Shown here: piece by piece, positions 1 to 64,000 of the stretch
Numbering within the stretch: position 1 is the first letter of the stretch
Layout: the number at the start of each line of letters is the position of its first letter
Origin: an uncultured archaeon
GTDB lineage: Archaea > Thermoproteota > Bathyarchaeia > Bathyarchaeales > Bathycorpusculaceae
Length of the DNA: 64,000 nucleotides
NCBI GenBank assembly: GCA_963782915.1
Contig: CAWALK010000025.1
Span: forward strand, 32,001-96,000
Reading direction: 5' to 3'
Position numbers and translations under genes: made by a program
The notes under the pieces: model-generated
Told to the model about the DNA's origin: nothing
What the model saw: only the letters and a program-made list of their open reading frames with translations
Databases searched by the model: none

Positions 1-1312
<1,312 letters not shown>

Positions 1313-1456
1313 CAAATCTCCACCGCAATACAAAACCAAATGCACTTCGTCGTTTTCTTTGGAAGCTCATAGATATGGGTCCTTTAGGTTATAGATAGGC
1401 CATTTGATTTTTATGTTTAGGGTTTTGTAGTGGAATTGTTTGTTGTTTTGGTTTTA

Positions 1457-2197
1457 TTATGTATGCTGTGCAATGGCTGGGTCCGTGCGATGACTTTTTG
1501 GAGTACGCGCCCTATTGCGGGGGTTTAAAAGATTGGGAACCCTAGAAAAAGGCTTACTAGCCACAATCAAAGCGCCAATCAGTATTAAAAAAGGCTTTGC
1601 GATATTTGACGCTCCACATTGTAATCTTATCGTTGATTCTCTGTAGTAGTGAAGCGCATTTTCCACGTGTTACCAAAAGACCCCAACGAGGATTAGAAGC
1701 GGTAAAATATAGATGAAATCGTAGATCAACAAAAGGCGGTTAATCCCATAAAGGGCAACTGTACGCCGATGAGTAGGGCGATTGCTGCGAAGTATGGAAA
1801 AGCCGTGGGTATATCCATGAAGGTGGAGAAGAACCCGAAAAAGAAGGTTTTTGCTGGGCTTAGATTTCTAACTGCACCATTACTTGCCAACGTTGATTGG
1901 TATTTGGAGTTCATTCGGTAAGCTAAAGAAAATAAGAACTGAACCCACTACTATAGAATAGCATACTCAACGGTTCCTAAAGTATAGGTTAATAATCGAG
2001 TTTTAATAATTCACCTAGACCAAAAACGATGAGAAAACCAACAGAAAGTAAGAAACATAAACGCCTAATGCGTGAGCGATAGCCCGCCGTTGTGGTTTCT
2101 GGGTGCCTATGAGCAGAAAAGCTTGTGTAGAGATGGTTGCTGGGTTTAGGCAGTCAACTAAAGCTAGTGAGATTAGTGTAATCAGCAGGTCTATCAT
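1457..2197 (-). CDS. GAP/Sap-family membrane protein, split over several frames (3' end approximate)
   Basis: LALVDCLNPATI N-terminus and DIPTAFPYFAAI motif; fragments 2015-2197, 1726-1914, 1457-1666. Confidence 0.6.
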
Positions 2198-2341
2198 GCG
2201 GGGTCTATTCAGGGTTTTTGTTAATTCGAGAATATAAGGCTACACCACATTTATTTTTGAATAATTTGTGGTTTATTTTGTTGCATTTGATGGTGCTATG
2301 AAGTGTTTACTGAATTGTTGGTTAAACCTGTGTTTCTTAGT

Positions 2342-2433
2342 CTATAAATAAGGGAGGGGTAGGTACCTCTGAGGTAGTAGGTCTAGTCTTTTTGTGCTTT
2401 TTATAGGGGATAGGGGTCGTTGGCAAAGCAGCA
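2342..2433 (+). repeat. Dispersed intergenic repeat, long form, copy A
   Basis: TAAATAAGGGAGGGGTAGG..CTGAGGTAGTAGGTCTAGTCTTTTTGTGCTTTTTATAGGGG..GGGGTCGTTGGCAAAGCAGCA, near-identical to 44951-45041. Confidence 0.85.
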
Positions 2434-2618
2434 GAGCAAACACCCAAAACCAACCGAGCCCAAACACAGCCGCCTGCCAAGTCAAGCGGAAGACGATGGT
2501 ACAGGAGGTCCGCACCATTATCTACTGATAGAGAAGTACCCCAACCAAAAGGCTGCGCAAATTACTTGGAAAATTTTTATATAACCGCCCAAAGACAGGC
2601 TACTTAGAGGAACCTGTT

Positions 2619-2996
2619 TTGTCACAGAATGTTTGGAATAAACCTGTAATCTGTATTTTTAAAGAACGCACAGGAGACCACTGGGAATCTGACCCGTTTG
2701 TGGTTGTTAAAGCTAAACAAGTAACCGTAACCCCGCAAGACAACCAAAAATATGTTGGAGTCCTCACGGACTTCTTTACTCTTATGGGCGATGCAGAGTA
2801 CATTTCTTCAGCCGAAGGCAAAGCCGACCACTATGTAATGTGCTGGTTTGACGACACAGAACCCGACATGACCAAAGACCTCCGCCGATTAAGAGGCGTA
2901 AGGTTCAGCGGCGAAGTAACGCATAGCGAAAACCCCAAAACCCACAAACGAACATACAACGGCACCTTCACGGCAGAACAAGCAAAACTAACCTAA
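2619..2996 (+). CDS. Hypothetical protein
   Basis: 125-aa ORF, GAGG upstream, host-like codon usage. Confidence 0.7.
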   Translation: MSQNVWNKPVICIFKERTGDHWESDPFVVVKAKQVTVTPQDNQKYVGVLTDFFTLMGDAEYISSAEGKADHYVMCWFDDTEPDMTKDLRRLRGVRFSGEVTHSENPKTHKRTYNGTFTAEQAKLT

Positions 2997-3161
2997 ACCC
3001 CTCCCTTATTCAACATAAACTTGTTAAGCTACAGAGGCAGCGCTGCCTCTACCATGCAATAAATCCCCATAATTTATTGAGTTAATTGGCAATTTTATGC
3101 TATTTTTAAACTTACTCTTAAATATAACTTGATAAATTTCTATGGGATAAGGTCGTAGAGA

Positions 3162-3572
3162 ATGGTAGAGCAAAAACTACGCGCTATACTAATTACTGGC
3201 AGGACTATTGAACAGGGCGTTGGAAAAGAGCTTGGAAAAGGCTCCATAGAATACTATGATAGCTGCGCCGTTTGTTTCTTCAACAAAACCGACATGACAA
3301 AACTCGGCATAAAAAACGGCTCAATCGTCAAAGTCACCTCCAAATATGGCTCAGTCATAGTTAAAGCCCAAAAATATCAATGGGGCGTCAACCCAGGAAT
3401 GGTTTTCATACCCTGCGGTTCATGGGCAAACGCAATAACAGGCGACGAAACCTTCAGCATGGGCATGCCACTCTTCAAAGGATTCCCAGTTGAAGTAGAA
3501 GCAGCACCAAACGAGCCCATCATGACCTTAGATGAGCTCTTAATGAAACAGTTTGGAAGGAACAGTTTATGA
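3162..3572 (+). CDS. fwdD: Formylmethanofuran dehydrogenase subunit D
   Basis: LITGRTIEQG, GMVFIPxGxWAN, GMPLFKG motifs; first gene of operon. Confidence 0.92.
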   Translation: MVEQKLRAILITGRTIEQGVGKELGKGSIEYYDSCAVCFFNKTDMTKLGIKNGSIVKVTSKYGSVIVKAQKYQWGVNPGMVFIPCGSWANAITGDETFSMGMPLFKGFPVEVEAAPNEPIMTLDELLMKQFGRNSL

Positions 3573-5135
3573 CCGAAATAAAAAATGTTGTTTGTCCAAT
3601 CTGCGGTTGCCTCTGCGATGACTTAGAAGTCACCGTGGAAAACAACGAAATCGTCAAAATGAAAAACGGATGCGCCGTATGCGAAGCCAAAATGGTACAT
3701 GGCTACAAAAGCGAAGAACGCATCCTAAAACCCATGATAAGAAAAGACGGCAAACTTACACCAGTCACCATGGATGAAGCTGTAAAGAAAGCAGCCCAAA
3801 TCCTCACCGACGCAAAATATCCACTGCTCTTCGGCTGGAGCAGCACTGTGGGCGAAGCACAACGCATCGGCGTCGAATTAGCCGAAGAACTCGGATCAGC
3901 ACTAGACAACTGCTGCAGCGTCTGCCACGGACCATCCGTCATGGCAACACAAGAAATCGGCATACCCGCAGCAACACTAGGCCAAATCCGCCACAGAGCA
4001 GACTTAATCGTTTACTGGGCATGCAACCCATGGACAAGCCACCCACGCCACGTAGAACGCTACACCGCGTTCACCGACGGCCGCTTCGAAGGCAGCGAAT
4101 GGAAAAGCTACATGAACAAAATGAAAGCAGGCGCAAGCCGCAAAAAAATGGAAGTAGCCTCCAAACGCATCGACCGCGAAGAAGCACACATTAACCCACA
4201 AGTAGACATCAACGGCCCTCCACCACAAACACTACTGAAAGCCAGGCCGCAAAATGATTGTAGTCGATGTAAGAAAAACCATGACTGCAGAAGCAGCCGA
4301 CTACTTCATGCAAATCGAACCCAACCGCGACTACGACGTAATCGAAGCCCTACGCTGTCTAGTTCAAGATCAAGAATTAGATGTTGAAAAAGTCGGCGGA
4401 GTCCCAGTTGAATACCTGAGAGATGTCGCGGATGCCATGGTGAGTTGTGAATTCGGTGTAATTTACTTCGGACTTGGCATGACTCAAACTTTAGGCCGAT
4501 TCAGAAACATCGAAGTCGCCATCGCACTAGCAAGGGACCTTAACCGCAAAACAAAATTCATCATTTCACCCATGCGTGGACACTTCAACGTCACAGGCGC
4601 AAACACCGTGTTTGCTTGGCAAACAGGTTACCCATACGCAATTGACTTCTCACAGGGGTATCCACAATTTAACCCCGGAGAAAACACAGCCGTCGACCTA
4701 CTCAAACGAGGCGACAACGACGCAACACTAGTCATCTCCGCAGACCCAGGCGCCCACTTCCCCAAAGTCACCATGCAAAACATGATGAAGCACCCACTCA
4801 TCACCATCAACCCAGACATGAACGCCATCTCACGCTTAGGCGACGTCGTGTTCCCAGCACAATGGTGCGGCATAGAATACGAAGGCACAGCATACCGCAT
4901 GGATTCAGTCCCAATCACACTCAAAAAAGTAGTAGAAGCACCACCGGGAATCTTAACTGACGAGGAACTTTTAATTCGCATACTTGCTGAAGTCCGCGCA
5001 ATCAAAACCAAACGGGGCGAACCAGTCGAGCAATCCGAGTTAAAGTTTGCTCACCAACCTGATGCTCCCAGAGTATGCCCTGTTCCGGCAGCTAAACCTA
5101 AAAAAACAGTTAAAAAGCACAAGGAGTCCGCTTAA
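3569..5135 (+). CDS. fwdB: Formylmethanofuran dehydrogenase subunit B (Cys form; frameshift near 4240)
   Basis: CPICGCLCDD, SVCHGP (TGC, not TGA), HPRH, PMRGHFNVTG, EGTAYRMD. Confidence 0.93.
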
Positions 5136-6836
5136 ATGACTGAGATATTAATTAAAAACGGCTTTGTAGTTGACCCACTAAACAAGATTAACTGCCAAAA
5201 GATGGATATAGCCATCAAAGACGGCAAAATCGTAGAGAAAGTCAACGAGAAAACCGCGCAGATAATCGATGCTTCTGGCTTAACAGTTATGGCTGGCGGA
5301 GTAGACATCCACAGTCACGTAGCCGGCGCAGAAGTTAACATGGGCCGCATGATCCGCCCCGAAGACCACTACAAAGACCCAGTACACAAAACAACCATCA
5401 CACGCGCAGGCACAGGCTACTCAATCCCATCCACCTTCGTCACAGGCTACCGCTACTCAGAGATGGGTTACACCTCAGTCTTCAACGGCTCCATAGCACC
5501 GCTCAAAGCTAAACATGCCCATGAAGAATTAAACGACATACCCCTAATGGACAAAGCAACTTACGTTTTAACAGGCGACTGGTGGTTTGTCCTCGAACAA
5601 CTCGCAAAAGGCGACATAGACGAATGCGCCCGCCGTGTCTCATGGTTAATGAACGCCTCCAAAGGCTATGCAATCAAAGTTGTTAACCCCGGTGGCTTAG
5701 AAGCTTGGGGTTTCGGACACAACGTTCACAGCATCGACGATGTGGTGCCTAACTTCGGCATTACCCCACGTGAAATCATGCGTGGATTAATCAAAGTTAA
5801 CAAGATACTCAACATGCCCCACACAATCCACCTGCACACTAACAATCTAGGTATACCTGGCAACTACCAAACCACACTGGATACCATGAAAGCGCTAGAA
5901 GACTTATCCACTGACGGTAAACCAGTCTGCCACATTACCCACATTCAATTTGCCAGTTTCAAAGGCGAAAACTGGGGCAAATTCAAATCAGGCGCAGAAG
6001 AAATCGCCAACTACATGAACGCCCACAATCACATTACATTAGACATGGGTCAAGTAACATTCAAGGACACCACAACCATGACCGCTGACGGGCCATTCGA
6101 GTTCTCACTCTACGAGCTAGGCGGACACAACAAATGGGTAAACAGCGACGTTGAAACTGAAAGCAGCGGCGGCATCATACCCTTCCACTACAAGAAAAAC
6201 AGCCCCGTCAACGCATTACAGTGGTCAATCGGCTTAGAAATCGCTCTACTCATCAAGGATCCATGGAAAATCTTCATGACCACAGACCACCCCAACGGCG
6301 GACCATTCTACGATTACCCCAAAGTCCTCTCTTGGCTATACAGCAAAAAAGCACGTGAAGCAACACTTGCAAAATGCCACAAGAGCGCCAAGCGAAAAAG
6401 TTTACTCCCATCAATCGACCGCGAATTGAGCCTCTACGAAATCGCCATCATGACCCGCGCTGGAACCGCCAAAGCCTTAGGGTTACCCAACAAAGGCCAC
6501 TTAGGCGTCGGCGCAGATGCAGACATTGCAATCTTTAACATTAACCCAGAAACCCAAGACATCGCCCAGAAATTCAGAACCGCCCGCAAAGCCTTCGCCA
6601 ACACAGCATACACAATCAAAGACGGCACAGTAGTCGTCAAAGACGGCCAAGTAGTTAACGGCCAAGTCCCAGGCAGAACCCTGTGGGTTGATTCACAAAC
6701 AAAGGACCCATGCGAGATTGACGAAGAAATGAAGCGCAGATTCAAAGAATACTGGACAATCGAATACGAAAACTACGCAGTCACAGACCACTACGTTAAG
6801 GTTTCAGACAAATTAAGCATAAAGGCAAGTGTCTAA
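5136..6836 (+). CDS. fwdA: Formylmethanofuran dehydrogenase subunit A (amidohydrolase)
   Basis: GGVDIHSHVAG, RPEDH, KVVNPGG, TTDHPNGGPF. Confidence 0.96.
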   Translation: MTEILIKNGFVVDPLNKINCQKMDIAIKDGKIVEKVNEKTAQIIDASGLTVMAGGVDIHSHVAGAEVNMGRMIRPEDHYKDPVHKTTITRAGTGYSIPSTFVTGYRYSEMGYTSVFNGSIAPLKAKHAHEELNDIPLMDKATYVLTGDWWFVLEQLAKGDIDECARRVSWLMNASKGYAIKVVNPGGLEAWGFGHNVHSIDDVVPNFGITPREIMRGLIKVNKILNMPHTIHLHTNNLGIPGNYQTTLDTMKALEDLSTDGKPVCHITHIQFASFKGENWGKFKSGAEEIANYMNAHNHITLDMGQVTFKDTTTMTADGPFEFSLYELGGHNKWVNSDVETESSGGIIPFHYKKNSPVNALQWSIGLEIALLIKDPWKIFMTTDHPNGGPFYDYPKVLSWLYSKKAREATLAKCHKSAKRKSLLPSIDRELSLYEIAIMTRAGTAKALGLPNKGHLGVGADADIAIFNINPETQDIAQKFRTARKAFANTAYTIKDGTVVVKDGQVVNGQVPGRTLWVDSQTKDPCEIDEEMKRRFKEYWTIEYENYAVTDHYVKVSDKLSIKASV

Positions 6837-6838
6837 AC

Positions 6839-7648
6839 ATGATAACCCTAACACCTCTTAGAGCATTCGATGTTCCAATCCAAGCACCCTGCATAACACC
6901 CGAAAACTTTACAGGCAAAAGCGTTGCAGAAATCGCGAAAATGCCCCTAACAGAAGGCGTCCGAAACCTAACCTTAGCTGACCTCTTCAAAATCGAACAG
7001 AGCCCAGCTGAGACCCCGAGCATCACCATAAACGGCGAATGCAGTAAAGTCAAACGCGTCGGCCAAGGCATGAAAACCGGCGAAATCGTCGTAAACGGCA
7101 ACATCGGTATGCACACAGGCGAAAAAATGAATGGCGGCAAAATCACAGTAAACGGCAACAGCGGCGGATGGACAGGCAGCGAAATGAAAAAAGGCATCAT
7201 CGAAATCCACGGCGACGCAGGCGACTATACCGCTTCACCTTACAGAGGCAACGACCTCGGAATGAAAGGCGGCTTAATCACCGTTGACGGCAACGTCGGT
7301 ACAGATGTCGGCTGCTATCTCCAAGGCGGCATCATAAAAATCAAAGGCAACGCAGGCAGATTCCTCGGATTCCACATGAGCGAAGGCGCAATCTACGTTG
7401 AAAAAGACTGCGATGTCCGCACAGGCGCACTTATGAACGGCGGCAAAATCGTTGTCGGAGGCAAACTGGAAATCTTGCCCTCATTCACTATCGACAGCGT
7501 TAAACCTAAAGTCAAAGTGGACGATACCCTAAACGTGCCAGGACCATTCTATGTGTTCCTTGGCGACTTGTCTGAGCATGGCACCGGCAAAATCTTCGCT
7601 AACAAAGCAAACAATCCTGACCTTAAATTCTACGAGAAATACCTCTAA
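6839..7648 (+). CDS. fwdC: Formylmethanofuran dehydrogenase subunit C
   Basis: GxxMxGGxIxVxGN beta-helix repeats. Confidence 0.95.
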   Translation: MITLTPLRAFDVPIQAPCITPENFTGKSVAEIAKMPLTEGVRNLTLADLFKIEQSPAETPSITINGECSKVKRVGQGMKTGEIVVNGNIGMHTGEKMNGGKITVNGNSGGWTGSEMKKGIIEIHGDAGDYTASPYRGNDLGMKGGLITVDGNVGTDVGCYLQGGIIKIKGNAGRFLGFHMSEGAIYVEKDCDVRTGALMNGGKIVVGGKLEILPSFTIDSVKPKVKVDDTLNVPGPFYVFLGDLSEHGTGKIFANKANNPDLKFYEKYL

Positions 7649-7725
7649 ACCTTCTTTGGCGACGCGTTTTGCGTTAGCCACACAACTTTTCATTTCTTAA
7701 AAATGCTAAAGAATAGATTGCTAAT

Positions 7726-8040
7726 TTACCATCGCTTTTTTCGCTCGCCACTCAATTCACGAGTCAATACCCCAACGAAGTCCTGATGCTTCCTAAGTAT
7801 GTCATGCCATATGTGGCCTTTCTCAGTCAAAACAAATCCCTCATCTTTGTTTCCGGATATTAGTTTGTTCTGCTGTAGGTACTCTATTGTGTTATCTGTT
7901 TGGTATTGGTTACCTGCCCGTCTGTATACATCATACCAGACTGCTTTGCCCTTCTGAGTTTCTGCCGACTGGATAATGTCCAAGTATTCTTTGAGTCTTT
8001 CAGCCGCTCTAGAGGGTGGCGGCGAATGGGTTCGCGGCAT
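7726..8040 (-). CDS. Winged-helix-like small protein
   Basis: C-terminal FVLTEKG wing motif. Confidence 0.55.
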   Translation of the reverse strand: MPRTHSPPPSRAAERLKEYLDIIQSAETQKGKAVWYDVYRRAGNQYQTDNTIEYLQQNKLISGNKDEGFVLTEKGHIWHDILRKHQDFVGVLTRELSGERKKRW

Positions 8041-8043
8041 TAC

Positions 8044-8427
8044 TTAATCCCGTTTTGCTTTCTGTTCTCTGTATTCTTTCACTCGGAGACTTTTTTCGAG
8101 GCTAAACAATGTTTGGTATCGTGCATTGAGTTTGCTATAGCGATATAGTACACATGCGCCAGCGCCTATCGGTATCAAATTGACAAATATTACCCATATT
8201 GCAAGGAATCCGATGTTTGATAAGTCGATGCTGCCTGTTAGGTATAAGTAGAAGTCTAAGCCCAAACCGAATGCCAGCATGTAAAATCCCAGAAGGAAAT
8301 ATGCCGATACTGCCTCGTTTAGGTCTTTGGCGATTGTTCGGGCATCCTTTGAAAGCTCATCGTATACTATGTTTAGTGCTTTTAAGTCAGAGTCTATGGC
8401 TTGATTTTCATTTGACATATACTTCAT
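8044..8427 (-). CDS. Hypothetical membrane protein (2 TM)
   Basis: Two hydrophobic helices; coupled to downstream ORF. Confidence 0.6.
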   Translation of the reverse strand: MKYMSNENQAIDSDLKALNIVYDELSKDARTIAKDLNEAVSAYFLLGFYMLAFGLGLDFYLYLTGSIDLSNIGFLAIWVIFVNLIPIGAGACVLYRYSKLNARYQTLFSLEKSLRVKEYREQKAKRD

Positions 8428-8579
8428 CTGTTTACTCTATAGAGTGGCTGCTCGGTTATTTCTGGTTAATTCTATACATTAGTTCATGCTAATTTCTACA
8501 CGTTTATTCCGGTTAAGTTAGAGCCGAATAACTTATCAGGTGGGTTAGACTCAAAAAAGCAATACAAGAGGATACTGTT

Positions 8580-9366
8580 ATGCGTCAAGTTGACATGACA
8601 AGGCTTGACTTATCAACAAGAACAGCAGTAAAAATGCGTGATTACGTCGCTGAAGAGGTTCCGCTGCAAATCACCGTTAACGGCGCTTACTCTTTTGTTA
8701 TTTGGTCTTCTCCTTCACAGTTTAAAGAGTTGGCGGTGGGTCACTTATTCGCCGAAGACATCCTGCGTAACGCAGATGAAATCGAGTCATTAACCTCTAA
8801 CGAAGCAAACAACACCTGTCAATTGCAGCTAAAACCCAGCATAAACCTCGACGAACGCCTCAAAAACCAGCGCCGAGGCACCCGCATAATCCCACTCATT
8901 AAAGCCAGCCACCTCAGCTTATCAACACGACGAAAAATTAATCGCTGTAAAATCCGATTTAACGATTAAAGCCCAAGTCATACTCGACGCCGTTAATCAA
9001 ATGAACGAAAAAGCCCTGGGCTTCAAAGAAACCGGCGGCTTACATGACTCAGGCATCTTCAAAGCAGACGGCACAATGGTTGCCTTCTCCGAAGACGTCG
9101 GCAGACACAACACCGTAGACAAAGTCATCGGGCAAGCATTGCTTAACAGGGAAAATTTTGCTGAATGCTTCATGTTTATCACGGGTCGTGTGCCGGGAGA
9201 CATGATTTACAAGGCAGCCAAAGTCGGTTTACCCATAGTGGCTTCGGGGGCGGCAGTGCTGAACTCAGGGATTTCATCGGCTGAAAAAGCAAACATTACA
9301 TTGGTTGGGTTTGTGCGGGGCAAACGCATGAACATCTACACTTGCCCGGAACGGATTCTTCTCTAA
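8580..9366 (+). CDS. fdhD: FdhD/NarQ sulfurtransferase accessory protein (frameshift near 8915)
   Basis: VAEEVPL, TGGLH, EDVGRHNTVDKVIG, TLVGFVRG. Confidence 0.9.
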
Positions 9367-10376
9367 GCACCGATTTTTTCTATGCAAAACGCTTTATCAG
9401 CAAGAGCTCGTTGTGCAAGTGATGTGCAATCGTTTGCTGTGTAAGCTTCCGCTTCTTTTCCGTAGTTTTCTGCTGCTTTTGCATAGGTTTGTTTTGCTAC
9501 GGTTTTTTTGGATAGTTTGAGTTGGGTTTCGCCGAGTTTTTCCTCGCTTAGTGCAGCCCAGAAAACAAGTTTATTCGCTTCAAAGTGGCAGGCGCAGTCG
9601 GCGAAAACAGGCAGAGCCTCCAAAAATTTGCCTTCACCGAGTAACTTTTGCCCATCCCTCAACTGTTGTAGTTGCTCAACCGGTAGGTTTGCTCTGTGGA
9701 AGCAGACGTCCTCAATAACTGGTCCTTCGATTGAGCGGGTTTTGAGGTTGGCGAGGTCTTCTTGGGAGTTAATGTTAACAAAACTTTTGAGTTCAGGGTC
9801 CAAGTTGCGGATTTGTTGAAGCGGCGAAACCAGATGGAGCGTGCTTGAGCTTCTTATGATGCCGTCTGCGTTGGCTCTGTTGAGTGCACAAAGCGTCAGC
9901 GCGGTTTCGATGCAGCTTTCCCGTTCTATTGCCATGAGTAGGGTTTCGATTGTGCCGTCTGGCCAGATTGGAACCGCCACGTTATAGTTTTTGCAGGCTT
10001 CAAGGAGGTAGTCGGCAACTTGTGGTTTTAAAAAGGGCATGTCCGTTGGCACTATGAGGCAGTATTGGGCGTTGGTTGCCTGTAATCCCGATGCTATGGC
10101 TAGGAGCGGTCCTTGGACTGGGCTGTTTTGTTGGTCCACTACAAACCTGACTTTTCCCGTTGCTTGTTTTTCTAGAAGCTGCTTGTATTGGGTTAAGCGT
10201 TGTTCATCGTTAACGCATACAAGAATCTCGTCTACAACGCCCTTTAAGTTCTCGATAACATGTACCAGAAGCGGTTTGCCATCGACTTCTGCGAGCGCTT
10301 TATCCTGCCACTGATTTGATGTTTGGAACCGTTTAGCGCTACCACCTGCTAAAATCAGCGCAGCATGATTACCCAT
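9363..10376 (-). CDS. mobA: Molybdenum cofactor guanylyltransferase with C-terminal helical extension
   Basis: LILAGGSAKRF, DKAL, GPLLAI, DMPFL, FVNINSQEDL. Confidence 0.88.
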   Translation of the reverse strand: MGNHAALILAGGSAKRFQTSNQWQDKALAEVDGKPLLVHVIENLKGVVDEILVCVNDEQRLTQYKQLLEKQATGKVRFVVDQQNSPVQGPLLAIASGLQATNAQYCLIVPTDMPFLKPQVADYLLEACKNYNVAVPIWPDGTIETLLMAIERESCIETALTLCALNRANADGIIRSSSTLHLVSPLQQIRNLDPELKSFVNINSQEDLANLKTRSIEGPVIEDVCFHRANLPVEQLQQLRDGQKLLGEGKFLEALPVFADCACHFEANKLVFWAALSEEKLGETQLKLSKKTVAKQTYAKAAENYGKEAEAYTANDCTSLAQRALADKAFCIEKIGA

Positions 10377-10385
10377 AGTTTTCCC

Positions 10386-10941
10386 CTAAAGAGATGCGTC
10401 CAGTCTGTTTCTGATTAGTTTAACGAGTTTTTCCCCGTCTTTGGGCACTTTGATTAGGGGGATTTCGCCGAAGCATTCTTCGGTGCTGTTTTCGGCTACT
10501 ACGCCTGTTACGGCTAAAATTGGGGGTACTGTGCCCTGCAATGTTCTTTCCAGGTCGGCTTGGTCTTTTGCCGTTAATGATTTTCGGTATATCTGCGCGT
10601 TTGGCGATTAAGTTGTGGAATCCTTCGATGAAGATTATGTCGAGTTTCTCTTTTTCTAGTAAGCTTAGGATTTTGTCGAGGTCGTTTAGTTCGCGGCCGG
10701 TTTTTTTGATGATGTCGATTTCCGTGGGGGAAATGGCGACGACGACTTTAGATCCTGCTTGGGCATAACGCCATGTGTTGGTGCCTTCTCGGTCGATGGA
10801 GAAGTCTTTGTGGTGTATGTGTTTGATGGCTCCGACACTGAGCCCTTCGTCCGAGAAGCGGCTGATTAAATACTCGATGGTCGTTGTTTTTCCTGAACCG
10901 CTCTGCCCCACTGCGGCGACAATTAAAACCGTACGTTTCAC
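10386..10941 (-). CDS. mobB: Molybdopterin-guanine dinucleotide biosynthesis protein B (frameshift near 10575)
   Basis: GQSGSGKTT, IKHIHH, IFIEGF. Confidence 0.9.
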
Positions 10942-11042
10942 GCTCTCCTTGAGTCAACGGCTTTGGCGTATAATAAATTATGCCCAACACATGAAGCCTC
11001 AACGATCGGGCGAAGGCGATCAGGAGGTCTTTTGCTCGGAGC

Positions 11043-11122
11043 ACCTACCCCCTCCCTTATTTAAAGGATAAATAGGGTATCTTCTGTTGCTCTGCCGCTA
11101 CCCCCCTCCCCTTATATATAGA
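11043..11122 (-). repeat. Two partial/short copies of the dispersed G-rich repeat
   Basis: ACCTACCCCCTCCCTTATTTA and TGTTGCTCTGCC..CCCCCCTCCCCTTATATATAG match the two ends of the long repeat in reverse complement. Confidence 0.65.
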
Positions 11123-11370
11123 CTGAATTCTGAATAACTTTGCAAACAATGACAGCAATGAACAGCGCAATGAAGTCGGGCACTAGCATGGCCCATTCGA
11201 TATCTTAGCCCGTCACCACCAGAAAAGCAGCCGCCAACCGATAAGCCATCTTGTACCACCCGTGGCACAACACAAAGGACCACAAAAACAAAACCGCCCA
11301 CACACCAACCCACACCCTATAAACAAACCCCACAAACAAAAAACACAACAAAAGAAGCATGTTCAAACAA

Positions 11371-11463
11371 CATCTAGATAATTATGCAAAGTAAGATCCC
11401 TTAAGAACCGATCACTTGCGTCTCTGTAGAATGTTATCGGTTCAAATCCGATCGACCCCACCA
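11371..11463 (+). pseudogene. Degenerate tRNA (intact 3' half, Val-like D-arm relic)
   Basis: T-arm ATCGG-TTCAAAT-CCGAT (11436-11452), 3' acceptor strand CGACCCC-A-CCA (11453-11463); no matching GGGGTCG 5' strand and no anticodon loop upstream. Confidence 0.75.
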
Positions 11464-11688
11464 AACCATCCACACACACGGTTTGCCAACGACTCACGGC
11501 TTGATTAAGCAATAAATAGCAGTTAAGTGCTTGGTTCAACTGCTGACGGCAGCACAGCGGTTGCACATACACAGCCTGCCAAGCATAAGCGGTAAATAGC
11601 CAGCTAATCTACAGTATGACAATCTATAGACTTTCTGAGTGTATTCGGAAAGCAACAATTTCTTAAAAAATGAAAAAGGTAGTGGTTC

Positions 11689-12206
11689 TTATAATTGAAC
11701 CACCGATACTTGAATTCTGTATTGTCCTACTGGAGCACTGTCTCTAAACGTCAAGCCGATTCCTATATGGGCGGTTTGTCCAGGATTCATTGGTTCATTA
11801 AAGCCTATGTCTGATGGAAGAAACATAATGTATGTTAACACACTGCCTAACGTCGTTGGACCTGATGCTGGATTGACCAATGGGTCGCGTTGTAGAATGA
11901 AAATTGGGCTTGAAGGACTCGATTGGTCTGAACTGGTAATTGGTGAAGGCGGAAATATCTTCACTTCTAATCTAACTTTGGTGTATGCGTTTGGAGAGAC
12001 ATTTTGCACTGAGACATTGTATACATATTCATTGTTCTTGATCATCGTTGCCGTATTGGGATCTGTACCTACCCAACTTACAACGAAGGGTTGATCACTG
12101 ACCGTAAAGGTGCTTGATAGGGTATTGCTTAATATTAAAGCACCTAAGGTAGTTGGTATGAGGACTGCGAGAAGTGACAGCGCTATCAGCATTCTTTTCT
12201 TACGCG
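11689..12206 (-). CDS. Secreted/membrane-anchored beta-rich protein, paralog 1
   Basis: Basic N-terminus plus hydrophobic helix; shares LTFRDSAPVGQY with 12458-12991; SD GGAGGTGA followed by ACG. Confidence 0.75.
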
Positions 12207-12457
12207 TTTTTTCACCTCCCCAGAAGAAATTTAACAAAGAACCGATGGCTAAACTAAGACAAGTCAAATACGAAAAATCCTAAAAAGGCAGGCATTCTTA
12301 GCGTCGATTCTTTTGAGTACCCATCAATAGGTATCTTACCCATAGAATATAAGCGGTTGCTGGAACAAACTGTAACACTATCAGTTAAAACTCCTAAAAA
12401 AGGGGTAATAAGAGAAGATTAGAATATAGCCTGACGGCGTTCAATACTCCGCTTGTC

Positions 12458-12991
12458 CTAATAAGAAGACACTGATGCCTGAATGCTGTATTGTCCTACT
12501 GGGGCACTATCTCTAAATGTCAAGTTGATTACTACGTAGATGGTTTGTCCAGGGTTTATTGGGGCACCAAAAGAATATTCTGATGGAAGGGTCAGCATAT
12601 AAGTCAGTACACTTCCCACTGTTGATGGGGCTACTGGAACGCCAAGATTACCATTACGTTCGTGTTGCGAAAGCCAAATTGGGGATGAATCGAGCCCTGG
12701 CGGTGCACTATTGATTGGTGAGGGCGGAATTATCTTTACTACTAGGGTACTGTTTTGGTAGGTGTATGTGTTCGGTGAGACGTTGTGTACTGATATGTTG
12801 TATACATATGGGTTATTCTTGAGCATAGTTACCGAATTAGGATTCGCACCCTCCCAGCCTATGACGAATGGTGAGTCAGAGACTGTAAAGGTGCTCGACA
12901 ACATATTGCTTAATACTATAGCACCCAGAGCTGTTGGTATAAAAACTGCCAGAAGTGACAGCGACAGTAGCAGTCTTTTCTTTCTTTGCAT
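12458..12991 (-). CDS. Secreted/membrane-anchored beta-rich protein, paralog 2
   Basis: SD GGAGGTGA then ATG at 12991; tandem paralog of preceding gene. Confidence 0.8.
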   Translation of the reverse strand: MQRKKRLLLSLSLLAVFIPTALGAIVLSNMLSSTFTVSDSPFVIGWEGANPNSVTMLKNNPYVYNISVHNVSPNTYTYQNSTLVVKIIPPSPINSAPPGLDSSPIWLSQHERNGNLGVPVAPSTVGSVLTYMLTLPSEYSFGAPINPGQTIYVVINLTFRDSAPVGQYSIQASVSSY

Positions 12992-13295
12992 TTTTTCACC
13001 TCCGAAAAAAGCGTACAAAAGAACCAACGCCAACGGCAGAAAAGCAAAATGGGCGCGCGCGAGCTTTTTCTTAAACCATCAGCCTAACTGCTTTGCATCG
13101 GCTGTTTTGGATATTAATAGATACTCACTCAAAGGATATAATCGGTAGCTGGCTACACTTAAAACATTACCAATCACACAATAATATAGAAATTCTAATT
13201 CGTAGTTCTATATTTTGCATACTTGCCTGTGCTGCAAATTGGTATCTTGTAAATACGTTTTAATCTAGTAATGATGCGGTATATGCGCACTTTAC

Positions 13296-13781
13296 CTATT
13301 TCAGTTTCCTATATTGACTTACTCTATTCTGAATAGTTGACTGAACAACCCCATTATCCCTAAACTGAAAAACCAAACCCTGCTCCAGCCCCACAGCATC
13401 TTTGAACGATAGAAGCAGAAACCTGTTATTAATCCTCCACAACAAACCTGGAATAGCGCCAAAAACTATCCAGCGAAAGGAACTAATCCGCTCCTGATTA
13501 ACAACCTGAATACCTATAATGTCACCATAGGCTACTGAGATGAATGGCTTATCACTGAACAATTCTTGGCTCTTCTCTGATTTGAATTGGAAAAAGCCAA
13601 GCCCATTATCGGTGAATCGTAGCAATACTCTCATTCCGTTGCCATGTTGTACGCTGCCGCCGAGGTAGGCTCCTCGTATTCTGAGCGATTTGGTAACTCT
13701 ATATCGAACATACAAGCTATTGGCTGTTAAACTGCTTAAATAATTGTTGTTTTTACAATTGGGATTCCTCAGCAGTAGCAA
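13296..13781 (-). CDS. Hypothetical protein (start uncertain)
   Basis: 161-aa AT-rich ORF; YLGG and beta-strand pattern reminiscent of bacterial PH-like domains. Confidence 0.45.
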   Translation of the reverse strand: MLLLRNPNCKNNNYLSSLTANSLYVRYRVTKSLRIRGAYLGGSVQHGNGMRVLLRFTDNGLGFFQFKSEKSQELFSDKPFISVAYGDIIGIQVVNQERISSFRWIVFGAIPGLLWRINNRFLLLSFKDAVGLEQGLVFQFRDNGVVQSTIQNRVSQYRKLK

Positions 13782-14244
13782 AGCCCCAACCTAAAAGTTT
13801 AGAACATTCTCGAACATGGTAGGGGTTTTAGTCTAGCTCCACAATAAAACGCTGATTTAATCGGCATCCTAATCGAGGGTTAATAAATTAGTTCTCAAGT
13901 AATTATGCCTCTTGCTCATGCTTTGCCCAGAACCTTGGAAACAAAAGGGCGATAAGACTTTGGGTCCATGCCCAAGCCTTTGCAAATATCTGCCTGACCT
14001 AAGCCCTACTGGTATAGCGCTATGATCTTTGGTGTATTTGGGCTCAGAGGATTTACCAAATGGCATTCTGCTATCTTGAGTCGTCTTCTGTTGCGTCGAT
14101 AAAGCGGTATAGGCTATTACGTTTGTTATTTCCCTTTTGATTGGCGCTTGTTTTGGTGTTGGGTTATTTTTGGGTTGTTGGTTGGGGAGTGCTGCGCCAA
14201 ACTTTTAACTCTAGGGGGCTTATGTTTTCTCTGGTTGACTTTGT

Positions 14245-14572
14245 ATGGTTGACAGTGAAGGTTACACATCGGTCATTGATGAGAGTGTGCTTGAAGAGGG
14301 CAAGATGAAGCTTGTTCGTGTTGAGGGCAAACCGGTGCTTTTCATTAAGCAAAACGGCAAAATTTTTGTTATTGATGATCGTTGTCCGCATATGGGTTGC
14401 AAGTTTTCCGGCGGCAGTCTTGGAGGGTGGTGTGGTTGTTTGTCCTTGTCATGAGTGGAAATTTAATTTGGAAACGGGCGAATACGATGAGGATCGCTCG
14501 TATGTTTTGGTGAAGTACCCGTTTAAGGTTGAGATGGGGAAAATCTGGGTTAAACTGGAAGAAGATTTCTAA
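14245..14572 (+). CDS. Rieske [2Fe-2S] ferredoxin (frameshift near 14425)
   Basis: CPHMG and CPCH motifs in adjacent frames. Confidence 0.85.
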
Positions 14573-14628
14573 AAAATATGGTTGGATTTAGGCTGCAGTT
14601 TTTGCTGCAATCACTAACCCTATTTAGT

Positions 14629-15811
14629 TTATTGGTTGTAGACGCGGATTTCCGTGACGTATCTTGCGAACATGTTGGCGATTGTTGCGTATCCGTCAGA
14701 TCCGACGAATGAAACCGTCAGATACGAGCCGTCACTGTAGCCGGGGAGGTTTGAGCTTGTGCTGTTTAAGTGATAAGCTAAAATCATAGTTACAGGTGCA
14801 TTCGGAGTTGCGGGGGCAACGGTTGCTGGGTTATACATCGTTAAGCCTGTGCCCGTGACTTCGGCGTAAGTGTAGTTTTTTACGTAGCCGTCTGCTGCAC
14901 TTAACAGATAATACTTGTCCGATGGATATGCCGCCTACTTGATTGAGCAGTGTAGTCATTGATACTCCGGCGTAGGTGCCGTAGTCGAAGATGCCGTTTG
15001 CGCTTTTGTATTTGCCTCCGAACCCTGAGGTTTGGGGGTATGCGGCAAGGTTTGCTGCGTTGAGTGTGAGGGTGGTGTTGTCGGCTCCGATGAGTGTTAC
15101 GTGGGTATCGGGAATCGCAAGCGGTATCACTTCCTCAATTGGTGGCGGTGTGGGCGAAGCGGTTGGTTGAGCTGTCGGTTGAACCGTCGGCACCGCCGTA
15201 GGCGCCGGAGTAGCCACGGGGTTCACCGTGAGTTTAACAACCATTTTTTCCCAAACATTCCCCGCAGTCGCCAAACCTTCAGTGCCCAAAACACCCAACA
15301 TCAACGGCCCATCACCACTAGCCAGCGCTGCCCCTTCAAATTGGTAAATTACTGTCAGTTTTAACGGTTGAGTTGCGGCTGCAACATTTCCGCTACTGTC
15401 ATAGGTTGTAAAATCTTGGCCGAGGGCAACTTGCTTGTAATTGTAAGTTGTTGTGTAGCCGTCGTGGGCTGTTGCGGTTAAGGTTTGGCCGTCTTGCATT
15501 CCCCCGACTAACGCAGTGAGGTCTGAGGCTGCTATGCCTGTGTATGTTCCGGCAGCTTTTATTTGGCCGCCTGACCTTGATGCGCCTTGACCGGTGTATG
15601 ATTCGAGTGCTGCTATCTCTGTTGCGGTCAGGGTTTTGGTTGTTCCGTCGCCGCCCACGACCGTTAAAGTCATGGTCGGGAGGGTGTTGTTTTGTGCGGG
15701 TTTGGCGAGCATGTATTCCGCCGCGACGGCTGAAATTGAGATTACGATTATGGTGATTAGGATTGCTGTGAGTATTTTTGTGTTAAATTTCCCTTTTTTT
15801 GGGGTTGTCAT
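14629..15811 (-). CDS. Membrane-anchored protein with two molybdopterin-binding (sulfite-oxidase-like) fold domains (frameshift near 14900)
   Basis: N-terminal TM; two repeats of YxGV/I..AxDGY..LxY..GxxL pattern separated by a Pro/Thr linker. Confidence 0.7.
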
Positions 15812-15844
15812 GGTTTTGCCTCGTTTGTTTAGAAAAACATTGAG

Positions 15845-15868
15845 CGACATTACTATTTAATCATATCG
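15845..15868. promoter_or_regulatory. ModE-type operator, site 1
   Basis: CGACATTA-CTATTTAA-TCATATCG, 24-bp palindrome upstream of 14629-15811. Confidence 0.7.
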
Positions 15869-15931
15869 GAAAACGCTGAAACAACAACACATCAAACAAA
15901 AACAAACCCACAAACAAAACAAGCAAACAAC

Positions 15932-16966
15932 TCAAACAAAGCCGCACTTAACACGTTTCCTAACAAAAAACACGCAAACCCCAACAACAGCCAAAACCAA
16001 AACAACCCCCACAACGGCCAAACCTGCAAGAAAACTTTCGCTATCAATAGAGTCATTTCGAAAAGCCGTGTCTAGAGTAAAACTGTTGTTTGAATCTGCG
16101 GCGTATTGATTCGTGTATAGGCTGAAGGTTTGCACATCAACGGTGCCCTTTGCTGTGTCAAAAGTTAGGATTCGCGCAGACGCAGCACCCAACTTGCCAT
16201 AAGCATCCTGCTGATTGAAGAGCAACTCATCCCTGCCGCCAACCCTCGTTCGGTTACCCTGAGTGGGATAGTAATGCCCGCTTAGCGTCAAAAACACGTT
16301 AGCGTGAGTATCGAGCACTGTATTTTTGAAATTGGTGGCCCAGTCATCGTATCGGCATTGCTTGTCAATGTAAGCGTGGGTGGCTACGATGGCATGCGCC
16401 TGAGGGTAAGCATCCAGTACGCTGTTTGCCCAAGCCAAGACGGTATCGTTTGCGTTATATGCTATATTCACTATCAAGCATTCCCAACCAGACACGTTGA
16501 AGAATACGGCGTTATTCATGCCATCAAACTCTGTACTTACCCAATACGACTTTGAGGCCAGTGCCTGGGGGTTGAAGGCTGCGTATTGGTTGCCCATCCA
16601 AAAAGTCCTGTTAAAATCGTGATTGCCCGCAGCCCAACAATAAGGAATACCCGCATCAAGCAGAATGCCCATGGATTGATTCGCGTTAAGCCACTGTGTA
16701 CGGTTTCCTTCACTATTGACAAGGTCTCCGGTGTGGATAACCATTTGGACGTTGTATACGTCGCTGTTTTGCACTATCCAGCGGCTCAGGTTAGTGTTGT
16801 ATGCTGGGTTGCTTTCCGCGAGGTACTGTGTGTCGGTTATCCAAATTATCGAAAAACCTTTGTTTCCGGCTGTGGCTGGGCTGGGTTGAGCATATGCTGT
16901 CATCAAAGGGGCAAGGGCAAATGATAGTAACGCTAATGTACAGATGCGGAGGGCTGCTTGTTTCAC
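15932..16966 (-). CDS. Secreted, C-terminally anchored calcineurin-like metallophosphoesterase
   Basis: Signal peptide; TDTQ, HTGDLV, GNHD, THAY, LSGH; C-terminal TM followed by RKR. Confidence 0.88.
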   Translation of the reverse strand: MKQAALRICTLALLSFALAPLMTAYAQPSPATAGNKGFSIIWITDTQYLAESNPAYNTNLSRWIVQNSDVYNVQMVIHTGDLVNSEGNRTQWLNANQSMGILLDAGIPYCWAAGNHDFNRTFWMGNQYAAFNPQALASKSYWVSTEFDGMNNAVFFNVSGWECLIVNIAYNANDTVLAWANSVLDAYPQAHAIVATHAYIDKQCRYDDWATNFKNTVLDTHANVFLTLSGHYYPTQGNRTRVGGRDELLFNQQDAYGKLGAASARILTFDTAKGTVDVQTFSLYTNQYAADSNNSFTLDTAFRNDSIDSESFLAGLAVVGVVLVLAVVGVCVFFVRKRVKCGFV

Positions 16967-17002
16967 TTTTTTCTCTCGCAGTTTTGGTTTAAAGAAAATT
17001 GG

Positions 17003-17026
17003 CGATATGACTATAAAATACTATCG
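17003..17026. promoter_or_regulatory. ModE-type operator, site 2
   Basis: CGATATGA-CTATAAAA-TACTATCG between a TTTTAAAA box and the GTG of the phosphoesterase. Confidence 0.72.
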
Positions 17027-17069
17027 ATGATTTTAAAAATATTGTTAAATTAAAAGAGGGCTGGATATG

Positions 17070-18003
17070 CTACTCTTTTGGGCACGTAACCGTCTGGCAC
17101 CTAAACCTATAGCCCCTGCAGAATTCCCAGAAAGCCTCCGACGGCTTAAGCAACGCATTCTTCGGCCTAGCCATGTAAAGTTTACGTGCACTCTTACCCT
17201 CAGCGATAGGAATCACCTTAACTAATCCGGCAGCTTGAGCCTTCGCAGCCGCAATCGACGAAATAATGCTAATTCCCCTGCCCTCCGAAACAGCAGTAAC
17301 CACCGATTCTGTACTGCCCAACTCAAAAGCTATTTTAATCTGCATAAAATCAATCTTGTTGGCTTCCAGCAACTTTTCAGTTTCCAACCTTGTACCCGAG
17401 GTTTCCTCTCTGACAATGGCAGGGTACTTTAGGGCTTCAGAGAGTTTAATTGCCTTATGCTTGGCTAACTCATGGTTGCATGGCTGTAATGAAAACTAAC
17501 TGTTCTTCCCCGATTGGGAGGTAATCGAATTTTTCTTCGAAACCCTGCATTGTTCCGACAGCAGCGAATTCTGCATCGTTTGCCTGTAAGCTTGCCAAAC
17601 TGCTTTGGCTGTCTTGGGCTTTTATTTTGAATTTTACGTCGGGATATTTCTTCTGGAATTCCGCGATTAAGCCGGGGATGATGTGTTCTTCGGGTATTGT
17701 GCTGGCGGAGATGCGTATGGTTCCCGATAGGGTGTGTTTGGCGCTGGAGATTTTTGCTTTGGCATCCTGTGCCTGCTGAAGGATGCGTTCGGCTGCTTGC
17801 TTTAGGGTTGCGCCGGCTTCGGTGACTTCCACGCCGTTGGGGGTGCGTTTGAAGAGTTCAGCGTCAAAGAAGCCCTCTAGGGCAGCGATGTGGTGGCTGA
17901 CGGTGCCTTGGCTGGTTTTGAGTTCTTTGGCTGCGACTGAAAAACTGCGAGTTCTATCCACCGTAAGGAATGTGTTCAGATAATCGAACCGTATAGTTTC
18001 CAT
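17070..18003 (-). CDS. LysR-family regulator, selenium-metabolism-associated type (frameshift near 17485)
   Basis: SFSVAAKEL..SQGTVSHHIAALE HTH, ASTIP, REETSGTR, ELGSTESVVTAV; divergent from selD cluster. Confidence 0.85.
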
Positions 18004-18141
18004 GCGCTTTGTTTCCTCTGAAATATCTTTCAGTATACATTTATCACTAATTATATTAATATTCCATTTCTGAATACGCATAACACCTTTATATTTGTTT
18101 TTCTAATAGCCTCTATCAACAAATCTCAAGGATGAAGCAAC

Positions 18142-18493
18142 ATGGCAACTTTCACAATAATCATCTATGAAGCCCCATACGCAAAAGAACGCGCCCTCTC
18201 AGCACTGCGCTTTGCATGGACCGCAGATTTAGAAGGAAACAAAGTGCGCATATGGCTGTTTGAAAACGGCGTATACCTCGCCAAGAAAGGCCAAAAACCA
18301 GCACAGGGCTTAACCAACTATGGCCAAATGCTCGAAGACATGATAAAAGGCGGCGTAGAAGTCAAAGGCTGCATAGTCTGCGCTGACGCACGCGGCATTG
18401 TCGCAGGCTGAACTTATCGACGGCGTCAAACTTGCCACTGTCCATGACCTTGTCGAGTGGACCTCAACCAGCGATAAAGTCCTTACTTTTTAG
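18142..18493 (+). CDS. DsrE/TusD-family sulfur (selenium) relay protein (frameshift near 18400)
   Basis: APY..E, ENGVY.AKKGQ, CIVCADARG; C-terminus AELIDGV..DKVLTF in next frame. Confidence 0.88.
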
Positions 18494-18501
18494 GGATCAA
18501 T

Positions 18502-18727
18502 GTGAGCATCGAGAAATTGGATGTTAAGGGCAAAATGTGCCCGCTCCCCGTTGCTTTTACAAAGCGCAAGCTCGAAGCCATGGCGTCTGGGCAGCTTTTG
18601 GAGGTTGTGGGTGAGGGTGAATTGGAGTTTGATAACATTCAGCGTTGGGTGAGGAATAATGGGCATGAAGTGGTTGACGCCTCCAAGTCTGGATGGCGAG
18701 TTTAGGGTGCTAATCAAGAAAACGTAG
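18502..18727 (+). CDS. tusA: TusA/SirA-family sulfur carrier (frameshift near 18690)
   Basis: LDVKGKMCPLP motif. Confidence 0.88.
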
Positions 18728-18851
18728 GTGCCATTAATTTTTTTAATTTGCTTCTAAAGATTGGGTCAGCTATTAGTTTTTTTAATAGCAAAAATGAAAG
18801 TTTTTAATACGTCGGCTGCATTCCTATTTGCCCAACGGACATGGGACGAGT

Positions 18852-20145
18852 ATGTCAGAGAAATACATTGAAATGTGGAAAAACATCGGAATGGACATAG
18901 AAAAACACAACATCCTCCTAAACGCACTAGGCGGATTCTACACAGACATCTACCTATCACAAAAAAACCGCCCCAAAAAAATGGATTACTTCGACTACGT
19001 CATCTCAGAAATCCATGGCGGACGAATAAAAGAATTAAACGACCAACGCGCCAAAGGCAAAAAAGTCATCGGAGCCTTCTGCATCTACGCCCCCGAAGAA
19101 CTCGCATACGCAGCAGACGCCTTAATGGTTGGTTTATGCGGCGGCGCAGACTTCTCGGTACCAGACGCAGAAGCAGTATTGCCCCGCAACCTCTGCCCAC
19201 TAATCAAATCATTCTACGGCTTCAAACTTAACCGAACCTGCCCATACTTCCAAACAAGCGACCTCGTCGTGGGCGAAACCACCTGCGACGGCAAAAAGAA
19301 AGTCTACGAACTCCTAGCTGAACTTATCCCAACATATGTGCTTGAGATTCCCCATAAACCAGATACAGCCCAGGGCAAAGAGTTCTGGCTAAAAGAACTC
19401 GAAGCTTTCAAAACTAAACTTGAAGAAGTAACAGGCAACAAAATAACCGCTGAAAGCCTCAAAAAATCCATCGAATTAATCAATAACAAACGCAATGCCC
19501 TCAAACGCCTCTCCGATTTGCGTGCCAATTCGCCTTCGCCAATCAGCGGCTTAGACGCATTATTGATTAATCAAATCAGCTTCAACGATGACCCCGTACG
19601 CTTCACCGCTAAAGTAAACGAACTCTGCGACGAACTCGACCAGCGAGTACGCGATGGCGTCGGAGTTGCAGCCAAAGATGCGCCAAGGCTACTGGTTTCG
19701 GGTTGCCCAATGGCTATTCCCAACTGGAAACTCCACAGCATAGCCCAAGCAACAGGCGCAACCATCATTGCCGAGGAAAGCTGCGTTGGCACACGCTACT
19801 TCACCGACCTAGTCGAACCCAAAGGCGACAGCATCAACGAATTGCTCTGGGCAATCGTTGAGAAATACAGCAAGATACCCTGCGCATGCTTCACACCCAA
19901 CGATGCACGCATAAAAAACATCCAATCACTCGCAACACAATTCAAAGCTGACGGAGTCATCTACTATACACTGCAGAACTGCCATGACTATAACGTTGAA
20001 GGCGTCAAAGTTGACCGCGCAATGAAGCAGCAGGGTTTGCCGATGCTGAAAATCGAAACAGACTACGCCATGGGTGATGCCGCTCAGATTCAAACACAGA
20101 CTCGAAGCGTTCTTGGAAATCATAGCTGGCAAAAAACAAGCCTAA
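18852..20145 (+). CDS. Double-cubane cluster protein (HgdB/FldB 2-hydroxyacyl-CoA dehydratase superfamily; frameshift near 20095)
   Basis: FCIYAPEE, GLCGG, PRNLCPLIKS, CPYF, GETTCDGKKK, GCP, EESCVG, CACFTPN, CHDY, IETDY. Confidence 0.85.
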
Positions 20146-20221
20146 ACCCTTCTTTTTCCCTCTTTTTAATTTCAACATTTTTATTCAGTTAATGACTAAA
20201 TCAATGTAGGCGAAAAACAAA

Positions 20222-21241
20222 ATGAGTTACCGCTTAACCAAAGCCGTTCCCGTTCATGGATGCAGTTGTAAGCTGCCTCAGTATCAACTGGGCGATTTAC
20301 TTGATCAGGCAGGTATGACTGGCGGGTTTGGTGAGGAAGTGCTGGCTGGACCCTGGGAAAACAGCAGCGTCGTCAAAATCGCCGATAACATCGCAATATT
20401 AAACACGCTCGATTTTTTCACGCCCATGGTTGATGAACCAGAAATCCAAGGGCGCATCGCAGGCAGCAACGTCACAAGCGACATCTACGCCTTAGCCGTA
20501 ACCAAAATCGCCAGCGTCTTAACAATTATGGCGTTTCCCGAGAATATGCCAACGGAGCTTGCGGTGGGTATGCTTAAGGGGTTTGGGGATTTCTGCCGTG
20601 AAATGGATGCGCCAGTCGTTGGTGGGCATACTATCCGTAATCCTTGGCCGATTATTGGCGGTGCTGCAACGGGTATTGGTGATCCTGAAAAGATTGTTTA
20701 TACTAAGGGGGCAAAACCTGGCGACCGATTATTTTTGACTAAACCTTTGGGTATTGCGCCTGCGATGGCAGCTTATCGTTTGCGCAAGGAGGACGAAGGC
20801 AAAGAACTCCTTGAAGGTGTGCCTGAAGACTTGATTGATGAAGCCGTTAATCAGGCAATTACTGGGATGATTACTTCAAACAAGCCTGTTGCAGAAGCTA
20901 TGCAGCAGGTGCCTGTCCATGCAGCCACAGACGTAACAGGCTTCGGACTCAAAGGGCACGCAGCAAACATGGCGATGCTGGGCAAAGTCGACATAGTCAT
21001 CGACAAATTATGGGTTATCCGCGGAACACCGCAACTCACAGACATCTTCGGTTATCCATTACTAACAGGGGAATCGAAGGAAACCGCAGGCGGCATGCTC
21101 ATCGCAGTAGCCAAAGAAGACGCTGATGACCTCCAAAGCGAATTAGACAAACGAAAAGTGAAACATTGCGAAGTCGGCTACGTCAAAGAGGGCAACGGCA
21201 ACGTTAACGTGCTAAAAGACGCAAAAGTAGTAGAAGCTTAA
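20222..21241 (+). CDS. selD: Selenophosphate synthetase, Cys form
   Basis: GCSCK, DFFTPMVD, SDIYA, GGHT, LTKPLG, TDVTGFGLKGH. Confidence 0.92.
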   Translation: MSYRLTKAVPVHGCSCKLPQYQLGDLLDQAGMTGGFGEEVLAGPWENSSVVKIADNIAILNTLDFFTPMVDEPEIQGRIAGSNVTSDIYALAVTKIASVLTIMAFPENMPTELAVGMLKGFGDFCREMDAPVVGGHTIRNPWPIIGGAATGIGDPEKIVYTKGAKPGDRLFLTKPLGIAPAMAAYRLRKEDEGKELLEGVPEDLIDEAVNQAITGMITSNKPVAEAMQQVPVHAATDVTGFGLKGHAANMAMLGKVDIVIDKLWVIRGTPQLTDIFGYPLLTGESKETAGGMLIAVAKEDADDLQSELDKRKVKHCEVGYVKEGNGNVNVLKDAKVVEA

Positions 21242-21420
21242 CATCGCTTGCTCTCTGGGGCCTATCCCTCTATTTGTAGGATCAACACTTGTTGTGTTCC
21301 CTGTTTTGGTTGTCAGCATTCATTGTTTAGCGGGTGTGGGGAAACTGCGTTTGTTAGGGGAACTTGTTGGGTTTCTATGCGGCTGTTTTTGGGCTCTGTA
21401 GGTTTTGGGTATTTGGGTTC

Positions 21421-21459
21421 TGTTGCTTTGCCAAGGACCCCCCTCCCCCTATATATAGA
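21421..21459 (-). repeat. Short form of dispersed G-rich repeat
   Basis: TGTTGCTTTGCCAAGGACCCCCCTCCCCCTATATATAG joins both ends of the long repeat. Confidence 0.65.
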
Positions 21460-21515
21460 AAAAAACGTTAATTCTCATACGAGTATTGCCTCTACCAGCA
21501 AAACACACAAGCTGC

Positions 21516-22016
21516 TTAGCTTACTTCTATTGCAGCCACGCCACGAACCATTCTCTGCGAATACTCATCGTCGCCGATAACAAGCCTGTATGGTCCTTCC
21601 CCGCCCTCACTGAGAGGTGACATTGTTGCTCCTTCCTTTTTGTAAGCGATGAAAACGTTGTCTTTTTGGGCTTCCTGCATGGTAAGGGTTGTTCCGTAGC
21701 CGTCTGAAGCTTGAATGTAGATTGAGGTGGCGTTGCTTGATATTTGGGCTGCTGTGAGGAGCTCTTTTAGGGTGACGCCTGTGTAGCTGTAGACGCCGTT
21801 GTCGCCCTGATGCCCATTTACGGTTACTTGCAAAGTGACGGCTGGGTATGCTTCTAATTGGGTGTAGGTTAGGTTTGCTGGATTGCCGACTTTGCCTCTG
21901 ATTTGCAGGGTCCCCGTGGGCTGTGAGGTGTCTGGTCGAGTGTAGTAATAGAGCGGAATAACCGCGATAATTAAAACGATGAAGGCTGCGAGGGCTATTT
22001 TGGTTGATTTCTTCAT
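21516..22016 (-). CDS. Membrane-anchored molybdopterin-binding-fold protein without Cys
   Basis: LQIRGKV..YTGVTLKELL..ASDGY..IAY..GPYRLVI..VRGVAAIEV; N-terminal TM. Confidence 0.8.
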   Translation of the reverse strand: MKKSTKIALAAFIVLIIAVIPLYYYTRPDTSQPTGTLQIRGKVGNPANLTYTQLEAYPAVTLQVTVNGHQGDNGVYSYTGVTLKELLTAAQISSNATSIYIQASDGYGTTLTMQEAQKDNVFIAYKKEGATMSPLSEGGEGPYRLVIGDDEYSQRMVRGVAAIEVS

Positions 22017-22594
22017 GGTATTCCCTTTAATTTTCCGTTTAAACCGATTTTTCCAATCCTAACAAGAAGCATATTTGCGATGAAGCCTCCGATGCAGCCG
22101 CTAATAGCCGCGACTACCGCCAAAAATGCTAGTACCTCCAAGGGCAAAAACAGCACCAAACCCCCCACAAGCACAGTTCCAACAACATTGGCGACTGCGC
22201 AAGCACCCATGCAACATCCCAAACAACACGCCTTATGGCGCAAGAGCAAGAAGAAACCGTCGATTGCTAAGCCAGGCCCAAGATAGATAACAAAGGAGAG
22301 TAACCCAAAGTTGCCGTATGGAAGAATCAGGCTGATGAACGCTTGCGTTAACGAAACCATGGTTGCTGCGCCAGGCTTGCCTACAAAACCAAACGCCATC
22401 ACAGGCCACATCATGTATAAACCGCCCATAACCGCGCCCGTGGGAACATAAATCGCCCCCATTAATGGACCGATTAGCGGATGCAGGATGTTTTTGGTTG
22501 CTAAACCTAAACTTGCAAACAGCGCCATCAACACTAAGTCGACTGTTGCGATTCTTAAGTTGCTGTTGCGCAGGGTGTAGTTTGGCAGAGTCAT
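22013..22594 (-). CDS. ECF transporter S component
   Basis: About 6 TM helices, 193 aa, DLVLMAL..GKPGAA pattern. Confidence 0.8.
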   Translation of the reverse strand: MTLPNYTLRNSNLRIATVDLVLMALFASLGLATKNILHPLIGPLMGAIYVPTGAVMGGLYMMWPVMAFGFVGKPGAATMVSLTQAFISLILPYGNFGLLSFVIYLGPGLAIDGFFLLLRHKACCLGCCMGACAVANVVGTVLVGGLVLFLPLEVLAFLAVVAAISGCIGGFIANMLLVRIGKIGLNGKLKGIP

Positions 22595-22602
22595 GCCGAA
22601 TC

Positions 22603-22626
22603 CGATATGCTAAATTGGTAACATCG
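22603..22626. promoter_or_regulatory. ModE-type operator, site 3
   Basis: CGATATGC-TAAATTGG-TAACATCG (extends to TCCGAT..ATCGGA), 8 nt upstream of the ECF-S ATG and downstream of a TTTAAT box. Confidence 0.75.
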
Positions 22627-22660
22627 GAAAATTAAACCTTACCCCAAAAACCAATGCAGT

Positions 22661-22990
22661 CTATGGGTTTTCTTTCACAGTTTGGGCTAATGTTACCTGC
22701 ATTTTTCTGTACTGAAGAACCAAATCTTTCCCAAAAGCCGTAACTTCAGAAGAACCACCGCCTTTAGCGCCGCCCCTGCTTCGTGTAACCAACGCTTGGC
22801 CGAGTCTTTCTTCCGCCAAAGTTATCCTGTGGAGTGCATAGCGGTAGGACATCTCTAAGTGTTTGGCTGCTTCCAAAACCGAGTGGTGCTCATTTATTTC
22901 TTCAAGCAGTTTAGCTATGCCGTCGCCGAAGATTGCTTCGTCTTTGTCGTTTACCATCCAGAGCTTAAATCTGAAACTTAATGGACACAT
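22661..22990 (-). CDS. modE: ModE-family winged-helix regulator (DNA-binding domain only)
   Basis: IFGDGIAKLL..SV..AAK.L.MSYRYA..RGGAKGGGS.VT.FG. Confidence 0.88.
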   Translation of the reverse strand: MCPLSFRFKLWMVNDKDEAIFGDGIAKLLEEINEHHSVLEAAKHLEMSYRYALHRITLAEERLGQALVTRSRGGAKGGGSSEVTAFGKDLVLQYRKMQVTLAQTVKENP

Positions 22991-23166
22991 GTCGCTTGCC
23001 CTGCTTTATTTTGGTGTTTGTGGACTTAAGCTTATGCTTCCAAAGCCCAATTTTGTGTTAGGAGCGCATTTTTGGGGGGTTGTTGTAGTCAGTTGTAGCT
23101 AGCAAGGCTTTTATAGCATATATATTGTATATACGATTAATATTATCAGGTTAGCTGTTAGCCGAG

Positions 23167-24052
23167 ATGAACATAAAAGTGCCAGAAACCAGCATGCAAA
23201 ATAACCAAGTTGTAGAAAAAAAAGTACTCAATTCTGTAACCAAAAAAATAACCATTTATGCTCCGGATATTGCAGCAAAAGCCCACCCCGGCCAATTCGT
23301 AATCTTCAAAATCCGCTCAGACAGCGAACGAATACCACTAACCTTATCCTCATGGGATAAAGAAAAAGGCACAATCTCACATATTTTCCAAGAAGTAGGA
23401 TACTCAACCATCGAAATGGGTTCCCTCCATGTCGACGACAAAATCATGCACGTCGCCGGCCCACTGGGCAACCCCAGCGAAATCAAAAATTTCGGCACCG
23501 CAGCAGTCATCTGCGGAGGCCTAGGCACAGCAGTAGCTTACCCCGTAGCTAAAGCACTCAAAGAAGCCGGAAACAAAGTTGTCTCCATAATGGGCGCAAG
23601 AAGCGCAGAACTCTTCATATTAGAAGATGAAATGAAAGCCGTATCAGACGAAGTCTTTCTTCACCTCCGACGACGGCACAAAAGGACAAAAAGGCTTCGT
23701 CAGCGACGTCTTAAAATCACTTCTCGCAAAAAACACCAAAATCGACATAGTCTTTGCCATAGGGCCCCCGATTATGATGAGTGTAATCGCCGACATCACC
23801 CGACCCTACGGAATCAAAACCATCGCCAACCTCAACCCCATCATGGTAGACGGCATGGGCATGTGCGGTGCCTGCCGAGTCTCAATAGATGGCAAAACAC
23901 AATTTGCCTGCGTAGACGGCCCCGAATTTGACGCTCACAAAGTCAACTTCAAAGAGTTAATGCAGCGGCTCAAAAGCTACTGCACCGAAGAAAAAAACCT
24001 ATCCCTATCTATCCAGAAACCAGGAGAAAGTTGTCAATGTCACGGACACTAA
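23167..24052 (+). CDS. sudB: Sulfide dehydrogenase/Nfn small subunit (frameshift near 23655)
   Basis: PGQFV, ERIPLT, GPLG, GGLG, MVDGMGMCGACRV, ACVDGPEFD. Confidence 0.9.
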
Positions 24053-25455
24053 ACAACACCGCAACCAATAACCGCTTTACAGCGGTCGAAGTTCCAAAGC
24101 AAGAACCATTTGCACGAACAAAAAACTTCAAAGAAGTCGTTTTAGGCTACACAGAAGAACAAGCATTAACCGAAGCCTCCAGATGCCTAAACTGCGCCGA
24201 ACCAAAATGCGTTGAAGGCTGCCCCGTCGCAGTACCCATCCCCACATTTATCAAACTCATAAAACAGAACGATTACAGCGCCGCCATTAACAAAATCAAA
24301 GAACGCAACAGTTTACCCGCCATCTGCGGCCGCGTTTGCCCACAAGAAGAACAATGCCAAAAAAACTGTATCATAGGCAAAAAAGGTGACCCAGTCTCTA
24401 TCGGCAGACTCGAACGATTCGTCGCGGATTTGGAACGCGAAAGAGGCATCAATGTACCAGCAGTTCCGGCGTCTAATGGCAAAAAAGTCGCCATCGTCGG
24501 CGCAGGCCCAGCCGGCTTAACCGTCGCAGCAGACCTCGCAAAACAAGGCTACCAAGTTACCATTTTTGAAGCGCTTCACAAAGGCGGCGGCGTCCTAGTC
24601 TATGGCATCCCGGAATTCCGCTTACCAAAACAGATTGTACAAGCAGAAATTGATTATATCACAAAATTAGGCGTCAAATTCCAACCTGACTTCTTAATCG
24701 GCAGAATATTCACAATCGATGAATTAATCTCCAAAGGCTACGAAGCCGTCTTCATAGGAACAGGCGCTGGCTTACCAAAATTCCTCGATGTTCCAGGAGA
24801 AAACCTCAACAGAATATACTCCGCCAACGAATTCCTAATACGCGTCAATTTAATGAAAGCTTACTCTTTCCCACAATCAAAAACCCCCATCCGCGTCGGC
24901 AAAAGAGTCGCAGTAATAGGCGGCGGTAACGTTGCGCTGGACTCCGCACGGTGCGCATTACGTTTAGGCGCCGAAAACGTTACAATATTCTATCGACGCA
25001 CAAGAAACGAAATGCCTGCACGTGAAGAAGAAATTTCCAACGCCGAAGAAGAAGGCATCTACTTCAAATACCTAAGCACACCCATCAAATTCATCGGCGA
25101 CGAACAAGGCAACGTCAAAGCCATGGAGACAATCTCTATGAGGCTCTGCGATGCAGATGATTCCGGAAAACACCGAGTCTCCCCCATCGAAGGCTCAGAA
25201 GTAACCATGGATGTGGACACTGTCATCGTTGCTATAGGACGCACACCCAACCCCATTATTCAGGGCACAACTCCCGGGTTGAAAACTTTGAAGGGCGGCA
25301 TAATCGCCAGTGACGAATCATTCAAAACCAGCTTAGAAGGCGTCTATGTTGGCGGAGACATAGCAACCGGCGAAGCCACAGTCATCAGCGCCATGGGCTC
25401 AGGCAAAGTCGCAGCTAAAAGCATACACGCATACCTCTCAAAACCCAAAGAATAA
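24037..25455 (+). CDS. sudA: Sulfide dehydrogenase/Nfn large subunit (GltD-like)
   Basis: EASRCLNC, CGRVCPQE.QC, GAGPAG, YGIPEFRLP, GGGNVA.D. Confidence 0.92.
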   Translation: MSRTLNNTATNNRFTAVEVPKQEPFARTKNFKEVVLGYTEEQALTEASRCLNCAEPKCVEGCPVAVPIPTFIKLIKQNDYSAAINKIKERNSLPAICGRVCPQEEQCQKNCIIGKKGDPVSIGRLERFVADLERERGINVPAVPASNGKKVAIVGAGPAGLTVAADLAKQGYQVTIFEALHKGGGVLVYGIPEFRLPKQIVQAEIDYITKLGVKFQPDFLIGRIFTIDELISKGYEAVFIGTGAGLPKFLDVPGENLNRIYSANEFLIRVNLMKAYSFPQSKTPIRVGKRVAVIGGGNVALDSARCALRLGAENVTIFYRRTRNEMPAREEEISNAEEEGIYFKYLSTPIKFIGDEQGNVKAMETISMRLCDADDSGKHRVSPIEGSEVTMDVDTVIVAIGRTPNPIIQGTTPGLKTLKGGIIASDESFKTSLEGVYVGGDIATGEATVISAMGSGKVAAKSIHAYLSKPKE

Positions 25456-25481
25456 AGAAAACGCCATTAAAGGCGTAATTT

Positions 25482-26526
25482 CTATCTTTCATACTCATAT
25501 TCTAGTTCAGGGGAAGCCATCTTAAACGCACGGTTCACAGCGATTTCTGCAATGCTAAAAGTGCAATGACTGAATTCGTTTTATGTTGTCGCGGATGGAG
25601 CAGATGCCGCATACCAATTCCGCGCTTTTCTGGGCACCCGTAAACGCTTTAGAGGTGATTTCCACGTCGAGTTTTTCGAGTTTCTGGCGATGCTTCATTA
25701 TCCCCACTGCGGCGTTAACGTCTTTGGAGAAAAACGCCTGTACCGATTTTACATAGAGGTCCGCTACTTCTGTGCCGGCACTGATCATTAGCGCCAATAC
25801 GTCGTCGGGTATGGTTAGTTTTTCGCCGTTGAGCATTATTATGTGCCGTGTGATTTCGGCGGCGTAGTCGGAGGCATGTTCCATGCGGGAAACCAGCATA
25901 TGATGATCCATGCAATCCAACGGGTCAACATGCAATTCATTAGCTAAATGCGGGTCTTGGGCAGCGTTGCGCAGCATTCGGATGATGAAGAATGCAAAAT
26001 GATCAACGTCGTCGTCAAGGGAATACGAAGATTTAGCCAACGCAACATCGTTGTTTTTTAATGCGGTGAAGGCGCCTTCGCACATTGAACGCGAAATAAG
26101 GTGCATGCGTTGAACCGCTTGCTCAAGTGAAGCTTTGGATTCATCCATTAAGCTTTGGATATAGACGCATTTTGGTTCTGCCTCCATAACTCGCATGTAA
26201 AGCCGCCCGGCCATGTTGCGGATGGCTTTTGTTTGGGGAACCGTGAAAATGTTTTCGGATGAGAGCATGATTCCCGTGTACCCGTTTAGGTAGGCGCCTA
26301 ACACTTTTTGTGTTATTAGGATTTCTTCCTCGTTTTGCCCTACGCTGAGCGTTATTTCTTTCATTTCCGATTTTTTGAGGGTGCTGGGGTATATGACTAG
26401 TGAGCGGTCCCGTTGGATGGTAAAGGAGACGGTTTCGCCTTTTTTGAGGTCGTTTAGTTGCATCCACTCTTTTGGCAAAGAAATTACCAGCGATGATTTG
26501 CCCAGAGACATAATTTTTCTTTCCAT
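25482..26526 (-). CDS. AbrB-PhoU phosphate uptake regulator (frameshift near 25570)
   Basis: RKIMSLGKSSLVISLPKEW AbrB domain followed by PhoU repeats (DDDVD, EHASDY). Confidence 0.88.
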
Positions 26527-26631
26527 GCTACCCCACAATCCTCAGATATTAACTGTTAATACATCTATTACACTGAGAAATTAAATATATATTATTCTCT
26601 AAAAAACACACTTGCGGGCAGCTTTTTGTGT

Positions 26632-28252
26632 TTAGTGTCCTCTAAACTTCAAAAAGTAAACTGCGCCACCAACCGCCAAAGCAACAACCAACCCAATAAC
26701 AATAAACATCTGATACTTCACATAAATCGGCGGCTCATTTACAGTAAAAATCAACTGATCCCCATCACATCCCCAAGCCGTCTTAGATTCAAGCGAACTA
26801 GCCGCAATAGCCCACTCCCCCAAACCTGCAGGCGCAAAATTCGCTGTAAAAGTTCCATTCGCCGCCACTTCACACGTCAGGCTTTCGGTTGCGTTGGCGC
26901 TGAAAAATTGAAGTGAAATTCTAGAATAATTATCGTTAGGTGATAGGGTTCCGGTGATGGTGAGGTTTTGGCCCAATAATACTGTATCTTTAAGCAGGTA
27001 TATGTCGAGTGTCGGTTGTGTTTTAACGGAGTAAGTGTCTGTGGTTTCTAAATGATTCTTTATCACATCGTCAGCTGACACTCTATACTGCACTGTAGCG
27101 CCGGCTTTTTGGCCCGGTATGGTTGCGTTGCAGGTTCGATTGCTAACAATCATCGGGATCAACTCCACAGTTGCCCAATCATCAACTGAATAGGTTAGGT
27201 TGGCTTTTTCAAGTGCTGGACCGCTGGCTTTATACACGATTTTTACGGGGGCATTAGGGAGAACTCTGCTTGCTGTGCCTACTTGCGATAATGTGCTGTT
27301 GGAAAAATCCGTTTTCATCATGAATTCAACGTTGCCTGACCCTTCCTCGCCGATGAATACTAAATGATAGAGGTTCAACCCAGTATTGGCTGAGGTGTAG
27401 TTGAGGAACATGTCTTGTCCCTTGTTTTCACAGCTTGCATAGGTTACGCCTCTGTAGCCTTCAGTTTCAAAGTTGTAACCGCCCACAACGCCGCTTACGT
27501 TGCCATATAAACCTGATTCCACTGGAAGCGGAAAACCGTTTATGCTGGGCGAGTTTTGGTTATTCATAAGGTAGAGCCTAGCTTCATACATGTCAAGGGT
27601 GTCTGGAATTTTAAGGTAAACCTCCAATTTGGATTCGTTAGTTACAAATTCAAACGCTGACGTGGTATGGAGCAGCGATGCGCTGTCCTCTGCCTTGCCC
27701 TCGACAGGTGCAGTGTACCATTTGTTGCATTCCAAATTCTCAATAATCATAAAGGTTGCTTGCTGATCCCCCGCGCTTTCGCGGGCATCATTCTTAATTA
27801 TGAACGTATAGTTGCCCGTTTGTTTTGGCGTAAATAGGTTATCGTTATCTTGTGAGCTTAAATGTTCGGGATAACCTGCTGCTTCCGTATGTGAACTCAC
27901 GGAGTTTCCTGCAGGATCAGAAACATAGATGTCATAATCTGTTTTTGCAGTTGAAGATGTGCTTACCCAGGAGCCGTAGCAGTAAATGTGGTAGTTGTGG
28001 TTGGCTTCTAGGGGGCAGGTTATTGTCCAGCTTTGGCCGACTTGTATCTGTGCATTGTTTATGGTCAGGGGGAAGATCGGTTTGTCGATGTAGGTGATGT
28101 TTTCTCCGGGGGGTGAATGGACGAATTGTTGGTATTCTGTGGTACTTGTTAATTGTAGGCCGGTTGTTTGGGCTATTATGAAGGGGCTTATGGTTAGGAG
28201 TAGTATTACTATTATTGGTGCTGTGGTTTTGTGGGTGGTGGTTGGTGTGCAT
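26632..28252 (-). CDS. Large secreted Ig-like protein with C-terminal TM anchor (frameshifted)
   Basis: 422-aa main frame with beta-rich domains and C-terminal hydrophobic helix; N-terminal part lies in other frames. Confidence 0.7.
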
Positions 28253-28598
28253 GCTATAGCCTGGTCTGGTTTGGTGTTATAGTGTGTGTAGGGTGGATTA
28301 ACGGTTATGAAGGCTGAATCTGTATTTTGGAGCTGCCTTTTTTGTGGGTATGGTGAAGGGTTGTTTGTTGGGAAAACTTGGTTTGTTTTTTGGCACTGAA
28401 GTTTGCTGTAGGGTTTATTGTTGATTCAGATTCAAGAGTTGGTTTTCAAAGTAGTATATTGTGTATTAAATCATGCTACAGAAGATATTTATAAGAAAAA
28501 CACCCACTTGTGTTTTCAAGTGAAAGTAACATGACAAACCCACACATAAAAAATCAAGCTAAAAAAATAACCCGCCAACAGACGGAGGTGAACTGAGA

Positions 28599-29213
28599 AT
28601 GAACTATAACACATACCGACGCTTCATGAAAAACAAGTACGCACTTAGCACCGTCGTAACAACCCTAATTATCCTCGTAATTTCCGTGCTGTTGGCAAGC
28701 GTAGTAACCTACTTCGCCATCAACGTCGTAAGCACACGTGTCCAAGAAGAAAGCTTACACCTAACCAAACAGCACCTATGGCACAACGCAGCCGCAGCCG
28801 CCGGAGACGCAAACTACTCCATCGCTTCACTCATGGTCATCAACACCGGCGGTCGAGACATAGTCATCGACAAACTCGCAGTCAGAGGACAAGAAAGCCC
28901 CTGGAATGACCAAACAAACACAAAATTCGTCCTATACACCATCACCACAAACCCAATCGCCAACGACCTACCATTCGTCGCAAACTTCACCGCAGACGAC
29001 AACAACGAACTATCCTTCGGAGGACAAGATTACGACTTTAGCCTCGCAGTAAACGACCTCGTCTTACCATCAGGATACACCATGGTCCTCTACATCATCA
29101 ACCCAGACTCAATCACCATCAACGACATCGGCCTAACCGTATCAATCACACTCTACACAGCACAAGCAATGTACTACCGTGAAGCAAACGTGCAAGCATA
29201 CTGCCCAGTTTAA
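28599..29213 (+). CDS. Type IV pilin/archaellin-like protein, copy 1 (most divergent)
   Basis: SD GGAGGTGA; class III signal KNKYA-LSTVVTTLIILVISVLLA; INTGGRD. Confidence 0.88.
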   Translation: MNYNTYRRFMKNKYALSTVVTTLIILVISVLLASVVTYFAINVVSTRVQEESLHLTKQHLWHNAAAAAGDANYSIASLMVINTGGRDIVIDKLAVRGQESPWNDQTNTKFVLYTITTNPIANDLPFVANFTADDNNELSFGGQDYDFSLAVNDLVLPSGYTMVLYIINPDSITINDIGLTVSITLYTAQAMYYREANVQAYCPV

Positions 29214-29352
29214 ACCTAAAAGAGATTTTTCTCTCTTTATCTTTAACTTTTTTAATCAATTCTAACATAGCAAGCGTGTAGTGAATTTTTTTTACACACA
29301 AGCCCACATATCCCAAAAAAAGTGTAAGAGTTTCCTTAAGTGAAAAATAAAA

Positions 29353-29971
29353 ATGCGAAATATATTGAAGAATCGTTTGGCTCTAAGTACAGTCGTTACA
29401 ACACTAATTATCCTAGTTGTTTCAGTGCTTCTCGCAGGCGTCGTCACATACTTTGCAATCAACGTTACCAGCACACGTGTGCAAGAAGAAAGCTTGCATT
29501 TAACCAAACAACATGTTTGGTACCAAGCGACTGGTACTGCAGCAATCTGTTGCAGCTCATCATGATCATTAACACTGGTGGTCGAGATGTCGTCATCGAC
29601 AAATTGACTGTTAGAGGCCAGGAAGTTGCATGGAACGGTACTACACAAAAAGTCTTCTTATGCAATCACTACTGACTCCATATCAAGCTGACCTTACATT
29701 CCACACCGCTAGCACAATTGCCAATGCTGATCCAGTTGACCTACAAGATGACTTGACAGAACTCTCGGGAGCTACAGACCTAGGCGGAGCCGCAAATGAC
29801 TTAACATTGCCCTCAGGTCAAACCATGATCATCTACATCACAAGCCCTGACAGCGTTACCATCAACGACATTGGCTTAACAGTTGCAATCACTGTGTTCA
29901 CATCACAGGCAATGTACTACAAAGAGACAAACGTTCAAGCATACGTACAGAGCATAATAAATTCAGAGTGA
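29353..29971 (+). CDS. Type IV pilin-like protein, copy 2 (frameshifted)
   Basis: KNRLA-LSTVVTTLII; C-terminal PDSVTINDIGLTV..QAMYYKETNV. Confidence 0.85.
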
Positions 29972-30018
29972 TTAGACCCCCCACAAAGTCTATTCCCTCC
30001 CCCATTCTTCTTTCTTTT
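29960..30018 (+). terminator. Conserved pilin 3' element (hairpin plus pyrimidine tract); further copies at 30770-30826 and 31557-31617
   Basis: AATTCAGAGTGAT-TAGAC-CCCCCACAAA-GTCTA-TTCCCTCCCCC..TCTTCTTTCTTTT. Confidence 0.75.
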
Positions 30019-30102
30019 AAAAGTTCAAAAATTTCTAGAAAACTTTGCCATTAATTGATTGGCTATGCTGACCTGCACTGTTCTTGGCAAAAGGCAAGTA
30101 TC

Positions 30103-30118
30103 TGTAATTTTTTTTACA
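30103..30118. promoter_or_regulatory. Pilin upstream motif TGTAA-T6-TTACA; also 30893-30908, variants at 29281-29296 and 32084-32099
   Basis: Same motif at similar distance upstream of three pilins and of the assembly operon. Confidence 0.6.
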
Positions 30119-30170
30119 CACACAATAACATATTCAGTATATGAGTATTGATACTTTAAGTGAAAATAAA

Positions 30171-30763
30171 ATGCGAAATATACTGAAGAATCGTTTGGCT
30201 CTAAGTACAGTCGTTACAACCCTAATTATTCTCGTCGTTTCAGTGCTTCTCGCAGGTGTCGTCACATACTTTGCAATCAACGTTACAAGCACACGCGTCC
30301 AAGAAGAAAGCTTACACTTAACCAAGCAACATGTATGGTATAATGCGGCTGACGGCGGTGTCTCAGTTGCAGCTATTATGATCATTAACACTGGTGGCCG
30401 TGATGTCGTTATCGACAAATTAGCCGTCCGAGGCCAAGAAGTCGCATGGGCAGGGAACCAAAAAGTCTACTACGTCAATACTACAACCGATACCATATCT
30501 CAGCTGACCTATCCTACGTAGCCAAGCGTCAGCAGGCAAAGACTAGCACAGAACATTAGGTTTAGAGGCAACACCATCGGCAACTTAGATGCAACTACAA
30601 CTGATCTTACTTTGCCCTCAGGTGAAACCATGATCAGTCTACATTACAAGCCCTGACAGCATCACCATCAACGACATTGGCTTAACAGTTGCAATCACTG
30701 TCTTCACATCACAAGCAATGTACTATAAAGAGACAAACGTCCAAGCATACGTTAGTAAAATAA
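30171..30763 (+). CDS. Type IV pilin-like protein, copy 3 (frameshifted; end approximate)
   Basis: Near-identical 5' and 3' segments to copy 2. Confidence 0.85.
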
Positions 30764-30960
30764 ATGATAAATTCAGAGTGATTAGACCCCCCACAAGTCT
30801 ATCCCTCCCCCACTCTTCTTTCTTTTGAAATAAACTCTTGATATCCGAAATTTATCGTTCTATCAATATACTACTATTAAACAACTGTTATCTGTAATTT
30901 TTTTTACACACACAATATCATATCCATAACAGTCGTATTGTACTTTTAAGTGAAAAATAA

Positions 30961-31551
30961 ATGAGAAATATACTGAAGAAATCGTTTGGCTCTAAGTACA
31001 GTCGTTACAACCCTGATTATTCTCGTCGTTTCAGTGCTTCTCGCAGGTGTCGTCACATACTTTGCAATCAACGTTACAAGCACACGCGTTCAAGAAGAAA
31101 GCCTACACCTAACCAAACAACATGTATGGTACAGTGCGGGCAACAGGCATTACACAATTGCAGCAATTATGATCATTAACACTGGCGGTCAGAGACGTAG
31201 TTATAGACAAATTGACAGTCCGCGGCCAAGAAGTTGATTGGGACGGAACATCACAAAAAGTCTCCTATGTAATAACTGACAAATCAATATCAAATGACCT
31301 CGAATTCGTAGCCTCAGACCAATCTCAACCCATGACGTTGATGACGTTCTAGGCGTTGACGTTGCATGCTCTAAACAGCTGCAACCACTGACCTCACATT
31401 GCCATCTGGCATGAACCGCATGATAATCTACATCACAAGCCCAGACAGCGTCACTATCAACGACATTGGCTTAACAGTTGCAGTCACTGTCTTCACATCA
31501 CAAGCAATGTACTATAAAGAGACAAACGTAGAAGCAAACCTATCATCATAA
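30961..31551 (+). CDS. Type IV pilin-like protein, copy 4 (frameshifted)
   Basis: Near-identical 5' and 3' segments to copies 2 and 3. Confidence 0.85.
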
Positions 31552-32168
31552 AATGCAAATTTAGAGTGATTAGACCCCCCACAAAGTCTATTCCCTCCCC
31601 CCACTCTTCTTTCTTTTAAAAACCTCAATCTTACAGGTTAAGCGCTTTGGCTATCCTTAATCATTACAATTTCTATGTTGACAAAATTTAATCGCAAGCT
31701 GTATCAACGCAGCACTTTTGCTGTTCTGCTTGTAGTTTACTCCTCAACCAGCCTGCAACCAGCCAGACTAAAAACGCCAGAAACCAAAGGACGACAGGCA
31801 TCGCCATACTTCCATACAGACCCCTGGTTGTAGTTGAGTATAGGGGCTCTCTCGCAACAACACCTAGAAATCATGCATTCAATCAGATTTTAACTGATAT
31901 AAGGAGGTTCGCCTAGCAGAGCAACTAACGCTACCGATATGAGCTTTCTATCTGCGCGGTCTCACTTGCAAGCGCTAAAGCCAACCAATCGCTCCACTGG
32001 TTGTTGTTGAAATAAGAGGGGCCCACAGCAACAACTAACAAACAAAAAACAGTCCCGATTGTTAATCGCCAATCCAGATTATCTGTCAATTGTTTTACGC
32101 ACAAGTCTTAATCCCTTTTCAGAGGCACTCTACTAACTAAACCGTTAACATGCAAAGAGGATACCCCA

Positions 32169-32999
32169 TTGAGAAAAAGTCAACAAATACTCAGAAAGCT
32201 TTGGCGATCAAAATATGCCATAGCTTTGCCTGTGACTTTTCTCATCCTCTTCGTATCCACACTTGGCATCGTCGCCGTCACCTATTACTTCTCAGTTGAA
32301 CGCATCGGCGCACAAGGCACCACACTCAAAGTTTCCACCGCAAAACAAAACCTCCTCGCCCTAGACGACGCCGTTGTTTCGACGCTTTGGCAACCCGGCT
32401 CATGCAGTACCTACGAGTTGAAGGATTCAGGCGGCAAACTCAACATTGAACCCCAAAACAACACCCTAACCGTAAGCATCAACGCCACCAGAAATCCAAG
32501 ACACCCTCTACAACTCAACAGTCGGCAAAGTAGTCTACGAATTACCCTACTCAAGTTCATCACAGACAGGTCTCTACCTTAAAGGCGACGGCAGAACCAT
32601 AGCCAACCAAAGCGGCCAATCCATGAGCCAAATCTGCATCGAAGACGGCGAAGAGCACCCGGAGATTCAGATGCGTTATCGGCCAAGCGTAACTTATGCA
32701 GCCGCTGGGTTAGAGAACGGTAAAACAGTTAACAACATCCGCCTCTACATTGCCAACCTCAACACCTCAGATGCGCTCTCGCTGTATGGCATGTTGCCTC
32801 TCCAAGTGTCCTGCAAAACAACCCAGCTAACCACACACACCTACACTGTATCCTCAGATGTCCAGAGTCTATTGGTCACAGCGGTTTTGGATGGCTCAAC
32901 CGGAAGCGTATCCATCCCAATTTCAAGTACCGCCCAGGGCGCAGTAATCCATTGGAAACAGTCATCTGTAACGTAGCAATCGAGAGGTGGATCCGTTAA
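32169..32999 (+). CDS. Minor pilin-like protein (frameshifted)
   Basis: RSKYA-IALPVTFLILFV class III-like signal. Confidence 0.7.
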
Positions 33000-33444
33000 G
33001 TGCCCTCCATTATTCCGAGCTATGTCTACTCGATTTTCGCCGCGATAATTGTAGGCACAATCGTAGTGTACAGCTGCAGCGTTGCAACAGCAAACATGCG
33101 CTCAGACGCTAATAACCAGCAACTCATGCAACATCGAACAGTACGTTGCTGCACAGGGTCTAACATTGCTATCCCAGACCACCCAGGACAACATGAACAC
33201 CACACAATACCTGGATATTCCCTCCCAGATTGGAAACCAAAGATTCACCATATGCATAGCAAACGATTCGCAGAGCGCCTGGGTAGAATCCGGTTTCGGA
33301 GTCAACATAACCTCCCCTGATATGCATGTTGGGTTGCCTGCGAAGGTTGCAGCGTCAGGCAGCTTTGTAAGCGGTTCAGGAAGACCCCTGCTTCAATGCC
33401 ACTACGAGAACCAAATTGCAACATTAACATTAACACAAGAGTGA
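33000..33444 (+). CDS. Pilus accessory protein (frameshift near 33125)
   Basis: N-terminal hydrophobic helix; translational coupling within operon. Confidence 0.65.
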
Positions 33445-33451
33445 GTATGAA

Positions 33452-35032
33452 ATGCCGAAAATTGGAAAGAAAAAACAAGAAGAAATTCAAGTTAAGCTGG
33501 AAACTCCCGATGAAGAATTGATAGCGTACCTTGGCATTCAAGGGTTTCAGGTGCCGGAAGGCTACAGTCAAATTGAGAGTTACCCGCTTAATCCGCCGTT
33601 TTCTTACGCTTGGATTTTCCAAGATGACTCTGAAGGCAGCTTCTTCTATGTAGTTGACGAGTTACCAATGTCACGGGCTGAACGGGAATCTTACAAGCAA
33701 CTAAAAGGCATCTTGGAATTCGAATTAAAAGCTCCCCATTTAGATGAGACACTAATCGATTCTTTCCACAGGCAACTTCCACCAATCATGGATAACCACA
33801 AAGAAATTCTAGGCTCCACAAACGCCATTGGCGTACGAAAAATCAATTATTACCTAGAAAAAGACTTAATCGGATACGGAAAAATCGATGGTTTAATCCG
33901 TGACCCATTCATTGAAGACATAAGTTGCTTAGGCATAAACAAACCCGTCTACATTTACCACAGAAAATACTCTAACGCCCGAACAAACATCGTCTACACT
34001 GACGAAGAAGAACTCGATGACTTCATAACACGCATCGTTCACAGACAAGGCAAACACGTAAGCATCGCCCACCCCATCGTCGACTTAACCCTGCCCGGCA
34101 AACACCGTCTCGCAGTGTCTTTTGGAAAAGAAACCACCCCTGCAGGCAGCAGCTTCACCATCAGAAAATTCAAAGATGACCCCTTAACCATCGTCGATTT
34201 GATCCTAAACGAAACCATCGATGAATCCATCGCAGCGTATCTTTGGATGCTTATGGAAAACAAGATGTCCGTTATGGTTGTTGGACCCACAGGAGCCGGC
34301 AAAACCACCGCACTCAACGCCATCGCCTGCTTAGTACGCCCCGACTTCAAAATGATTTCGGTGGAAGAAGTTCAAGAAATCAATTTGCCCCAAGAAAACT
34401 GGGTATCAACCATCGCCAGAACCGGCTTCGGCGGAGACGGAGACGGCGAAGTCACACTCTACGACCTAATCAAATCAGCAGTACGACACCGCCCAACCTT
34501 GATCCTAGTAGGCGAAATCAGAGGAGAAGAAGCATACGTACTATTCCAGGCTTTGGCAACAGGTCACGGTGGCTTATGCACCATGCACGCCGACGACGTA
34601 GAAACAGTCGTTAAAAGATTAACTCAGCCACCCATGAACATTCCCCAAAACATCCTCTCACTAATGAACTGCGTAATCGTCGTAAAACAAGTCAAAAACA
34701 CCAGCTTTAACCCACATGAAAGAAAAGGCTCAAGCCGCAAATTCACCAAAATCGCCGAAATCGATAGCGGCGGCATGGCTCAAGAAGTCTTCAACTGGAA
34801 CCTCTCAACAGACACCTTCCAAAGCAAACTAGATAAAAGCTACCTATTCGCAAAAATCGCCAAAACAGTCGATGTCCCAGTTAGCGTTGTATTGCAAGAG
34901 TTTGAACGCCGCAAAAAGATTTTGCTAAGCATGGTGGAGCAGAACCTACGTGACTTCCGAAGCGTACACAAGGCATTAAACAGTTCATTAAACCTCGATG
35001 AATTAAACAAAGCAGCCGCCGAGGTACAATAA
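33452..35032 (+). CDS. Type II/IV secretion (pilus assembly) ATPase
   Basis: GPTGAGKTT, FTIRKF, ILVGEIRG.EA, TGHGG..TMHA. Confidence 0.95.
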   Translation: MPKIGKKKQEEIQVKLETPDEELIAYLGIQGFQVPEGYSQIESYPLNPPFSYAWIFQDDSEGSFFYVVDELPMSRAERESYKQLKGILEFELKAPHLDETLIDSFHRQLPPIMDNHKEILGSTNAIGVRKINYYLEKDLIGYGKIDGLIRDPFIEDISCLGINKPVYIYHRKYSNARTNIVYTDEEELDDFITRIVHRQGKHVSIAHPIVDLTLPGKHRLAVSFGKETTPAGSSFTIRKFKDDPLTIVDLILNETIDESIAAYLWMLMENKMSVMVVGPTGAGKTTALNAIACLVRPDFKMISVEEVQEINLPQENWVSTIARTGFGGDGDGEVTLYDLIKSAVRHRPTLILVGEIRGEEAYVLFQALATGHGGLCTMHADDVETVVKRLTQPPMNIPQNILSLMNCVIVVKQVKNTSFNPHERKGSSRKFTKIAEIDSGGMAQEVFNWNLSTDTFQSKLDKSYLFAKIAKTVDVPVSVVLQEFERRKKILLSMVEQNLRDFRSVHKALNSSLNLDELNKAAAEVQ

Positions 35033-35035
35033 TAG

Positions 35036-36564
35036 ATGAAAGCTAAAGGCGGTCCCTTAGGCAAAATCTTCGGTTTCCTCAACACAGCATCTAGCGAAGA
35101 GAGAGAGAAAACCGAGACAGAGTTGCCTTTCGCAGTCATGATTTTCACTTTGATGGCTGCAAGCGGGATTTCGCCTTATGATAGCTGGAAGAAAATGCGT
35201 AAGATGACTTTTCTGCCCTTCTTCAAGAAGGAAGCAGATGAAGTCATACGACAAGTTGAGGTCCTCGGAAAGGATCCACTGACCGTTATGATTCAGCGAG
35301 CCGAAGAAACGTCGTCAAAGTTGTACCGTAACTTTCTTGGCGGCTTCGTGTCTTCGGTACGAAGCGGAGGCAAATTAGTCGATTACATGAAAAGCCAGCT
35401 TAAATCAATCTTTGAATTACGCTACATCAACCTTAACCGCTCAATCGATAAAATCGCTGCGTTGGTTGAAGCCTACTCAGTCATGCTCATCGTAGTATTG
35501 TGCGTTTACATACTCTTCGTTATCTTTTCGTCCTCAAGCGTTATGGATTTGCTTGCCAGCACTTCCATCTCGATTTCGCCAAGCATCTCCTACATCATAG
35601 CTTTCGTAGCCATGCCGGTTATGTCTTGTATTTTCATCCTCATGGCGCATAACATGCAGAAAAGCGCTTTCCCAAACCTAAAAGACGTCTACAAAAAAGC
35701 AATCATCTTCATAGTTCCCGCATTCGTAGTCATCGGCGTTTTCGGCATGATTGGTTCACTCACCGAAGCAATTAAACCACTTGGGCTTCCAGAAATCGCT
35801 ACCATCGCCCTCGTTGGCTCAACAATACCCGGTGCCATACAATACTATCGTATATCAAAAATCAACTATAACGCTGAAGAATCCATCCCCAGCTTCATCC
35901 GAGATATAACGGAATCCCAAAAAACTGGTCTTTCACCCGAAAAAAGCATAGTGCAAGCTACAAAACGCAAGGGTTATGGGTCATTCACAAAGTTTCTAGA
36001 TTTGATTCGAAGCCAAATAGAGTGGGGTATACCGCTTAGGAAAACTTTTGAAAACCTCCAAAAGGAAATCCGAAGCTGGTTTGTCGTCGTAAACTTTGCC
36101 ATGATGGTTGAAACCCTTGAAATCGGCGGCAACTCTATTCAATCACTTGAAATTCTCTCTGAATACAGCGAAAAAGAACGCGAAATACAAATCAACCGCC
36201 GAACACTCCTCAAGCCCTATATTATTTTGGCTTTCATGTGGAGCGCCTTAATCGCTGTTACAACAACAATCGTTGCCCTAACTACTACTATGATGACTGG
36301 CATGGTTAGTACTGATATCTCCGCAATGGCTACGATGGCTATGCAGAGATCAACTCCAAGTCTTCTCAGTCGGAATCATTATTCAATGCTGGATTTCAGG
36401 GTTCTTTATTGGAAAAATAAGCGAAGGGAACTTTGGAGCAGGCTTTAGAAACGCAGCTATGCTTGCAGCAACCGCATATCTGTCATTGGTGCTCTCGCAA
36501 TATCTACTGCAGGGAACATTCACTATGATTACGCCGCCAACCAGTAGTGGAGGGTCTCCCATAA
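35036..36564 (+). CDS. TadC/FlaJ-like pilus membrane platform protein (frameshift near 36345)
   Basis: Two T2SSF-type repeats (ELPFA..MAASG; IPSFIRDI..KTG) with multiple TMs. Confidence 0.88.
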
Positions 36565-37602
36565 CTGCCTTCCAGTTCCTTTGATACCTTCTTTGCTTGT
36601 ACCATCATCGTAGCAGCGGCGCTCATAGCTACGGCTTTTTTGGGCACAACCCTGCAGGCTAGAATCGCTAGCACAGATGATGTCAACAAGGATAGTTACC
36701 TCACAGCTATAGCTGACCGCATAGTAACCTACCCAGGAAGCCCCAACGATTGGGGAAAACGCCAAGATGTGCCCCAAGATTTCGGTTTAGCCGCCAGTGC
36801 ATCAAATGGCGCAAACGAGTTGGATATAGATAAGATCAGTCGGCTTAGCAGCCAAAACAGGTATGCATTAGGGTATGTTGAGTTGGTAAATGCTGCTCAA
36901 CTAAACGATATGGCTTTGGGAATCACGGTTTCACAGGTTATGACCCTCACTATTGAGCAATCCAGTAGTCATACCGTTGGCAGCGAAACCTATTCTACAG
37001 TGCATGTTTGGTCGAGCATTAACTCAAAGCCAACCGGCGCGAATTTGCATTGTTATCTTATTGCGGATAATTATGTAGATAACCTTACTGCGGTGATCCC
37101 TGAGTCAGGAACCTATACCTTAACTGTGCATCTTCCCAGCGCACTAGTTGATGATGCTTTGCTTGTAGTGTTTGCGAGGGCACCCTTTGATGACAGAATT
37201 ACCTCATACGCAACCTATAACTTATCGAGTGGAATCCAGCAAACAACACCCAACGGCACAACCCTATCAATGAGCCCACAGGATTATACACTTAGTTTCA
37301 ACCAATCAAGCGTCACAATTGGAAACGTTTACGCCTTAACCTATTCTTACATGCAAAACGTAACCTCAATCCAAACCTCAACTTGCGCAATCCCCAGATT
37401 AATCGATAACAGCCCATTTGTTCTGGTTGCCTGTGCAGGGAACGGCGCCAATTATGTCGAAGAGTGGACAGCTTATCCCCAAGTTCCCCTAAACGCGGGT
37501 TCCAGTTTTGAAGGTTCAGAACGCAATGTCTTCAGTTACTTAGTTACCGTTGATGGGGTGCTCTATCGGCTTGAGGTAAGCTTGGGAGATGTTAACCATT
37601 GA
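36565..37602 (+). CDS. Pilus accessory protein (frame opens at CTG 36565)
   Basis: PSSSFDTFFACTIIV hydrophobic N-terminus in frame with the 36640 ORF; PGSPNDWG motif. Confidence 0.7.
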   Translation: MPSSSFDTFFACTIIVAAALIATAFLGTTLQARIASTDDVNKDSYLTAIADRIVTYPGSPNDWGKRQDVPQDFGLAASASNGANELDIDKISRLSSQNRYALGYVELVNAAQLNDMALGITVSQVMTLTIEQSSSHTVGSETYSTVHVWSSINSKPTGANLHCYLIADNYVDNLTAVIPESGTYTLTVHLPSALVDDALLVVFARAPFDDRITSYATYNLSSGIQQTTPNGTTLSMSPQDYTLSFNQSSVTIGNVYALTYSYMQNVTSIQTSTCAIPRLIDNSPFVLVACAGNGANYVEEWTAYPQVPLNAGSSFEGSERNVFSYLVTVDGVLYRLEVSLGDVNH

Positions 37603-38024
37603 GGCGACTAATTAAAGACCAGAAGGGGCAAGTGCGCGTGATAGAAGCCTTCTTTGCTTCGATGCTGATTCTGTCCTGTTTGACGCTTATTCCAGCCCAA
37701 ACAACGGTGGATAGTCCTGATGACAACTTGGCATCTAAAGCTGAGAATGTCCTTGTAAGCCTTGATGGCAACGGGCAGTTAGGGCGGCTTATTGATAGCC
37801 GTGATTGGGTTGGGCTTGGCAATTGCTTGGAATCTGCTTTACCGCTTATGCTGTGGTTTAACTTAACAGTTTACGATGCAGATCAAAACTGCCTAAACTC
37901 CTATCCGATATGTAATGGCGGCGCTGTTAGCAACGAGGTTTCATCAATTACCTATGTTTGTGCCAGCCAAAACAGTACGTTTGCTGTGTATGTTTTGCAG
38001 TTGCAGCTGGCGAGGGTGGACTAA
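37599..38024 (+). CDS. Minor pilin
   Basis: KG-QVRVIEAFFASMLI class III signal. Confidence 0.8.
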   Translation: MRRLIKDQKGQVRVIEAFFASMLILSCLTLIPAQTTVDSPDDNLASKAENVLVSLDGNGQLGRLIDSRDWVGLGNCLESALPLMLWFNLTVYDADQNCLNSYPICNGGAVSNEVSSITYVCASQNSTFAVYVLQLQLARVD

Positions 38025-38025
38025 A

Positions 38026-38829
38026 ATGGCTCGTCGAAGTTTTAGGCGTGACTGTCGCGGCCAAGTTATCATTGTTAGCGCCTTGTTGGTGGCTTTGATT
38101 TTGCTTTCAACCGCAATCTATGTTATCGATATCCAAAAAGATGTGCCCATGGTCGAGACTGAAAATAGCGGCGGCTCAGTCAACGCGTATAAATCAAGTG
38201 TCAGGAATGCCTTGATTAGTGCTTTGGCAAACGTTACTGGTGGCGGCAGCTCAGCGATTTTAACATCTGATTTGGCGGAATTGAAGGCTGCTATTCTTGA
38301 GCATTCTTACCAATCCCTTACGCGGATGGATTATACTCTGCGGGACGGCGGCGTCTATTCGGATGGGGTTTGGGTTTCATGGGGCAACAGCGGCGATGGA
38401 GTGTCGAGTGCATATGTTTCCGTAACGATTAGTTCTAAAAGTTCCTCTGGCGGCTCAGAGGTGGCATATGCATTGAATGTGACGTCCCGTGTGCATGTAA
38501 GCGGCAGCTATGTGCAGCTTAATGAAACGCATAAGCAAGTCAATTTAACAGTGAACTATTACAGTGAATCAGGCGATGCGTTAGCACAAAACTTGGTTTT
38601 CAGCTACCAAAACGCTTCCAGTTGGGTAGCTGCAGAATCGCCCACAATAATCAACTATGGAAACGGCACATACACAGCCTCTTTCTATGCACAAACCAGC
38701 CAAGTTAGTGAGCCGTTGGATGTTTCAACATTATGTTTAGACACGAGAGGTATATCTGTAGGAGCAAACTTGACATGCAGTACGCATAACGTAATAGACA
38801 CTTTACTGGCAGGTTGGTTTGATGAATAA
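38026..38829 (+). CDS. Minor pilin
   Basis: RG-QVIIVSALLVALILL class III signal. Confidence 0.78.
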   Translation: MARRSFRRDCRGQVIIVSALLVALILLSTAIYVIDIQKDVPMVETENSGGSVNAYKSSVRNALISALANVTGGGSSAILTSDLAELKAAILEHSYQSLTRMDYTLRDGGVYSDGVWVSWGNSGDGVSSAYVSVTISSKSSSGGSEVAYALNVTSRVHVSGSYVQLNETHKQVNLTVNYYSESGDALAQNLVFSYQNASSWVAAESPTIINYGNGTYTASFYAQTSQVSEPLDVSTLCLDTRGISVGANLTCSTHNVIDTLLAGWFDE

Positions 38830-40144
38830 ATCCATTAAAGCTATAGTTGCGTTGATGATTGTTGCGATAGTTTTAACCATCGTTAGCATGGCGCAGACGT
38901 CTCAGCCTCTGAGTGTGGATGATGGTTCATTTTTGACTGTGTCTGAAGGCAAAGCTGTTTGGGCTCAAGCTTACGGTGGCTCAGCAGATGACCGCGCATT
39001 ATATGCCTTGCCGGTAGGCGATGGGTTTTTGGTTGTTGGTTCAACCCGCTCAGTTGTGAATGCAACGGTCGGGTGGGCTCTAATGCTTGACAGCCAAGGC
39101 AACCAACTTTGGAATCGTACTTATCTTGATGGGGCAGGAACCGAAATCCGCTGTGTAGCCAACACAAGCGATGGTTATTTGCTGGTTGGGAACCAGTTTG
39201 CGGCTTCCGGCGACATCAACGGCTACGTTGCAAAAGTTGACTTAGCGGGTGCCGTGGTTTGGCAAACAGTTGTCGGCGGCACAAAAATCGACAAACTCTT
39301 TAGCGGCGTCGTTGCAAGTGACGGGTTTGTTGTTTGCGGCTTAAGCTACTCCTATGGCAGCGGTGATGCGGAGTCTTGGGCAGTGAAACTGGATGGCAAG
39401 GGCGTAGTGGTTTGGAATAATGTTTACGGCGGCTACGTTGACGCTGCATTACGCTCAGCTGTGGTCGCTTCGGATGGCGGCTTCATTACGGCAGGTTATG
39501 TGGATGAGGGCGAGGGCAACTATGATTTTTACCTCCTAAAACTCGCCGATGATGGTAGCCGCGTATGGAATCACACTTACGGCGGATTTGACAGCGAGAA
39601 AGCTTACTCTATCACCCGAGCCCAGAACGGCTACGTAGTTGTGGGTGACGCGGCTTCAACCGCAACCAATACAGACGCTTGGGTCCTCAAAGTAGATTCT
39701 CAAGGCGCTCAGGTGTGGAGTAAAACGGTAGGGGGAAACAGCGCTGATTCAGCAGCCTACGTCACAGCCGCCAAATCCGGAGGCTACCTAATCTGCGGCT
39801 TCACATTCTCATTCGGCGAGGGCCAAAGGGATTTCTGGCTATTTAACATAAGCGAAGAAGGACAAGTAGGATTCAGCTGTACATTTGGTAACTCTGCATT
39901 CCAGGAAGCCTACGCCGTCATCGATGCAGGCGCAGGCGAATATGTCTTGGTTGGTTGGACTGATCCATTGGGGCAGCCTGAGTTGGTCGGCCGCGCCACC
40001 TACGACTTCTATGTAGTAAAACTTAGTCAAGGCGAAGTTGCCAGTAGTTTCTCTACGGTAACCCTAGTTTTGACTTTGGTTATCTTTGCGCTTTTAGCGG
40101 TAATTTTGGTTTTGCTGTTTCGGATGCGGGGAAACAAAAAATAG
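38822..40144 (+). CDS. Surface beta-propeller protein with C-terminal TM
   Basis: About seven W.xx.YGG..D..DGy.v.G repeats; signal peptide; membrane anchor. Confidence 0.85.
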   Translation: MNKSIKAIVALMIVAIVLTIVSMAQTSQPLSVDDGSFLTVSEGKAVWAQAYGGSADDRALYALPVGDGFLVVGSTRSVVNATVGWALMLDSQGNQLWNRTYLDGAGTEIRCVANTSDGYLLVGNQFAASGDINGYVAKVDLAGAVVWQTVVGGTKIDKLFSGVVASDGFVVCGLSYSYGSGDAESWAVKLDGKGVVVWNNVYGGYVDAALRSAVVASDGGFITAGYVDEGEGNYDFYLLKLADDGSRVWNHTYGGFDSEKAYSITRAQNGYVVVGDAASTATNTDAWVLKVDSQGAQVWSKTVGGNSADSAAYVTAAKSGGYLICGFTFSFGEGQRDFWLFNISEEGQVGFSCTFGNSAFQEAYAVIDAGAGEYVLVGWTDPLGQPELVGRATYDFYVVKLSQGEVASSFSTVTLVLTLVIFALLAVILVLLFRMRGNKK

Positions 40145-40182
40145 TTCAGCCAAAAAGGCTGTTTTTAGCCCAAAAGGGCTGT

Positions 40183-41064
40183 TTATTCTTCTGTTAGTTT
40201 GGAGAAGAGAATTTGCAATGTGTTTACGAGTGCTTTGTAGTTGGTCCAAATTGCTGCGGTGCGGAACTTCTTTTTAACGTCGTCTGTGTCGTCGTTGTCT
40301 TTTTCGTGGAATGTGATTAGGACTTCTTTTTTGTCTGCGATCATGAAGCATGGTAAGTTTTCTTCGTTGTTGCTGATTCGGTGTTGGCCGCTTAGCCAGG
40401 TCATTTCGCCTAGGAAGTATGCACTTTTGAGGCTGGTGTCTGTGATGACTGTTACGTTGACTTTGTCTGCTTGGGTTTTGAGTTTGTCGCTGAAGTCGTT
40501 GTAGTAGAGTTCGCTGAGGTAGTCTGCGGATGCGTAGATTTGGAAGGTTTCTACGCTGCGTTCGAGGAGTTCGTTGGCTTTCATCAGCACCTGTTGTTCG
40601 CCTTCTAGCATTTGGAAGAGTTCTTTTTTGGCGGTTTCCTGTTTTGCTTGGGGCATAGATTGCCAGAGTTCGACGAGGCTTGGTTTTTCTTGTTCGAGTA
40701 GTTTGATTTTGATTTTCTGTGCGTCAACGAGTAAGTCGATGGCTTTGTCTAGGGCTACTGCGGTGAATTTGAGTGGTTTTTCGAAGATTGAAAATACGAT
40801 GCCTTTCTTTTCTAGGTCGCGTAGGATGCGGTAGGTTTCTGTGCGGTGCAGTGCGATGGCTTCTGCGATTTCGCCGGCTTTCTTTTCGCCTGCGCGGGCA
40901 AGGTAGAGATATACACGGATCTCGTTTTTGAGTAGCCCAAATCTTGCGAGTGTTTCCTCGATTGATGCTAACTGCTTGACTACTGTTTGGTCTTTCTTGA
41001 CAAGTTTGTAACCATCCGATTGCTTGTTGTAGACCTTCATCACGTTTTCCATTGCAAGTGCCAT
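40183..41064 (-). CDS. TrmB-family transcriptional regulator
   Basis: FGLLKNEIRVYLYL..A.EIA..HRTETYRILRDLEKKG..KPLKF. Confidence 0.88.
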   Translation of the reverse strand: MALAMENVMKVYNKQSDGYKLVKKDQTVVKQLASIEETLARFGLLKNEIRVYLYLARAGEKKAGEIAEAIALHRTETYRILRDLEKKGIVFSIFEKPLKFTAVALDKAIDLLVDAQKIKIKLLEQEKPSLVELWQSMPQAKQETAKKELFQMLEGEQQVLMKANELLERSVETFQIYASADYLSELYYNDFSDKLKTQADKVNVTVITDTSLKSAYFLGEMTWLSGQHRISNNEENLPCFMIADKKEVLITFHEKDNDDTDDVKKKFRTAAIWTNYKALVNTLQILFSKLTEE

Positions 41065-41137
41065 ATAGATTAAATCCTGTTTGGGGGTATTGCATCTCAA
41101 TTTAGACTGTTAATATATAATATCGTTGCGACTTAGC

Positions 41138-41160
41138 AATATGAATTGGTAATTCATATT
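41138..41160. promoter_or_regulatory. Perfect inverted repeat upstream of TrmB regulator
   Basis: AATATGAATT-GGT-AATTCATATT. Confidence 0.6.
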
Positions 41161-41656
41161 CGAAATATCGTTTATTTGCATGATTAAATATTGCAAATGA
41201 AATAAGTTAGCGTTTGAAATGTTGAATGCTGTACAGTTTGGTGTTTGACCAATCCTGACACACAGAACTGTTTGTCACCGACCACACACCTACAACCATT
41301 AAAGCAGTAAGCCCCCGCAGGACAATTTCTCTGATAAATCTAACCTTGATAGGAATATTTCGCCAATTTGCTCTGCAAACGTGCCATCAAGCATTAAAAT
41401 AACAGAAAAACACATTGAGTAACTGGGGATAGTCAGATTTTGAGTAATAATAATGAAGGATACAAAAAACAACATAAAACCTCAAAACAGAACAAGCCCG
41501 ATATAACCGCCAAACTCTCACGTGTTAACCTAGACGAACAAACAAATAAGGGCCAACAATGTTTAAACGCTCTAACAAAACAATCAACAAGTAAATTGCC
41601 CGACGGAAAAGACCACAGCTAACAAAGCGGTTGATACATCAAAAAAGAGATTATCA

Positions 41657-42049
41657 TTAGGCCTCTGTCTGTATCGGTAATTGAATTATGAATTTTGTAC
41701 CCATTCCTTCTTTACTTTCAAAACCGATAGTTCCATTTAATGCTTCTATTAACCGTTTTACAACGGCTAATCCCAACCCTTGACCTTTAGCTTTGGTTGT
41801 TGTCATCGGCGTAAATAGCCTATTTTTAACTTCTTCAGGGATACCCATACCCGTGTCAGAAACAGTAATGTAAACTTGGGTTTCACTATGGTAGCATGCT
41901 ACGCCCAATCTTCCTCCATCTGGCATGGCTTGAATTGCGTTAGTAACTAGATTTGTTAGTGCTCGTCTGATAAACAGCGGGTCAGTTTTTAGTGGTGGGC
42001 AGTTATTTACTTCGATTGAAAGTTTTATTGACACTAGCTCCTCTGCCAT
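41657..42049 (-). CDS. Isolated histidine-kinase ATPase (HATPase_c) domain, probably a remnant
   Basis: NLVTNAIQA, DTGMG, GQGLGL boxes; no H-box upstream. Confidence 0.75.
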   Translation of the reverse strand: MAEELVSIKLSIEVNNCPPLKTDPLFIRRALTNLVTNAIQAMPDGGRLGVACYHSETQVYITVSDTGMGIPEEVKNRLFTPMTTTKAKGQGLGLAVVKRLIEALNGTIGFESKEGMGTKFIIQLPIQTEA

Positions 42050-42389
42050 GTTCTATATGTGATAAATAAACGCTAACTTTAGTGCATAAGAAAAATAGCC
42101 ATTAATTGATAGGTAAGGGCAGGCCTAAAATATTGGATTTATTAACTTCTAATTTTTCGCCTTTGTTGTTGTTGGTTGAAATCACAAGCTTTTAAATTAC
42201 CTATTGACCCTCAAATTGAATGAGGTCGTTAACATTTTATTATTTTTAACTCTAAGAAGACAGCGTAGCATACATCCTCAGCTTTTTTCACTTAGGAGTT
42301 TTTCCCTGTAAAATCCTATTGTAGAGTAGATAGATAGCAGTTAGAAGCGAGCCGATTCATGAGTTGTTTAAGAGAAAAACAAAGAATAT

Positions 42390-43646
42390 TTGGAGATCAG
42401 CGAAATGTTAATCGAACTTCTATTTGCGGTGAATATGATCTCGTTAGTTGTACTCATAACCTATGCCGCTAGACAGTACCTTTTTGTCTTCGCTGCTTTG
42501 AGGCATACTGAACCAAATTACCAATCGGACAATCAACCAGGTTATACTGTCACTATACTAATTCCTGCTAGAAACGAAGAAAAAGTAATCGGGCGAACCT
42601 TAGAATGTATGAGTCGACTCGATTATCCGCTTGATAAATTGGAAATTGTGGTTTTAAACGATGCATCAACAGATAATACGTCAAAAATCGCTCACCAATG
42701 GGCTGATAACTTCTCCGCGATAAAGGTTATCGATAGGCCTTTGGGCGGTTTAGGCAAAGGCGATGTTTTAAATCAAGGCATAAGAGAAACTAAAAATGAG
42801 ATTATTTTTATTTTTGACGCTGACTACACCCCTGCTCCTGATACAATAAAAAGGCTCATACGATGGTTCGATGACCCTCAAATTGGCTTGGTTCAAGGAA
42901 AAATTCAAGTTGATAATAAAGACGAGAATAATCTAACCAAAATGGTTCATACTGAGAGATGTGCGGGGTTTCTTTGTGACCTTTTAGCGCGAGACAAGCT
43001 AAAGGTTACCAACCAATTTGGCGGAACAGCTGGCGGTTTTAGAAGATCCCTCATTAGCCAAGTTGGGGAATGGGCGCCCAAAACGTTTTGTGAAGATACT
43101 GATTTGACTTGCCGTACTTTACTGGCGGGGTTTAAGGTAAAATATGATGCTTCTGTGAGTTGTGGCGAAGATGCCCCAGATAGGTTGAAGGTGTATTATA
43201 AACAGCGGTACCGCTGGATAAGGGGGCATGTTATTTGCGGATTAATGTATACGGCTAAATTCATTCGATCGCCTTTTTTATCTCTTCGAGAGAAAGTCGA
43301 TGGCGTACTTTGGTTAAATTTAAACTGTATTCCAATTTTTATTACAATCGGAACACTTGTTGGTTTTATAAGTCTATTATTGGCCCCAGTCGAATTAATA
43401 CCTCAGCCGTTCTCTGTTGCTCTCATTATTTTTGGAGCTGGAGCTACGTTTGCCACAGTTTTCACTGGTCTATATAGAGTTAAACAGGTAAGATACCTAA
43501 AGTTTGCTTTCTTGATGATGTTGAATAGTTACGTCATGTGTTTTGTGATTTGTTTGAAGGTTTATCTTGACATTATAACCAACCGAGCGTTTAGCTGGGA
43601 AAAGACCGAGAGAAGCCAAAAAGCGTTTAAACCCATTAGAACTTAA
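42390..43646 (+). CDS. GT2 glycosyltransferase, cellulose-synthase-like
   Basis: PARNE, DAD, EDTD, QRYRW motif, flanking TMs. Confidence 0.9.
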   Translation: MEISEMLIELLFAVNMISLVVLITYAARQYLFVFAALRHTEPNYQSDNQPGYTVTILIPARNEEKVIGRTLECMSRLDYPLDKLEIVVLNDASTDNTSKIAHQWADNFSAIKVIDRPLGGLGKGDVLNQGIRETKNEIIFIFDADYTPAPDTIKRLIRWFDDPQIGLVQGKIQVDNKDENNLTKMVHTERCAGFLCDLLARDKLKVTNQFGGTAGGFRRSLISQVGEWAPKTFCEDTDLTCRTLLAGFKVKYDASVSCGEDAPDRLKVYYKQRYRWIRGHVICGLMYTAKFIRSPFLSLREKVDGVLWLNLNCIPIFITIGTLVGFISLLLAPVELIPQPFSVALIIFGAGATFATVFTGLYRVKQVRYLKFAFLMMLNSYVMCFVICLKVYLDIITNRAFSWEKTERSQKAFKPIRT

Positions 43647-43711
43647 AAAAAAGAACAAATAGGGATATTGTCCAAAATTGTAGCTGAATTTTCAATTTTA
43701 GGCATTAGAGA

Positions 43712-44068
43712 TTAATATCGTGTTTGGTGGCGTTCTCTTTCAGTTTCAGGGATAAATGTTTCTGGTCTATTAGTTTCTGTTCTGGGTTCCTCGGGCGATC
43801 TTATTTCTGGTCTAATTGCTTCTCGTCTATAGTTTCCTTCGGCTCTTTGTATGTCTTCATCTAGCCTTCTTAGCTCTAAATCTACTTGTTCGTTTACTTG
43901 TTCAGTAGTCCATCGGTCCTCTACTCTATCTTCAACGCGTTCAGCTACTTCTACGGCTACTCGTTCTGGGAGACCTGCCGCTTTTAATGTGTCTTCGATG
44001 TCTTTGCTATCAAACTTTATTTCCTCGCCTGAGCGGGTAATTATTTTTGGTGAACCTATCTTTACCAA
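43712..44068 (-). CDS. Stand-alone ATP-cone domain protein
   Basis: IITRSGEEIKFDSKDI..AAG..VA; SD GGAGGTGA. Confidence 0.7.
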   Translation of the reverse strand: MVKIGSPKIITRSGEEIKFDSKDIEDTLKAAGLPERVAVEVAERVEDRVEDRWTTEQVNEQVDLELRRLDEDIQRAEGNYRREAIRPEIRSPEEPRTETNRPETFIPETERERHQTRY

Positions 44069-44629
44069 AAAATCACCTCCTTACCTGTCTATAAATTGCT
44101 GCTCTACCAATGCCAGCCGTGTTTCTCTTCTTTCTTACTTTTAGCAAAAAGGCTTAATCCGATTGCAGCCGCAGCGGCTCCAATGCTTGCGATGGCTATA
44201 TACTTCTTATAGTGATGCAAAATCATTTCTCCTAAGGTAGCCATGGAAAAAAAATTAATAAAGTTGTGTTGTTACCAGATTGAAATACAAAAGCAGCAGA
44301 CATCATTAGTTAGTGTGTGTCCCAGTTGATGTAGCGGTAAAAATTGAACCAACCGTTTGCTAAACTGATGCGGTTCAGTATTGTATAGCGGCAGTTTATT
44401 GTTAAACTATTCCCGATATTCGCTGACTATCCTGAAGCGAATAAAGTTAGGTATCTATGACTTATCAAATTAGTCGTCGCCAGTTTGAGTTGCACTAAGG
44501 ATTAGTTGCAGCATCTATAGTGGGTGTGTTCGGTTGCTTTTCTAATGGGGAATGATGGTTTGAAACGCAACAGCGTTTTTTTGGCTACGAATAGAGGCTG
44601 GTCTGAATTTAAAAATTAATAGAGAAGTA

Positions 44630-44749
44630 GGCTGCCAGCTTTCCCAGGTTCACGTGGCCTAAGACCACACTACAGCTGGGAACGGAACACGGTTTAACTT
44701 CTGAGTTCGGTATGGGATCAGGTGGAACCCGTGCCCTTTGACCGGCAAA
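44630..44749 (-). rRNA. rrf: 5S rRNA
   Basis: CCTGATCCCATACCGAACTCAGAAGTTAAAC core; terminal stem TGCCGG/CTGGCA; about 120 nt. Confidence 0.95.
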
Positions 44750-44950
44750 CCCACCTCTACGTATCATCTTCTCCTTATAAGTGTTGTTTTTTTGTTTATA
44801 CTTTCCCAATTGATCTCTTGTTTGCCAAAATTGCTTATAGGCGGCGGCTGGGGCTGGTTGCTGTTGACTGGCCGACTATTCCTGTATGGTTCAGGCTAGC
44901 GCCCGACTGTATTGTGCTGTTCAATGCTGCTCGTTGTTTGCAGTCAGTCT

Positions 44951-45041
44951 TTATATAAGGGAGGGGGAGGGTCTTCTGAGGTAGGTAGGTCTAGTCTTTT
45001 TGTGCTTTTAATAGGGGTAGGGGGTCGTTGGCAAAGCAGCA
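44951..45041 (+). repeat. Dispersed intergenic repeat, long form, copy B
   Basis: Near-identical to 2342-2433. Confidence 0.85.
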
Positions 45042-45164
45042 AACCCTCCAACACCAAAACATGCCCTTCCCTGTTGCATTTCAAACCCTTCAACGTATAT
45101 ACCTGCATGTTAGCAACAAATAAAAGCGCATGATGCTGTATCGGCTACTAAGAGGATATTAACT

Positions 45165-45815
45165 ATGTCTGAACGATTTGCTAAGAAATGGGAAGCTAAA
45201 AAAGAAGGAGAGTCACTTTCAACATCAATCAAAAACAGCGTTAAAGCTCCTCCACCGCTAAAACCTGCCTTGGATGCAGCTACTCGCAAACTTGATATGC
45301 AAATCAGCAAACTCGATCAAGCTAATGAGCGTTTTACACAAAAAGACAAAGCCCTATTCGCCAAACTCGTTGACTCATATACCAAGCATGACCAAGCACA
45401 CGCAAACATTTACGCAACAGAATTAGCTGAACTGCGTAAAATGAGCAAACTCATCATGAACGCACGGCTCGCACTCGACCAAGTCGCACTCAGAATAAGA
45501 ACCGTATCAGAATTAGGCGACGTTGTCTCAGCATTAGGTCCATGCATCGGCGTACTGCGCAGCGTATCCAGCGGACTAGGCGGCGTACTCCCAGAAGCAG
45601 AAGGCGAACTCGGCGACATCGGCAACATGCTAAGCGGCTTAATGTTCGAAGCAGGCAGCTCAAGCGGTATGTCACTAAACTTCGACAACGTAAACGAAGA
45701 CGCATCAAAAATCTTAGCCGAAGCAGCCACCGTTGCAGAACAGAAAGTCAGCGCCAACTTCCCAGACCTTCCACCCGGAATGCCTGGAACAGCAAAAGCT
45801 AAAAGCCAACAATAG
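45165..45815 (+). CDS. Snf7/ESCRT-III (CdvB-like) protein
   Basis: Coiled-coil core, ANIYATELAELRK, LDQVALRIRTV.ELGD, P.AE.EL, KILAEAA..AE, FPDLP. Confidence 0.88.
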   Translation: MSERFAKKWEAKKEGESLSTSIKNSVKAPPPLKPALDAATRKLDMQISKLDQANERFTQKDKALFAKLVDSYTKHDQAHANIYATELAELRKMSKLIMNARLALDQVALRIRTVSELGDVVSALGPCIGVLRSVSSGLGGVLPEAEGELGDIGNMLSGLMFEAGSSSGMSLNFDNVNEDASKILAEAATVAEQKVSANFPDLPPGMPGTAKAKSQQ

Positions 45816-46135
45816 AATAAACTTCCCAACCTTTCCTTTTTTGTTTTCTTTTTTTGCAGCAACACATATATCCCTAAAACATCGCTAACAATTCTGGTGT
45901 AAACTTGGATTCACCTCATCTGTGCCCAGAATGCTATGTGGAAATGAAACCAAAATGCGACAGCACTGGCCGACTGATTTATCATCAATGCCCCAAATGT
46001 GGTATGCTAATTTTATTCACCCACTCCGGACACTAAAACCTGTTTTGCTATGGTTGTATCCTGCCGGAACAGGCTGTTCTAAAGCTTGGACTTATATGTA
46101 GCTGCCCATGATACTTCGGGGAGGGCATCAACCGG

Positions 46136-46582
46136 TTGAACACCAACAGCGAAACGGAGTTAGAATACGCTCTACGCGGCAAAGCTTGGAAAGTATATTG
46201 GTTTCTGCTAAAAAACGGTGCCCCAGCAGGCGTGCGCGAAGTTCAACGTGCCCTACATTTCAGTAGCCCAAGCATCGCCTTTCACCACCTCGAACAACTC
46301 AGGGAGTTGGGGTTGGTTGAGAAGCAAGAAGTCGGCGGACATTACGTTTTGGTTGGCCAAGTTAAAATCGGTGTACTCAAACATTACGTGAAACTTGGCA
46401 AACTACTCTTTCCGCGTTACTTCTTCTATGCGCTGTTCTCAACGCTATTCTACGGTTTGTATTTGGCGTTGATGGTTCACAGTTTCACCCGCGACAACCT
46501 CTTCATCATCACTTTTGGCGCGATTGTCTGCGGAATCTTTTGGTATGAAGCTTACCGCATTTGGGGTATGAGGCCATTCTAA
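46136..46582 (+). CDS. Winged-helix protein with two C-terminal TMs
   Basis: GVREVQRAL.FSSPSIA.HHLEQL. Confidence 0.8.
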   Translation: MNTNSETELEYALRGKAWKVYWFLLKNGAPAGVREVQRALHFSSPSIAFHHLEQLRELGLVEKQEVGGHYVLVGQVKIGVLKHYVKLGKLLFPRYFFYALFSTLFYGLYLALMVHSFTRDNLFIITFGAIVCGIFWYEAYRIWGMRPF

Positions 46583-46657
46583 TTAGTAGTACAGCATGTT
46601 CGTGGGCTTAGCATCAAATAAAAACATGCCTAATGATGAAAGTGGAGAAAAAGGTAT

Positions 46658-48648
46658 ATGGTTCAAAAAGAAGTCAAAAAGAAAACTGGCATTTACGCAT
46701 TAGTAGCTGTGCTTTCGGCTGTTGTTTTAGTTTCTATGGTTTATTCATTGGGTTCTTACCCGGCGCTTTCGCCCGTCGCTCAATTGCCTGCGGTTTCGGG
46801 CATGAAAACTTTTTCGTCAGTGGATGAAATAAAAAATTATTTGAATTCAAACTCGCTTAATTCGCCTTTAGTATCTTCACCTAACGAATATTGGGCGCGA
46901 CCCGATGCGGCATTTACTTCGGGCTCAACCGATAAGGGTACCTACGGAGTAACTACTGATTACTCAACCACAAACATACAGGTTGCAGGAGTAGATGAGG
47001 CAGACACCGTAAAAACAGACGGCCAATACATCTACACCCTATCCAGCAAACAATCTATCAGTCCATACTACTCATACGATTCCTTTTCTCAGGCAAGCAA
47101 CAACATCTACATAGTAAGCGCTAACCCACAAAACCCCTGATGTTATATCCAAAATTGTCTTAGACAAACAATCTACTCCAATGGGGATTGTTTCTAAGCT
47201 CCGATAGCAAAAAACTGGTTGTATTCGAAAGCAAATACCAAAGTTCCCCCTATGGTTCAAGAGAAATAACGATTATGCCCTACTACAGCAGCCAATTCAC
47301 CGCCATCTACGTCTATGATATCTCAAACAAAGCATACCCCACTTTAGCTCGCAACTTAACTGTGACTGGAAACTATTTCAATTCACGTATGATCGGCAAC
47401 TATGTTTACGCGGTAACAAGCCAAAGCGCCTACATCTATGACGATGTTGTGCCGGTTCCAGCCCTCTACAACGGCGGTACCGTTTCTGCCTCTTCCCCTT
47501 CAAGTATCTACTACGCAGACATGAACCAATCCAGTAGTTACTCCTTCACAAGCTTCTACGGATTAGACCTATCAAACGATTTGGAGCAACCCGCCAAAAT
47601 GACCGTGCTCATGAGCGGCGCCAGTACAATGTATGTTTCCCCAGATAACATCTATGTCGCTTACCCCAACTGGGTAAACGGCTCCGGCGTAACCGCCATT
47701 TACAGAGTAAAAATCGACGGTTTACAGTTAACCCTTCAAGCACAAGGCAATGTTCCCGGCTACACGATTAATCAGTATGCCATTGACGAATACAGCGGTA
47801 ACCTGCGAATAGCCACTAATCTCTGGCAGTACACTGCTCAAAGCGATGTTTTCGGTGGACAGCAGGGTGCACAAATCAACAACGTCTATGTCCTCGACCA
47901 GAATCTCACCATTATCGGTAGACTTGAGGGTTTAGCAGTCGGCGAAAACCTCCATTCCGTTCGATTCATGGGTGAACGGGGCTATTTGGTCACGTTTAAA
48001 ACGACTGATCCTCTCTTTGTCATCGACTTAAGTCAACCCAGTAACCCAACGGTGCTAGGCGAACTCGTAATCCCAGGCTACTCGGATTATCTGCACCCAT
48101 ATGACGCGACACATTTGATCGGTGTGGGAAAAGAAGCTGTTGACTCAGGCCATGACTTCGCTTATTACCAAGGCGTCAAGTTAGCGCTCTTTGACGTTAG
48201 CAACGTAAACAATCCAATTCAGGTAGCGAACTATGTCATCGGCGACAGAGGCACCGACTCAGCGGTTCTAAATGACCCCAAAGCTTTCCTCTTCGACAAA
48301 ACCAAAGACCTGCTTGTAATGCCCATTAGTTTGGCGTTGGTAAGTGAAGAAAATCGGCAGCAACAAGGCAGCGCTGCTTATGGCCAAACCGTTTGGCAAG
48401 GCGCATACGTCTTTAGCGTTTCAGCAAACGGCAACTTTACACTAAAAGGCACCGTAACACACCTAGACGCTTCATTGCTAAACAGCACAGGATACCTAAA
48501 CGACAGCAACAACTACTACACAACCCAAAACCAGTGGATAACACGCTCACTCTACATCGACAACACACTCTACACCATCTCAAACTCCGAAGTCAAACTC
48601 AACAGCCTAACCAACCTCTCAGAAATCGCCACAGTGCACCTATCATAA
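46658..48648 (+). CDS. Secreted beta-propeller domain protein (frameshift near 47138)
   Basis: STTNIQVAGVDEAD.VKTDG, VTF...DPLFVIDLS, IPGYSDYLHP. Confidence 0.88.
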
Positions 48649-48863
48649 AACATCTTAATTCTTCCTTTTTTTCTTGTCAGAGCTCAACTGCATTTTTTTC
48701 TCTATCCCCCTTATTTATAGGCTCAACAAGTGTAGGCTCAAAGTCAAATGGGCAATGCATCCATTAGGGAAAGTATTGCGTTCAGCAGGCGTTTGTTGGT
48801 TAACCACTGATTATTTGATGCATTTGCAATTTAAGCCTGCTCAGCTTGCGGTGCCCGAGCTTT

Positions 48864-48955
48864 TGTTGCTCTGCCAAGACCGCCCTATCCCCTACAAAAA
48901 GCATCAAAAGAAGGGACCTACCTACCTCAGAAGACCTCCCCCTCCCTTATATAAA
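48864..48955 (-). repeat. Dispersed intergenic repeat, long form, copy C
   Basis: Reverse complement reads TTATATAAGGGAGGGGGAGGTCTTCTGAGGTAGGTAGGTC..GTAGGGGATAGGG..TTGGCAGAGCAACA. Confidence 0.85.
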
Positions 48956-49338
48956 GACTCAATATCTGTTGGCTAAGCTGATGCCTGCATGCACATGCGT
49001 TAAGATGTTCCATATTCTGTTGGGCGACTGTGGGGTTAGGCTGGTTTTCTGTGAGCGTTTGCCGCAGTCCTGCAAGCGCAAAGGGCAAACAGTCGCCGAT
49101 AAAGCATCCACCGCAAGTCGCAGGGTAGCCCGATTAGCCGAATGCCACAAATACAGAAGGCGGGTTACAACCAATACACCACCCAATTAACTGCCGCAGA
49201 AACAATTAATTTCCGCTTCGCTCCTTTATAGCGAGTAGCTCTGCTTCTGCGCTTTCTTTGGGAAAAAAAGTTGCAAAATCTTCTATGCCTTCCGCTGATC
49301 AAATATTGATCTATTTTTTACGAAAAGAACTGCGTTTT

Positions 49339-49611
49339 CTAAAGCATATTTACTGCTTCTTGTCGGGGTATCGCTACAAGTGTTTCGGTTGTTACCCATT
49401 TGGAAATGCCCATTGCAGTTTTTAGAGCTTCCTTTTCGTTTGCTGCCTCAAAAATAAATACAACATCATATTGTCCCAGTGTCCAATACCAATTTAGCAC
49501 TTTTATTCCCTTTTTCTTGTACTCCTCAATTAGTTGTGTGGCGTCTCCTGCTGTTTCTTTTGTGGGGGTTATTATGAATTTGTTTAGGCTTACAAAAATC
49601 AAATCATTCAC
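49339..49611 (-). CDS. GYD-domain protein
   Basis: YWTLGQYDVVFIFEA, TETL.AI. Confidence 0.85.
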   Translation of the reverse strand: MNDLIFVSLNKFIITPTKETAGDATQLIEEYKKKGIKVLNWYWTLGQYDVVFIFEAANEKEALKTAMGISKWVTTETLVAIPRQEAVNML

Positions 49612-49919
49612 CTCCGGCCCATAGAAAACTCCAAGAAAAATTCATTTGAATCTAATTAAATAACGTTATTTCAAGCCTTTCTTTGAATCTGCCTGAACCA
49701 ATCAGGCTCAATCCTCAAATTCAACCCCCAGTTTCTTCCATGTATAGAGCTAAACCTCTAAGGTGGGTTACAACCAATACCCGACCCAATTAGTTAACCT
49801 CCATGCAAGTAGGAATCCGTTTTTCGTTGACAGGCAATTATAAAACACGAAATAAAAGAAAGAGAGATTTCGTTGACGATTTACCGCATAAAACTTGCGT
49901 TATACCATCGGTTAAACGC

Positions 49920-50400
49920 ATGGGCTAATTTTTTAGCCACTGCTCTCAACACCAGTCTCAATCGTCTCGGTCTCTTCGGGTGAAGCTGTACGCATTTGTT
50001 TTTTGCTTTTTATCTTTTGCTCCTTTGCCCTTTACTTCTTCTTCTGTTAATGTGGTTTCTATCGGTACTTTTTCCTTCGAAGCCCCGACATAATGCATCT
50101 GCTACTTCTAGGAGTTTTAGTATGGCTTGCTCGGAAAACATTCCACTAGTCCTGATAATCCTGCAATTACAACCACATTTAATGCCATAACTGCTGCGCC
50201 AATCGTTAATAACCCTCCTCGAATTAAAAGATAGAAAATAAAGGCTACCCCCGCTCCGAGAAGTGGTCGAACAGCATACCATGATCTGTACCGCACATAA
50301 TCAAAATCGTTCTCTCTACCTAAATGGTGAGACGCTGCCCAGAGGAAAAAAGGCATGCACTCTATGGCGCCTGAAACCATCATAACAACAACAAGCAGAG
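49920..50400 (-). CDS. Hypothetical membrane protein, split over frames (limits approximate)
   Basis: WYAVRPLLGA..FYLLIRGGL and GMFSEQAILKL.EVA in adjacent frames. Confidence 0.55.
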
Positions 50401-50974
50401 TTTCATGCGACCCACAAACGATAGAACCGAACGTGTGAAAAGGAAATTATCCGATTGTAGTGTTAATATCGTTAATTTGATTAAAAGCAGGTAAGTTGTA
50501 TGATTGAATGTGCTTGTAGCATTGAGATCCGGAATCTTCTGTGGCAGCAGGCCAAGCACCTATCATACAAATATGCCGGATAACGAGAAGTATTACGAGT
50601 TGAATATATTATCAGATAGACGTGCTCCCTTTCGGTCAGAATCATCTGTTTGATGTACCATAAATTTAACCTATAATTCAATTAACAGGTCTAAGTATTT
50701 AAGACTTAATAAAATGACCATATATAGCTTGCAATAATGAACATATGGCGATGGATTGGTTATAGAAAATTACTGATCCTTAAGGCGGGTTACAACCAAT
50801 ACACCACACCACTTCTTTACCTTTTTAGCGTATCTTCCAGAAAGCAAGGGCTCTGTTCTTGCAATACGATATTAGTTCTAAGATAATTTGAATAATTGAG
50901 AATAGTAAAAGAGGCGTAACTGGCAACTAACTGGCTTTGCAATTTTTCGTCTGCTAAGGTCCTATAGCCCTTAT

Positions 50975-51662
50975 TTATAGTACTGAAGTTAGGATGATGA
51001 CCAAAGCTAAGATAAAGAGCGCTAAAGCAGCGTAGTATAGGCCATATTTTAGTTTCTTTGCGAAGGACGGGGCTCTCCTCAACCCATAAACCGATGCTGA
51101 ACATTAGGATTACGGCTATTATCCATGACAAGTAGAGTGCTGTTTGGATGTAGAGCCCAAACAATCCTAGGATTATCGGCACCAATATTACAAATGCTGC
51201 CCCACCATTCAAACCCATATCAGCCAAAATTATCGTGGCGCTTTCTTTGTAGGGTGGATGTTTCTCTTGCTCACTTTGGGCAAGGTTAGCGACCACATTA
51301 TCAATGATTTTCTTCTTGTCCTCATCATTTACTACATTGAAGACTGAATCCTCAAGGTCTTCCTCCACCATGCCACGGCTTAGTCTTCGCTTTTCCTCTG
51401 ACTTCGCATAATCGATCATAGCGTTCTTCCTCTTGGCAGTGTGGTAGTTTTCGAATACGTAAAAGATTCCATCAGCAAAACCCCAAATGAGGCAATAGCC
51501 CATAGAAGAAGCGATTACGTAGATGACTGCGATGTCAGTTATAATTGGGCTTCCCCATATTACGGGGTTTCTAAGAGTAGCGGTCAGGGCTAATGTCATT
51601 ATGACTCCAAAGATGGGTTCAGACGAGAACCAGAACCGTCCGAAATAATCCGATAGCCCCAA
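50975..51662 (-). CDS. VIT1/CCC1-like membrane protein (probable frameshift near 51060)
   Basis: SEPIFGVIM..C.IWGFADG N-terminal TMs, acidic cytoplasmic loop, C-terminal TMs. Confidence 0.6.
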
Positions 51663-51956
51663 AAACAGTTCCTCATGATGTTAAGCAAAATAGGGCACTT
51701 AACAATTTGTGGCTTCATAACAATGCCAACAGACATCTAAAGGCTTATAACTAGAGCGTAACGAAGGATGATCAGTGTTTAAAATTGAGTGAAGATAATA
51801 AGAAATTACTAAGCCCAAAGGCGGATTACAACCAGCAAACCTGTCGGTCATCTGGACAGAACCTGCCGCCAATAGTAACCTGAAAAACTCATAATTCAGA
51901 CTACTTTTTAGAAAGACTTGAGTACCCAAAAGTGCACTGTTTGAGTAGTGACCTTT

Positions 51957-52538
51957 ATGGCAGACAAAATTTCTTTGGGCGCTAATTCTTTTGCCCCAGT
52001 AACCCCCGTTTGGGTAGTCGGCACATATGACCATGCTGGAAAACCGAATGCTATGACGGCTGCATGGGCAGGGGTTTGCTGCTCTAAACCTCCATGCGTT
52101 TATGTTTCACTAAGAAAAGCTACCTACACATACGGCAACCTCATGGAGCGTAAGGCGTTTACTGTTAGTTTTCCCTCGGAGGCTTATGTTAAAGAAGCTG
52201 ACTATTTTGGGATGGCTTCGGGGAGAGATTCTGACAAGTTCGCAGTTACTAAGCTTACGCCTGTGAAAAGTGATCTTGTGGATGCACCGTACGTGGGGGA
52301 ATTTCCAGTAATCTTGGAGTGCAAGGTAATCAATATAGTTGAAATCGGGTTGCATACGATGTTTATCGGCGAAGTCCTCGATGTTAAAGCCGACAAGAGC
52401 GTGCTAGGTGAGAATGGGATGCCTGATGTTGAGAAAGTGAAGCCGCTGATCTGGAGTATGGCAAACATGTCCTATCGCAAGGTCGGAGGGCACGTGGGGA
52501 AATCGTTCTCGGTTGGCAAGGATGTAAGCAAATCTTAG
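51957..52538 (+). CDS. Flavin reductase-like (flavoredoxin) protein
   Basis: PVWVVGTY..KPN.M.AAW, DYFG..SG..DKF, LECKV, GLHT.FIGEV. Confidence 0.9.
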   Translation: MADKISLGANSFAPVTPVWVVGTYDHAGKPNAMTAAWAGVCCSKPPCVYVSLRKATYTYGNLMERKAFTVSFPSEAYVKEADYFGMASGRDSDKFAVTKLTPVKSDLVDAPYVGEFPVILECKVINIVEIGLHTMFIGEVLDVKADKSVLGENGMPDVEKVKPLIWSMANMSYRKVGGHVGKSFSVGKDVSKS

Positions 52539-52733
52539 TTATCAAATAGTTCACCTTGCAAAAGCTACTGCTTCATTCCTAATTTTGACCCCTAAACTCC
52601 TCTTCCCTATCTTAAGGCATATAAGGAGACTTGACAGCAAAAATTCAGCAAGCCAGCATACGGTTGATAAGCGTACAAGATACGGATAATGTATTTATTA
52701 ATCGTGAAACAGATTGATACTTAGGTGTTTTAA

Positions 52734-53021
52734 GTGATAAGTTTTGAAAATTTAATTGGTTATAAAGTGTTAACTTCTGAAGCTTTTTCTTTGGGCGTTG
52801 TTAAAGGAGCGTTAGTTGACACTGAGAAATGGACCATAACATATTTGCATGTAAAAATAAACGATGAAGCAGCAACAAGGCTTGGATTCAAGAAGCGGTT
52901 TAGAAGTTCTACCATATGCCTGCCCGTCAGTATGGTTAAGGCTATTGGAGATTACGTTACAATTGGCAGATCCTTAGACGAGTTAAGCGAATCTCAAGAG
53001 ATTACTGAGTGCAACGAATAA
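52734..53021 (+). CDS. PRC-barrel domain protein
   Basis: LIGYKV.T..A..LG.V..VD..W.I; P...V.AIGD.V. Confidence 0.8.
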   Translation: MISFENLIGYKVLTSEAFSLGVVKGALVDTEKWTITYLHVKINDEAATRLGFKKRFRSSTICLPVSMVKAIGDYVTIGRSLDELSESQEITECNE

Positions 53022-53083
53022 GCAGGCAAAAGTGCTATAGTTCTCGAGAATATGGGTAAAGAGACGTTAAAAAAAGGGTTTAG

Positions 53084-53248
53084 TTAGAGTTTTCTTTTGG
53101 CTTTGCCGACGTCTTCTTGGATTTTTCCTTGTACTTTTTCTGCTTCGCCCTTGATTATTTGACCAGTGTTGCCAGTAGCTTTGCCCGTGCCTACGCGGAT
53201 TTTGCCTTCTTCCTGTTTGAGTTTACCTTTAACTTCGTCTTTGCTCAT
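53084..53248 (-). CDS. CsbD-family stress protein (54 aa, below ORF-track cutoff)
   Basis: Translated by hand: MSKDEVKGKLKQEEGKIRVGTGKATGNTGQIIKGEAEKVQGKIQEDVGKAKRKL. Confidence 0.8.
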   Translation of the reverse strand: MSKDEVKGKLKQEEGKIRVGTGKATGNTGQIIKGEAEKVQGKIQEDVGKAKRKL

Positions 53249-53568
53249 AAAATTTCACTAACAGACTGGTGTCTCCACGATTGTATAAGCATATGTGACT
53301 GCTAACAGGCACTAACAAGCAACAAGCCATCGCAAATTCTTTTTTGTTGTTAAAGGATCTATTTAGAGATTGGGGTGAGATGGTTTCTTGAAAACCGTTT
53401 GATTGGTCGAATGCAGTCACGAGAGCACGTTGTTTCTTGTTTTTCTTCGTCTTTCTTGCCGAATTTCGTTTTTTGTTAGTTCCCGTAAATAATATACGCA
53501 TGAAATAATCTCAAACCTTCTTTACGCCAATTATTAGTAACTTTTCTCCACAGATAGGGCATGTTTGC

Positions 53569-53911
53569 TTAGGAGAATACGAAGCCAATGACAAAACCCA
53601 CGACTAGTCCTAAACCAAGTGGCAGAATGCCCATGAGAAGTACCCCATATTGAACTACAATAGGGACCATAAGTGTCTGCAATGCTTTGCAAGGCACCAA
53701 GACTTAAGCCGAAAAACCCAAAATAGGCGACCACGACCAATATAATGGCAGCTATAATCGCAATTTTTAGTACCTTGTGGAATAGGTAGCCGACGATAAG
53801 GCCAATGACAAATGGAATAATCATCAAAACTAATGGTGGAATACCCCCTATGCTTCCAGAAGTGATAAAATTAATGACTTGGTCTATGGCACTCAAAATA
53901 AGCGACTCCAA
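53569..53911 (-). CDS. FUN14-like small membrane protein (frameshift near 53660)
   Basis: PFVIGLIVGYLFHKVLKI..YFG; C-terminal GFVIGF in alternate frame. Confidence 0.6.
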
Positions 53912-54130
53912 ACAAGTAAGGGGGTGATTACAGAGGCTATTAAACGCACGTTGTTGCAGTCACGCAGTCACAAGGTTTGGATATCCCTAAAGGGCATTCT
54001 CCCAGCAAGCAATGGCTCTGTCTTGCAACAATAATCCGATAATCTGAAATTCATTAAAAAATGTAAAGAGCGCATAGTAAAAGTCCTTATTCTGGCAAAA
54101 CAGAGAATAAACCAATCTTAGGTGTTTTGA

Positions 54131-54361
54131 ATGAGCGAAAAACAACAAGGCAAACTTTTTGACAAAATGTGGGAACTACTTGGCTCTAAAATGATTGATT
54201 CAGGAAAACAAAACGTAGCAGAAGTGGAGAAACTTTTCAAAACGGTACTATACGAGGCAAAAACAGATTTCCCCAGAATAACCGAATACGGTAGCTTCTT
54301 TTACGCTGACGGCGAGAAAGAAGCCATCATATGGTATAAAAAATGGTTTGGCGCTCCCTAA
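54131..54361 (+). CDS. Hypothetical protein
   Basis: 76-aa ORF with AGGTG upstream. Confidence 0.6.
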   Translation: MSEKQQGKLFDKMWELLGSKMIDSGKQNVAEVEKLFKTVLYEAKTDFPRITEYGSFFYADGEKEAIIWYKKWFGAP

Positions 54362-54617
54362 CACCGAGTTAGCCGTCAATACATCTTCTGTCAATTTCAG
54401 AAAATGGGGTCGTTCCCCACTCTCAATTGTAAGAACCCCTCCGCTTTGCTGTGCTACCGGTACAACAACACATCTTTTTTAAAGAATTACATCTTCCCTC
54501 TTAGCGGATGTCACATTTTGAATAAGGCAGAAGCCACAAATCTGCTCAGACAAATAATTTCATTTTGAAGGATTAAGCGCAGAAACAGAAATTTTTTTTC
54601 TTTGAGCACCAAATAAG

Positions 54618-54998
54618 TTGAAGCTTCTAGGTGATTTTTTGGATAAAAATCAAGCACTTAAATTGTTAGAGGAGATAAAACTGAACTGTCCACGGATTGA
54701 CGAAAAAACGGTGTCTTTGAATGAATCAAATGCTTTGGATGTAGCTTCAAGAGGTTTTCAGATATTTGTCGGTGGAATAGACAAAGATGATCGTACATGT
54801 ATCAGAAAAGCAATAGGCCAATACGATTATCTCATCAAGGAAGGTCCCGACCGTATGATCATCTATGACCCTGCAGAGTTGAAGTGTCCCGAATGCGGCA
54901 AAATATTTGAAACAACAAGGGAACTAAAGACACACATAACAGGGGTACATTATAGCAAGGAATTTGAACAAACCGAGATGCCAACCGGCGAAATGTAA
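54618..54998 (+). CDS. Protein with C-terminal C2H2 zinc finger
   Basis: CPECGKIF..L..H...H. Confidence 0.7.
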   Translation: MKLLGDFLDKNQALKLLEEIKLNCPRIDEKTVSLNESNALDVASRGFQIFVGGIDKDDRTCIRKAIGQYDYLIKEGPDRMIIYDPAELKCPECGKIFETTRELKTHITGVHYSKEFEQTEMPTGEM

Positions 54999-55492
54999 CT
55001 CTCGGATTCCTTACTGCCGGTGATTACCCAGTAATGCAATCTTGCCTTTGAGCAACCATAGGCAACAAGCGTATGAAAAACAATCTCGACTAAACACATG
55101 GATATTGAGGAGCCCTTATGCTTAAGGGGCAAACTATTATGGCATCCATAACATTGTTATTGCTTAACAATGGGTGGATGGCAAAGACTTGTGTACTTTT
55201 GCCCAATCGTGCACACTTCCCCTCCCTTCCACCCATTGCGGTTTACCCCTAAAGCAGCAAAGCTCTGCTCCGAAACCGTTCGAGGGGCCTGCAAAAAGAG
55301 CCGTTTTTTGGTATTTTGGGCAGCCGTAGAGGGAAATGCAAAATGTATCCTGAAGTATGAATTGAAGTTACAAATTGTATTCTCACTCTGTTGCTAACGG
55401 ATGTTAAATACTACTTGCACTCACAGGCAAATTAAGCGAACACACGAAAGCTAGTGTTTTCGCTAAAAAATTATTTAGAGGAAAAACAGCGA

Positions 55493-58173
55493 ATGAAAAT
55501 ACAAAATAAAAGAATAACAACAATGTTTTCATTGATATTGATACTTTCAATCGCAGCCTCAATGGCACTATCACCAACAATAAAGGGACAAGTCTATCCC
55601 CCCTCAGGCACACACATACCAACTTATTCTTTCATCAACGTCTACCCTAACCCCGCAGGAATCGGCCAAACAGTCACGGTGAACTTCTTCCTTTCCACGC
55701 CTCCAGAAAACGGAGCCCAAGGCGGAGTACCCACAAACATGTCGGTGCTCGTCACCTATCCGGACGGCTCAGTTAAATCTCTGGGAAACGGCAACTTTAC
55801 AGGAGACCAAACAGGCGGAACATTCACAACCTTCACCCCAACCGCAACCGGCAACTATTCATTCAAATTCGTTTACGGCGGCCAAACACTCGGCGGCGTA
55901 CGCTCAGCAACCAACTATGCAAACCTAATCCTTGACCCAAGCGAAAGCAAACCCGTCATACTCAGTGTACAAGAAGAACCCGTCATGGAAACCTCTTGGC
56001 CAGTAACACCGCTTCCAACAGAATATTGGCAAACACCGGTATCCGCACAGAACGTCCAAGAATGGTACAAAATCATGGGACCCTGGCTTGGACTGGGCGC
56101 AAACACATTTGCACAAACAGGCGCTTACAACTCCACAAGCTACACTAACCCCTACACTACATCAGTAAACAGCGGCCACGTAATGTGGACCAAAGTTTGG
56201 GCAGCAGGCGGTATAGCAGGCGGAGACTTAGGCGGAAACGAAATCGACAGCAGCTACTGGGCAACCAGACAATACCAACCACAATATGCACCGGTCGTCA
56301 TCAACGGCATCATGTACTCAACACAGTTCCCCGATGACATGGGCACAAACATGGCATACGGCCTCCTCGCAACTGATTTGTACACTGGAAAAACGATGTG
56401 GACACTCAACACAACCAACCCACTACGGTGCGGTATGGTCATGAGTTATAAACACATTAACCAGTACGGCGCTATCGGACCATTCCTATGGACCACAGGC
56501 ACCCTACCGGCATCTGACACAGGCGGCAGCTTAATCCCAAACAGCGGCACCCAATGGAACATGTACGACGCCTTAACAGGCATGTACGTCTTAAGCATAA
56601 CCAACGGCACAACCATGACACTGCGCACCGACGAAAGCGGCGGCCTAATCGGCTACTACGTCAACAACACAGTCGGAGCATGGAGCGAAATGACACATCC
56701 AACACCTGGCCAAAACGTAATAGCAAACGGCACAGGCCCACACTTAACATGCGTAAACATGACTATGGCTATTGGACAAACAGGCGGCTCATGGCAAGTA
56801 GGTAAAAACACAGTACGTGCAATGAACACCGGCGAAATGTGGTCAGTACAATTACCGTCAAACATTTCAGGTGCTCAAATCAGCCCCGCCCTATCACTCA
56901 GCGGCATAACCGGCGACGCAGTCGTCTTGAACTCAGGATGGGTTCACGGCGCAGGAACCGGCGGCGAAATGGCAGGCTGGTTAGTCATGGTAAGCATAGA
57001 CCAAAACGACGGACACCTACTCTACTCAGCAAACTTAACCTACGCCCAAGGATACAAAACCCTACTCCCATACACTAGAACCAACAGTGCATTCGGCGAC
57101 GGCAAACTCTTCATAGAAAACGAAGCAAGCTACGGAGTCGAAGCCATCGACGTACGCACAGGCGCACTAGTCTGGTCTAAAACATTCACAGGCGACAACG
57201 GCGCAGCACCAAACATTTACGACAACTTCGGCTTAAAACACTACATCTCAAACGGCAAACTCATCACCGAAGGCTTAGGAGGCGACGTATGGTGCCAAAG
57301 CACAGCCACAGGCGAATTCCTATGGTACACCAACACAACCAAACTCATTGGTTCACCGGGAATCGAAACACCCTATGGCATCTGGCCACTCTGGGTCTTC
57401 AACTGTGCAGCATTCACAAACGACGTAGCATACCTCCCAGTCGGACACGAATATAACCCACCACTATTCCACGGCGCACAAATGATCGCAGTCAACCTAA
57501 CCGACGGCAGCTTAGTCTGGAGCGAACTCGGCATGTACATCCGATCCACAGAAGTCAGCTACGGCATCATGCTATCACTAAACGCATACGACAACCAAAT
57601 CTACGCATACGGTAAAGGACCAACCCAAACAACCATCGCAGCCCCAAACATGGGAGTAACCACTGCAACCCCAATCACCATCACAGGCTCAGTAACCGAC
57701 ATCTCAGCAGGCACACAACAAAACGAAATCGCCCTAAGATTCCCCAACGGAGTACCAGCAGTCTCTGATGCAAGCCAAAGCAGATACATGGAATACATCT
57801 ACCAGAAACAAGCCGCACCCAGCGACGTACAAGGCGTACCAGTCACATTAAACGTAGTTGATGCAAACGGCAACACAAGAACCATCGGCATGACCACAAC
57901 AAACTCTATGGGCACATTCGGCTTCAACTGGACCCCCGACATTGCAGGCGCATACACCATAACAGCAAGCTTCGGCGGCTCCGAATCATACTATAAATCA
58001 CAAGCCTCAACAGTGCTCTATGCAGCTGAATCAGCAACCACAGCACCAACCACCACAACACAAACAGGTTAGCAACAACAGCTGATTTAATGCTCTACAT
58101 GGCAGTCGGCGTAGTTGCAATCATCATTGCAATTGCAATCCTTGGTCTGCTCATCCTAAGAAAACACGCATAA
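55493..58173 (+). CDS. Large PQQ-like beta-propeller surface protein (frameshift near 58068)
   Basis: Signal peptide, PNP.GIGQ, LPTEYW..P, D..TG..W repeats, NAYDNQIY.YGKGP, C-terminal TM in next frame. Confidence 0.88.
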
Positions 58174-58355
58174 ACAACCAATCAAACTCTTTCCCTTTTC
58201 CTTTTTTTGAAGCTTAGTTTTTAGTTAGTAGTTGTTGCCAAAAACCCCCTATACACAACCACAACCAATAGCATCTGAGAACGTTTTTGTGAGTTGCGTT
58301 TGATTAAAAAGTTTAAAGGCTGTTCTGTTCTTAGTTTTATTTGGCGATTGTTCCA

Positions 58356-60732
58356 GTGAAACTTGTTTTTTGGCTGCTTGACATTAACCCAAAAGTGGAC
58401 GGTGACAAAGTGGAGTTGTGGCTCTGGGGCATCGACCAAACGGGCAACCGAGTGCTTTTTGTTGAGCGCAACTTTACCGCCTACTTCTATGCGGTGCTGC
58501 ATGGGGGCGCTGACGGAGCGGCAGTATCAGAAACAATCCTGCTCAATTGCGCTTCCACCGTAGCCAAAGCCGAAGTTGTTCCCCGACGCTTCTTCGGCAA
58601 ACCCGTAACCGCCATCAAAGTCAGCCTTAAAGATGCCACCCAAACCAGCAAAGTAGCCCGCCAAATACGCAAAATCGACGGAGTCTCCGACTGCTACGAA
58701 GACGACATACGCGCCGCCATGCGCTACCTAATAGACAACGGCGTCGTGCCCTGTAGTTGGCATGAAGTAGACGCTATCAGAAACAGAAAACACACAAGCG
58801 GTGAGGGCAGCTAAGGTTTACTTGATTACTTCCCCGCCTAAACCCCTCGAGACCACTCTGGTAGCGCCGCCTTTGCGGCTTCTTGCTTTTTCGATGATAT
58901 GCTACAGCCGCGAAGGCTCCCCTAAACCCGACAGAAACCCCATCATCCTACTCTCAACAGTAGCAAGCAATGGCGAAGAAAAACAGTTCACCGCCGGTGA
59001 GGATAAAGATGACAAACCAATCATCAAAGCCTTCATGGAATACATCCGCAGCTTCGACCCCGACGTCATCGTAAGCTACGGCGCAAACACAACCGACTGG
59101 AATTATCTACTGCAAAGAAGCCACCAATACGGTTTACTTCTGGATTTTGATAGAGCCGCCTTTGAACCTCATACCAGCGTGTATGGGCATGTTTCAGCCA
59201 CCGGCATCGTCAACGTCGATTTAGCAGATTTCACCAGTATGTTTCCAGAAGTTAAGGTAAAGACGCTCTCCAACTTTGCTGACCATTTAGGTTTAGCTGG
59301 CGAAGCTGGGGCTGTGGTTGAGGCTGTGCTGTTTGCCCAGTACTGGGATAATCCAGAAAAACGCGGCGAATTGCAAAAGTTTGCCTTAGATAGTGCCCAT
59401 AGAGTGCTGGGGGTGGCGGGTTTGCTACTGGATTTTGCCATTCAACTCTCAAGCTTAACCAGCCTGCCACTGGACCACGTTATGGCGGCTGCAACTGGTT
59501 TCCGTGTAGAGTGGTACCTGATTAAGCAGGCGCAGAGAATCGGTGAAATCGTTCCCCGACGAGTCGAGCAACCCTACATACCCTACACAGGCGGCTTGGT
59601 GCTGTCTCCGCAGCCCGGTTTGCACGAAAACATCGCCGTTTTAGACTTCAAATCCATGTACCCCAACATCATGATAACCTACAACCTCTCCCCCGACACC
59701 TACATACAAACAGGCGACCCTGAACCATCCGAAGGCGTTTACATAGCGCCGGAGGTTAAGCATCGTTTCCGTAAGCAGCCGCCGGGATTCTACAAAGAAG
59801 CCCTCACATACCTAATTGAAGTAAGGGCTACAGTTCGCAAACAAATGAAGCTGCTGAAGCCTAAAACGGTTGAGTACCAAGTTTTGGATGCCCGTCAGAA
59901 AGCCGTAAAAATCCTCACCAACGCCGCTTATGGCTACGCAGGCTGGGTAGGCGCAAGATGGTACATTAAACCCGTCGCCGAAGCCGCCTCCGCATGGGGA
60001 CGACACATCATTTTGACTGCTTCACAGATGGCACAAAAAGCTGGCATCGAAGTAATTTATGGGGACACAGACAGCCTATTCATCAAATACGACGCAGCCA
60101 AAGCAGAGCAGCTACAGCAAGACATCCAAGCGGAATTCAAGTTAGACGTGGAAATCGGCGAAGTCTATGTGCGCATCTTTTTTACTGAAGCCAAAAAACG
60201 CTATGCAGGCTTACGCAAAGACGGCAGCTTGGATATTGTGGGCTTAGAAGTTATTCGCGGCGACTGGGCAGAAGTAGCTAAAAAAGTGCAGGAGCATGTC
60301 CTCGAAATTATCCTCAAGGAACAGTCACCCAAAAAAGCCGTCGAATACGTGCGCTCAACGGTTTCTGATTTGCGCCATAAACGGTTGCCCTTGACTGATT
60401 TGATTATTTGGAAGACACTCACTAAGCCGCCGGAGCAGTATGCAATTAGGGCTCCCCATGTGGAAGCAGCAAAAATGCTCCTTGCGAGGGGTTGGCGTTT
60501 AAGTGGCGGCGACAAAGTTGGCTATGTTGTTTTAGCTGGCAAGGGCGCTCTGTATTTGCGTGTGATGCCCTATGTCTTCGCTAAAACTGAAGATGTGGAC
60601 GTTGATTATTATGTTACAAATCAAGTGTTGCCAGCGGCAGCGCGTATACTGAGCTTTTTTAATGTAACACAAAAAGAGCTTGAATTAATTACAAAAGAAG
60701 AAAAAACTAAGAGCCTAACTGATTATTTTTAG
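58356..60732 (+). CDS. polB: Family B DNA polymerase, PolB3-type (frameshift near 58785)
   Basis: DFKSMYP, KILTNAAYGY.GW.GARWY, YGDTDS, KKRYAG. Confidence 0.95.
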
Positions 60733-61937
60733 GCTTGGTCTTTGGGGATGACGGTTTGGAACGTCATCAATTCAACGTTGAGTGCTGGCTTCACTGCTTC
60801 AGATACGCGTGAGGCAACGATGCGTTTGATGCTTTTGGTTGCTGCGATGTCAACGATGCGTTGTGTAATGATGCCGTCAAAGACTACTGTGTCGACGTCT
60901 GCCATTTGTGAAAGCTTCTCTGCGAGTTGGCTGACTGGTAGGCGTTCGATTAATTCGAGTTTGTCGTTTAATAGGACTGCTTCGAGTGTGCCGATGAGTG
61001 CTTTTGCTGCTTGAACGATTGTCTCTGGAACTTCGACTTTAACGCGTTCAGGAATCACTAGTGCGGGTGCTGCTGGTGCTTGGGGCATTGGCTTCTTTAT
61101 TGGTGGTGTTGGTTTGCCCATGAGTTCGCTGACTGGTATACGGCCTTCGATGGCTTCTGCGATTTCTTTGCAGTTGCATTCCTCGATTTCTTTGCCTCTT
61201 GGTGCGCGGCCGACGTATTTGACGTTGGTTACTTGGAGGAGTTCTTTTTGGATTAAGTCTCCGCCTCTGTCGCCGTCGAGTAGTGCTGTTGCGTTGCGTT
61301 CTTTGGTGATTTTCTTGATTGAATCGGGAACTTTTGCGCCTTCGAGTGCAACGGTGTTAAAGATTCCGCATCGCATCAAATTGATTACGTCTGCTCTGCC
61401 TTCGACTACATAGATGTCTTTGCTGCCTTCTAAGCCGGGGCCTGCTGGTAGGTCTTCGGGACCGTACTTTTCGACTTTGCCGACTTTCATGGTGTCGCTG
61501 ATTTCTTTGTATACTTCGTCTACGCTTGGCATTGATTCGATGTTCCATTTGTGCAGGATTTCTTTGGCGCGGTCGATGATGATCTTTCGGCGTGCTTCAC
61601 GGATGTCTTCTATGCGTTCAAGGAAAACTTTTGCGCTGCATGGTCCGACGCGGTTTATGCTCTCAACGCTTGCTGCGATGAGTGCAGTGGAAACGCGGTC
61701 GAGGCTGGTAGGTATGGTTATTGAGCCTGTTGTGCGGTCGTTTTTAGAATGTAAGTCGATTTCTATTCTGCCGATGCGCCCGGTTTTTTGCAGTTCTCTT
61801 AAATCGAGTTCGGGACCGAAAAGTCCTTCTGTTTGCCCGAAAACTGCGCCGATGACATCGGGTTTTTCAACGACTCCTTCAATTTCAAATCTAGCGTGTA
61901 CAACGTACTTTATCGTAAAGGTTTGGGATGTTCCCGT
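60729..61937 (-). CDS. dnaG: Archaeal DnaG primase-like protein
   Basis: Continuous frame with GVVEKPDVIGAVFGQTEGL, TOPRIM VVEGRADV and DGDRGG, VFDGIITQR; ACG at the expected start. Confidence 0.93.
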   Translation of the reverse strand, partial: TGTSQTFTIKYVVHARFEIEGVVEKPDVIGAVFGQTEGLFGPELDLRELQKTGRIGRIEIDLHSKNDRTTGSITIPTSLDRVSTALIAASVESINRVGPCSAKVFLERIEDIREARRKIIIDRAKEILHKWNIESMPSVDEVYKEISDTMKVGKVEKYGPEDLPAGPGLEGSKDIYVVEGRADVINLMRCGIFNTVALEGAKVPDSIKKITKERNATALLDGDRGGDLIQKELLQVTNVKYVGRAPRGKEIEECNCKEIAEAIEGRIPVSELMGKPTPPIKKPMPQAPAAPALVIPERVKVEVPETIVQAAKALIGTLEAVLLNDKLELIERLPVSQLAEKLSQMADVDTVVFDGIITQRIVDIAATKSIKRIVASRVSEAVKPALNVELMTFQTVIPKDQA

Positions 61938-62189
61938 AAATATGCAACTCCTGTAAAGATTTTATTATATTATGTGTTAATCGCACTATGCAAGTTATTC
62001 TCGCATTGATGAGATTTTGATCTACTGATTAAGAATTTAGGTGCAAGCCGTCTAATAATACTTGTGGTGTCATGATTCAGTCGTCTAATTAGCTAAAAAG
62101 CCCAAGTCTGGGGCTAATCCACACCAAAACAGCGACCTTTACCCTTCAACTTAAATAATCATAACTACAAAAGAGAATACGATACCCAA

Positions 62190-62985
62190 ATGAGCCTGCA
62201 CCTTAACCCAGAATACGACAGCCTCCTGCCCCGAATGTCAGAGGAAGAATTCGCTGAACTAAAAAAATCCATACAAAGCGAAGGCCAACACTACCCCATT
62301 ATAGTTAACGAAAACCTCGAAGTCCTCGACGGACACCACCGCTTCCGCGCCTGCACTAGAACTCGGCTTAGACCCAGACTTCGAAGTCAAACAATTCGAC
62401 GACAAACTGCTTGAAAAAAAATTCGTCATAGAAGCTAACCTACGGCGACGGCACCTAAACAACTTCCAACTCGTCGAATTGGCCGTGCCACTGCTCGAAA
62501 TCGAAAGGGCTCTGGCTAAGCAGAGGCAATCTAAGGGCGGAAAAAACGGTCGCGACTTCCAATTAGGCTTAAACACAGATGGGTTAGCGCCTGAAGACGC
62601 AGAGCCTACTCCGGAGGCTGCGGGAAAAGCCACGGAAGTAGTTGCTAAAAGAGCAGGCGTTTCAACCCGAACCCTTGAGCGGGGCAAAAGAATCCTCGAA
62701 GAAGCCAGCGAAGACGATAAGCAGAAACTTAGGGAAGGCAAAACAAGCATCTCTAAGGTTTATCAGGAAATAGTCGGCGAAAGCAAACCTCAGCCTGCGC
62801 CAGAGCCAGTGAAAATGGATTCCGAACGTGACTTACACAACAAAGAGGAGCTCTTAGCCATTTTGGAGCGGTTCATAGATGAGGAACTGTATTGTCCTTC
62901 CTGCGGAAACACTATGTTTGAATGCAGCAAATGCCACCGAACACTCAGAGAGTTACTCGCCAAGTACAAAGCAGACAAACTCTAA
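62190..62985 (+). CDS. ParB/Srx N-terminal domain protein with HTH and C-terminal Zn ribbon (frameshift near 62355)
   Basis: ELKKSI..G..PI.V..LDGHHR.RAC, NLRRRHL, CPSC..CSKC. Confidence 0.8.
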
Positions 62986-63059
62986 TCTCACTTTATTTAG
63001 GGTTTTTTGTAGTCAACCGCCGGAAAACTTGAATAGAACCTCCCTACCTTGAGCACTCA

Positions 63060-63251
63060 ATGAAAGCTCTCATAGACCCAAACAAGTGCAGCCACTGCGA
63101 AAAATGCGCTGTCGCCAAAGAATGTCCCATTAAAGCTGTTTTTCGCATAAGCGATGACGAATCAGCAGTGGTAGACATGGGTATTTGTCATGGTTGCGGG
63201 TTGTGTGTGGCTAAGTGCCCTGCACATGCCGTCCTTATGCGAGAAGGCTAA
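63060..63251 (+). CDS. 2x[4Fe-4S] ferredoxin
   Basis: CSHC..C....CP and CHGCGLC...CP. Confidence 0.85.
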   Translation: MKALIDPNKCSHCEKCAVAKECPIKAVFRISDDESAVVDMGICHGCGLCVAKCPAHAVLMREG

Positions 63252-63253
63252 GT

Positions 63254-63916
63254 TTACTGGACTCTGTTTTCGATTATTTGCTTAATCAGCCGCTGCTCCG
63301 CTTTACGCAGGTGCTCCACAACAGTAGAATCCACAAGCTTGAGTTTCTTACCCAACTCTTCGGAAGTGATTTTTCTCGGAATATCATAATAGCCCAGCTT
63401 GTATGCCATGAGCAAAACTTCCTGTTGCTTCTCCGTCAATTGGCTAAGGGGCGAAATGGGCGAAAAGTTTGCATCCGCCAACAGCACCACTCGATAGTGG
63501 ATTGCTATTGCGTCCAATTTTTCCATGAAATCCTTGATTTGTGATTCGCTGCCCAAAAAAGAAAACTTTACTTTACCATCCGCAATGCCTAAGGGCGGAA
63601 ACAAGTAGCCGGCGTCAATGCCGATATAGTTTAAAACGGATGATAAGCCGGGTGCTCCGCTGCGAGTGAAAAGGATGTAGGCGCCGTTTTTTTCTTTCTC
63701 TATGATTTGGGCGTCGAAGAGTAAGGTGTTTTTTATTAGGTCTTCGACTTTTGAGGTTGGGTCTTTGAATTCTACGCGGGATATTGCTGCGAATTCTGTG
63801 TCGTCTTGTCGTAGGAAGTATAGGAGTTCGAGTGATTTGATTTTTTTAAGTGGCGGTAGTTCGATGCCTGCTTTGCCTAATTCTTTTTCGTGGACTTCAA
63901 GGATTAGTCGACGCAT
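63254..63916 (-). CDS. Bat/HTH_10-family transcriptional regulator
   Basis: LTEKQ..L..AY..GYYDIPR....EL...L....STV.EHLRKAE. Confidence 0.88.
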   Translation of the reverse strand: MRRLILEVHEKELGKAGIELPPLKKIKSLELLYFLRQDDTEFAAISRVEFKDPTSKVEDLIKNTLLFDAQIIEKEKNGAYILFTRSGAPGLSSVLNYIGIDAGYLFPPLGIADGKVKFSFLGSESQIKDFMEKLDAIAIHYRVVLLADANFSPISPLSQLTEKQQEVLLMAYKLGYYDIPRKITSEELGKKLKLVDSTVVEHLRKAEQRLIKQIIENRVQ

Positions 63917-64000
63917 ACCTAAACGTGGGTTATTTACCCTATATGTCTTTTGAAGACCCGAGCCCACTCGGTACAATCTATAAGAGCAGCCGAGCTGTCC

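Follow-up and report, generated by a model that had tools for sequence, protein, structure and literature searches.

Our study describes a candidate regulon of an uncultured archaeon, in which an ECF transporter S component, Cys-less SUOX-fold surface proteins and a metallophosphoesterase appear to share operator control beside a ModE-like regulator. From the sequence evidence we consider it probable, at roughly 0.6, that these genes serve salvage import of what would be the Mo/W pterin cofactor. The original prediction had proposed this function, and operator conservation, synteny and the loss of moa genes all turned out as it predicted; further support is offered by the operator before mod/wtp operons, Moco riboswitches, the two families of phosphoesterase and the pterin binding of PruR.

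Gene content of the regulon

The genes lie in a window of 64,000 nucleotides, by which we mean the whole stretch of DNA analysed, with the following features.

3162..7648, plus strand: FwdD, FwdB (split), FwdA and FwdC, formylmethanofuran dehydrogenase, a cofactor user (NCBIfam)
8580..9366, plus strand: FdhD, interrupted by a single frameshift in this assembly (NCBIfam)
9363-10376, minus strand: MobA, cofactor maturation, adjoining the regulon (NCBIfam)
10420-10941, minus strand: MobB, cofactor maturation, adjoining the regulon (NCBIfam)
14629..15811, minus strand: two-domain SUOX-fold surface protein with N-terminal anchor and Pro/Thr linker; frameshift near 14902 in this assembly
15845-15868, no strand: candidate operator site 1; minus-strand centre TTAAATA, TATA-like
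15932..16966, minus strand: extracytoplasmic metallophosphoesterase (PF00149, 1.6e-8)
17003-17026, no strand: candidate operator site 2; AT-rich centre, TTTTATA on the minus strand
21516..22016, minus strand: membrane-anchored, Cys-less, PruR-sized SUOX-fold protein of 166 residues (PF00174, 5e-15)
22013..22594, minus strand: ECF transporter S component, YkoE-like fold (PF09819, 7e-13)
22603-22626, no strand: candidate operator site 3, between TATA-like GGTTTAATTTT and the ECF-S start codon
22661..22990, minus strand: ModE-like regulator of 109 residues, winged-HTH N-domain only (PF00126, 2.2e-7)

Profile matches uphold the earlier calls of an ECF-S gene, a secreted metallophosphoesterase and a modE-type gene beside site 3, the last matching ModE_repress (TIGR00637) at 9e-17 and 61 bits, though over the N-domain only and below the curated cutoff of 98.5. 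In the PDB the regulator matches 2ijl (4e-8) and, through the N-domain only, E. coli ModE (1b9m, 0.005); 31 of 39 archaeal loci contain a homologue. A Mop/TOBE domain is absent from the 109 residues, and a search of the window's genome (G000), G157, G193 and G090 found no TOBE domain. The lack of this molybdate-binding domain from the regulator is a point against the best reading of the data. The phosphoesterase sequence has a signal-like segment at the N-terminus and, at the C-terminus, a membrane anchor; its best PDB match, 3zk4, is non-significant (E 0.077), and orthologues of 57-64% identity stand behind operators in G151, G157 and G187.

The AF2 model of the S component (pLDDT 77.7) finds its best Foldseek match in 5edl (E 2.8e-4, TM 0.65), which we take to be YkoE, the entry title reading only 'S-component of ECF transporter'; phmmer matched no S component in the PDB. 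An invariant RH(K/R)ACCxxCC motif occupies the turn between TM4 and TM5. In the model its CCxxCC falls at a predicted cytoplasmic turn, outside the usual S-component pocket, and would also suit thiophilic inorganic species.

The 166-residue SUOX-fold gene shares its first 4 bases with the end of the ECF-S gene. As had been claimed, its product contains no Cys. The AF2 model (pLDDT 86.8) is aligned by Foldseek with SorA (1.3e-9), YedY (1e-8) and PruR (7kom/7kos, TMt 0.75-0.78), and a profile of the family also matches PruR in the PDB (1.3e-5). Residues N102 and Y104 of PruR align with the invariant D105 and Y107 of the family, whose hairpin is shortened as in PruR; the nearly invariant W156 is Met in the protein of the window. 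According to the accessible text of the PruR study, the protein binds pterins, monapterin and neopterin among them, in the remnant of a Moco site, and its authors regard the truncated pocket as too short for whole Moco (PMC11194511). The shortened hairpin and this verdict on pocket size speak against whole Moco as the ligand, and the Met in place of W156 is a further point against the salvage reading.

The two frames of the larger, two-domain gene are 56% and 55% identical to an intact 402-residue orthologue in G157, and the frameshift maps to about 14876-14922. Because the contig of a relative is one base shorter at 14902 (a single contig at depth 2.6), an assembly indel may account for the break. 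The earlier observation that the only Cys of the larger open reading frame (14831-15850) lies at the frameshift also holds, in that this residue sits in the out-of-frame tail; the count covers that frame and not the 69-residue second piece (14629-14838). Complex prediction weakly supports pairing of the S component with the SUOX-fold protein, with a score of 0.45 against 0.00 for the best control. Of 80 solved complexes, 58 reached the mark, as did 2 of 110 mismatches; scores of 0.60 or below came from only 7 of the 80 solved complexes but from both mismatches that reached the mark. At least 86% of contacts agree between runs, and the pLDDT of each partner is at least 77.

Candidate operators and their conservation

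Each of the three palindromes stands upstream of a minus-strand unit, as the original prediction had stated: the ECF-S ATG (22594) follows site 3 after 8 bp, the phosphoesterase GTG (16966) follows site 2 after 36 bp, and 33 bp separate site 1 from the ATG at 15811 (MTTPKK) with which the two-domain gene probably begins. The centre of site 2 resembles the TATA box of the phosphoesterase promoter. Since the operators overlap or directly follow TATA elements, the bound regulator would be expected to block transcription of the three promoters.

The core palindrome CGATAT-N12-ATATCG (12 letters) is matched with one mismatch in each site, and an earlier 16-letter consensus with 2, 2 and 3 mismatches. 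Shuffles gave 0.18 expected matches to the latter, with three matches in none of 100, a test that is circular because the consensus was derived from these same sites. The core is not enriched genome-wide, as it occurs five times in 3.28 Mb with up to one mismatch and 1-6 times in each of five order-3 Markov genomes; three of the five genomic matches cluster within 7 kb, all in promoters. With an independent PWM, built solely from 10 orthologous sites of other genomes, site 3 ranks first in the genome (30.3 bits) and site 1 second (23.1 bits, above all 10 simulated genomes, with maxima of 15.6-20.8). This genome scan bears out sites 3 and 1; site 2 is weak alone (14.9 bits, rank 4), lying inside the genome-wide noise and being significant only locally.

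Conservation upstream of orthologues was found as anticipated. All 11 of the 11 close loci have the operator 0-10 bp upstream of the ECF-S start. Among 39 further archaeal loci, 38 have it, about 30 bp ahead of where the tblastn match begins; the consensus of 38 distinct orthologous sites has CG at positions 1-2 and 23-24 in every case. The phosphoesterase and two-domain orthologues of three relatives are likewise preceded by it, with near-identical counterparts of site 1 in G151, G157 and G187, and perfect sites at the orthologous position of site 2 in G187 and G157. The operator (for example CGTTATGTTTAAATAAACATAACG in G007) matches the EMSA-verified ModE motif of M. acetivorans, RTTATGT-N8-RCATAAY, as given in the accessible text of that study (PMC12327845). 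The three palindromes are best read as candidate operators that belong to the archaeal ModE-box type and are bound by the 109-residue protein beside them.

In relatives that do not carry the system, the same operator directly precedes modA/wtpB/wtpC operons (27.7 bits in G038, 23.9 in G102, 17.5 in G127 and 16.9 in G136). A 109-residue open reading frame lies just upstream of the mod/wtp operon in G038 and G102; that of G038, which was scanned, is ModE-like. Because operator and regulator thus serve modABC-type transporters in relatives, the regulon is, on this comparative evidence, one of Mo/W acquisition.

Homologous loci and loss of cofactor synthesis

As expected from the original prediction, the pairing extends across prokaryotes: 48 of 53 loci from Archaea and Bacteria have a Cys-less gene of the SUOX fold next to the ECF-S gene, with 1-3 SUOX-fold paralogues per locus. 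Bacterial homologues form full ECF operons with added EcfA, EcfA' and EcfT, and sometimes MobB; their phosphoesterase comes from one of two families that are not related, Metallophos or NPP-type, and L101 has a fusion of the NPP domain with the S component. Of 14 non-Bathyarchaeial loci, 3 are preceded by the Moco/Tuco riboswitch RF01055, and no TPP riboswitch was found in the 14 loci scanned. MoaC and MoaE were not found in the genomes of the three riboswitch-headed loci, which are bacterial MAGs and may be incomplete. The MobA and MobB neighbours of the window recur in G187 (locus L054).

MoaC, MoaE, the MoaA C-domain and the ModA/WtpA family were not found in six genomes of two clades (G000, G151, G157, G193, G090 and G098), all of which have intact AOR genes. 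In G000 the flanks of moaC-moaB-moaA and of moaE lie inside contigs, with no remnant between them. Strong PBP_like_2 matches in G000, considered for TupA, are PstS. One MoeA is kept in G000, G157 and G193, the genomes checked, though metal-loaded cargo would not obviously need it.

The predicted link between carriage and loss of moaA, moaC and moaE was recovered in a matrix of 25 genomes, where all six genomes without the three genes are ECF-S carriers and moaE is missing from none of 14 non-carriers. Five of 11 close carriers have the full Moa pathway, and the system therefore occurs beyond auxotrophs as well. An exception to the pattern is G019 (93% complete), which lacks MoaC and MoaE and has three AOR genes, and in which a profile search found no ECF-S of this family. 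At the level of the class, 59 of 301 genomes gave no MoaC match, and carriers are only 6 of those 59; the MoaC match of G007 is weak and partial only.

Discussion

We consider it unlikely that the ECF S component and SUOX-fold proteins import the metal itself, as tungstate, molybdate or thio-forms, replacing ModABC/WtpABC while pterin comes from elsewhere. ModE boxes and Moco riboswitches classically govern oxyanion transporters, as the operator does before modA/wtp operons here, and the invariant cysteine motif and the retention of MoeA, a metal-insertion enzyme, fit such a role; with ModA/WtpA missing from the six Moa-less genomes and TupA from G000, the system would be their sole remaining route of Mo/W uptake. 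Metal import would however leave no source of molybdopterin where moaCBA and moaE are cleanly deleted yet AOR and Fwd are encoded. The capture domain has a pterin-binding fold with an invariant pterin-stacking Tyr, the phosphoesterase or nucleotide-pyrophosphatase slot would be without a role in oxyanion uptake, and L084 has an operator-controlled modA-type SBP/permease/ATPase operon in addition to an operator-preceded ECF-S.

It is also unlikely that the SUOX-fold proteins bind a pterin other than Moco, for salvage or sensing of, for example, a methanopterin or folate precursor. The ligands and similarly truncated pocket of PruR would allow this, and the paralogues behind the ECF-S could differ in specificity. 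Against it stand the ModE box shared with mod operons and the Moco riboswitch in bacteria, clustering with MobA, MobB, MoeA, FdhD and Fwd, and the specific co-loss of the Moa pathway, whereas GTP cyclohydrolase IB (PF02649) is missing from 21 of 25 genomes, carriers and non-carriers alike; no DcpA-type partner is found among annotated neighbours. An ordinary thiamine/HMP S component of YkoE type beside unrelated genes and palindromes is highly improbable, for although PF09819 membership, the 5edl match and the source annotation ('thiamin/hydroxymethylpyrimidine transport system permease') favor it, the absence of TPP riboswitches from the 14 loci scanned, of which three have Moco riboswitches, the phmmer result, the subfamily's own invariant Cys motif, the SUOX-fold pairing and operator conservation all argue against it.

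Salvage of the Mo/W pterin cofactor suggests the following model. The cargo would be W- or Mo-loaded molybdopterin, or a compound closely derived from it, captured extracellularly by the membrane-anchored PruR-like proteins, while the surface phosphoesterase may trim dinucleotide or phosphate forms. After a presumed hand-over from the receptor, the S component would import the product, energised by an EcfT/EcfA module encoded elsewhere, and MoeA, MobA, MobB and FdhD would finish the cofactor for AOR and Fwd; the regulator would respond to an effector of its own. NadN/UshA-type surface nucleotide pyrophosphatases trim NAD or FAD before vitamin uptake, and here too a dinucleotide cofactor would be trimmed extracellularly to a core that can be transported; the likeness is one of logic.

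The proposed system combines features of known ones. With PruR (A. tumefaciens Atu3496; PDB 7kos, 7kou, 7kom, 7rkb and 7kp2) it shares a minimal SUOX fold of about 140-170 residues, exported or anchored, with shortened hairpin and conserved stacking Tyr and without the Mo-ligand Cys; the present proteins lack the PW motif, have Asp for the PruR Asn, are archaeal or clostridial, and are tied to Mo/W in their regulation, and the partner of PruR is a DcpA-type c-di-GMP enzyme in signalling rather than an ECF S component and phosphoesterase. ECF vitamin importers such as YkoE have the same six-helix fold and, like the bacterial homologues, EcfA, EcfA' and EcfT. To our knowledge, ECF systems by definition work without extracytoplasmic binding proteins, whereas this S component is paired with outward-facing SUOX-fold proteins, often with a surface phosphoesterase, and is set apart by RH(K/R)ACCxxCC and by ModE-box or Moco-riboswitch control. 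The ModE-modABC regulons of E. coli and, in the accessible text, M. acetivorans (PMC12327845) have the same DNA-binding domain and palindrome geometry, but the regulator here lacks the Mop domain, and the regulon of this genome has no oxyanion transporter, only the ECF/SUOX-fold/phosphoesterase set.

Our literature searches found no report of a microbial importer for the ready-made Mo/W pterin cofactor. The accessible text of a 2021 review names dietary Moco uptake by C. elegans as the one known case that departs from de novo synthesis (PMC9026282). There too the finished cofactor is obtained from other cells, but by an animal for which no transport machinery has been described, whereas the present proposal concerns a defined set of prokaryotic genes. 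If our reading is correct, uptake of the ready-made cofactor would be a route not described for microbes, used by a sediment archaeon whose genome has deleted the genes for making it.

Organization of the regulon

Our analysis describes a putative import system at 14.6-23.0 kb of the window, in which an ECF S component (ECF-S), two proteins with the sulfite-oxidase-family Moco-domain fold (SUOX fold) and a metallophosphoesterase are placed under a common palindromic operator. We infer that this regulon imports a molybdenum or tungsten (Mo/W) cofactor or molybdopterin, and we give this salvage reading a probability of roughly 0.6; it is the reading of the original prediction, whose observation is confirmed and whose interpretation has the support that computation can give. 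The source genome, G000, comprises 3.28 Mb in 25 contigs, with a completeness of 93.5%, and is assigned to Bathyarchaeia by the names of its homologues.

Genes of the 14.6-23.0 kb region, with the basis of each assignment
14629-15811, minus strand: two-domain SUOX-fold protein, one frameshift (family profile searches)
15932-16966, minus strand: metallophosphoesterase (PF00149)
17070-18081, minus strand: LysR regulator of the selenium-metabolism type (NF040786), split (family profile searches)
18142-21241, plus strand: DsrE-like, TusA-like, double-cubane-cluster reductase and SelD genes (family profile searches)
21516-22016, minus strand: 166-aa SUOX-fold protein (PF00174)
22013-22594, minus strand: ECF S component (PF09819)
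22661-22990, minus strand: 109-aa ModE-N-domain protein (HTH_1, TIGR00637)

Genes for FwdDBAC, FdhD and MobA plus MobB are located upstream of this region within the window. Single frameshifts split FwdB (3569-5135), FdhD (8580-9366), the two-domain SUOX-fold gene (14629-15850), LysR (17070-18081) and DsrE (18142-18460); in relatives' contigs, which are of low depth and were used for these two indel positions, one base is absent at 14902 and at 18396. The split genes may thus be assembly indels and not pseudogenes. The selenium-type island (17070-21241) sits between operator sites 2 and 3 and is preceded by no operator; SelD also adjoins the ModE-like gene in the relative G187 (locus L054), and an intact selenium-type LysR gene adjoins the regulon in G151 (L036). 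Between MobB and the regulon lie the genes for a pair of paralogues of ~190 aa, exported or anchored, at 11689-12267 and 12458-13033; neither has a family match or a preceding operator. Elsewhere in the window, at 33452-36448, there is a cluster for the assembly of a type IV pilus or archaellum-like structure, with FlaI/ArlI-like ATPase and FlaJ/UpsF-like membrane genes.

A putative ModE-type operator of Mo/W acquisition genes

The palindrome is present at the three places originally claimed, before the two-domain SUOX-fold gene (site 1, 15845-15868), the metallophosphoesterase gene (site 2, 17003-17026) and the ECF-S/166-aa SUOX-fold gene pair (site 3, 22603-22626), with 2, 2 and 3 mismatches to the consensus first proposed and one mismatch at each site to the 12-letter core CGATAT-N12-ATATCG. 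By number the core is not above chance, being found five times genome-wide against one to six times in simulations. As the core count is not enriched, the case rests on the clustering, position and conservation of the sites. A genome scan with a position weight matrix (PWM) made solely from ten orthologous sites in other genomes, with ten simulated genomes as control, ranks site 3 first (30.3 bits); site 1 comes next with 23.1 bits, a score that none of the ten simulated genomes reaches. Site 2 ranks fourth with 14.9 bits, which genome-wide is noise level; despite this weak score it is supported by orthology, since in G151, G157 and G187 perfect operators stand before the orthologues of the phosphoesterase and of the two-domain protein. 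Upstream of ECF-S orthologues, the operator was found at 11 of 11 close loci and 38 of 39 further archaeal loci. These 38 operators all differ in sequence, with the terminal CG invariant at both ends, and a TATA-like GTTTATTT lies directly 5' of the operator upstream of archaeal ECF-S genes. We are highly confident that the regulon is real.

From its sequence, the operator motif appears to be a version of the ModE box that was verified by EMSA in Methanosarcina, given as RTTATGT-N8-RCATAAY in the consulted part of the source (PMC12327845), and some Bathyarchaeial operator sites match this box exactly. The 109-aa regulator has an N-terminal ModE-type winged-HTH domain, with TIGR00637 matched at 9e-17 and 61 bits, below the 98.5 cutoff, and with PDB matches to 2ijl (4e-8) and 1b9m (0.005). 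In contrast to ModE regulators, it lacks the C-terminal Mop/TOBE molybdate-binding domains, HTH_1 alone being matched, and a profile search found no TOBE domain in G000, G157, G193 or G090. Such a Mop-less ModE-like repressor may respond to cofactor status and not to molybdate.

In relatives that lack the ECF-S gene, the putative operator stands directly before modA-wtpB-wtpC-type operons, scoring 27.7 bits in G038, 23.9 in G102, 17.5 in G127 and 16.9 in G136; a 109-aa ORF lies just upstream of the operons in G038 and G102, and the G038 ORF, which was scanned, matches ModE_repress. Both arrangements meet at locus L084: an SBP_bac_11/permease/ATPase operon under the operator has a single ModE-like gene at its head, and is followed by the ECF-S/SUOX-fold unit, the two-domain protein gene and the phosphoesterase gene, each behind an operator. 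The ECF-S set of G187 is embedded among SelD, two MobB genes, MobA, MoeA, FdhD and FwdC, and at locus L089 two divergent mobB genes have a second operator between them. The operator shared with mod operons, together with the Mob, MoeA, FdhD and Fwd neighbors, identifies this as a Mo/W acquisition regulon. At locus L045 (G283:C16:29000-38000), the first gene of an operon that includes WtpA is a 632-aa ORF (2156-4054) whose product has a SUOX-like domain of the GEGP type; upstream of it there is only a one-mismatch operator pattern (PWM below 11 bits).

Cysteine-free SUOX-fold proteins resemble PruR

In the 166-aa protein an N-terminal anchor is joined to a domain of 135 aa, which is confidently modelled as a SUOX Moco domain (pLDDT 86.8). 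It matches PF00174 at 5e-15, and its top structural matches are SorA, YedY, SoxC, nitrate reductase and sulfite oxidase. Unlike the Moco enzymes of this family, it lacks the Mo-ligand Cys and indeed any Cys; no Cys column is conserved in a 31-sequence alignment, and the hairpin region that bears the Mo ligand in SorA is deleted. As a small, exported, Cys-less SUOX fold it is instead similar to PruR, also in size (7kom/7kos, TMt 0.75-0.78, rmsd 3.0 A over 148 columns). The PruR report, in the portion consulted, describes a secreted Cys-less SUOX fold in which neopterin or monapterin is held between Y104 and W160 with a hydrogen bond from N102, and a truncated pocket that its authors consider too small for whole Moco (PMC11194511). 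In a profile alignment that does not reach W160, Y104 of PruR aligns with an invariant Y107 and N102 with an invariant D105. W156 is nearly invariant in the SUOX-fold alignment and is Met in the window's 166-aa protein; the Pro-Trp motif of PruR was not seen in these proteins. The genomic setting is also distinct: while PruR has a DcpA-type operon partner, no such partner and no GGDEF/EAL family was found among the annotated neighbors here, which are ECF-S, SUOX-fold paralogues, phosphoesterase and Mob genes.

The ECF S component and its SUOX-fold partner

ECF-S matches PF09819 at 49.2 bits (curated cutoff 25.2). A phmmer search with it against the PDB gave no match, and S components were found by fold search alone: the AF2 model (pLDDT 77.7) has the six-helix S-component fold, with 5edl as the best Foldseek match (E 2.8e-4, TM 0.65/0.64), followed by PanT, RibU, BioY and ThiT. 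The energizing proteins EcfA, EcfA' and EcfT are encoded within the operon in the bacterial loci L102, L107 and L111; in G000 the matches are limited to a distant EcfT, a single EcfA (L024) and two CbiMQ sets, and their coupling to ECF-S is putative. All members of the subfamily, archaeal and bacterial, share the motif RH(K/R)ACCxxCC (residues 119-128) without variation. It is placed in the TM4-TM5 turn, which is predicted to be cytoplasmic, and as it was one of three search seeds its invariance in the wider set arises partly by construction.

To our knowledge, ECF systems by definition lack an extracytoplasmic substrate-binding partner. Here, in contrast, an outward-facing SUOX-fold gene lies beside ECF-S in 48 of the 53 loci found by profile, which upholds the synteny anticipated in the original prediction. 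In the window the two genes overlap by four bases, and contact between their products is weakly supported by a predicted co-fold (score 0.45, best control 0.00).

Loss of the Moa and Mod/Wtp genes

Profile search of G000 gave no match to MoaC, the MoaA C-domain, MoaE or the ModA/WtpA family, its strong PBP_like_2 matches being PstS and not TupA. On contig C18 of G000, only 1.1 kb free of any moa remnant separates the genes that flank moaC-moaB-moaA in G187, and the flanking genes of moaE are 197 bp apart on C22; with both sets of flanks inside contigs, these losses are deletions and not assembly gaps. We compared 25 genomes, namely 11 close relatives with the ECF-S system (carriers) and 14 non-carriers, six of which had been picked for a missing MoaC match. 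The predicted association with moa loss was recovered: MoaE is missing only in G000, G151, G157, G193, G090 and G098, all of them carriers, and in 0 of 14 non-carriers. The one-sided Fisher test calculated by hand (6/11 against 0/14, p ~0.003) is descriptive only, owing to the kinship of the genomes and the chosen rows. These six genomes, which fall in two clades (genera g1 and g30), also lack MoaC, MoaA and ModA/WtpA, and all have intact AOR genes.

The system is not restricted to auxotrophs, for in the other five close carriers MoaE and the MoaA C-domain are present, as is a MoaC match that is at least partial. At class level a MoaC match is missing in 59 of 301 genomes, only six of which are carriers. 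G046 and G041 have MoaE, and thus their missing MoaC is probably an assembly gap, and G052 and G058 lack AOR as well as the MoaC match. G019 (family f20; 1.0 Mb, 93% complete) has three AOR genes and lacks MoaC, MoaE and an ECF-S of the family described here; its cofactor may come from elsewhere, or these genes may be missing from the assembly. Co-loss of GTP cyclohydrolase IB (PF02649) with the Moa genes was discarded as a confound, the family being absent from 21 of the 25 genomes regardless; the four that have it (G187, G283, G217 and G229) are all Moa-keeping carriers.

One MoeA each is retained in G000, G157 and G193, a hint that metal insertion still takes place intracellularly, though no oxyanion transporter was found, and the regulon of G000 contains none. 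The main rival to cofactor import is that the ECF-S system takes up the metal itself. Import of cPMP is rejected because MoaE, which is required to use it, is deleted.

The phosphoesterase and loci beyond Bathyarchaeia

The predicted calcineurin-like metallophosphoesterase matches PF00149 at 35.7 bits (cutoff 21.5); its best PDB match by phmmer has an E of 0.077, with which no enzyme class is assignable. Dedicated operons with components that differ by locus occur in loci labelled Clostridia and Thermoleophilia, and encode ECF-S and SUOX-fold proteins (some with SLH or Big_2 domains), sometimes with MobB. Their phosphoesterase is either of the Metallophos/purple-acid type or an NPP-type nucleotide pyrophosphatase. 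One slot filled by two unrelated enzyme families argues for a needed phosphodiester or pyrophosphate cleavage, which would fit the trimming of dinucleotide forms of the cofactor. In L101 (4965-6779; MAG labelled Thermoleophilia), a fusion protein of 604 aa combines the S component with a phosphodiesterase/nucleotide pyrophosphatase domain of the NPP type.

A Moco/Tuco riboswitch heads three of the 14 non-Bathyarchaeial loci (63-69 bits, gathering score 36), whereas the TPP riboswitch is found at none of the 14. This separates the system from YkoE-type thiamine/HMP S components, as does the replacement of their thiamine-gene context by MobA/B, MoeA, FdhD and Fwd neighbors. A relaxed Rfam scan of the other seven bacterial loci gave no riboswitch match at E <=0.01. 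MoaC and MoaE have no match in the three riboswitch genomes, which are MAGs of unstated completeness, and AOR is present in one of them. The genome that carries L089, whose record title describes the complete genome of a cultivated Bathyarchaeon, also lacks MoaC and MoaE. MAGs labelled Methanocella, Saccharibacteria, Nanoarchaeia and Limnocylindrales contain loci closely similar to the archaeal one (L081, L082, L098 and L100; 54-71% identity), which could be due to binning errors or gene transfer.

A model for cofactor salvage and its implications

In the proposed salvage pathway, the cofactor would be captured by the PruR-like receptors at the cell surface and trimmed by the surface phosphoesterase, and the trimmed product would be imported through the dedicated ECF S component. 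We see an even chance that, by this route, certain Bathyarchaeia and anaerobic Clostridia live on cofactor released by their neighbors, as true auxotrophs for the W/Mo pterin cofactor. The model offers testable parts: the ectodomains are small and soluble, the 109-aa repressor has a clear 24-bp operator, and whole operons from bacteria could be transferred to moa mutants.

The literature, in the portions consulted, reports no prokaryotic importer of Moco or molybdopterin and no ECF system tied to a Moco riboswitch, one hit turning out to concern cobalt, and the term 'ECF' does not occur in the consulted portion of a 2026 pterin-signalling review. According to the consulted text of a 2021 review, all Moco users synthesize it de novo, with C. 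elegans as the sole known exception (PMC9026282). If true, the pathway would be the first for cofactor-level Mo/W uptake in prokaryotes, and a microbial import system would overturn the rule of de novo synthesis for them. It would also be a case of an ECF transporter operating with extracellular receptors, and would supply metabolic modellers with an auxotrophy marker. Such uptake would account for genomes that have W/Mo enzymes without the biosynthetic pathway, and would place a very labile cofactor among the publicly traded metabolites of anoxic sediments.

Follow-up and report, generated by a model that had tools for sequence, protein, structure and literature searches.

Direct repeats in a Bathyarchaeia genome that match the 3′ end of the gene for RNase P RNA: probable scars of integrated elements

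The integrases of SSV1/SSV2, pTN3 and pT26-2 contain the attachment (att) site inside their own open reading frame (ORF), near its 5′ end, and the gene is broken up into int(N) and int(C) upon integration. As set out in the portions of a 2021 review that are covered here (PMC8371274), such “suicidal” integrase elements use the 3′ part of the gene for a stable RNA as their target, this part is restored, and tandem and decayed copies accumulate; PF16795 (Phage_integr_3) is the domain given there for the SSV, pTN3-like and pT26-2-like families. In this report, we analysed a window of 64,000 nucleotides (the whole stretch of DNA under study) from an uncultured archaeon of the Bathyarchaeia, and we found in it an array of repeats that probably derives from elements of a comparable design. 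These elements would resemble the SSV type in their integrase-internal att site, in the split between Int(N) and Int(C), in the restoration of a stable-RNA 3′ target, and in the presence of tandem and decayed copies. They would differ from it in their target, which is the gene for RNase P RNA (rnpB) instead of a tRNA gene, and in their hosts, which are Bathyarchaeia known only from metagenome-assembled genomes instead of hyperthermophiles.

Genomic islands and prophages that use tRNA and tmRNA genes as integration sites, at the 3′ end, also invite comparison. As in the array described here, direct repeats of a small-RNA 3′ end bracket the insert, serial integration gives rise to arrays, and decay leaves orphan gene-end fragments. 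In classical tyrosine-integrase islands, however, the integrase is whole and attP lies outside it, whereas here the att site is integrase coding sequence; further, the array in the window stands on a pseudogene fragment far from the real target. Integrons, which comprise an IntI integrase, an attI site and arrays of attC cassettes, have also been reported in Archaea. The array has in common with them an ordered series of short single-gene units in one orientation with recombination sites between them, but no IntI-type integrase adjoins it, attC hairpins are missing, its sites copy the end of a host gene, and its units look like deletion remnants.

The repeats and their relation to rnpB

The window carries four direct repeats on the same strand, starting at positions 49157, 49760, 50782 and 51818, with start-to-start spacings of 603, 1022 and 1036 bp and one minus-strand ORF in each interval. 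This layout agrees with the first-pass annotation of the sequence, which had described four direct copies about 0.6, 1.0 and 1.0 kb apart, with a single minus-strand gene in each interval, and had interpreted the whole as an integron-like platform for gene capture. The features of the region are as follows.

48690..48965, plus strand: a dispersed promoter-like motif (..CCCCCTCCCTTATWTAWAG..), present twice between a beta-propeller gene and the rnpB fragment
49043..49184, plus strand: pseudo-rnpB, a 3′ fragment (~120 to 140 nt) detected by cmscan with RF00373; copy 1 lies inside it
49157..49189, plus strand: att copy 1, attL-type, with rnpB sequence on its left
49339..49611, minus strand: GYD-domain gene of interval 1 (Pfam PF08734, 46.3 bits), as the first-pass annotation had called it
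49760..49792, plus strand: att copy 2, with the right flank CCCAATTA in common with copy 1
50117..50383, minus strand: 88-aa hydrophobic ORF of interval 2, without known family
50764..50781, plus strand: Int(N) remnant before copy 3, reading ..RKLLIL, then KAGYNQYTT in frame
50782..50807, plus strand: att copy 3, attR-type, 26 nt identical to copy 1
50817..51662, minus strand: VIT1-like membrane protein gene (281 aa) of interval 3, with an altered C-terminus
51785..51817, plus strand: Int(N) remnant before copy 4, with a TTG start, reading (M)SEDNKKLLSP
51818..51841, plus strand: att copy 4, attR-type, the most decayed of the four

The 15-nt core of the repeat, GGYGGRTTACAACCA, has five matches with at most two mismatches, against 0.31 expected, and none of 100 shuffles reached five. 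The full 33-mer occurs exactly only as copy 1, and copy 2 differs from it by three mismatches; a 33-mer search at up to three mismatches did not recover copies 3 and 4. The fifth match to the core, at 46051 on the minus strand with two mismatches, resembles a chance occurrence.

Each of the repeats is a copy of the 3′ end of archaeal rnpB. The true rnpB of this genome is located on another contig (G000:C15:218743-219046, 184.5 bits) and ends with the repeat sequence; over 26 nt, copies 1 to 4 match this end at 25, 22, 25 and 21 positions, respectively. Copies 2 to 4 have the same first base (AAGG). The first-pass annotation had itself held that repeats descended from a decayed multicopy gene would speak against gene capture and, because the repeat is a known gene’s 3′ end, this is what was found. 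The true rnpB appears to be unoccupied, and the array does not adjoin it.

The pseudo-rnpB that surrounds copy 1 scores 33.7 bits against RF00373 (E 3e-7), below the gathering score of 84, and 154 model positions, CR-I among them, are deleted. It is devoid of the catalytic core, of the CR-I/P4 5′ strand and of the specificity domain. Positions 49064-49184 of the window align with the true gene (G000:C15:218738-218858) over 122 nt at 90% identity, and a second copy of the fragment is present in the genome (G000:C12:62646-62884), with an att sequence 2.7 kb downstream. The 5′ half of the fragment’s transcript region occurs in 2 of 101 genus genomes. The promoter-like motif region yields many partial matches by blastn to its own genome, and two long ones at 85-90% identity; the motif has 46 short-blast matches and, at up to one mismatch, 128 core-motif matches genome-wide, and it is absent upstream of the true rnpB.

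Other identities were considered for these sequences and rejected. A coding reading around copy 1 finds no backing in the ORFs at 48846-49190 (plus strand) and 48959-49186 (minus strand), which have no Pfam match, and the C12 paralogue carries two single-base indels. A functional small RNA was likewise discarded (RNA-fold z of +0.86 for the rnpB fragment and +0.66 for the stretch between the promoter-like motifs), as was an origin of the repeats from tRNA fragments, after an ARAGORN search of the window and of the other genomic copies turned up no tRNA.

The sequence around the repeats and their structure only partly follow the earlier description. A right flank had been assigned to copies 1 to 3; CCCAATTA is common to copies 1 and 2, the right flanks of which have about 8 nt in common, but it is absent at copy 3. 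The common left flank of copies 3 and 4 was confirmed, at 77% identity over 44 nt. The GGTT-AC-AACC inverted repeat is present here, but relatives carry other versions of this core (GGTTACATCC, GGTTACTGCC, GGTTACGACC and others), and its symmetry is therefore not a conserved feature. The region had been described as AT-richer than the core genes; the GC content of the array is 0.37 to 0.42, against 0.43 to 0.48 on its left side, and the right flank (52400-55000) is at 0.39 to 0.40 as well. The reported lack of a recombinase and of canonical attC structure was borne out. Neither tblastn with the integrase of a relative (G003) nor the PF00589 profile detected a tyrosine recombinase in the window, and the profile finds four weak fragments over the whole genome, none of them on the window’s contig (C25). 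Folds of 71-nt single-strand DNA at the att copies revealed no attC-like hairpin on either strand (z −1.52 to +1.39 versus shuffles).

Integrases linked to rnpB in related genomes

Of the 61 genomes searched, five (G000, which contains the window, G003, G008, G031 and G035) have arrays of rnpB ends on the same strand of the same contig. In related Bathyarchaeia genomes, these arrays adjoin the true gene; the proximal copy of the G008 array, for instance, is the true rnpB (181.6 bits). In G003 and G008, the rnpB end continues in frame into ORFs of 306 aa (PF00589, 62.5 bits) and 422 aa (PF00589, 57.7 bits), respectively. These two integrases have no BLASTP similarity to one another (E 1.7). Relatives of the G003 integrase are widespread in the order, with occurrences in 149 of 201 genomes, and the CR-V motif of rnpB lies at most 200 nt upstream in 15 of the 30 best loci of this type; L069 counts as one additional locus because its contig starts inside the motif. 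For the G008-type integrase, CR-V is found at four of the five best loci and at four of the 15 examined.

Unlike the SSV-type enzymes, none of the 17 rnpB-linked integrases matches PF16795 (E ≤ 1), and all 17 match PF00589; the G008 type matches PF00589 and SAM-like domains only. An alignment of the 17 sequences shows that R128, K153, R222 and H245 are invariant and that Y254 is nearly so; we take these to be the catalytic residues (R, K, R, H, Y) of tyrosine recombinases. A further departure from the SSV type is that two integrase lineages without mutual BLASTP similarity have this architecture, with att read in all three frames and integrase subgroups differing in the frame used. In a scan of 11 proteins against PHROGs, the integrase was the sole match. 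Among viral contigs, a single-protein scan returned no relative and a profile scan returned only distant relatives, at 24 to 32% identity. Family searches for McrA and AmoA, made to help place the archaeon, gave no match; the AmoA result carries no information, as its controls gave no signal either.

A brief, conserved head of the integrase, Int(N), reading MSE..KKLLSP/KAGYNQHT, stands before the distal att copies of the relatives (the slash precedes att). The in-frame reading ..KLL[SR][PL]/KAGYNQ.. is found at the distal copies of G003, G008, G031 and G035 and at 26 of 26 metagenome loci, which are those that were retrieved by this junction pattern; most of these readings follow an M[SG].. 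start. In 4 of the 26 loci, Int(N), att and about 90 residues of a G008-type N-domain are joined in a single ORF. The att site is thus inside the integrase ORF in the relatives, and the window retains only Int(N) remnants, before copies 3 and 4. The Int(N) peptide of copy 4 also precedes att in the 26 metagenome loci and in G003, G008, G031 and G035. Integrase homology is not detectable in the right flanks of window copies 1 and 2, Int(C) being gone. The attL/attR-type junctions envisaged in the first-pass annotation thus find support in the rnpB sequence left of copy 1 and in the N-terminal integrase remnants left of copies 3 and 4.

Intervals and the origin of the array

The identity of the repeats with the rnpB end, the rnpB-Int(C) fusions of the relatives and the Int(N) remnants before copies 3 and 4 together point to attL/attR scars, in keeping with the earlier proposal that the repeats are recombination sites. 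We conclude that they are probably the attachment-site scars of elements with an integrase-internal att, stacked here on an rnpB 3′ fragment. In the scheme we propose, Bathyarchaeia mobile elements would carry tyrosine integrases with attP inside the first 15 to 25 integrase codons. Integration at the rnpB end would restore the 3′ end of the RNA and split the integrase gene, such that the integrase body, Int(C), would be fused behind rnpB and the head, Int(N), placed on the far side, before the second att copy. Serial integrations would pile up elements and att copies, and later deletions would shrink the elements. The stack in the window would have been built on a non-functional rnpB 3′ fragment instead of the true gene, with copy 1 as the rnpB-side junction and copies 3 and 4 as Int(N)-side junctions whose Int(C) parts are gone; the three interval genes would be leftover element cargo or captured accessory DNA. 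We infer that the array in the window arose from the same kind of integrations and is now immobile, and that the rnpB fragment was a secondary landing site.

A more far-reaching idea, which we consider unlikely, is that rnpB in Bathyarchaeia permanently offers a landing site to two or more lineages of att-internal integrases, each with an evolutionary origin of its own; these integrases would not be truly “suicidal” and would mobilise mini-units. Once occupied, rnpB could supply transcription, keeping the integrase body expressible, and an in-frame start codon would often come from the conserved GAAUGCC segment of rnpB (MPxxQKAGY.., MPSLNRRRVT..). The expressed integrase might then mobilise integrase-less att-gene-Int(N)-att units, such as the VIT1-like unit of the window and G008, and rnpB and its decoy fragments would function as an integron-like accretion site.

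The integron-like reading could also be recast as a platform on which att-gene-Int(N)-att units move as circles, excised and re-inserted by an integrase that a complete element provides in trans, with rnpB or a decoy fragment as the capture site. This we regard as improbable, though interval 3 offers an argument for it. Together with copy 4, this interval matches the final interval of the rnpB array in G008 at 87% DNA identity, in the same layout of att, VIT1-like gene, Int(N) and att, whereas flanking core genes reach only 64 to 71% identity in comparisons of species within the genus; the homology with G008 stops exactly at copy 4. These identities amount to a mobility signal, which also counts in favour of the preferred reading as integration scars. 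Differences in rnpB array content between genomes are also consistent with accretion, as is interval 2, whose DNA has no match in 100 genus genomes. According to the covered portions of PMC8371274, moreover, elements with a split integrase may be excised when a related integrase comes in. The 88-aa ORF of interval 2 lacks Pfam and PHROGs matches and any tblastn match elsewhere in the genome or in the retrieved loci. Across close relatives, the content of the intervals gives no uniform picture, with interval 3 found, among the matches listed from 61 genomes, in G008 and G076 only.

Against accretion, there is no resident integrase in the window, the genome holds weak fragments only, and attC-like structure is absent. 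The VIT1-like gene of G076 has no att flanks. The window’s version is altered: residues 1-205 of the intact 228-aa relative in G008 align to window 51662-51048 at 90%, and its last 23 residues were unrecovered; by this alignment, the gene in the window has lost its normal C-terminus. (The first-pass label of “VIT-like” fits the intact relative, whose nearest protein-atlas clusters are partly VIT1 [score 0.93; 14-45% of members], but the 281-aa ORF itself has no Pfam match at E ≤ 1.) Finally, a sister species, G265, has the GYD interval as a fixed feature. There, a version 79% identical to interval 1 (G265:C5) also lies behind an att scar directly after the beta-propeller gene; since interval and scar occupy the equivalent position, this part must be old and stable. 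For these reasons, and because the repeat is an rnpB end, the gene-capture platform of the first-pass annotation is not upheld.

We return, then, to stacked integration scars as the preferred reading. The intervals look like remnants of integrated elements rather than purpose-built cassettes. Some observations fit less easily with a stack: the rnpB 3′ fragment is away from the true rnpB, Int(C) is missing, the intervals are small (0.6 to 1.0 kb in the window versus 3.6 to 6.5 kb in the relatives), their genes carry no mobile-element hallmark by Pfam or PHROGs, and the GYD interval is conserved.

It is very improbable that the repeats spread without site-specific recombination, i.e. by segmental duplication or gene conversion of rnpB fragments, or by insertion of reverse-transcribed 3′ pieces of RNase P RNA. 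The rnpB fragment is indeed duplicated, at 78.6% identity over 243 nt between the window and the second genomic copy with the promoter-like repeat junction included, and the array sits at a gene-order break relative to G265 and other relatives (gene order in common with G265 ends ~50 nt before copy 2). Such processes are disfavoured, however, because neither duplication nor retro-insertion would yield the conserved Int(N) codons that precede copies 3 and 4 and that are known from the att junctions of the 26 metagenome loci; the common starting base of copies 2 to 4 also argues against them. Least credible is that the repeats are functional cis elements of the minus-strand genes (bound by a regulator, or targeted in antisense by the 3′ end of RNase P RNA): on the minus strand, an ORF start does follow each of them at ~150 to 400 nt, but the distances vary, copy 4 is decayed (21/26), the palindrome is not kept in relatives, the att copy of G265 has a different core, and the fold controls are flat.

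In our reading, the “cassette array” in the window is a fossil of a common kind, left by the integration of mobile elements. In the literature searched, including the portions covered of PMC13573593, PMC8371274, PMC10848311, PMC2516327 and PMC2386152, we found no paper that names rnpB as an (archaeal) integration site. Should the pattern hold up, mobile elements of a major, uncultured class of Archaea would frequently integrate at rnpB, the gene of an essential ribozyme, and the att-inside-integrase design would exist outside PF16795 and outside hyperthermophiles, in two unrelated integrase lineages. It would then bear on the single-origin view of this design as expressed in the covered portions of the 2021 review (PMC8371274). 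The pattern would also provide an annotation marker for Bathyarchaeia mobile elements, namely an rnpB end followed by an in-frame integrase. Fusion of rnpB to the integrase would account for many public “integrase” calls that begin with translated rnpB: 12 of the 16 sequences retrieved start inside the RNA gene (..ARVARLAECH..QKAGY.. or MPQxQKAGY..).

The repeat and its derivation from rnpB

The window contains four direct copies of the repeat on the same strand, spaced 603, 1022 and 1036 bp apart, and one minus-strand ORF in each interval between them, as the first-pass annotation had described.

Repeat copies (putative recombination sites, att) and intervening ORFs, in window order
49157, att copy 1
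Interval 1, minus strand, GYD-domain protein ORF (PF08734, 46.3 bits)
49760, att copy 2
Interval 2, minus strand, 88-aa hydrophobic ORF without family
50782, att copy 3
Interval 3, minus strand, 281-aa membrane protein ORF without Pfam match
51818, att copy 4

The 15-nt core GGYGGRTTACAACCA has five matches in the window at up to two mismatches, against 0.31 expected; none of 100 shuffles equalled this count. The 33-mer proposed earlier as the repeat matches exactly at copy 1 only, with three mismatches at copy 2 and more than three at copies 3 and 4; copies 1 and 3 have 26 nt in common.

We found that the repeat corresponds to the last bases (...ACAGAAGGCGGGUUACAACCAAUACAC) of the true gene for RNase P RNA, rnpB, which lies on another contig of the source genome (G000:C15:218743-219046, minus strand; 184.5 bits, full model). 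A permissive Rfam scan placed archaeal RNase P RNA (RF00373) at window 49043-49180 with 33.7 bits (E 3e-7), below the gathering score of 84. The alignment covers the 3' part alone (P15-type region, CR-V, 3' strands of P4 and P1), and 154 model positions, CR-I among them, are deleted. Further, window 49064-49184 is 90% identical to the true gene over 122 nt, and the 26-nt cores of copies 1 to 4 agree with its end at 25, 22, 25 and 21 positions, respectively. Thus, copy 1 belongs to a 3' piece of rnpB that is non-functional; copies 2-4 consist of just the last ~26 bases of the gene. The GGTT-AC-AACC inverted repeat noted previously is present, but it represents the junction and 3' strand of helix P1; because relatives carry other P1 variants here (GGTTACATCC, GGTTACTGCC, GGTTACGACC and more), its symmetry is incidental. 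Three related genomes (G013, G020 and G029) each have several rnpB-end copies on separate contigs with differing P1 variants (TTACAGCC, TTACTGCC, TTACGACC); elements may have imported these sites from other hosts, and mixed assemblies are the alternative.

Integrases linked to rnpB in related genomes

Among 61 genomes searched for rnpB-end arrays, 36 of them from the same genus, five have several same-strand copies on one contig: the source genome and the relatives G003, G008, G031 and G035. The first copy in G003 ends an rnpB-like sequence and reads in frame (KAGYNQHT..) into a 306-aa tyrosine recombinase ORF (PF00589, 62.5 bits; PHROG integrase); two further copies lie downstream, at 4.5 and 11 kb. 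The true rnpB of G008 (181.6 bits) reads in frame into a 422-aa tyrosine recombinase (PF00589, 57.7 bits) that has no BLASTP similarity to the G003 protein (E 1.7). The far copies in these four relatives are preceded by a short conserved frame, M-S-E/K-..-K-K-L-L-S/R-P/L, that continues as KAGYNQHT. A degenerate pattern of this junction retrieved 26 loci from metagenomes. Each of them reads ..KLL[SR][PL] and then KAGY.., most have a short start before it, and in four the head, att and ~90 residues of a G008-type N-terminal domain form a single ORF.

This layout is the architecture of SSV-type or “suicidal” archaeal integrases, in which, according to a 2021 review (PMC8371274), the element's own site (attP) lies within the integrase gene and integration splits that gene into int(N), here a short head, and int(C), the integrase body. 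The system related to the window works like SSV-type integration and like genomic islands at tRNA or tmRNA genes. It differs from the known suicidal families, to which the review assigns PF16795: the target here is not a tRNA gene, and by Pfam the rnpB-linked integrases are not members, with PF00589 matching 17 of 17 aligned proteins and PF16795 none of the 17 at E<=1. A literature search of partial coverage did not turn up any description of rnpB serving as attB in archaea, and the term “RNase P” is absent from the review.

Several integrated copies have an integrase ORF that begins at an ATG in the conserved GAAUGCC segment of rnpB (MPSLNRRRVT.., MPQxQKAGY..). ORFs starting inside rnpB are found at loci L065 (G042) and L074 (G119), and in proteins P0018 and P0120. 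Given this start, the “split” integrase may still be a complete ORF after integration. At one locus (L044, G035:C1:1262000-1278000; 7766-8365) the order is the reverse of the usual, the Int(N)-att junction lying 571 nt upstream of the att at an rnpB-like 3' end.

The G003 integrase has relatives in 149 of 201 genomes from the order. The rnpB CR-V motif lies within 200 nt upstream in 15 of the 30 best loci, at recognisable rnpB 3' regions, and the contig of one more (L069) begins within the motif. Most of the remaining best loci have no upstream CR-V motif; several of these appear to read like tRNA gene ends. G008-type matches were found in 30 of 151 genomes, with the motif in 4 of the 15 loci examined (15 of 30 returned), namely in 4 of the best 5. 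A large protein collection yielded 461 homologues at E 1e-20. Sixteen were fetched: 12 carry translated rnpB at the N-terminus (..ARVARLAECH..QKAGY.., MPQxQKAGY.., ..GSPISRMPQ.TKGGLRP..), three a head not derived from rnpB, then GY.QHTSP, and one an unrelated N-terminus. The att is read in all three frames, varying by integrase subgroup. A contig scan points to Bathyarchaeia as the taxon, since 77 of the 80 loci returned are titled Bathyarchaeia or Bathyarchaeota.

The window array as a probable decayed att array

The window array is probably a decayed instance of this rnpB-targeting system, the att array of integrative elements whose site lay inside the integrase ORF. The suggestion that the flanks are attL/attR-like proved correct, because the window junctions match the rnpB-side (attL-type) and Int(N)-side (attR-type) junctions of the relatives. 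Copy 1 is attL-type. Copy 4 is attR-type, its ATG now TTG: to its left, TTG-AGT-GAA-GAT-AAT-AAG-AAA-TTA-CTA-AGC-CCA encodes (M)SEDNKKLLSP, then KADYNQ. The left flank of copy 3 is a more decayed Int(N) (..RKLLIL, then KAGYNQYTT), 77% identical to that of copy 4 over 44 nt. About 8 nt right of copies 1 and 2 are shared (CCCAATTA) and resemble the element-side extension of relatives (CACGCCCAAT..); no Int(C) homology is detectable there.

Together with copy 4, interval 3 shares 87% DNA identity with the final interval of the array at rnpB in G008. The homology ends precisely at att; core genes left of the array reach just 64 to 71% identity across the genus. Residues 1-205 of the G008 protein (228 aa) align at 90%, and, as its last 23 were not recovered, the interval 3 gene has an altered C-terminus. 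The label “VIT-like” for its product is a lead rather than a family assignment: VIT1 occurs in 14 to 45% of members of the nearest atlas clusters (score 0.93).

As reported before, the window has no recombinase, at least of the tyrosine type. Elsewhere, the genome has four weak PF00589 matches (at most 26.7 bits), and weak tblastn integrase pieces lie on C15, C25 (outside the window), C11 and C12. At 93.5% completeness, the assembly could have missed an integrase. We read the array as a probable fossil. Of the integron-like interpretation, the origin by site-specific recombination survives; the capture platform does not, for unlike integrons the array has neither an adjacent integrase nor attC structure, and as single strands the copies fold no better than shuffled sequences do (z -1.52 to +1.39).

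Genomic setting of the array

The array lies away from the true rnpB. That site appears to be unoccupied, as its downstream flank resembles that of rnpB in the sister genome G265 and no second att copy is nearby. A dispersed promoter-like repeat (48690-48965) adjoins the rnpB fragment in the window. Its conserved ~45-nt module (..ACCTACCTACCTCAGAG..CCCCCTCCCTTATWTAWAG) recurs genome-wide, often two in tandem (46 short-blast matches; 128 core-motif matches at <=1 mismatch); folds of two stretches downstream of such modules in the window are unremarkable. The same junction recurs at a second ectopic rnpB fragment (G000:C12:62646-62884; 78.6% over 243 nt; degenerate att), indicating that the fragment was duplicated. 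In the stretch that begins with this second fragment (G000:C12:62646-65628; L008 6646-9628), a good att copy follows after 2.7 kb and covers the final codons of a gene for a secreted beta-helix protein of 484 aa.

In G265, a beta-propeller gene is followed within ~40 nt by ..AACAG-AAGGCTGGTTACTGCC.. and the GYD gene, a stretch 79% identical to window 49149-49709; window 48673-49148 has no counterpart there. Shared gene order runs from ~44611 to 49709 and ends ~50 nt before copy 2. After the GYD gene, the G265 locus (L187, G265:C5:40000-59999) has 4.4 kb without counterpart in window 36000-64000, and beyond it segments homologous to window 36025-41049. This comparison shows a rearrangement relative to window 36000-49709, with one endpoint adjoining copy 2. 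In other relatives, the genes flanking the array on its left and right are far apart or on different contigs. Because of this separation and the break with G265, we place the array at a rearrangement junction. Unit 1 (GYD) is old and was passed on vertically; units 2 and 3 are specific to the lineage.

The sole Rfam match in the window at gathering threshold is a 5S rRNA gene (44630-44749, minus strand; 72 bits). The beta-propeller protein (PF09826, window 46658-48648) is spread over two ORFs, one of 160 aa (profile 1-32) and one of 486 aa (58-494); a frameshift, pseudogene formation or misassembly may be the cause.
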